DNA of 64,000 bases from the human T2T-CHM13v2.0 reference genome, Homo sapiens. The position numbers were made by a program, and so were the translations under genes. A model generated the notes under the pieces. That model made no database searches, was not told the origin of the DNA, and saw only the letters and a program-made list of their open reading frames with translations. The stretch is taken from contig CP086569.2 of assembly GCA_009914755.4 (NCBI GenBank), forward strand, positions 6,560,001 through 6,624,000, in the 5' to 3' direction. Positions 1 through 64,000 of the stretch are shown here, piece by piece (position 1 is the stretch's first letter; the number at the start of each line of letters is the position of its first letter).

Positions 1-19
1 TGTGAGGCAGACAGTTTGA

Positions 20-165
20 CACAGTCTGGGGTAACATGGTGAGATCTCAACTCTACAAAAAATGCAAAACACTTAGGCATGCTGGTGCTCGCCTGTAGAC
101 TCAGCTACCTGGCAGACTGAGGTAGGAGGCTGTAGTGAGCTGAGACCACACCACTGCATTCCAGA
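20..165 (+). repeat. Alu fragment (right arm, diverged)
   Basis: Matches the Alu right-arm consensus (…GGCGTGGTGGCGGGCGCCTGTAGTCCCAGCTACTCGGGAGGCTGAGGCAGGAG…GCAGTGAGCCGAGATCGCGCCACTGCACTCCAGCC) with many substitutions. Confidence 0.6.
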
Positions 166-187
166 CTTTTTGTGGATTCCTACTGCC

Positions 188-469
188 TTTTTTTTTTTAA
201 GATGTTGTCTTGTTCTGTAGCCCAGGCTGGTGGCCTGATCTCTCACTGCAATCTCCACCTCCCAGGATCAAGCTATCCTCCTGTCTCAGCCTCCTGAGCA
301 GCTGGGATTACAGGTGCAAGTCACCACGCCCAACTAATTTTGTATTTTAAGTGGAGACGGGGTTTCACCGTATTGATTAGGCTGGTTTCAAACTCCTGAC
401 CTCAGGTGATCCACCCACCTGGGCCTCCCAAAGTGCTGGAATTACAGGCATGAGCCACTGCACCCAGCC
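188..469 (-). repeat. Alu element
   Basis: Poly-T head followed by the reverse complement of the Alu consensus, ending ...gagccactgcacccagcc. Confidence 0.85.
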
Positions 470-502
470 CCTACTGGCTTTTAATTTGAATTCTGGATAC
501 TC

Positions 503-935
<433 letters not shown>

Positions 936-2002
936 CTAGTGCAGTGGGTATCTGTGGAAATTATTGTGGCTCGCTTTGTCAGAATGCACTAGCTCCTTCC
1001 AACTTTATTTTCTTGTTTTCTCCCACCTGGTAGGACTGCACATTTGAAAAATTCGAAGCATTAAATAACACAGTCTATCACTTATCTACCGCCCACCTAA
1101 CATTTCAGAAAGAGGAATTTTGGTGATTGCATGATAAATAGAGGAGTTCTGTCTTCCTGCCTTAGTGTTACAGTGTCCTTTGGTGTTCTATAAGCCTATG
1201 ATAAAAGCTATTGACTATAAGGGCAGTAAACCCGGTGGGATACAGGCAGGATGGATTCTGAGCTGTTTTGCAGTTAGCTACAGAAGATCAGCTGCAAAAC
1301 TTGGCTACCCTGTGCTCCCGTTTTAGAGTGAGGATTTCCATCACTTTCTCCTACTTTAAAAGATTGACATCTGCCAAGTAATTAGAACATACAAAGAGGT
1401 CTTTTAACCAAGTTCAGTTTGGAATTTCCAAGCGCTAAGCAGGGGTGGCAGGCTAGGAGGACGGTTTGGCTGTGCAGCTACTTGAGAGGGTGCGGTAGCC
1501 GAGGGCTGCGTCCTTGTTAAGTCCAGAGCTGTAAAGACTTCTACTCTTTACTTTCCAAAACTGAACGAGCAAGGCTATAGAAGAATCAATTAACCGCAAA
1601 GTGACCCTACAGGCGGAAAAAATACAGCGCTTCCACCAGAAGGCGGTGGGGGAAGGGAAGCACGTGTAGCCAGGGTAGGGTTGCATCATGAGCTCGCTTG
1701 GGTTTTCTCTTGCACCCTTCGTTTTTCGATTGCATGCAATACCTCAGCATCAGTTTACACAAGCCCAGGGAGTCCGGGAGCAATGAAGGGCAGGCTCAGT
1801 GGAAGGTCCCAAGTCTGTCTGGAGACCTTTGAATGGCAGCTGATAAGACATAATAAGACACAATCTGTTCTGCTGATTCACAATTATGGAGACTGTGTAT
1901 GTGTATTTTTTTATCGATGTGCTCTAATGATGGTGTAGCAACCGTGATTTCATATCATTGATGTTTTTACAGCAATATTTCGCAGGGTAATTTTCAGGTC
2001 TG

Positions 2003-2132
2003 CTTTTTTGTTGGAGGATCGACCCCTTAAAAATTCATCTCGGGTTCCCGTCCCCCCACAACCTGAGCTTTTTTGTTGGAGGATCGACCCCTTAAAAATT
2101 CATCTCGGGTTCCCGTCCCCCCACAACCTGAG
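2003..2132 (+). repeat. Perfect tandem duplication, 65-bp unit x2
   Basis: Unit cttttttgttggaggatcgaccccttaaaaattcatctcgggttcccgtccccccacaacctgag occurs at 2003-2067 and again at 2068-2132 with no mismatch. Confidence 0.9.
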
Positions 2133-2163
2133 CGTCTAACGCGGGAGGAGGAGCAAGTGAGGT

Positions 2164-2170
2164 TATAAAT
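2164..2170 (+). promoter_or_regulatory. TATA-like motif (tataaat)
   Basis: ggttataaattgctgag about 30 bp downstream of the 65-bp duplication and at the upstream edge of the CpG island. No TSS evidence. Confidence 0.3.
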
Positions 2171-2432
2171 TGCTGAGTGTACTGGGATCTTAGCACAAAG
2201 CTCATCATATACTAAAAGGAGGGGCAAACTTATTTAAAAATATTCAACACGGCAGGCCTCAGAGGTGCTGGGGAGGGGGAGTGGAAATCTGTTTAACTGA
2301 ATTAAGGCCGCGCGCGAAGGGAGGAAGGAGCGCTGGGGACTTGAGTACACCAGGGCCCGTCCGTGTAAGCACTGGCAACGCAAAGCACCTTACAAACGCC
2401 CGAGGTCTGAAGCCTGGGAGTGGCGGTGGAGG

Positions 2433-2438
2433 TGAGTC
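2433..2438 (+). other. Candidate 5' splice donor (GGAG|GTGAGT)
   Basis: tggcggtggag|gtgagtctc fits the donor consensus. It could end an alternative first exon that starts near the TATA-like motif. Confidence 0.3.
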
Positions 2439-3100
2439 TCCCAGCCTCCTCTTCAGTTCCTACACCCCAGCTCCTGGCTTTTACGCCAGTTTGTCCCTAA
2501 GAATTTCTGGCTCTTTTTCTGGGAGGTGTTTTGCAAAGGGGGGAGCCTCTGCCTGTCCCCTTTTTCGAGATGGGAAATGACAACTGGGGTGTCTTCTAAG
2601 ACGATTTTGACGGAGATACACCCTCGGACAGGTGACGGGAGTTCCGTGGGGGCAGAGGGCGGCTTCCTTTTTCGGTTGGGGGAAGGCAACAGTCTAGCAG
2701 TGGCCCAGGTTCCCCTCGCCCACCCTCGGCATAGGGGAGGGGCCGGTTCGCAGTTCCCCACCCTCCTTAGGGGAAGGGCTGGTTCCGGATCTAAACCACT
2801 GGGGCGCTGGAGCTGGGGCTGGTGGGAGGCGGGTTTCCCTCAGCTGGCTGTTGGGGAGGGGCGGGCCGCGGCGAGTGGGTGCCCTCTCGCTCTCAGTCCT
2901 CCCGGTCCGCGTTTGCATGCTAGCGGCCGCTCCCAGTGGTGGTCACCGCCAGTGCCAATCCCTTGCGCCGCCGTGCAGTCCCGCCCTCTGTCGCTGCAGC
3001 CGCCGCGCCCGCTCCAGTGCCCCCAATTCGCGCTCGGGAGTGAGGAGCCGCCAACACCCCAGCTCCGCTGCTGCCGCCACCGCAGTGCTCTCTAGTCGCC

Positions 3101-3105
3101 ATTGG
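3101..3105 (-). promoter_or_regulatory. Inverted CCAAT box (ATTGG; NF-Y type)
   Basis: gccattggttacc inside the CpG island, about 200 bp upstream of the strong donor at 3311, as is typical of TATA-less CpG promoters. Confidence 0.45.
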
Positions 3106-3310
3106 TTACCTAAACTTTCCAGTACCCGCGACCTTTCCGGGACTCCGCGGCGGCGGGGCAGAGGCGGCCCAGGGGCGGCACGCGGCTGCTCCGGTGCGCC
3201 GGGCTCTTTTCGGCCGCCGCACGGCCGGGCCTCACAGGCTGCCCTCCTGAGAGAGGCTCAGAACACGGCCAGGTACGCGCCGCCGCCACAGTTGCGCTGC
3301 TAGCGACGAG

Positions 3311-3316
3311 GTGAGT
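3311..3316 (+). other. Candidate 5' splice donor (GACGAG|GTGAGT); putative exon 1 ends at 3310
   Basis: gctgctagcgacgag|gtgagtgctag is a near-perfect donor consensus. The ~200 bp upstream contains no ATG, so the putative exon 1 would be noncoding. Confidence 0.4.
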
Positions 3317-4440
3317 GCTAGGTGTTTGGTGGGCCGGGCGCGGGGTCCGCAAACTTTTGCGTACGGCGCTGACTCCCTGCGGTCCTGCCGGCGGCTCCGG
3401 CCGTCCAGACGCTCCGCTCGCCACGAACTCCTGGAGACGCAGGGCCCCAGCTGTTACCGCAGCACTTGGACTAGGGTGCGGAGCGCTCCCTGGACTCAAC
3501 AATACCGGGAGGTTTCCGCTCCCCCAAAGTGCGTGCGCGCCGTGTGGGGAGTGTACGGAGGTTGGCGGGAGACGCTCCTTTGGGGAAGGGGGAGGCGGCT
3601 GCTAAGTTTAGGAAAGTACTCGGTTTCTTCCTGGTGCCCCTTTGTTTGCCGCTCTTGGGATCTGCTGGGCCCAGCGCCACTGCTGGTGGGCGGAAGGGGC
3701 AGGTGGCGGGATTTTTCACGCCCCGGTGGAGGGGAGTCCCTTTCATCCACGGGACTCGGGCCGGCCTGCCCCGACCTGGGTGGAAGCGCAGTCGCGCAGA
3801 GCGGGGCGACCGGCTGGCTAGGCGGCTCGGGCCCGCGGCGTCTGCTCAGTTTCTGAGTCGCAAAACCGTCAAGGAATTCGGAAGCTCCCCTCCCCCGCCC
3901 ATCTCTCTGGCCCCAGCGCGCAGTCAAGTCTGGGGGCAACCCCCCCCGCGCCCCCGGTCTGTTTGGGGTCTGCAGAGCGGCGCCAGGGTAAAGCGCAGAC
4001 CTGTTGATCCTAGGTTCTGGCGGGTCGGGGTCTGGCAGATCCTGGGTCCGGCCTTGCTTCCCAGTGGTACCTTCTCTCACGGAGGGGGCGGGGCCGTCCG
4101 CTTTCGGGAGTCAGTGATCGCCGGATATGTGACAACTGTGGGTCGTTGGAGTCCCGCCGGCGCTGGGCTAGGGCCTGGACTTCACGTACATCGACTGTGC
4201 GTGGTCATGCCGGAGGCAGGGGCTCACTCATTGCACCGACCTCATGTTGCTGTAGCAAGCTAAGTGCGTCGAAAATTCCACAAAGTTAGGGACCGATGTG
4301 ATTATTTTCGAATCGGTGGTGTTCTGGAGCAAAACCTAGTAAGAAACAAAATCCCACCCTCTGTTTTATTTGCAACTGTTTTGCATGGTCATGAGTGGCT
4401 TGACCTGCCTTCTAGGTGTTTTCCTCTGCTGGCACGCCAG

Positions 4441-4506
4441 AATCCCTGGTTCAGCCTGGAAGGCGAGGGGCAGGACTCCCCAGACAGTGGCCTCAGTGTG
4501 GTAAGT
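4441..4506 (+). other. Candidate internal exon (acceptor ...ctgctggcacgccag|, donor GTG|GTAAGT at 4501)
   Basis: A pyrimidine-rich tract plus AG at 4439-4440 and a GTAAGT donor at 4501-4506 bracket a 60-bp segment. An upstream in-frame ATG at 4384 opens a hydrophobic reading frame (MVMSGLTCLLGVFLCWHA...). Confidence 0.25.
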
Positions 4507-4876
4507 GGCTCTTGACAATTTTATGAAAAATTTAGAAGTCCTTCCTAGAAAAGGTGCAATTAGGAAAAATAAAATACAGGAAAATGTTGAGTATGATGCA
4601 TTTATTTTAAAGAGTAATCATGTCTCACATATGCTACAGATTTTTGTGGAAAGCCGCCGAGCTGGGTAACTGACACAACAAAAGTTGTTCATCACTGGAT
4701 CCATTTATTAAAAGGGGACCTTAAGGCGATTGCAGGCCTAGTAGAACACACACCTGTAGGGCAAAAATGGAAATTTATGGTGTAGTTCTGCCACCCTGGC
4801 TCCCTCACTCCCAGGCATTTGGCCCCTTTACTGGGCTCCGAGGAGTCCTCTGCTAGCAGTTTTAAAGAGGAAACTG

Positions 4877-5198
<322 letters not shown>

Positions 5199-6106
5199 TT
5201 ACTGTAGACACTCTTAGAAGTGAATGATTACAATTCTGGAGTACCATTGGTTCTGTACAACATAATCTTGGATTTTAGTTAGAAGATTTTTTTGCCTTTT
5301 AAGGTAACAGTTCATTAAAAAATACATTGATCTACTGCTAGGTGCCAGGTATTCTGCTGGGCCCAGGGCACACCACGAACAAAGCAAAGCCCTGTTTTGG
5401 GGACTTTAGATTGGGGGTAGGATAGAGGATGCCCTGGTCACCAACTGCAGCGTACTACTAGGATCCTGAGTGGGAAGAGTTTTTAGGTGTTCTTAGTCTT
5501 CTTTTACCCAAGGCTGATCAGTCCAGTAATTATGACTGTCTCCCTTTACATTTCACATGTTGATACACAAATCATCTAACTGCTCTGGAAAGTTTGGGCA
5601 TTTTAATGGACTGCATGGAGATATATTATGGTGTGGGGCTTTGGAGTCTAGTTGGTTTTGAGTCTGTTTTATCTAGTGGAGGCTCGGTTTTCTCATCTGT
5701 GAGATGGCACCAGGAGTCTCTCTCACAGAGCTTTCTAAGAGACTGTACTGCTTTTGGGAGCTGACAAAGTGGTGATTAGAGCCCCTGAGTTAATCTCCAC
5801 AATGACAGATTCCAATGACCTAGGTATGTTTGAGAGAAAACTACCTTTGTCCCCATTAGTCCTTAAGTTGTGAAGGGGCCCACCATGTTTACTTTGCCCT
5901 TGAGCAATTGTGTAACTTTGAACTCCTGCAGCCTTTTTAAGCATCATTTTTCATGTGTAAATTTAAAAAACAGAACTAGAATTCCCCAAAGTCCAGCTCT
6001 TAAGCTTGGTGTTACTTTGCTTTTCTATCTAGTGTGGATCTTCCCACTGGGAAACAAAAGATCTATAAATTGTACACACACAGGAGACTCTACATTGAAT
6101 ATGCTT

Positions 6107-6165
6107 ATAGAAATACATGTATGTATGTTTGTGTGTGTATGTGTTTGTATATGTAGATGTATCAA
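6107..6165. repeat. Imperfect (TG)n/(TATG)n microsatellite
   Basis: atgtatgtatgtttgtgtgtgtatgtgtttgtatatgtagatgtatc. Confidence 0.7.
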
Positions 6166-6443
6166 CAGAGTCACAGAAAGTCTACCACAGGGGATCAGAT
6201 GGTTTCTTCCATAGCTTTATCATTGCATTTAGTAGCCAGTTGCCACATATGGCTATTTAGACTTAATTGAAAGTAACAGTTCTGTTTTATCAGTTGTACT
6301 AGCCCTATTTCATGTACTGTGGGGCTGCATGAGGTTAGGTGGTCATGCGCGGTCATATTGGATAGCAGGAAACTTGCAGAAAGTTCTATTGGAGTATGTT
6401 ACTTTGTAGTTATTGCAGTGAAACCTTAATAAAGAAAACTGTT

Positions 6444-6722
6444 GGCCAGGTATGGTGGTTCATGCCTGTAATGTTAGCACTTTGGGACGCCAAGCGGGGA
6501 AGAAGGCTTGAGGCCAGGAGTTTGAGACCTCATCTCTACTAAAAACATTTAAAAAATTAACTGGGCATCGTAGTGCGAGTCTATAATTCCAGTTGCTCGG
6601 GAGGCTGAGGTTGGAGGATTTCTTGAGCTGAGGAGTTCTGGGCTGTGGTGAGCACACATCTGCGCTCCATCCTGAGTAACAGAGGAATAATCTATCTTAA
6701 AAACAAAATAAAACAAAACCAA
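6444..6722 (+). repeat. Alu element (older, diverged)
   Basis: ggccaggtatggtggttcatgcctgtaat... is Alu-like with many substitutions and an A-rich tail. Confidence 0.75.
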
Positions 6723-6732
6723 ATGCAGCAGT

Positions 6733-7044
<312 letters not shown>

Positions 7045-8690
7045 CCAAACAACTACAACCAAAAAACAGCAGTCAAGAGAGTTGTGCTTTTTGTGGAGGA
7101 AGGTGCGAAGCCAGTGAAATTGAAAATAACTCACAGGTGGGCTCATTTTTCTAAAAAAATGACTCATTTCAGCCAGTGATTTGGCCAGGAAAATGATTTC
7201 AGCAAATGGGTTATTAACCTGAAGTTGACAACCTCTAGTTTTAGATTGAGGTGGTTTGGTCCAATTTTGATTTAAACAACAGAACTCCAAGCTTGAGTCC
7301 CTCACTGAGTGTTGAATTTTGGGCAACACATTTAGCTGCTGTGTGTCCCAGTTTCCCCATCTTAAAAAATGACACTGCCAGTCCCCATGTTGCCAACCTA
7401 AGCAGATTGTGGTAAATATCCCTCAGGATGGTGTAGGTGGAAGGCTTAAGTAAAATAAAAGGTGCTTCTGTCAGTAACAGTCCTGTGCCCAGGTACTGTA
7501 GTGCCATATCTGTTATTTTCAGACCCTCACATACTCTGGATACCTTGGGCTTTCCCTTCCCGTTCTTTAAGTTTAAGGCCTAAGTATCGAGGTTAAGTCT
7601 CTTGAGATCAAAGTCTTCTGTATTAAAAGACTAATAAAGAATCCTTCCAACAAGGTGAGACTTCCCAGTAGTCCAAGTGTTTTAAAAACCTTAAATCACG
7701 ACTGTTAGCTGTTTTCTGCACAGCAGTCTTGAGTCAGTATGTTATTTTTCTTACTTGGTAGATATGTCATTTGTATGGGTCTTTGTATTTTTTATGGCAA
7801 TGAATGAGAAATTTTATTTGTCAGTGAGGATAGGGGAAAAACCGAACTGTGTGTCTTTAGAGAGGTGAATTCCCAGATTAACTCCCCTGCCATTTGTTCT
7901 TTCTTTGGTGTCTTGTCAGGACTCTGGTGTCATCTCCTGTCAGCCTTTGGTTGAAAGCACTTGGAAACTTGGGTGGCTGATATTCTCCAGAGGCAGAAAA
8001 ATGTTCCCAGCCGAGAGAGGCCATCTCCAGCAGGTCCTGAGTGTCAGGAATTCAGATTCTCTGCCCCACTCCTGCTGGATAGGAGGACACTTCCACTAGA
8101 ACCTGGGCCTGGCCCCTTTCCAGTTTTCTGCTGGGAGTCCGGATTCTGGTGCTTTGCTCCGAAGCAGTGCCCGTGGGCCTCCGGGCCTGGCTCATCATCA
8201 CAGCTTCTCTGCTCAGTGAGGAGACCATCATTGTGCTGCTTTTCTGATGCCTTCCATTTGCCTTTTTCTCCACTTGGGAAAAACAAAAAAAGCTAGTATG
8301 CTACATCCTGAAAAGTTGTTAATCCTTCACCACCACATACATTGAAAAATCAGTTCCTGCCGGGAAGTACCACTAAAGGCATATTGTAAACTTTTTTTCT
8401 AATTGGAAAGGTAAACTTTTTTCCCCCATAACTATTTTTCGTGTGAAGGAAGTAACTGACCTCTTGAGTCAGAGATGGCACTCGAGTTTTTCCCCATGGG
8501 TCTTGCCTGCTACACTCCTGGCCACCCTTTCTGTGGGGCTTGACCAAATGGACCACACTGGCCAGCCTGACAAACCCACCAGAACCAAAAGAAAAGCTGG
8601 ATGTGGGAAAGGGCTGAAGAACTCCACGTGTCTAAAGGGCAAAGAGATCCTGGGTTGAGAAGAGGAGTTTCAGATTTCCAATGGAGAAAG

Positions 8691-8787
8691 AGAGGCGGAG
8701 GTTGCAGTGAGCCGAGATCGTAACACTGCACTCGAGCCTGATGACAGTGAGACCCTGTCTCCGAAAAAAAAAAAAAAAAAAAAAAAG
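8691..8787 (+). repeat. Alu right-arm fragment with poly-A
   Basis: agaggcggaggttgcagtgagccgagatcg...ctgtctccg followed by an A24 run. Confidence 0.75.
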
Positions 8788-9045
8788 CCTCTAATCCCAG
8801 CAATGTGGGAGGCTGAGTCGGGTAGATCACCTGAAGTCAGGAGTTTGAGACCAGCCTGGCCAACATGGTGAAAAATCCCACCTCTACTAAAAATATGAAC
8901 ATTAGCTGGGCTTGGTGACACATGCCCATAATCCCAGCTACTTAGCTTGAGGTAGAATCAGTCACTTGAACTGCGGAGGTGGAGGTTGCAGTGACCTGAG
9001 ATTATGCCATTGCACTCTAGCCTGGGCAACGAGAGCGAAATGCTG
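8788..9045 (+). repeat. Alu element (5' truncated)
   Basis: cctctaatcccagcaatgtgggaggctgag... through ...tctcaaaaatatataaacaaatg. It abuts the preceding Alu fragment's A-tail. Confidence 0.8.
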
Positions 9046-9417
9046 TCTCAAAAATATATAAACAAATGAATAAGTAAATAAATGAAGAAGAAGAAAGGAA
9101 TGAAGGTAGACAATATGCTTGCTTATTGGAACGATGTTTTCAACACTGAGTTCTGGAATGTTGCAGCCAACCAGTGGCTCTTATTTGGGACACTTTTTTC
9201 CGTCACTTTTGAAGGGGGCATTTGCTAATGTCTAGAGACATTTTTGGGCTCCCACAGCTGGAAAAGGTAGAGGGAGCTCCTGGCATCTGGTGGGTGGAGC
9301 CCTGGGATGCTGCCCAGTGCCCTGTGTGCACAGGATGGCTCCACCACAGAGAATGGTTTGGCCTCAAGTGCCACCAGTGCCAAGGAGAACCTCAATTGTA
9401 TAGTCAGCTATACCAAG

Positions 9418-9738
9418 AGTCCCCAGCCTTGGGCCTCAGGCCGGAACAGGTCTGTTGTCCTGTTAGGAACCTCCAGGAGGTGAACAGCAGGCTAGTGAGC
9501 ATTGCCATTTGAGTTCTACCTCCTGTCAGATCAACAGTGGCATTACATTCTGATAGGAGTGAGAACCATGTTGTGAACTGCACATGCAAGGGATTTAGGT
9601 TTTGTGCTTCTTATGAGAGCCTAACTAATTCCTGATGATCTGAGGTGGAACAGTTTCATCCTGAAACCATTCTCCACCCCACCCCATGGAAAAGTGTATT
9701 CCATGAAAGTGTTCCTTCATGCTAAAAAGATTGGGGAC
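9418..9738. mobile_element. Putative non-autonomous DNA transposon (MITE-like) with short terminal inverted repeats
   Basis: The left end agtccccagcctt and the reverse complement of the right end ggtccccaatctt form an imperfect ~13-bp inverted repeat. The interior resembles a common human palindromic-end repeat. Family not assigned. Confidence 0.3.
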
Positions 9739-10730
9739 CACTGAACTGTTCAGTCCCGTTTTGGTCAAGGCCTGTGGGGGAGATGGGGAGGTGGATGCCA
9801 AGGAAAAATAAACATCAATTTCTGTAGTTGTCAAGACACACAAGTTTTAGGGTGACGTATTAGTAAATAAATCACCACAGCTGCTGATCAATACAGTAAG
9901 AGTTTCAGATGCTCACAGGAGAAAGCGAAGGAGGAGGTAGGAAGTGGATTTTGCAGAATGATCACAAATGAGGTCAGCGGGTGTCACAGTGGACAATGGG
10001 GAGGCAGTGGAGCGGGGGCATTGCTAGCTGTCCGAGCTCTGCTTCAGCACAGGTCTCCTAGAGCCCTACATGTAAGTACCCCCTTAGTGCATGTTTCTCA
10101 GCCCCTTCCTTTTGGCTTTATTAATATCATCACAGAGGTACTAGGTCTTACTTACAAGGAGGGTCAGCTCCTTGATACTTTGGAGTTGCTTATGAACAAG
10201 TTGCACAAGGTTTCTCTCTGTGCTCAGTGAATTGTGAGTGGTGTAGGGTCACTAAGAAATCTCAGAAGGGAGTTAGTGTGCCACCTTCATCTCATTCTCT
10301 TCTTACAGCTATTGAAATGAGACAGGGTGGGGCAGCTGGATACGGACCTGTATTATACTTAGTGGAGGCCCTCTTTGAAGTGTCTTTAGGAAAAAGGCTT
10401 CTAAAGTGAGGTCCTGCTGTGTGGCATGTTTCATCCTGAGCCAGCCTCTGGTCCCCATGTCCAAGTGAGCCCCAGAGCTGCCCCGAGTCATGCCTGTTTT
10501 CAGGGACTCTGTGTTTCGGCTGGACATGGGGGCCGGGTACAGCTATGAGGGAAACCTCATTTGTAGCCACTGTGCCATGCACTGTGTGCATCTTTGAGCA
10601 CATCGGAGAGTTTCTGTAGCATTAGTATTCTCATTGAGACAGAAGGTGGGTGGGGTGGGGGGTGTGGGGAGAAAGATTTCCCAGGCTTGTTATATTAAAT
10701 GAGCTAGAATTATATTTTCATGTATTTTGA

Positions 10731-11043
<313 letters not shown>

Positions 11044-11198
11044 ACTAAAGCAGATAGAATTATAATGCTTGGAGCCCAATATGCTTATATTTTCCTATTT
11101 TCTGAGTTTGGATTTGGGTCTGGAAAGGTATCTTTATCAGTTAGGATGTCTAGTAACTTGCTTGCTTTTTTTTCCTGTTACCTTTTCTCCCTTAAATA

Positions 11199-11509
11199 TT
11201 TTTTTTTTTTTTTTTGAGACAGAGTCTCGCTCTGTCTCTTGTGGGTCTCAGGCTGGATTGCAGTTGCGCAATCATGATCTCGGCTGACTGCAACCTTTAC
11301 CTTCTGGATTCAATCAATTCTCCTGCCTCAGCTTCCTGAGTAGATGGGACTACAGGCGGGCACCACCATGCCCGGCTAATTTTTGTATTTTTAGAAGAGA
11401 CGGGGTTTCACCGTGTTGGTCAGGCTGGTCTCAAACTGCTGATCTCATGATCCACTTGCCTCGGCTTCCCAAAGTGCTGGGATCACAGGCATGAGCCACC
11501 ACGCCCGGC
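11199..11509 (-). repeat. Alu element
   Basis: Poly-T followed by gagacagagtctcgctctgtc... through ...ccaccacgcccggc. Flanked by a likely TSD ccctYttaaat. Confidence 0.85.
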
Positions 11510-14176
11510 TTTCCCTCTTAAATTTTAGGACTATAACTGTATACTTTTATTTTTTAAATTACCATATAGTAAAATTGGCTCTTTGGTTGTGTAGCTTTAT
11601 GTGTTTTGATGTGTGTATAGATGGATGTCATAATCAGGAGAGAGAACATTCCCCTAAGCCCAGAGATGTCCATGGTGCTATCCTCCACAGCATGTTTCTC
11701 GGCAGTCACTCTGCCCCCAGCCCCAAACATGGGGCACCTGCCTGTAGGTGCCACAGAAGGCAACATCATGGCCTGTTAAATACAGTAAGACATTCTTCTT
11801 CAAAGGGTTAACTTGTTGAACTTTCCTTGTCCTTTGTTCCCTGCTTTCAAGGCCAGACTCCCTTACTCTCTGTGTTCCTTTGCCCTGGGAAACAACCTTC
11901 CTCTTGGTCTTTATCTATAGAGTCCACATTCCACATCTGCTCCTCACTCTGTAAATCATCCCTCCGGTCGAAACACTCTCTGTCTCCACTAAAACTGTTT
12001 TCTCACTATTGTAACCACATCCCTGCACTTCTCAAATTAGCCAATTGGGTTCAGCTTAGATTGTGCAGTCCAACTCTAGCCAACAGATACTGGACATGGC
12101 AGTAGGAGCCCAATGAATTAAAGATAAAGTGACTGCTTTCCTTTGTTCAGAGTGCTTTCATGGTGACCAAACTAATGAGCAGCACCCTTCTGCAGAGGTA
12201 AACTTTGCCTTGCTGAGAAACCAATTGTTGGCGTGTTTATTTCATTTATGACTTTGAGCTTTATTTCTAACATGGCCCAAAGTAATCCTCTTTTCTTGAA
12301 CACATGGTAGAATGCCCTAGGTGAATCCCTCCAGTCTTCCAGTACCATCCTTGACTCCTCTCTCTGATGACACATGAACTTTATGCTTTTGCACACTTCA
12401 GGCAACACCAAAAGAAAGGAAAAGAACAGCTTAGCTTCTTAATGTGTGTAAGAAACCACAGTGAAAAAAAATCAGGTGTGTTGTTGAGGCTGCTAAAAGC
12501 TTTCCTTTTTTTTCTGTGCCAGTTCTCGCTGCCTCATTGGTTGAGATGGGATGTCTTTTTTGATGTCCTCTTTAGAGAGTGTTATCCTCACCTTTTTGCA
12601 TAGTCCTACCAAAAGACACCTCACATGCAAAGTGTAACAGAAAATTACAGTCATGACTTTAGTTTTAAAAACAGGACGTATATTCATGAAGAATGTTTGC
12701 TGTTTTCCCAGTGGGTTAATCATATGAATATAAAACAGACTAAAAATATCAAGTTGTTTTTGCATTTATTTATTGTAGAAATAAAATGGATTGCTACCTC
12801 TGAGCTTCTGAGAAGCTGTTAACCTGTGTTTTACTTTGGGTCATAATGTCGCTTTCTGTGATCTCATATGAAGTGACGTTTTCTAGAATAATCCTTATTC
12901 TGGTATTTCGGGGTCTTTTATTCTGCCTGAAGTGGTTGTGTGAAGTCACAGAATATGTGCATGTCCTCCTATGTAGAGTTAAAGGGCTGAAAGAGTGGCC
13001 TCAAGCCTTCCCCTCCCTCCCAGGTGTGAAAATTTGGATTTCAAGGTCTGGGAGGCCATGTTTTTTTCAGACCGGTTAAGGATGATCATTTTATGTTAAA
13101 TAAACATTGGGATAAACTTACAGTTGTTTATGTCCTGTGCCTAGATGAGCAGTTTTCCCATGATTAAAATAAGCAGTATTTTGGTAAACATTGGTAAGTT
13201 ACACATTTTAGTTTAGGAAGCCACAGCAAGTCAGAAGGCTCTTTGTGCCGCTGGGTGCCACTGAGTGATTCCTGGCAGTGCGGCAGTTCTCCAGCCCCAG
13301 GAGACCCTGTGAAAGCAGCACAAACAATGCTTATGGCAAAACTCACAGTGCTGTGCTGTGGACCTTGCTGGACCATAACAAAGGGGGACGTGGGAATAAA
13401 GACAAAAAAGAGTATATTTGGAAGAAGGGGTCAGGGGCTCCTTGCTTCTACTGAACTTCCTAGAGCCCTTCATATTTATTGAGTAAAGGAGATAGGGAGA
13501 AGGGGGTGGTTGTGGTCAGCTGCTTGACTGTGGTCATGCAGGTGTGCATGACTGCATTCTCTGAACAGTAGTCTCCAGATGTTCAAGTAGATAACTTCAA
13601 TGAGCCTGCTACCAGGGAGTGACTGCCCTCAGCAAACCTTCTGGCAGCAGGTGCAGATGTGAGTTTGCACACATCCTGCATTCATGATAAACAGTTTGCT
13701 GTTTGATCATATAGCCTCCACTGGAATGCTGAGTTCGTCACAATCCTCAGGCTTTTAGCTCCCAACAGTGTTTATTCTTGACCTGGGTGTCTACCCTAAA
13801 TTCATGTCATTTTTCCTATCTTGGTGGATGTAACTGGAATGCTTTAAAGAAAATATGAGAGTTTTGTCTGCATGTTTCCCTTGAGCCTGGAACTGAGATT
13901 ATGACCCCAGACAGCCTGCACAGGGCTCTTTCCTTTCAGGAACACCTGCTTAGGCTAGAATACCAGAGGAGGGAGAAGGTTAGGCTCTCCCTGTCTTGGT
14001 AACTTTCCTAGTCAGCTCTCCAAGATGCCAAAACCTTCCTTCATGTTTGTTGGGAACTGTATCCCTAGCACCATGATGTTGGAGCAAGAAGAAGGATACA
14101 TGTCCCTTTTGGGTAGCTTGACTCATTCCAATTATGGACCTGCTTGTTGTTAGGGTCTGTGTGAATGTGCAGTATT

Positions 14177-15693
14177 CTTTTTTTGAGATGGAGTCTCACT
14201 CTGTCACCTGGAGGGCAATGGTGCTGTGTCCGGAATTGGTGGCTTCTTGGTTTCATTGACATCAAGGATGAAGCCGTGCACCCTCACGGTGACTGTTACA
14301 GTTCTTAACGATGGTGTGTCCGGAGTTTGTTTCTTCAGATGTTCAGATGTGTCCGGAGTTTCTCCCTTCTGGTGGGTTTGTGGTCTCGCTGACTTCAGGA
14401 GTGAAACTGCAGACCTTCATGGTGTTAAACAGCTCTTAAAGGCAGCACGTGTGGAGTTGTTCCTTCTGGTGGGTTCTTGGTCTTGCTGGCCTCAGGAGTG
14501 AAGCTGCAGACCTTCATGGTGAGTGTTACAGCTCATAAGGGCGGTGTGGACCCAAAGAGTGAGTAGCAGCAAGATCTACTGCAAAGAGCAAAAGAACAAA
14601 GGTTCCATAGCACCGAAGGGGACCTGAGCAGGTTGCTGCTGCTGGCTATCTGGCCCCACCCACATCCTACTGATTGGTCCGTTTTGCAGAAAGCCAATTG
14701 GTCTGTTTTGACAAGGTGCTGATTGGTGGGTTTACAATCCTTTAGCTAGACACAAAAGTTCTCCAAGTCCCCACTAGATTAGTCAGACCCAGAGTGCTGA
14801 TTGATGCATTTATTTACAAACCTTTAGGTAGACAGAGTGCTGTTTGGTGCGTTTACAGTCCTTTAGCTAGACACAAAAATTCTCCAAGTCCCCACTAGAT
14901 TAGCTAGACACAGAGCGCTGATTGGTGCGTTTACAAACCTTCAGGTAGACACAGAGTGCTTGGTGCGTTTACAAACCTCTAGTTAGACACAGAGTGCTGA
15001 TTGGTGTGTTTACACAATCCTTTAGCTAGAAAGAAAAGTTCTCCAAGTCCCCACCCATCCCAGAAGCCCAGTCAGGTTCACCTCTCACTGGCACGTGCTG
15101 CAGGACTCTGTGGCACCCAGCCCGGGCACTCCGGCAGCCCAGAGGGAGCCTACTCCCCCGACGAAGCCCGGCAGGTGCCGGCCAGCTGCGCCAAGTGCGG
15201 GGCCGCGGAGGCCACAGCCCACCCAGAACGCGCGCAGGCCGAGACCGCGCGCAGCCCCGGCTCCCGCCCACGCTTTTACCTCCACATCTCCCCAGGAGCA
15301 GAGGTAGCCGGCTCCGGCCTCCGCTAGTTCCAGAGAGGGGCCCCCACAGTGCAGCAGGGGGCTGAAGGGCTCCTTGAGCGTGGCCAGAGTGGACGCCTAG
15401 GCAGAGGAGGCACCGAGAGCAAGCGAGGGCTGCTAGCATGTAGCCACCCCTCAGTGCGATCTCAGCTCACTGCAGCCTCCACCGCCTGGGTTCAAGCAAT
15501 TCTTCTGTCCCAGCCTCCTGAGTAGCTGAGATTACAGGTGTGTGCCACCATGCCTGGCTAATTTTTGTGTTTCTAGTAGAGATGGGGTTTCATCATGCTA
15601 GCCAGGTTGGTCTCAAACTTCTGACCTCACGTGATCTGCCTGCCTTGGCCTCTCAAAGTGCTGGGATTACAGGTGTGAGCCACCGCGCCCGGC
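14177..15693 (-). repeat. Alu element split by a nested LTR12 insertion (Alu parts 14177-14224 and 15454-15693)
   Basis: The Alu 3' part (ttttttgagatggagtctcactctgtcacc...gcaatggtgc) and the Alu 5' part (cagtgcgatctcagctcactgcagcc...caccgcgcccggc) are separated by the LTR12. A 17-bp TSD (tgtgaatgKgcagtatt) flanks the composite at 14160-14176 and 15695-15711, showing it was a single Alu insertion. Confidence 0.8.
14225..15453 (+). mobile_element. Solo LTR12 (HERV9 LTR), copy 1, with CpG-rich 3' portion
   Basis: Starts tgtgtccgg and ends ...ccacccctca (TG...CA). It has the 5' repeats ...tggtgggttYgtggtctcgctgacttcaggagtgaa... and the tandem gctgattggtgcgtttacaaaccttYagctagacacagag U3 repeats containing ATTGG/CCAAT that are characteristic of LTR12. 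These are followed by a ~375-bp CpG-rich segment. A 4-bp TSD GTGC flanks it (14221-14224 and 15454-15457). Confidence 0.8.
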
Positions 15694-15851
15694 TGTGAAT
15701 GGGCAGTATTATTCAATGCTGCAAGCATTTTTGCTTGGCTGAATTGCCTGATAGATAGGAATTTGGAGAAAAAGAAGTTTACGTATATATGTGGTGGCAC
15801 TTTATTTCTTACATCAGTAATAAATCATTTATTTACTTTTATTTTTTATTT

Positions 15852-16145
15852 ATTTTTTTGAGACAGAGTCTTGCTCTGTCGCCCAGGCTGGACTGCAGTA
15901 GTGCGTTCTTGGATCTTCACTTACTATAAGCTCTGCCTCCCAGGTTCATGCCATTCTCCTGCCTCAGCCTCCTGAGTAGCTGGGACTACAGGCACCTGCC
16001 ACCATGCCTGGCTAATCTGTATTTTTAGTGGAGACGGGGTTTCACCGTGTTAGCCTGGATGGTCGTGATCTCCTGACCTAGTGATCCACCCCCCTCAGCC
16101 TTCCAAAGTGCTGGGATTACAGGCGTAAGCCACCACGCTGGGCCT
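15852..16145 (-). repeat. Alu element
   Basis: tttttgagacagagtcttgctctgtcgcccaggctggactgcag... through ...aagccaccacgctgggcc. Confidence 0.85.
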
Positions 16146-16169
16146 ATAACAAACGATTTACTTATCTAT

Positions 16170-16444
16170 TTTTAGAGACAGGCCCTGTTACTCAGGCTGA
16201 AGTGCAGTGGGGCAATCACAGTTCATTGTGGCCTCAACTTCCAGGGCTCAACTGATACTCCTCAAAGTAGCTGAGACCACATATGCATGCCACTATGCCC
16301 TGCTTTAAAAAAAAAAATTCTTAATTTTTGTAGAGACAGGTCTTGCTGTATTGCCTAGGTTAGCCTCGAACCCCTGAACTCAAACAGTCTTCCTGCTTTG
16401 GCCTCCCAAAGTGCTGACATTACAAGTGTGAGCTGCCACACTTG
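16170..16444 (-). repeat. Alu element (older, diverged)
   Basis: tagagacaggccctgttactcaggctgaagtgcagtggggcaatcac... with many substitutions. Confidence 0.7.
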
Positions 16445-16634
16445 GACAACAAATACTTTAATATAGTGATACCATATAAACTCATTTTAAGAACTGGAGA
16501 AAAATTCAGTAGGACTGAGCCATGATTTCCATTTCTGGTGCACTGTGGGTGATACTTAGTGTGAACCTGGACACCTGTGCTCCTTCAGTTGTTCATATAT
16601 CTTGTCATCCATGGGAAGATGAGAAGTGAAGTTG

Positions 16635-16951
16635 GGCCAGGTGCGGTGGCTCACGCCTGTAATTCCAGCACTTTGGGAGGCTGAGGCGGGCGGATCACGA
16701 GGTCAGGAGATTGAGACCATCCTGGCTAACACGGTGAAACCCCGTCTTACTAAAAATACAAAAAAATTAGCTGGGCGTGATGGCGGACGCCTGTAGTCCC
16801 AGCTACTCAGGAGGCTGAGGCAGGAGAATGGCGTGAACCCAGGAGATAAAGCTTTCAGTGAGCCGAGATTGCACCACTACACTCCAGTCTGGGCGACAGA
16901 GTGAGACTCTGTCTCAAAAAAAAAAAAAAAAAAGAAAGAAAGAAAAGAAAA
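16635..16951 (+). repeat. Alu element with A-tail
   Basis: ggccaggtgcggtggctcacgcctgtaattccagcactttgggaggctgaggcgggcggatcacgaggtcaggag... ending in a poly-A/(GAAA)n tail. Confidence 0.9.
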
Positions 16952-17614
16952 AGTTGAGTGGAGTTCTGTCATCAGAGTCTGCCATGCAAAAATTGGTAGT
17001 GCCAGTATGCAAACGTAATTCCCAGCTGCCATAAAAGTCCAGGTGGCTTCACAGTTTTTGATTGTATTTTCTAAAAGCAGCTGAATAGGGAATTGAAGTC
17101 CCTGCCATTTGGTTCATTTGGGGGTCAGAATAAACTTGGGTCCTTGCCTTCAAATCTTTCAAGAGAATCTTATCATGCATTCTAGTTCTATACAATTGTA
17201 ATGCCAGCTCCATGTAGATAAAAACTCAAGAATTCAAAATTATAAACTTGAAAATGGCAATTGCCAAGTTCTGTCAGTCACACATCAGTCTGGGAGACAT
17301 GATTTGGTTTAATTCCCATTTTGATTTTGGAAAAAAGTCACATTTGGCTTGCTTTGTTTCACCAAGACACACTGGTGGTTCTGTCCCAATTTCAGCCACT
17401 TCCAGTGATCTGTATTAGGATACTTCAAAAACCCTAACCAGAAGAGGCAATCTTTGAGGTGCACCCAGCTCAGAAGCTGGTGAAAATAAGAATGATTAAT
17501 CTCTTCTGGGCAGTACATGACAGAAATTATCATAGACCATATGAGAACAGGGAGAGAAACTTGTGGGTATTACATGTCATGCTGTGCTCTGATAAAAAGA
17601 AGGTTGTGGATATT

Positions 17615-18270
<656 letters not shown>

Positions 18271-18951
18271 GCTGTGCTCTGATAAATTTCATGGGACTCA
18301 GTATGATTTCTTTAAGTTGGTAGTCTCCAAATTTGGGGAAAGGACAGGGACAGAAATGACTTGCCTCAGGTTTTAATTCTTGAAAGTGTCTCCCAGGTGA
18401 GTTTTATGCCCTCTGGCAGGTGCACAGCAAGATTTATTGGTGTGCAGGGAGAAACTATGAAAATGCTCTCTAAAAATATCCAACAGTTGCAAAAAATACA
18501 TATTTTCTTTGAAAACATACATATGATATTAGTTGAGTATTTTATATATTTAATAAATAAATTACATGACTTAGCAGCACCTGCTTAAAACTTTGACTGA
18601 TAAGGTTACACACACATGAAAAAGATCACTGATGTAGGTCCCCAAAGGCTAGAAGAGAGGGTGATACTAAAGTCCCTGGATGCAGGTGGGACACAGTTGT
18701 ACTCCCGTTTCCTTTGGCTTTAGCTGCTCAGGTATGTGTGAGCTTGCGTGTGCATGTATGTGCACTAAGTAACTTTGATATCCACCAGCTTAAAGATCAG
18801 GCATTGCTCCAGAGAAGTACAGATATTAGTGATTTGACTTATTGAAGAAAGAACATGGAGTGACAGGACTGCACTTTTTGGATCTGGTGTATTCTGTATG
18901 TTGTTTTCTTAAATTTTATTTATGTATTTATTTAACTAATTTATTTATTTT

Positions 18952-19228
18952 GAAATGGAGTCTTGCTCTGTTGCCCAGGCTGCAGTGCAGTGTGTAATCT
19001 CAGCTCTCTGCAACCTCTGCCTCCCGGGTTCAAGCAATTCTCCTGCCTTAGCTTCCCCAGTAGCTGGGACTACAGGTACATGCTACCATGCCTGGCTAAT
19101 TTTTGTATTTTTGGGAGAGACGGATTCACCATGTTGGCAAGGTTGGTCTTGATCTCCTGACCTTGTGGTTCATCTGCCTAGACCTCTCAAAGTGCTGGGA
19201 TTACAGATGTGAGTCGCCGTGTCTGGCC
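18952..19228 (-). repeat. Alu element
   Basis: gaaatggagtcttgctctgttgcccaggctgcagtgcagtg... through ...gtgagtcgccgtgtctggcc. Confidence 0.85.
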
Positions 19229-19265
19229 TATTATTTTTTATTTTTTTGTTTTCCAAATTATGTAT

Positions 19266-19556
19266 TTTCTTTTTTTCAAGACAGAGTTTTGCCTTGTTGC
19301 TGAAGCTGGAGTGCAGCAGCACTATCTAGACTCACTGCAACCTCTGCCTCCTGGGTTCAAGTGATTGTTTTGCCTCATCCTCCCAAGTAGGTGGGACTAC
19401 AGGTGTGCCACCACGCCCAGCTAATTTTTATATTTTTAGTAGAGACAGGGTTTCACCGTTCTGGCCAGGCTGGTCTCAAATTCCTGACCTTGTGATCTGC
19501 CCGTTTTGGCCTCCTAAAATGCTGGGATTATAGACATGACCCACTGTGCCCAGCCT
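19266..19556 (-). repeat. Alu element
   Basis: Reverse-complement Alu consensus with a T-rich head. Confidence 0.85.
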
Positions 19557-19852
19557 TTTTTTATATTTTGAAACAGAGTTTCACTCTTATTGCGTAGGCT
19601 GGAGTGCAACGGCATGGTCTTGGGTCACTGAAACTTCTGCCTCCCAGGTTCAAGGGATTCTCCTACCATAGCCTCCCAAGTAGCTGGGATTACAGGTGTG
19701 CACCACCACAACACGTCGAGGTAATTTTTTGTATTTTTATTAGAGATGGGGTCTCACCATGTTGGCCGGTGTTGAACTCCTGACCTCAGTTGATCACCCG
19801 CCTTGGCCCCACAAAGTGCTGGAATTACAGGTGTGAGGCACTGCACCTGGCC
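19557..19852 (-). repeat. Alu element
   Basis: Reverse-complement Alu consensus. It directly abuts the previous Alu, making three head-to-tail minus-strand Alus at 18952-19852. Confidence 0.85.
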
Positions 19853-22809
19853 TGCGTGTTGTTTTAAAGCTGAAAAAATATGTTTTAGAACTAGATGACA
19901 GTATCTTGTTTGCTGGTGCATGAGGAAATCTTGGAAAAATGCTAAGCATTTTATGACTCTCCAGTGTTTTCATAATCTGTAATTCTGTTTATAAATCAGT
20001 CACTTTCATTGAAAGGTGCTGTTGGTGTTGTGGAGAGTTAGACATTTTGCTGCAGAGATGGTTGACTTTAAAAGATAGCAACATGAAATAGTGCCAGAAA
20101 TGGGTTGTTATAAAAGTTCTTGTATGCCTTAAATCTGGCTTTTTTTTTTCCAGACACGTATTTCGTCTGTTGTGGTTATTGTTAACAGTTTTGTTTTTGC
20201 ATTTCACATTAGAGTTTTTTTTTGTTGTTGTTGTTGAGAAAATTGTCATTTGGTTGCTGCTACGTTACTGGTGTTACAGAGTGAATAAATGTAGAAATTA
20301 CACACAGGATTCAGACCACATTATGGGTTGTGGAGGTGAGAAATAGGACTCACCGCCAAACTTAAGGTCTTTTGGCTGAGCCCATTTGCTGAGAATAGCT
20401 GAAGATTTGGTTTTCATCAGGCTAAATGCCAGCCAACTTCAAGTAGTTCCAGGTTTCCAGATCAGATTTTTAGTTTGTTTAACTTTTAGTTTAACTGAGA
20501 GGATTGACATACCAGCTTTTGTTTTTATGTATTATTTTTGGGGTTTGCATCTATTTTCTCCTTTGTGAATAATGCATTTGCAGTGTAACTTTGTTATATG
20601 AAATGATGCTTATATACTGGTGCAGTGCATTAAAAAGCCTACAGGGAACAATACTTGTAGATTTGTATGTATTGATGTCACAGGTTCCTTGGGGTGTTGC
20701 TTTGCCCGAGGAAAACCTTTGTGGGAGGTGGTGCCTTCTGCCTTAGTTTTGCTCAGGCCTGCTGGGTTCATTCCACCCACTTGGCCTGGGAGGCTGTACT
20801 TGGCTTGTGCTACTGGCCTGGATCCCATGCCTGCCAAGGGTGAGCCAGGCACAGGGCACTGGGGTGTCTGTGTGAATGTGGGGTGCTGGCTCCGTGTGAG
20901 ACTGTGGCTAGACCAGATGTACCACATGTGGCTTTTGTTGTGGGCGTCTGCATCTGGACAAGGAGAACGTGGTGGCACCCAGAAGATTGGAGACATGAGG
21001 AACTGCAGAAAGCCAAAGAGGGTATCACAGCCCTGGCTTGGGTATCCCACTTTGAAAATCCACAACTCATCTCTCCTCATTGCCTGCAACATGGTAAACA
21101 GGGAGGGAGGGGTGTGTTTTAGCCCTGTTTGTGTTACAGATCTTTCAGTCCCACCATTTGGTGGGTCCTGAGTTCTTATCCCACATCCAGGAAGAATGTG
21201 GTACGTAGACAGTTGGTAGGGGAGCAAGGTGGAGAGAAGCTTCATTGAACAACAGAACAGCTCTCAGGAGACCTAAAGTGGGTAACTCCTTTCCACAGGC
21301 AGGTCATCCTAAAGTCTAGCTGATACTGGCTGAGTCCGGAGTTTTTATGGTCTCAGAAGAGAGGAAGTGTGTGCTCATTGATCCATGGGGTCCATGAATG
21401 TACCCAAAGAAAGCACCATAAGCTCTGACTTCTGGCCACAGACTCCACCCCGAACTGGCAGCCTGGTCCCCAGGCTTCAGGCCATCCCTGGCCTGAAGGT
21501 GGGATTTCACCAGGAACCCACCCTTTCCTGCCTAGGAACCTATCTGCCTCCCATGTCCATCAACATGCTGTCCATGGTGCCTAGGCTGTCCAAGCTGAGG
21601 GGTGCCTGCAAGCCTGCACTGAGCTACCCTTGGCCTTCCAGCCTCCTTCTTGTGCTCATCAGTGCCCAAAGTCTGGAGGGGGTCAAGGTGGCAAAGGCTG
21701 AGCATGTCAGTGTTGCCTCAAGTGTGTACACACCCAGCTGGGTCACAACAGCACTCAGGCTTGGCTTCAACTTTGCTCTGAAATTGGAGCAGGTGCTGGG
21801 ATTGGGGAGAGGCCAGGCAGCATGATCAGGCACTTCTGAGCCTGTGGGGGCAGTGCCTTCCTGGGCCCCTGAGAGTAGTGGTATGCCCGGGTACAACTGT
21901 GGCTGGGTGGTTGCAGCTGCACCTAGAAGGGTGGGCCTCTGTGTTCCCAGCTCCTGATGGGAACACTATGGAGTGTGCGGCCTCAGCCAGGCCTGCCCTG
22001 CTTCAGCTAGCATTTTCCAAGCAGCTGCTCCAGATGGGCCGCCGCTACCATCACCAACAGGATAACGCATAGCTGAGCATGGTTCATGCTCATCTTTTGC
22101 TAAAGTGAAATATTTATGTCTACTTTTCTTTAAAAAAAACCCTGTTACTTCTCTTTATAGTAATACTTCATTGTTCACTGTAAAGAGAAAGTAGAATTTT
22201 TAAGTATCTCGTTTCATGCACCTGTCTCCACTCTCCAGAGACCAGTGCATTTAGGTCCCCATAAGACCGTTATAATAAAGTGTAAATAAAGCAAATGCAG
22301 AGTATATTTGGGGACATACTTTGTATGCCCCCACAGCCCCACCCTTATAAGAGAAAAGAGATGGCATAATGTATTTTGCGTTTAGCCAGATGCTTTGAGA
22401 TTTACACAGGTGACTTCATATTGCAAGCAGGTCAGTGGAAAACCACTGAATTGCTTCAGCTGTGAACTAGAATCCTCTCCTGTCTCTGTTGTTGGGTGAC
22501 AACACTCGTAATTATTCATTTGCTTATTTGCCAGCCAAATCACCATATGTAGTATCTCAAAAGTGTATCTCACAGAATGACCCTAAGCAGGTTGACCTCT
22601 GAAGCCTGCACCAGAGTTGACTTTATTTCCTAAGTGATGACTTTATTTCCTGTGCTTGTGAAGGGCAACTGTCTAGGTAGAGTTTCTGGGTGTTTGAGGT
22701 GCAAGAGGTACTTAAGGAAATGAATAATAAGGCCAAATGGTAAAAGCCCCAGGGACATGGAATCTCTGAATATGCTAACCTCCAGAGAAACTATGAAAAC
22801 AAATTAGTT

Positions 22810-23757
<948 letters not shown>

Positions 23758-24805
23758 TTATGGCATTGTTGAATTACTATCTATATAATTTATATCAGTG
23801 ACAGCAGTAACTTCTCATTAGGAAAATAGGCTTACTAAAATTAGCAGCTTTCATCTTTATACGGAAATCAATTTTAGCTGGAATAATTGTATGCGAAGCT
23901 TTATAATTGGAAATTTGAAGTCAGCAAAATTACTTTAGTTACGTTAGTGTACTCAAACAAAATGTAGAATAAGATTAGTTCATGGGAACATTTCATTTTT
24001 ATCTCAGTCAGCACTGGTCATACCCACCCAGTAGTTAGATAGTTTCTAGTTAAATTTTGTAATTTTTTGAACATCCTGGACATGTTTTACAAAATTAGAA
24101 ACACTAGTTGCAAAAAGAGGTTGTATGTTTTAATTATTTCCCAGTTCATCTTTAACTGCAATAAAAACACAGGGTAAGTTGTCCTTTTTGAATTTTCTTT
24201 TCTTTACGTGTCTGGCAAACAGAGGACCAAGCCTGGGGATCATTAATCTGCTTTTTCTGCGTGATGTTGTAAGGGAAGTTTGGGCTGGATTCATAGTTTG
24301 CTGTCTAAAAGTAAATGTTCAGCCTTTTCTAGTTCCCTGTTTTATTTACTTTTCCATTCAATGTCCTATATTTGGACAACAAATAAATTTTTCTGATGGG
24401 TTTCTGTTGGCCCGGATGTTCATCCCAGTGGAAATTCTTTCCTTCCACACCACTGGGTTGGGAAGTGTTTGCTGGTATTTGGCTTTCTGTATCTCCTGGA
24501 GTTGTCTTAGATACATTGTGTATTCAGGTTGGGCAGTCATTCCCTTTGCAAGCTCTGTGTTACTTTGTTTCATTTGGCTTTGCCGTAAATGTTTGCCCTT
24601 GGCTTGCCAAGATGTCAGCTTGTGATGTTTCATTTAACTTAGAATTATTGAGCCTGACCTAAAATTAAATGTTTTCTTAAACATTGTTAATTGAGATATA
24701 AGTGACATAGAAGTCACCTCTTTGAGGTGTATCATTCAATGAGTTTTAGTAAATTTACTTGGTTTTGTAGACATCACCATAATCTAGTTTTAGAACATTT
24801 TCTTT

Positions 24806-25100
24806 CTTGTTTTGTTTTGAGACAAGAGTCTCACTCTGTCGCCCAGGCTGGAGAGCAGTGGTGTGATCTTGGCTCATTGCAGCCTCCACTTCCAGGTTCA
24901 AGCCATTCTCCTGTCTCAGCCTCCTGAGTAGCTGGGATTATGGGCATATGCCACCACACCCGGCTAATTTTTGTATTTTTAGTCGAGATGGGGTTTCACC
25001 GTATTGGCCAGGCTGGTCTTGAACTCCTGATTTCAGGTGGTCTCCCTGCCTCGGCCACCCAAAGTGCTGGTATTACAGGCCTGAGCCACCATGCCAGGCC
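24806..25100 (-). repeat. Alu element
   Basis: Reverse-complement Alu consensus, flanked by a 16-bp TSD agttttagaacatttt (24784-24799 and 25101-25116). Confidence 0.9.
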
Positions 25101-25118
25101 AGTTTTAGAACATTTTGA

Positions 25119-25600
<482 letters not shown>

Positions 25601-27064
25601 TGAGACCTGACTTAGTCACTTTGCCTCGCACTCTCCTCACCAGGAAGGGTAGGTGGGGAAAGGGGAAAGAAGGCAAGTATAATAGCCTAATGGGCATTCC
25701 ACCTCAGTTTTCTCATCTGTAAAATCAGGATAATGATGGACTTTTTGCAGGCTCTAAATGTGAAATCCCATGGGAAGTAATTAGCTGGAAATGTGGCATA
25801 CTGAGGGAGCTCATTGTTTTTGTGTTAACAGTAGGAAATGCTGCATAAAGAAGGTGGGAAATGAGCTACCTGTAGAAAGATGGCCTAAGTCCCTGGAAAG
25901 CTGAGGGCACACACCCCTTATGCTGCCCCTGTCTTTCATCGTGAAAGAACCTGCCTGTGAACCTCATGCTTGGAGGGAAGCTGGATGTTGGCCCAGGATA
26001 TACCTTTGCTGTGTTGTCCTCAATCCAGGGCAGAAAGCTCCCAATGTACAGGTTGATTATTATAAAGGAAGAAGGTGTGTTCTTGGAATGTAATGGGTAG
26101 AGGCCAGCAATGGCCTCCTTCAATACAGAGGATGGTCCCCTCCTCTGCCAACAAAGAGTTATCCAGCTCCAAAAGGTCAGCACTGGGGAGGTTAAGAAAT
26201 CTGGCCTTAGAAGTTTTGCACCTGCTGATAGCTGTAAATGAGGTACTTACATTCTCCATAATGAAGTTGAAGGAATAAAAATCCCATGGAGCTTATGAAA
26301 GAAATACAAGTGTCTTTTAGTCTGCATATATTCCGTGGAAATAGGGAATATTCCATGGAAATAGGGATTTCCCTCTAAAGCAAAAATGATAAGACTTTCA
26401 AGCTTGAGTTTTGAAGGAAAAAAAAAAAGACTTTCAAACCTGTTAGAAGCATTCATTTACCAGTGAAAAGTAAAATGTTTTGTAGGCAGAGAAACCATGA
26501 CCGTCCCTTGGCTTCAATCTGATGGTCATGTTCATCTGTGTCTGTTCCCTGAATAACGAGTGTCCACACCTGCCCCCCTTCTCTACTTAATACTTATTAG
26601 TGAGTGCTAACTCTCCTCCTTTCCTGCCTGGCTGGGCCTTTTTCTCCTTCTCCCCTGAAGCTTGCTGCATCTGCTTTCCTCCCTCTCATTAGCTTTGATT
26701 TGTGCTCCTAGGTATCTTTTTGCCTGCCCCAAGCTCATTTTCCCCAACCACGCTCCACTCCCAGGTGATAGCTAATTGTATACTTATTTCAAAGAATCCA
26801 AGCACTGTAGAGTTCTTTCCTTCCTTATCTAGCAGAATCACCAGTTCTGTCTAGAGGGCAACATTATGGATTTTTCTCTACCACTTTCAACTGTCCATAC
26901 ACAAATATGTAGTCTGCTGTTTTTATCTAAATGGACTGTTATTAGTTTCACTCTGTCTGCTTTCCATATTTTTGTATCTTGATGGAGGTATATTGAAATA
27001 CAGTAAGCTAGACATTAAGGTAGAGTTTAGCCCATCTTTTCTTTCTTTTTTGGTATATTATTCA

Positions 27065-27482
27065 TAGAGATGGGGTCTCACTCTTGTCCAGGTTGATGTC
27101 AAACTCCTGGGCTGAAGCAGTCCTCCCACCTTGGCCTCCCAGGGTGCTGGGATTACTGGTGTAAGCCACCACACCCAATCCTTTTTTTTTCCTTTTTATA
27201 TCAAGATCTTGCTTTGTTACCAGGCTGGAGCCCAGTGGCACAGTCCTGCAGCCTTTGCCTCAACCCTTGTGATCGAGCGATCCTACCACCTCAGCCTCCC
27301 AAGTAGCTGGGACTAAATGCATGCCACTATACTTGGCTAATTTTCTTTTCTTTTCTTTTTCTTTTTTTTTTTGGTAGAGAAGGTTTTTTTCCAAATTGCC
27401 CAGGCTGCTGGTCTTGGACTCCTAGACTTAAGGGAGATCCTCCTGCCTCAAGCACCTCCCAAAGTGTTGGGATTATAGGTGT
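27065..27482 (-). repeat. Cluster of three partial Alu/FLAM-like monomer fragments
   Basis: 27065-27180, 27183-27345 and 27360-27482 each carry ...cctcccaRRgtgctgggattacWggtg... segments plus T-rich heads. All three are truncated. Confidence 0.6.
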
Positions 27483-27974
27483 CACATTTTTTCATCCATA
27501 TGTAGACACAAATATTTGTGAAACCAGCACCACAATCAAAGAATATTTCTGTCACTCTGCAAAGTTTACTTGTGCCTTTTTATAATGTCGCTCCCCATCT
27601 CTGTACCCCTTTCCCTAGACAGCCATTGTTGGGTGTTCTGTGACTATAGAATAGTTTGCATTTTCTGCACCTTGACGTTACTGAAATTGTACTCATTATT
27701 TTGCCTGGCATCTTTCCCTCAGCATCATGATTTTGGTGCTTCATGTTGTTGCACGTGTCACTAACCCATTCCTCTGTATTACTGGGTAGGATTCCATCCT
27801 TTATGCATGCACCTTGGTTTGTTTATTGTTGGATGTTTGGGTTGTTACCTTGTTTTTTATTGTGACAATTGTGAATAATGCTGCTGTAAATGTTTATGTG
27901 GCTGTCCAGTGGTTCTCAAACTTCATTATGCATCAGAACCACTTGCAGAACTTGTTAAAACACAGAGTACAGTG

Positions 27975-28245
27975 CAGTGCCATGGTTCATGCCTTGAATC
28001 CTGTCAGTTTGGGAGGTTGAAGGTCGATTGCTCAAGACCATCCTTCACAACATAGGGACACCTCAGCTCTAAAAAATCACTGAGTGTGGTGGTGCATGAG
28101 CCTGTAGCCCCAGCTATTTGGAGGCTAAGACAGGAGGCCCTTGAGCCCAGGAGGTTGAGACTACAGTGTGCCATGATTGTGCCACTGCAGTCCTACTGGG
28201 GTGACAGAGCGAGATTCTGTCTCAGAACAAAAAATGAAATAAACA
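27975..28245 (+). repeat. Alu element (older, diverged)
   Basis: gcagtgccatggttcatgccttgaatcctgtcagtttgggaggttgaagg...gtgacagagcgagattctgtctcag. Confidence 0.75.
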
Positions 28246-29616
28246 GAACACCAACTAAAACACTGAATCCCAATTCCCAATCCCAGTTTGTGATTCAGTG
28301 AATGAGGGGCGTGTCTATGACACTGCCTTTCTAAGGAGCTCCCAGTTGACACCCATGGTAATGGTCCAAGGACCGCACCGACTTTGAGGGCTGCTGCCTT
28401 AAAGGAAGTCTTATATAAATTGTGGTAGTTTTTCCTTTGCTGGTTGTTCCAGATATTTCTCTCCTACACTGTTCCAAGAATAACTCAGGGTAGGTGGCTT
28501 GGGTGCTGATGTGTGTGAAACACAAGCCATGACATTCCTCCAAATAGGTGTCAGCCATCGTTGGGCCAAATTGTACCCTCTCTCTGCTGTGGATGCTGGC
28601 AATGGACTTCTGATGGTATGGTCAGGTGATATAGGCTTGTAGTTGTGCCTGGTTACCAGGGCATCTGAGGTGCTGCTCTGCCCCCTGGAACTTTTGGGCC
28701 AAGTATAGCTACTTACTGAGCTTGCCTTTCACAGGCAAACAAAATCCATTTTCTTCATCTCTTTGTCCTGTGAAAAACAAGGAGATCCAAGTCAGTGCAC
28801 CAAAGGAGACAATTTTGCCCTTCAGGCTTCTGATCAAACAAGGCTTGGAGCAGCTAGAATGTTAACCAGAAAATGTGTAATAACCAGTGTGTTTGTTATC
28901 ATTGTTTTGTTGTTCTTTTATTTCGGGGGAAAGATAATACTTTTGGTTCAGAGAGCAGCTTTAAGTTAGCGTGGACCCTTTTTCGCAAAAGCATTTTCTT
29001 GAATTTGATGATAAAGCCCTGCTCTTCCACTTTGCCTTTGAGCTTAATCTGCAGTTACCTCTGGTCACTGCTTCTCATCTTTGCTGTTGACCTCAGTTCT
29101 TTCCTTTCAGGTTCTTCACTTATGAGATGTGGTATGGAACGGATTCCAGGAGGATTCCAGGCTCTGTAAGGAGGCTTATCTTTTTAGGATGGTTAAATTT
29201 TAGATTTGCAGTGACTTGTAATCATTGGTTAATATCCTAGTTTCTTCTTCTCCTTTTTACTGACAGTTTTACGGAGCATACACTCAACACACTTCCCTAA
29301 AGTGTATAATTCAGGAATTTCCTAGTATATTTACAAAGTTGTGTAACAATCACCATCTAATTCTCACACATTTTCATTGCTCCCCAAAGAGACCCTACAC
29401 CCATTAAGACATTACTGCCACTTCCCCTTCTCCTGTGCTCCCTGGTAACCCTGAATCTACTTTCTGCCTTCATCGGTTTACTCCTCTGGACGTTTCACAG
29501 ATACTGTGACCTTTTGTACCTGATTGCTTCACTGCAATTATTCCTGAATTTCATACATGTTGTAGAATTTATGAAATTCTACCTTTGTGGCAGACTTTCT
29601 GTCAAAACCCTGGGTG

Positions 29617-29922
29617 GGCTGGGCACTTTGGCTCATGCCTGTAATCCCAGCACTTTGGGAGGCCGAGTCAGGTTTATCACTTGAAGTCAGAAGTTTGACA
29701 CCAGCCTGGCAAACATGGTGAAACCCTGTTTCTACTAAAAATAGAAAAATTAGCCAGGCATGGTGGCAGACGCCTATAATTTCAGTCTCGGAAGACTGAG
29801 GCAGGAGAATCACTTGAATATGGGTTGTGGAGGTTGCAGTGAGCCAAGATCATGCAGTTGTACTCCAGCCCAGGTGACAGAGTGAGACTCCATTTCATAA
29901 GAAGACACACAAACCAACCAAC
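29617..29922 (+). repeat. Alu element
   Basis: ggctgggcactttggctcatgcctgtaatcccagcactttgggaggccgag... ending in an A/C-rich tail. An 11-bp TSD aaccctgggtg sits at 29604-29614 and 29923-29933. Confidence 0.9.
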
Positions 29923-30965
29923 CAACCCTGGGTGATTAAGGAAGGCAGGATGATATTCTGAGATAAGGCAGCTGGAGACACAGGCTACCCTTCCCTCCAA
30001 TTACATTTAAAATGAAAAATCATTCACAAATGGAACATTGTTCACAAAATTGTTTATAGTTCACCTTCCATTCTAGCATGAACTGTAATTTTCTCCCTTC
30101 CCATTTTCTTTATCTCCTCCACATTTCTCCCACTTTCCTGTACCTAAAGGTCATTGTAGAAAACAATTTTGGTCAGTTAAAACTGGCCCTGCAGGTCTCT
30201 CCTGTGCTGCATCTTTTGGATGGAGTCAGAAGGTCCCTTCTTGGCATGAGAGTTAGGAAGCTTGCATTTCCCAAGGGGCTTGTGTGACATTCCCTCCAGG
30301 GCTGAGGTCATGGGATTCCCAGCAGCAAGAGTTAGGCTGTCTTCTGTGGTCTTCCCAAAGCCACAACCCTGAATGACCCACAAACATAATCATAAGGTTG
30401 TTTACTTTTTTTGAATTTATCAACCTGTTGTCTCTGTATGACCAAAATTACTGTTCCCAGGTTGGATTGGAGAAGCCAGAGGGTGATTTGTTGAAACCAT
30501 TTATGGGACACGACTTTCTGTGGCATCTGTACCTTCAACTCAAGGCTTATTGATAATACTGAAGACCGTTTTACTTTCCTGGTTGACGTTATAATTGATC
30601 ATATTAGTTTCCTGTCACTACTGTGAGAAATTACCACACACTCACTGGCTTTAACACCATTTATTATCTCAAGGTTTGGAAGGCCAGAAGTCTGAAATGA
30701 GTCTTGCTCTGCTAAAATCGAGATTTCAGCAGGGCCATGACATTTCTGGAAGCTCTAGGGGAGAATTGGCATCCTTGCTTTTTCTGGCTCCTGGAGGCTG
30801 GCGATATTCCTGGGCTTGTGGCCCTTTCTTCCATCTGCAGAGGAGCTGCATAGCACCTCTTCAACTCTCTTTCCATAGGCACATATCACTCAGACTGTAG
30901 CTGAGAAGGCTATCCACTTTTATGGGCTCCTGTGATTACATTGGGCCCACCTGGAAGATCCATAA

Positions 30966-31779
30966 TGTAGAGCTTCCTTGGTTCCTTCCAGTGGGTTCTT
31001 GGTCTCGCTGACTTCAAGAATGAAGCCATGTACCCTTGAGGTGAGTGTTAAGTTCTTAAAGATGATGTGTCCAGAGTTTGTTCCTTCAGATGTTCAGATG
31101 TGTCCAGCACTTCTTCCTTCCGGTGGGTTCGTGGTCTTGCTGACTTCAGGAGTGAAGATGCAGACCTTTGCAGAGAGTGTTACAGCTCTTAAAGCTGGCA
31201 CGTCCAGAGTTGTTTGTTCCTCCCTGTGGGTTCTTGGTCTCGCTGACCTCAGTAGTGAAGCTGCAGACCTTTGCTGTGAGTGTTACAGCTCATAAAGGTA
31301 GTGCAGACCCAAAGAGTGAGCAGCAGCAAGATTTACTGTGAAGGGCAGAAGAACAAAGCTGCCACAGCATGGAAGGGGACCCAAGTGGGTTGCCACTGCT
31401 GGCTCTGGTGGCCAGCTTTTATTCCCTGCCAACGTCCCGCTGATTGGTGCATTTTACAGAGTGCTGATTGGTCCGTTTTGCAGAATGCTGATTGGTGTGT
31501 TTTTACAGAGTGCTGATTGGTGCATTTACAAACCTTTAGCTAGACACAGAGCGCTGATTGGTGTGTTTTTACAGAGTGCTGATTGGTGTGTTTACAAACC
31601 TTTAGCTAGACACAGAGCGCTGATTGGTGCATTTTTACAGAGTGCTGATTGGTGTGTTTACAAACCTTTAGCTAGGCCCAGAGCGCTGATTGGGGCGTTT
31701 ACAATCCTCTAGCTAGATAAACAAGTTCTGCAAGTCCCCACCCTACCCAGAAGCCCAGCTGGCGTCACCACTCAATAAT
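30966..31779 (+). mobile_element. Solo LTR12-family LTR, copy 3 (short form)
   Basis: Starts tgtagagc and ends ...cccagctggcgtcaccactca. It has the 5' repeats gggttcttggtctcgctgacttcaagaatgaag... and five tandem gctgattggtg...tttagctagacacagagc U3 units. A 4-bp TSD ATAA sits at 30962-30965 and 31780-31783. Confidence 0.75.
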
Positions 31780-31989
31780 AACTCCCACATCTAAAGATCC
31801 TTAATGTAATCACACCTGTGAAGTCCCTTTTTCCATATAAGGAAATACATTTACATATCCCAGGGTTTGGGACATGGGGATCTTTGGGGGGCCATAATTC
31901 TGCCTATTACTTTGTCAGTCTTCAAGGAGAGACTTACTTCCTTTGCCTGCAAGATTTATAGGTTATTTAACATTTGTTTTTTTTGTCTC

Positions 31990-32262
31990 TTTTTTTTTTT
32001 TCCTTTTTTTTTTTTTTAAGAGGGAGTTTAGGCCTTGTTGCCCAGGTTGGAATTAGTGGCATGCAATCTCGGCTCACTGTAACCTCCACCTCCTGGGTTC
32101 AAGGGATTCTCTTGCCTCAGCCTCCCAAGTAGCTGGGATTATAGGTGTGTACCACCACACCCATCTAATTTTTTGTGTTTTTAGTAGAAATGGGATTTCT
32201 CCACATTGGTCAGTCTGATCTTGAACTCCCAGCCGCTTCAGGTGATCTGCCTGCCTCGGCCT
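31990..32262 (-). repeat. Alu element (3' truncated)
   Basis: Poly-T followed by the reverse-complement Alu, ending ...gcctcggcctcc. TSD tgttttttYgtctct at 31975-31990 and 32267-32281. Confidence 0.85.
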
Positions 32263-32295
32263 CCTGTGTTTTTTTGTCTCTTAATTCAGAAATCT

Positions 32296-32593
32296 GGCTG
32301 GGCGCGGCAGCTCACACCTGTAATCCCAGCACTTTGGAAGGCTAAGGCGGGCAGATCACCAGGTCAGGAAATCGAGACCATCCTGGCTAACATGGTGAAG
32401 CCCCATCTCTACTAAAAATAAAAAAAAAAAAAAAAAAAAAAAGGCGGGCGTGGTGACCCGTGCCTGTAGGCCCACCTATTCATGAGGCCGAGGCAAGAGA
32501 ATGGCATGAACCGGGAAGGCGGAGCTTGCAGTAAGCGGAGATCGCACCACTGCCCTCCAGCTGGAGGACAGACTCCCTTTCAAAAAAAAAAAA
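32296..32593 (+). repeat. Alu element with A-tail
   Basis: tggctgggcgcggcagctcacacctgtaatcccagcactttgg... with an A-rich middle linker and a terminal poly-A. Confidence 0.9.
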
Positions 32594-32667
32594 ATTCATA
32601 ATAATAGTTCAAAAATCCAGTACTGTTGAACCATTTGGTTTGTATGCCTGCTCACTCACTGGGTCTT

Positions 32668-32692
32668 CATTGATTGATTGATTGATTGATAG
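32668..32692. repeat. (GATT)n microsatellite
   Basis: cattgattgattgattgattgatag. Confidence 0.9.
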
Positions 32693-32694
32693 AG

Positions 32695-32827
32695 ACACAC
32701 TTTGGTAGAGTCTCACTTTGTTTTCCAGGCTGGTCTTGAACTCTATGGCTCAAATGATCCTCCCTGCTTGGCCTCCCAAAGCCTCCCAAAGTGCTGGGAT
32801 TACAGGCATGCACCACCATGCCTGCTC
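32695..32827 (-). repeat. Alu monomer fragment
   Basis: gagtctcactttgttttccaggctggtcttgaactc...cctcccaaagtgctgggattacaggcatgcaccaccatgcctg. Confidence 0.65.
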
Positions 32828-33566
32828 TCTGAGTCTTGACTTACCTCTGAGTGAGCCAAGGTTTGCTTTCCATTTTGGAAAGCTCCGAGATTGCTGAGCA
32901 GCTCAGAGACACACTTGTGGGTCTAGGTCCTCATTCCTTTTCAAGTACCTCCTGGTCTGGGTCCTGCCACCCTTGGTTTGGGACTTTATTTGGGACTCTG
33001 CCAGAGCCACTTTTCTGGACTTGGAGTCTCAGAGTCTGTGTCACCTGTGTCAGCTGTGGATAAGGAATGAGACCACCATGATGCAAGGAGAGGTGGCTCA
33101 TGGGGCCTGGCTCCCAGGACTTTTCCTGATGCATGTTTGCATTTCTGGGGCCGGAATCAAGAGCCTCTGGGCTTGTGGCTTCACAGAATGGTGGAAGAAG
33201 ACTGGTGGAGTTAGAGACAGAAGACTCAACCATGATAATCAGCTTGTTAATCAGCATTTTGGTTCAAAAATAATTTGGGAGTGTATTGATCAGGTTTCTG
33301 CCAGGCTAATGTTGCACAACAAATGGCCTCCAAATTCAGAGGCTTAAATTATTTCTTTCTTGCTCACTACTCGGTGTTAAGCTGTGTCTCTCATGGGCTC
33401 ATTTGGGAATAGGAAGGCCTGGTCAGGTTCTGGGCTAGGTTTAAGGTTTAAGGTTTATGTCCTCATTCTGGGATCAGGGGATCCTGGGGCATATTTTTGT
33501 TTGTGCTTCTCCTGTCAGGTATAGGAAGCCAAGATAAATCATGCAGGCAAATTTAAAGCTTCTGTC

Positions 33567-33870
33567 GGCTGGTTGCAGTGGCTCAGCATGTAATCCCAGC
33601 ACTTTGGGAGGCACAGGTGGGCAGATCACCTGAGGTCAGGAGTTCAAGACCAGCCTGACAAACATGGAGAAACCCCGTCTCTACTAAAACTGCAAAAAGT
33701 AGCCGGGTGTGGTGGCAGACACCTGTAGTCCCAGCTATTCTGGAGACTGAGGCAGGAGAATAGCTTGAATCCAGGAGGCTGAGGTTTCAATGAGCGAGAT
33801 TGCGCCACTGCATTCCATTTGGGGCAACAGGAGGGAAACTCCATTTCAAAAAAACAAAACAAAACAAAAC
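33567..33870 (+). repeat. Alu element
   Basis: ggctggttgcagtggctcagcatgtaatcccagcactttgggagg... through a (CAAAA)n tail. Confidence 0.85.
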
Positions 33871-34206
33871 AGCAGTGGTAGCTCAGGTGATTTTTCATGC
33901 TAACCTACTTTAAAAGCTGCCAGAACAATTGTGGAGTGGGAAGTCTCTCATTTCTCCAGTCCTACTCTGACAAGATCTAAGAATAACTTTGAGGAGGTGG
34001 ACATGTGGCCCTTTGATCTCCTTGTCTGGAGTATTTCTTGGTAGGAGCAGAGCTTATGGGAAGATGGTCTTCAGTGAGTGTTGACATTGTGGGTTGGGCA
34101 GTTGGTGTTGTGGGTGGGGCTGATTATCGTAATCTTCCTTCACCATTGAGGGATTTAATCTTCCCTGGTTTCCATTACTTGATGCTCTAAATACTTTTCT
34201 CTCCTT

Positions 34207-34520
<314 letters not shown>

Positions 34521-35164
34521 CGCAGCCTGCCTTCCTTTTAGGTAACCATAAACTGGAATATGTGCATGGAAGAGTTAAAGGAGGCAAATCACACTTGGAG
34601 TCAAGAACCTTGATGCTGGATTTAGCAGCTATTTACCAACCACCTCCTCTTCCAGAATAAGTAGCAGAACTTTGACCCCCGGGGGACTGTGGTGTACTTG
34701 GAAGACACAAGGCAAAGGTGTAAAAAGGGAGCTCTGGACATAGGAATTGAAATGAGGCTAATAGCTGGTGAGATGGCCTGGGACTAGAGGCCAGGGAGAC
34801 TGGAAGAGGAGGAGTTCCTTGACAGGGTGTGCTCCTAAGAGATCCTGAAGAGTGAGCAGAGATTGACAAGAGAGGCAAGAGGAGACCTAGAGTTATCAGG
34901 GCTGCAGAGGTGTCCTTGCAACGTAGAGGCCTTAGTGTTCATGTTGGCTTCCAGGGTAGGGGCGGTGCATTTGCGGCTGGCTGAAGATGGCATAAATGGG
35001 ATAGTGGATAAAAAGATGAGGGTATTGTCAACGCACGTCTCCTTGGAGAGGTTCTCCTTGCAGATAAGGGGAGAAATGGAACAGCACTTGATAGGAAAGC
35101 AGGTGTTGGGGAAAGACTTTTTATACTAGGGGAGACTGGTTGAGTAAAATAGCTTTGAGAGGAC

Positions 35165-35310
35165 CAGGGGCAGTGGCTCATGTCTGTAATCTCAGTGCTT
35201 TGGAACGCTGAGGTTGGTAGGATTGCTTGAGTCCAGTAGGTCAAAGCTGCAGTGAGCTATAATCATTCACTGCTCTCCACCCTGGACAACAGAATGAGAC
35301 ACTGTCTCTT
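35165..35310 (+). repeat. Alu monomer-like fragment (FLAM/FRAM-like)
   Basis: ccaggggcagtggctcatgtctgtaatctcagtgctttggaacgctgagg...gcagtgagctataatcattcactgctctccaccctggacaacagaatgagacactgtctc. Confidence 0.6.
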
Positions 35311-36170
35311 GGGCAGGAGAGGGAAAGAGATTCAAGAGATAAGATAAAGAATGGAAGCACAGGACATAATTTTTGCAGGAGGGAGATTTTTGAGGGTTTA
35401 GCCTTGGAAAAGGAGAGTAGAGACAGATGGGAAGGTCATAAATGTGAAACATTTGGAAGCAGAAGATGATTTATCTTAAAGTTTTGCCTAGAGATGACTA
35501 ATGTGAAGGTCTTGGTGTTCTAAGGGAGAAAGGAAAGACAGAGATGGTGGGTCTACTGGATACAGGAAGCAACCCAGGCTTTCAGATTTTATAGCTGGGG
35601 AGCAGAGTACATGCTTGGGGATGGGGAGGCTGCTGGCCAGGACTGACTTCCTCCTGCCATGACCCCTACCTAGAATTAGAGCAGCCTCATTTAGTGTACT
35701 TGATTCAAGGCCTTTTGTTTAAGAGCTTATTTGCACTCATTACAGTCATTGCTTAATATCTTTGGGGGATTGGTTCCAGGACCTCTTGCGGATACCCAAA
35801 TGCATGCACACTCAAATCCTGCAGTGTACCCTGCAAAACCTGGTGATAGGAAAAGTCAGCACTCTGTATCTGGGGTTTTGCATCCCAAGGATACTGTATT
35901 TTCCTTCCGAATTTGATTGTGAATGGAGAACTGAGCCATAAGGATACCAATGGTATTTATTGAAAGAAAAGTCATGCTGTTTGATTGCTGTTTGAACCAC
36001 AAAAACCAAGCAACCAACCAAAGCCCCCAAAACTAAAGCTTTAAAAACCAATATCTGGAGAATAAACCAAAACCAACTAAAGCATGAAGATGGTCTAACT
36101 CAGAATGCCCAGTAGAACTTTCTACCATATGGAAATATTTTGTATCTGTGTAGCCTCATTGCCACAGCTG

Positions 36171-36345
36171 GCTAAGGGCACAATGGGCCAAGTCATCCTT
36201 ACTAGGCAGTGTCAGCCACACTGGGCCATGTCAGCCACACCAGACCACACTGGGCCACGTCACCCACAGTGGGCCATTCTAGGCTATGCCACTCACATTG
36301 AGTTGTGTCACTCACCCTGCACCATGCTGGGCCACATCACTCACA
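36171..36345. repeat. Degenerate minisatellite (~20-21-bp unit, about 8 copies)
   Basis: Repeated variants of cacactgggccaYgtcaSccaca: ...cagccacactgggccatgtcagccacaccagaccacactgggccacgtcacccacagtgggccattctaggctatgccactcacattgag...gctgggccacatcactcacac. Confidence 0.6.
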
Positions 36346-37234
36346 CTTGACAGGGTCCTGTCTTTTTCCACTCTGGTGCCCCCTTTATCCTCATGCTCAA
36401 GACTCAAAACACCAGTGGCTCAGCAGCCAGTGTGGGGGCAGAAACTTCAGTGAGGCCCCAACTTGTGCCCTTGTGGGGCAGCAAGCACAAACTCCAAACT
36501 CCTTGTTTTGAGCCTCAGACTCAAAGGGTCAAGAGTCTTTATTGGCCCCTTTGTTTTACACCAGGGTCCATAACCTATGTGTGCACCTGACTTTCTTTAG
36601 TCACTGAGGTGACTGAGTGAAGCCACAGAGGTCTCAGAATCACTTTCTAAAACAAATAAAAAATAGAATTGCAAATAATGTTATTAACAGTGCAGTTGTC
36701 AAAATATCAAAAGCAATTTGTTGAATAGTGTTTTTCTTCTTACTGTTAAAATATATGTAATATAAATTGTATTATTTTAACCATTTTTAAGTGTACAGTT
36801 CAGTAACAGTACATTCACAGTGTTGTGCAGCGAACCTCCAGAAGTCCTTCTGTCTTGTAATCCTGAAACTCCATACCTGCTACCTACTCCTTCCCCTACT
36901 TCCCCAGTCTGTGGCACCCACCATTGACTTTGTGTGTCTATGTGCTTCACAACTGTGGGACCTCAGAGAAGTGGAATCCTGCAGTATTTATCTTTTTGTG
37001 ACTGGATTATTTCACTCAGCATAGTGTTCTCCAGGTTCATCAACATGGTAGCATGTCTCAGAATGTCTTTCTTTTTTAATGCTCAGTACTATTCCATTGT
37101 ATGGATAGGTCACTTTATTCCTCTGCGGATGGTTACCTAGGTTGCTTCCACCTTTTGACTGTAATGCATAATGCTTCTGTGAACTTCCCTGCACAAATAT
37201 TTCTTTGAGATTTTGTTATAGTTGTTTAATATGT

Positions 37235-37752
37235 GTGTTTTAAACCTTTTTTCCTTTCATTTTTTTCTTTCCTTACACCCCTTTCTTTTTCCTTTTTTTA
37301 TTTCTCCCTTTCTTTTCCCCTTTCCTTTTTACCCTTTTCTTTCTACTTTCCTTTTTTTCCTTTTCTAAGACCTTTCTTTACCATTTTTCCCTTCCCTCCT
37401 TTTTTTCTCTGCTCTTGTTTTTTTTCCTTTCCTTTTTGTTGCCTTGTCCTTTCCTTTCCTCTCCTCTCTCTTTTGCCCTTCCCTCTCCTCTCTTCTCCTC
37501 CCCTCCCCTCCTTGCCTTTCTTCTCCTCTCTCCTCCACTTTCTTCTCCTCTTCTCTCCCCTTTCCCCTTCCTTTCCCATTCTTCTTCCCTTTCCCCTTCC
37601 GTATTCCATCCCCTCCACTTCACTCTTCTCTTTCCTTTTCTGCCTCCCTACAGCTTTTCCCCCCATCCCTTTGCCACCCGACCATTTGCCCTGCCCTCGT
37701 CCTCCATGCCCTGCTCTTACCTTTTCTTACTTTACCTTTCCTTTTTCCTTTT
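37235..37752 (+). repeat. ~520-bp polypyrimidine (CT-rich) low-complexity tract (polypurine on the minus strand)
   Basis: Almost exclusively C/T on the plus strand (ttcctttcc, ctcctctc, cccttcc variants). It directly abuts the T-rich end of the minus-strand Alu at 37757. Confidence 0.9.
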
Positions 37753-37756
37753 ATAA

Positions 37757-37990
37757 CAGAGTATCTCACTCTCCCAGGCTGCCATGCAGTACCATGATCA
37801 TGTCTCACCGTAACCCTTGTCAGTCTCCCAGGCACAAGCTATCCTCCCAGCTCATTGTCCCAATAGCTTGGACTACAGGCACAAGCCACCCTGCCCAGCT
37901 AATTTTGTATTTTTAATGGAGATGAGGTCTTAGTATGTTGCCCACATGGGTCTTGAACTCCTGGGCTCAAGCAATGCTCTGGCCTTGGAG
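37757..37990 (-). repeat. Alu element (older, diverged)
   Basis: acagagtatctcactctcccaggctgccatgcagtaccatgatcatgtctcaccgtaaccc...ggactacaggcacaagccaccctgcccagctaattttgtatttttaatggagatgaggtc... Confidence 0.7.
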
Positions 37991-38639
37991 CGAATCAGCA
38001 AGACAGGTGGTTTGGCTATTAGAGGACAGTGATGTTCCACAGGTTCCTTGGACCAGGGAGTGGCCCAGGAGGTTGAGATAAGGCATCCAAATTACAGACA
38101 AGTTAGTGGGATTTATTGGGATTCTTGATTTTCCTCAATTGTGAGAAATTCCTCTTTCCACTTACCTTCCATGGAAACCCAGAACACCGTCGGTCCCACT
38201 TAGGCAGTCTTAAGAGTATAGCTGCATTTATTCTCTTTCCAAATCCCATTAGACTTGAGGTCAGAGTCTCACTTTACTTGTTTTCAATATTTAAACCATT
38301 ATACCTAACAGCTGAATGGACTGTATGCTTTTGATCCTGCATTCCTAGGTATCTGGACAAATTTCTCCGTAAGAGAAGTGAACACATAACTCTTGTAATA
38401 GCAAATACTGCAGGAACACTGGGAACCACATATTAAGATGTTATTAGACTTTCCCTGGAGTGTCCAGGTGGTCTATAATTGTTTAATAAGGAGATGTTTT
38501 TGCTGAAACTTATATTGCAAAATTTTGCTTTTCAAAAAGAAATTATCCAAATTTCAATGGAAAAATTGCCTAGTCTCCTAAATGGTGATTTGCATTTGAC
38601 CCTGGACTGTTTAAGGAGGACAAAATAACTCACTTGAGC

Positions 38640-39700
<1,061 letters not shown>

Positions 39701-40716
39701 GTTGCTTTTATTTTCTTTTGAAGTTTAAGTTGTCTGGCCTCAGTTCACAGGGTTTTTTAAAACACAGCTTAGTTTTCAGTGACTCCAAATTTCAAAGAAA
39801 GGAAAAAAGAAGGAAGAAAATTGAAAGTATTATTTTGAACACTTGCAGCTAAGAAAAATTAGAATTTGGTCCAAACTGTAGATAATAATAAAAATTGAAA
39901 AAGTTAGGCAAGACTAGAATTAACAGGTCTACTGTAGTGTTGAAACATAATTTTTCTCTCTCCAGTTTCCCATTTTTGCTAAAGACAAATGATGGGACTG
40001 GTTTGCTTTATTTATTTTTTCAACTAACATTTATTAAAAATTGAAGATTACAGAAAAGCAAAAGATTGGCACCATTAAACAAGCTTAGTTAACTTACCTT
40101 TGATTAATAAATGAAAGTATTTAATAACACTCAAGGAATTTTGAGAATAAGGTCTATTCCAGCTTTAGAAATTAAAAACAAAGCAAAGCAGCTATTCTTT
40201 AAAGGAGAAAGCAACCATCCATCTCCCACTAGTGGTAAAAGATAAAGTTGCTGCTGAAAAGCTGAATTACTCTTCTAGGCATAAAACTGCTCAGACATTT
40301 ATTTTATAGAATTCTAACTTAAGATTCTAAATCAGTATATAAGGGGAATAGCTCTATTTTTGTCAACAAAAATTAGACCTACTTCCCAGTAATAGTATGG
40401 ATTTAAAAAATTAGACATAATTTTCACTTACTATGAATGCTAATCTCTCTAGAAATCTGATCTCTCCAGAAAAAAATATTTTGCCAATGACATTTGGGGT
40501 ATCTGGGGCTTCCAGCAAGTAAAAGTTTATAAAGCCATAACCAAACTGTGAGCAAAAGAAAAGAGAGCAGTTCTTCTCTGTTGGTAAATATTCTGGGATA
40601 GAGCACGAAAGGAGCTGACTCAGAAGAATAAAGTAGTAAGCAGCAGTGAGTGGGGTTTGTAACAACTCAGCGTACATCAAAAGAAACAATATGATATAAT
40701 TATAAGAGTTCTTGGC

Positions 40717-41017
<301 letters not shown>

Positions 41018-64000: not shown

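What the first reader, a model, noticed from the sequence alone, without database searches (positions are those of the whole stretch)
14225..31779. Three LTR12 (HERV9) solo LTRs within 17.5 kb, two nested inside Alus, downstream of the host CpG-island promoter
The three copies are at 14225-15453 (+), 22843-23469 (-) and 30966-31779 (+). All carry the tandem ATTGG/CCAAT-containing U3 repeats that make LTR12 elements NF-Y-dependent, epigenetically silenced alternative promoters. These are well documented as reactivated by HDAC/DNMT inhibition. Each has a clean 4-bp TSD (GTGC, CCAG, ATAA). Two landed inside Alus, at different Alu positions, so they are independent events. Copy 1 keeps a ~375-bp CpG-rich 3' segment. 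Copies 2 and 3 both end at ...cacctctca/caccactca and are 0.6-0.8 kb, so they may be a short subfamily or identically truncated. Plus-strand copies 1 and 3 are co-oriented with the putative host gene and could drive alternative first exons.
Basis: partly seen in the sequence, partly recalled or inferred. Interest (0 to 1): 0.5.

Follow-up and report, generated by a model that had tools for sequence, protein, structure and literature searches.

The report
Three ordinary LTR12 solo LTRs, strands misread

Summary
Confirmed: three homologous ERV9/LTR12 solo LTRs. Each has TG...CA termini and a perfect 4-bp target-site duplication (GTGC, CCAG, ATAA). Two sit inside AluS elements and one inside an MLT1-type LTR. 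All lie 10-28 kb downstream of the window's only CpG island (2701-4400).

Corrected: every strand-specific LTR12 landmark published for the family lies on the minus strand in copies 1 and 3 and on the plus strand in copy 2. These landmarks are the CCAAT/GATA/GTGGGGA U3 repeats, the Sp1 box, AATAAAA, the TSS motif GCCAGCAGTGGC and the U5 repeats.
- Its "CpG-rich 3' segment" of copy 1 is a shortened 5' extension of the kind reported for LTR12C/D/E.
- Predicted start sites are about 14.64 kb (-), 23.14 kb (+) and 31.40 kb (-), not 15.0-15.5 and 31.7 kb.
- Only copy 2 is co-oriented with the putative plus-strand host gene.
- Copies 2 and 3 are complete LTRs of extension-less subfamilies, not truncated ones.
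- Each copy departs from the LTR12C-based core promoter in at least one element.

Exact boundaries are 14225-15453, 22844-23468 and 30966-31774. One to three such clusters are expected genome-wide by chance. Subfamily calls, the host gene's identity and any transcription could not be tested here. Verdict: known repeat type, low interest.

The parts
14225..15453 (-). Copy 1: LTR12 solo LTR, 1229 bp, extension-bearing group (LTR12C/D/E-like). In LTR sense it runs from 15453 down to 14225.
   Evidence: TG...CA termini and TSD. All sense landmarks are on the minus strand. Homologous to copies 2 and 3.
15067..15453 (-). Copy 1 5' extension, 387 bp, GC 0.70, 28 CpG. In the family, this region is the ZNF676/KAP1 target.
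   Evidence: composition; aligns to positions 7-289 of a recalled LTR12C-like consensus and lacks about 330 nt of it; the extension is reported for LTR12C/D/E and is bound by ZNF676.
14662..15066 (-). Copy 1 U3 enhancer repeats: 5 CCAAT, 3 GTGGGGA and 5 GATA-type TCTGTGTCTAGCT-like motifs. The Sp1-like GGGTGGGGC follows at 14653-14661.
14631..14648 (-). Copy 1 TSS-motif context TAGCCAGCAGCAGCAACC. The motif reads GCCAGCAGCAGC, 2 mismatches from GCCAGCAGTGGC, at 66% of the LTR length. The AATAAAA box that should precede it is missing (a gap of about 24 nt).
14221..14224 (.). Copy 1 TSD GTGC, left copy. The right copy is at 15454-15457. The host is an antisense AluS (14178-14224 plus 15454-15693).
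22844..23468 (+). Copy 2: LTR12 solo LTR, 625 bp, with no 5' extension. It is the only copy whose sense strand is the window plus strand.
22875..23121 (+). Copy 2 U3: GTGGGGA at 22877, 4 CCAAT (22966, 22991, 23056, 23080), the Sp1-like GGGTGGGGC at 23096-23104 and AATAAAA at 23115-23121.
23133..23150 (+). Copy 2 TSS-motif context GAGCCAGCAGCAGCAACC. The predicted start is near 23140, directed to the plus strand.
22840..22843 (.). Copy 2 TSD CCAG, left copy. The right copy is at 23469-23472. The host is a sense AluS (22821-22843 plus 23469-23732).
30966..31774 (-). Copy 3: LTR12 solo LTR, 809 bp, with no 5' extension. Its sense strand is the minus strand.
31439..31747 (-). Copy 3 U3: 9 CCAAT boxes in 24/41/66-bp tandem units, plus GTGGGGA at 31741.
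31388..31423 (-). Copy 3 core promoter: AATAAAA (31417-31423) and a perfect GCCAGCAGTGGC (31392-31403). The Sp1 GC box upstream is lost. The predicted start is near 31398, directed to the minus strand.
30962..30965 (.). Copy 3 TSD ATAA, left copy. The right copy is at 31775-31778. The host is an MLT1-type (MaLR) LTR.
2701..4400 (+). The only CpG island in the window and the putative host promoter. It has a perfect plus-strand 5' splice site GAG|GTGAGT, with the last exon base at 3310.
   Evidence: Promoter status and gene direction are inferred, not shown.

Best explanation
These are three independent germline integrations of ERV9-group (class I, gammaretrovirus-like) proviruses into older repeats: two AluS elements and one MLT1-type LTR. 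Each later collapsed by LTR-LTR recombination to a solo LTR that still carries its own 4-bp target-site duplication.

In LTR sense, copy 1 (14225-15453) and copy 3 (30966-31774) lie on the minus strand, and copy 2 (22844-23468) lies on the plus strand. Copy 1 belongs to the extension-bearing LTR12C/D/E group, with a shortened 387-nt 5' extension. Copies 2 and 3 are complete LTRs of the extension-less group (LTR12/LTR12_/LTR12B/LTR12F type).

They sit in what is most likely the first intron of a plus-strand gene that starts at the CpG island. Two of the three, like the L1 and the HERV-K provirus further downstream, are antisense to it, which is the usual tolerated orientation.

Shown: their anatomy is that of NF-Y-dependent LTR12 promoter/enhancer modules. 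Inferred: they are latent, normally methylated and H3K9me3-silenced elements with no demonstrated role at this locus. If derepressed by HDAC or DNMT inhibitors, copy 3 would fire towards the minus strand from about 31.40 kb. It has the best-preserved core, with 9 CCAAT, AATAAAA and a perfect GCCAGCAGTGGC. Copy 2 would fire towards the plus strand from about 23.14 kb and is the only one able to give a host-sense alternative first exon. Copy 1 is the weakest promoter, because its AATAAAA box is deleted.
For: Homology and uniqueness in the window. Termini, TSDs and restored empty sites.

Strand: CCAAT, GTGGGGA, the GATA-type motif, the Sp1 box, AATAAAA and the TSS motif are found only on the minus strand in copies 1 and 3 and only on the plus strand in copy 2, in the published 5'-to-3' order (landmarks from PMC11853044). 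This is confirmed independently by the DNA search with shuffle controls. The U3 core gives 19 hits against 1.58 expected, 18 of them in the copies with strands -/+/-. The TSS context occurs once per copy against 0.02 expected.

Repeat anatomy: 38/41/66-bp U3 periods and 2-3 U5 repeat cores.

Subfamily grouping: the 5' extension is reported only for LTR12C/D/E (PMC8767690). Copy 1 has 387 nt of it, and copies 2 and 3 start exactly where it ends.

Core-promoter differences: alignment A1.

Independent sources: pairwise non-CpG K2P distances of 0.13-0.16, with different TSDs and different host repeats.

Host direction: a single CpG island with a perfect plus-strand donor at 3310 and no comparable minus-strand donor. 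The L1 and the HERV-K provirus are both on the minus strand.

Silencing and inducibility of the family.
Against: No RepeatMasker or Dfam library was available, so subfamily names are not assigned. The only full-length reference sequences used (LTR12C-like, Alu, MLT1) were recalled from memory and count as leads, not tests.

The host gene was not identified and no coding exon was found. Both 'intron 1 of a plus-strand gene' and the antisense-bias argument are therefore inferences.

No expression, methylation or ChIP data can be consulted, so the silent-by-default state and the ranking of promoter strength come from sequence alone. GCCAGCAGCAGC in copies 1 and 2 may be the ancestral state of their subfamilies rather than a lesion. 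Some LTR12 elements are reported to be bidirectional promoters, so strand does not absolutely forbid plus-strand initiation from copies 1 and 3.
Confidence: 0.88

Rival explanations
1. One reading: copies 1 and 3 are plus-strand LTR12 promoters co-oriented with the host gene. They would drive alternative first exons from about 15.0-15.5 kb and about 31.7 kb.
For: The host gene is probably on the plus strand. The LTR12 family is a documented source of alternative promoters. A minority of LTR12 copies are reported to be bidirectional.
Against: All promoter landmarks of copies 1 and 3 are on the minus strand. LTR12C-driven transcription was primarily unidirectional. ERV9 repeats in antisense orientation are not known to take part in host mRNA splicing events. 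Copy 1 also lacks AATAAAA.
Confidence: 0.02
2. Copy 2 (plus strand) is a conditional, host-sense alternative promoter. When derepressed, it would initiate near 23140 and splice from a donor in or just after the LTR to downstream host exons, giving a 5'-truncated or alternative-5'UTR isoform.
For: It has the correct orientation, an intact Sp1 box, AATAAAA 20 nt upstream of the TSS motif, and 4 CCAAT boxes. Candidate plus-strand donors lie at 23423 (8.1 bits, inside the LTR), 23489 (8.2) and 24173 (AGG|GTAAGT, 10.2). Its R-region poly(A) hexamer has decayed to AATAGA, so transcripts would not stop at the canonical site in R.
Against: It is an extension-less, non-LTR12C copy, whereas inducible TSSs are mainly in LTR12C. 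The inverted repeat GCCANNNNTGGC, reported as essential for start-site use, is broken (GCCAGCAGCAGC). It has few CCAAT boxes and only 9 CpG left. Two AATAAA hexamers on the plus strand (23115, 23452) could terminate transcripts. No downstream host exon is known.
Confidence: 0.1
3. The LTRs act as enhancers rather than promoters. Their CCAAT/GATA/GTGGGGA repeats would assemble NF-Y/GATA-2/MZF1 complexes, as at the beta-globin LCR ERV-9 LTR, and modulate the CpG-island promoter 10-28 kb away. Alternatively, the cluster acts as a local NF-Y sink.
For: There are 18 sense CCAAT boxes in the three U3 regions plus GATA-type and GTGGGGA motifs. LTR12 enhancers are documented, including truncated TSS-less copies.
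Against: Motif presence is generic to roughly 5000 family members, most of which are methylated and inactive. Nothing here distinguishes this locus, and activity is not testable with these tools.
Confidence: 0.1
4. A by-product RNA function. Copies 1 and 3 are antisense within a plus-strand pre-mRNA, so host transcription would produce antisense LTR12 U3 RNA (ATTGG repeats). This is the species reported to bind and sequester NF-Y, p53 and Sp1.
For: The review reports that antisense, but not sense, U3 RNAs bind NF-Y, p53 and Sp1, and that they most likely arise from intronic LTR12s by read-through transcription. Copies 1 and 3 together offer 14 U3 CCAAT units in that orientation.
Against: It requires that the window is really intronic to an expressed plus-strand gene, which is not shown. 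Intronic RNA is short-lived, and thousands of other loci could contribute the same RNA, so no locus-specific role follows.
Confidence: 0.08

Closest known systems
LTR12 / ERV9 (HERV9) solo LTRs, with RepeatMasker subfamilies LTR12, LTR12_, LTR12B-F; about 4000-6000 copies in the human genome
   Same: TG...CA termini and 4-bp TSDs. U3 tandem repeats of about 41 bp with CCAAT, GATA-type and GTGGGGA motifs. An Sp1 box, AATAAAA, then the TSS motif GCCAGCAGTGGC. U5 repeats. A GC-rich 5' extension in copy 1.
   Different: Nothing categorical. Copy 1's extension is 387 nt rather than about 600 nt, and copy 1 lacks AATAAAA. Copies 1 and 2 carry GCCAGCAGCAGC. Copy 3 lacks the Sp1 box. The exact subfamily is unassigned.
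LTR12C alternative promoters of host genes (GBP2, TP63, SCIN, ZFP90 and others) and HDACi/DNMTi-induced cryptic TSSs
   Same: The same family and the same promoter architecture. Location near or inside a gene.
   Different: Those are mostly LTR12C copies in sense orientation upstream of the exons they drive. Here only the extension-less copy 2 is in sense orientation. Copies 1 and 3 are antisense. No chimeric transcript is known for this locus, and none of the review's Table 1 loci has a length matching these copies.
ERV-9 LTR enhancer of the beta-globin locus control region, and the LTR12C enhancer in AXIN1
   Same: CCAAT/GATA/GTGGGGA repeat modules able to recruit NF-Y/GATA-2/MZF1. Intronic or distal position relative to a promoter.
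   Different: Those are long LTR12C copies (1.3-1.7 kb) with experimentally shown activity. Nothing has been shown here.
LTR12F enhancer next to HERV-K102 (1q22)
   Same: The window also combines short LTR12 copies with a HERV-K provirus.
   Different: In that case a truncated LTR12F lies immediately upstream of the HERV-K 5' LTR. Here the nearest LTR12 (copy 3) is about 20 kb away on the 3' side of the provirus, and there is no LTR12 upstream of it. This provirus is old and has fragmented ORFs.

Membership tests
LTR12 (ERV9 LTR) family | Retroviral LTR termini 5'-TG...CA-3' flanked directly by a short TSD (4 bp for class I, gammaretrovirus-like integrases; established knowledge) | tested here: met
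   All three copies have TG...CA termini. The TSDs GTGC, CCAG and ATAA are identical on both sides, and empty sites are restored on excision.
LTR12 (ERV9 LTR) family | U3 enhancer made of tandem units of about 41 bp carrying CCAAT (NF-Y), a GATA-type TCTGTATCTAGCT motif and GTGGGGA | tested here: met
   TRF periods of 38/41/66 bp. Sense-strand U3 CCAAT counts of 5, 4 and 9, plus the GATA-type and GTGGGGA motifs. The core motif gives 19 hits against 1.58 expected. Feature definition from PMC11853044.
LTR12 (ERV9 LTR) family | Core promoter: Sp1 box, then AATAAAA about 30 nt upstream of the TSS, then a TSS within GCCAGCAGTGGC (inverted repeat GCCANNNNTGGC) | tested here: inconclusive
   The order and strand are right in all three, but none has the complete set. 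Copy 1 has no AATAAAA and reads GCCAGCAGCAGC. Copy 2 has all the boxes but reads GCCAGCAGCAGC. Copy 3 has AATAAAA and a perfect motif but no Sp1 box. This counts as recognisable homology with decay or subfamily variation.
LTR12 (ERV9 LTR) family | U5 with a variable number of tandem repeats (B elements) | tested here: met
   Three (copy 1), two (copy 2) and three (copy 3) copies of the GAGACCAMGAACCCAC-containing unit. The spacing seen here is about 100-130 bp, not exactly the 72 bp quoted.
LTR12 (ERV9 LTR) family | Significant match to the Repbase/Dfam LTR12 consensus or HMM (RepeatMasker call) | not testable with these tools
   No repeat library is available. A recalled LTR12C-like sequence aligns to all three in the stated sense orientation (72-88% identity, E down to 0). 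This is a lead only.
LTR12C/D/E subgroup | GC-rich 5' extension of about 600 bp upstream of the U3 repeats (the ZNF676 binding region) | tested here: inconclusive
   Copy 1 has a homologous but shorter extension (387 nt, lacking about 330 nt). Copies 2 and 3 have none and begin at TGAGAGGTGAAGCC / TGAGTGGTGACGCC with a TSD abutting. So this is partly met for copy 1 and not met for copies 2 and 3. Definition from PMC8767690.
LTR12-derived alternative promoter of a host gene | LTR in sense orientation relative to the gene it drives | tested here: not met
Copy 2 does meet it.
LTR12-derived alternative promoter of a host gene | Transcription initiation at the U3/R border with reads spliced into host exons (CAGE, RNA-seq, 5' RACE) | not testable with these tools
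   No expression data are accessible. Predicted TSSs and candidate donors are listed.
HDACi/DNMTi-inducible cryptic LTR12 TSS | Membership of the LTR12C subtype, which supplies most induced TSSs, together with NF-Y binding | not tested
   Subfamily is unresolved for copy 1, and copies 2 and 3 are not of the extension-bearing type.

The most novel reading that the evidence does not exclude
With the corrected strands, copy 2 (plus, TSS about 23.14 kb) and copy 3 (minus, TSS about 31.40 kb) form a convergent promoter pair 8.3 kb apart, and copy 1 (minus, about 14.64 kb) points back at the host CpG-island promoter 10 kb away. If the cluster is co-derepressed (HDAC/DNMT inhibition, germline, early embryo, infection), it could produce overlapping sense and antisense RNA over 23-31 kb, giving dsRNA ('viral mimicry'). 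It could also produce antisense transcription into the host promoter and so cause interference. This would make the locus a compact, orientation-dependent, NF-Y-driven switch on the host gene rather than a set of alternative first exons.
Probability: 0.05. Interest if true: 0.35.

Novelty: already known. Interest (0 to 1): 0.1.

Why it matters
It matters mainly as a correction. LTR12 elements are a well-studied source of cryptic, NF-Y-dependent promoters, and their effect on a host gene depends on orientation. With the strands set right, the proposed 'two co-oriented alternative promoters' become two antisense LTRs, and one short sense LTR is the only candidate for a host-sense alternative start. 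Anyone checking CAGE, RNA-seq or NF-Y tracks should look at about 14.64 kb (-), 23.14 kb (+) and 31.40 kb (-), not at the positions originally suggested. Beyond that, the locus is an ordinary piece of primate repeat landscape. A cluster of three LTR12s in 17.5 kb is expected one to three times per genome by chance.

Tried and rejected
(1) Host-gene identification failed. I made six-frame stop-free segments of at least 45 aa with Alu and LTR12 masked. Nothing outside the L1 and ERV regions looked like a coding exon by eye. I chose not to spend the shared 13-CPU-hour homology searches, or paste roughly 25,000 residues of mostly junk into the PDB and Pfam searches, because the expected yield was low and the verdict does not depend on the gene's name.

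(2) An Rfam gathering scan of the whole window gave 0 hits, so there is no snoRNA or miRNA to identify a host gene.

(3) A literature search for LTR12 sequence strings (GCCAGCAGTGGC, AATTCCGGACACA and a longer promoter string) found no paper with a usable consensus sequence. The Repbase overview paper gives only family names.

(4) A search for a paralogue of copy 3's host repeat inside the window, to prove junction continuity, returned only poly-A/T hits. I fell back on a recalled MLT1 consensus.

(5) I compared the lengths of the review's Table 1 loci with 1229, 625 and 809 bp and found no match, so this is probably not one of the characterised loci.

(6) I considered and rejected three other readings. 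Segmental duplication or gene conversion is excluded by the different TSDs, different host repeats and K2P of 0.13-0.16. Truncation of copies 2 and 3 is excluded because the TSDs abut TG...CA ends. An arrangement like LTR12F/HERV-K102 is excluded because no LTR12 lies upstream of the HERV-K provirus.

(7) A gapless repeat search for the provirus LTRs found nothing. BLAST found only one 178-bp repeat.

Full report
**What is there.** The window is catarrhine-primate (human-like) DNA, dense in Alu elements. A self-BLAST with the three reported segments shows that they are homologous to one another and to nothing else in the 64 kb. Copies 1 and 3 share an orientation (71% identity over about 880 bp). 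Copy 2 is inverted relative to both (71-77%, locally about 84%). Exact boundaries, read from the sequence:
- Copy 1: 14225-15453 (1229 bp).
- Copy 2: 22844-23468 (625 bp).
- Copy 3: 30966-31774 (809 bp).

Each begins with TG and ends with CA, and each is flanked directly by an identical 4-bp duplication: GTGC, CCAG and ATAA. A 4-bp duplication is the size made by class I, gammaretrovirus-like integrases (established knowledge). Identical TSDs on both sides show that each solo LTR arose by recombination within one provirus.

**Empty sites.** Removing the LTR and one TSD copy restores the host repeat in each case:
- Copy 1: a continuous antisense AluS (86.9% to consensus positions 2-289).
- Copy 2: a continuous sense AluS (85.7% to positions 12-287), hit at a different Alu position.
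- Copy 3: a continuous MLT1-type MaLR LTR (83% over 162 aligned bp spanning the junction).

The Alu and MLT1 consensus sequences were recalled from memory, so those identities are approximate. Continuity across the junctions does not depend on them. The three are therefore independent insertions. This is also shown by pairwise non-CpG K2P distances of 0.13-0.16, which are too large for copies of one master within a family about 30 My old. They imply different source subfamilies (inference).

**Family membership.** The J Virol 2025 review of LTR12 (PMC11853044) lists, in 5'-to-3' order:
- An optional 5' extension of about 600 nt in LTR12C/D/E.
- U3 tandem 'E' repeats of about 41 bp with CCAAT (NF-Y), GATA-type TCTGTATCTAGCT and GTGGGGA.
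- An Sp1 site, then AATAAAA about 30 nt before the TSS.
- The TSS inside GCCAGCAGTGGC, at about 70% of an LTR12C.
- U5 'B' repeats.

All of these are recognisable in the three copies. The U3 core CACCAATCAGC (up to 1 mismatch) occurs 19 times in the window against 1.58 expected from shuffles, and 18 of the 19 fall in the three copies. The TSS context GAGCCAGCAGYRGCAACC occurs exactly once per copy against 0.02 expected. I could not run RepeatMasker or Dfam. As a lead only, an LTR12C-like consensus recalled from memory aligns to all three.

**The main correction: strand.** Every one of these strand-specific landmarks lies on the window's minus strand in copies 1 and 3 and on the plus strand in copy 2, in the published order. 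In copy 1 the TSS motif sits at 66% of the length measured from 15453 downward, matching the published figure of about 70%.
- (a) The 'about 375-bp CpG-rich 3' segment' of copy 1 (15067-15453; 387 bp, GC 0.70, 28 CpG) is the 5' extension. According to Iouranova et al. (PMC8767690), this extension is found only in LTR12C (n=2453), LTR12D (n=377) and LTR12E (n=104), and it is where ZNF676/KAP1 binds. Against the recalled LTR12C-like sequence, copy 1 keeps the first 290 nt or so and lacks about 330 nt.
- (b) The shared 'ends' ...cacctctca/caccactca of copies 2 and 3 are their 5' termini (TGAGAGGTG.../TGAGTGGTG...). These coincide with the point where the extension stops in copy 1. Because the TSDs abut these ends, copies 2 and 3 are complete LTRs of the extension-less group (LTR12/LTR12_/LTR12B/LTR12F type), not truncated ones. 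Lengths of characterised loci are consistent with this: 'LTR12' about 740 bp, LTR12D about 1026 bp, and several LTR12C copies of about 1.2 kb.
- (c) The predicted start sites are about 14.64 kb (minus), about 23.14 kb (plus) and about 31.40 kb (minus), not 15.0-15.5 kb and 31.7 kb.
- (d) Only copy 2 is co-oriented with a plus-strand host gene.

**Host context.** The window has a single CpG island (2701-4400, GC 0.66, o/e 0.81, 150 CpG). It carries a perfect plus-strand donor GAG|GTGAGT (last exon base 3310), with no comparable minus-strand donor leaving the island. No ATG-containing exon is evident and I could not identify the gene. That the LTRs lie in intron 1 of a plus-strand gene is an inference. 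It is mildly supported by the minus orientation of the other large insertions, an L1 and a HERV-K provirus, and of two of the three LTR12s. This is the usual antisense bias of intronic retroelements. In keeping with this, copies 1 and 3 present no AATAAA or ATTAAA hexamer on the plus strand. In copy 2 the canonical R-region hexamer has decayed to AATAGA, although two other AATAAA hexamers remain on the plus strand at 23115 and 23452.

**State of the promoters.** The sense alignment (A1) shows that each copy departs from the LTR12C-based core promoter in at least one element.
- **Copy 1** lacks about 24 nt including AATAAAA, which is reported as needed for efficient initiation and lies inside the -70/+6 minimal promoter. 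It reads GCCAGCAGCAGC, which breaks the inverted repeat reported as essential for start-site use.
- **Copy 2** has the Sp1 box, AATAAAA and 4 CCAAT boxes, but the same GCCAGCAGCAGC. Because copies 1 and 2 share this variant, it may be ancestral to their subfamilies rather than a lesion.
- **Copy 3** has lost the Sp1 box, but has 9 CCAAT boxes, AATAAAA and a perfect GCCAGCAGTGGC. It is the best-preserved core, and it points to the minus strand.

CpG content outside copy 1's extension is low (o/e 0.25-0.32), consistent with long-term germline methylation (family property). Candidate 5' splice sites downstream of each predicted TSS, scored with an approximate PWM, are 23423, 23489 and 24173 (+) for copy 2, 30951 (-) for copy 3 and 12592 (-) for copy 1. 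These are predictions to test, not findings.

**How it most likely works.** Shown: three independent ERV9 solo LTRs with the anatomy of NF-Y-dependent promoter/enhancer modules, oriented -, +, -. Inferred: they are fixed, largely neutral, normally silenced insertions. The rivals are:
- Copy 2 as a conditional host-sense alternative promoter.
- Orientation-independent enhancer or NF-Y-hub activity, as at the beta-globin LCR or AXIN1 LTRs.
- Production of antisense U3 RNA from copies 1 and 3 by host read-through, the RNA species reported to sequester NF-Y, p53 and Sp1.

None of these can be tested with the tools here.

**Is the cluster unusual?** With 4000-6000 LTR12 copies spread uniformly over 3.1 Gb, one to 3.4 triplets within 17.5 kb are expected genome-wide. 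The cluster is uncommon but not surprising. None of the loci in the review's Table 1 matches these lengths.

**Verdict.** What is there is a known kind of element, of the sort RepeatMasker annotates routinely. Novelty: already known. Interest: low.

Noticed in passing
window 51698-57763 (minus strand): An old, defective HERV-K-type (betaretrovirus-like) provirus. Pfam hits are HERV-K_env_2 (2e-84) plus HERV-K_REC, GP41, integrase (rve, Integrase_Zn), dUTPase plus protease, the gag zinc knuckles and p24. The ORFs are fragmented. An LTR5-like 5' terminus, TGTAGGGAAAAGAAAGAGA, at 51740 (minus strand) probably starts the 3' LTR.
   Followed up: partly
window 50331-50508 and 57966-58142; plus-strand ORFs 49730-50553: A 178-bp direct repeat (86% identity) brackets the HERV-K provirus. 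The left copy lies inside a plus-strand ORF with weak similarity to gammaretroviral env TM (TLV_coat, E=0.001, below the Pfam cut-off). The HERV-K may have inserted into, or recombined with, an older class I ERV fragment. This is unexplained.
   Followed up: partly
window about 43107-47100 (minus strand): An L1 element with ORF1 (Transposase_22, Tnp_22_dsRBD), endonuclease and RT domains. The GC-rich 46.0-47.1 kb part (GC 0.54, CpG o/e 0.29) is probably its 5' UTR. It is antisense to the putative host gene.
   Followed up: partly
window 2000-2130: A tandem duplication of a unit of about 66 bp (ctgagcttttttgttggaggatcgaccccttaaaaattcatctcgggttcccgtccccccacaac), just upstream of the CpG island.
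   Followed up: no
window about 37200-37950: A strongly strand-asymmetric CT-rich low-complexity tract (GC skew -0.49, AT skew -0.50). It translates into long S/L/F/P-rich pseudo-ORFs in several frames.
   Followed up: no
window 20600-22100: A GC-rich (0.51-0.55) but CpG-poor (o/e 0.11) non-Alu stretch with unusually long stop-free frames on both strands (up to 217 aa). It has no Pfam hit, and it is unclear whether it is an old repeat or unique sequence.
   Followed up: partly
window 23452-23457 (plus strand), inside copy 2: Near the 3' end of the sense-oriented LTR, the usual ...CCAATTCCGGACACA reads GGAATAAATCCCGGACACA. This creates an AATAAA hexamer on the host-sense strand and so a potential cryptic polyadenylation signal within the intron.
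   Followed up: no
window 4400-4500 (plus strand): A possible small alternative exon just after the CpG island: an acceptor-like ...ccttctag|gtg at about 4415 and a donor-like GTG|GTAAGT at about 4499. It was seen by eye only.
   Followed up: no
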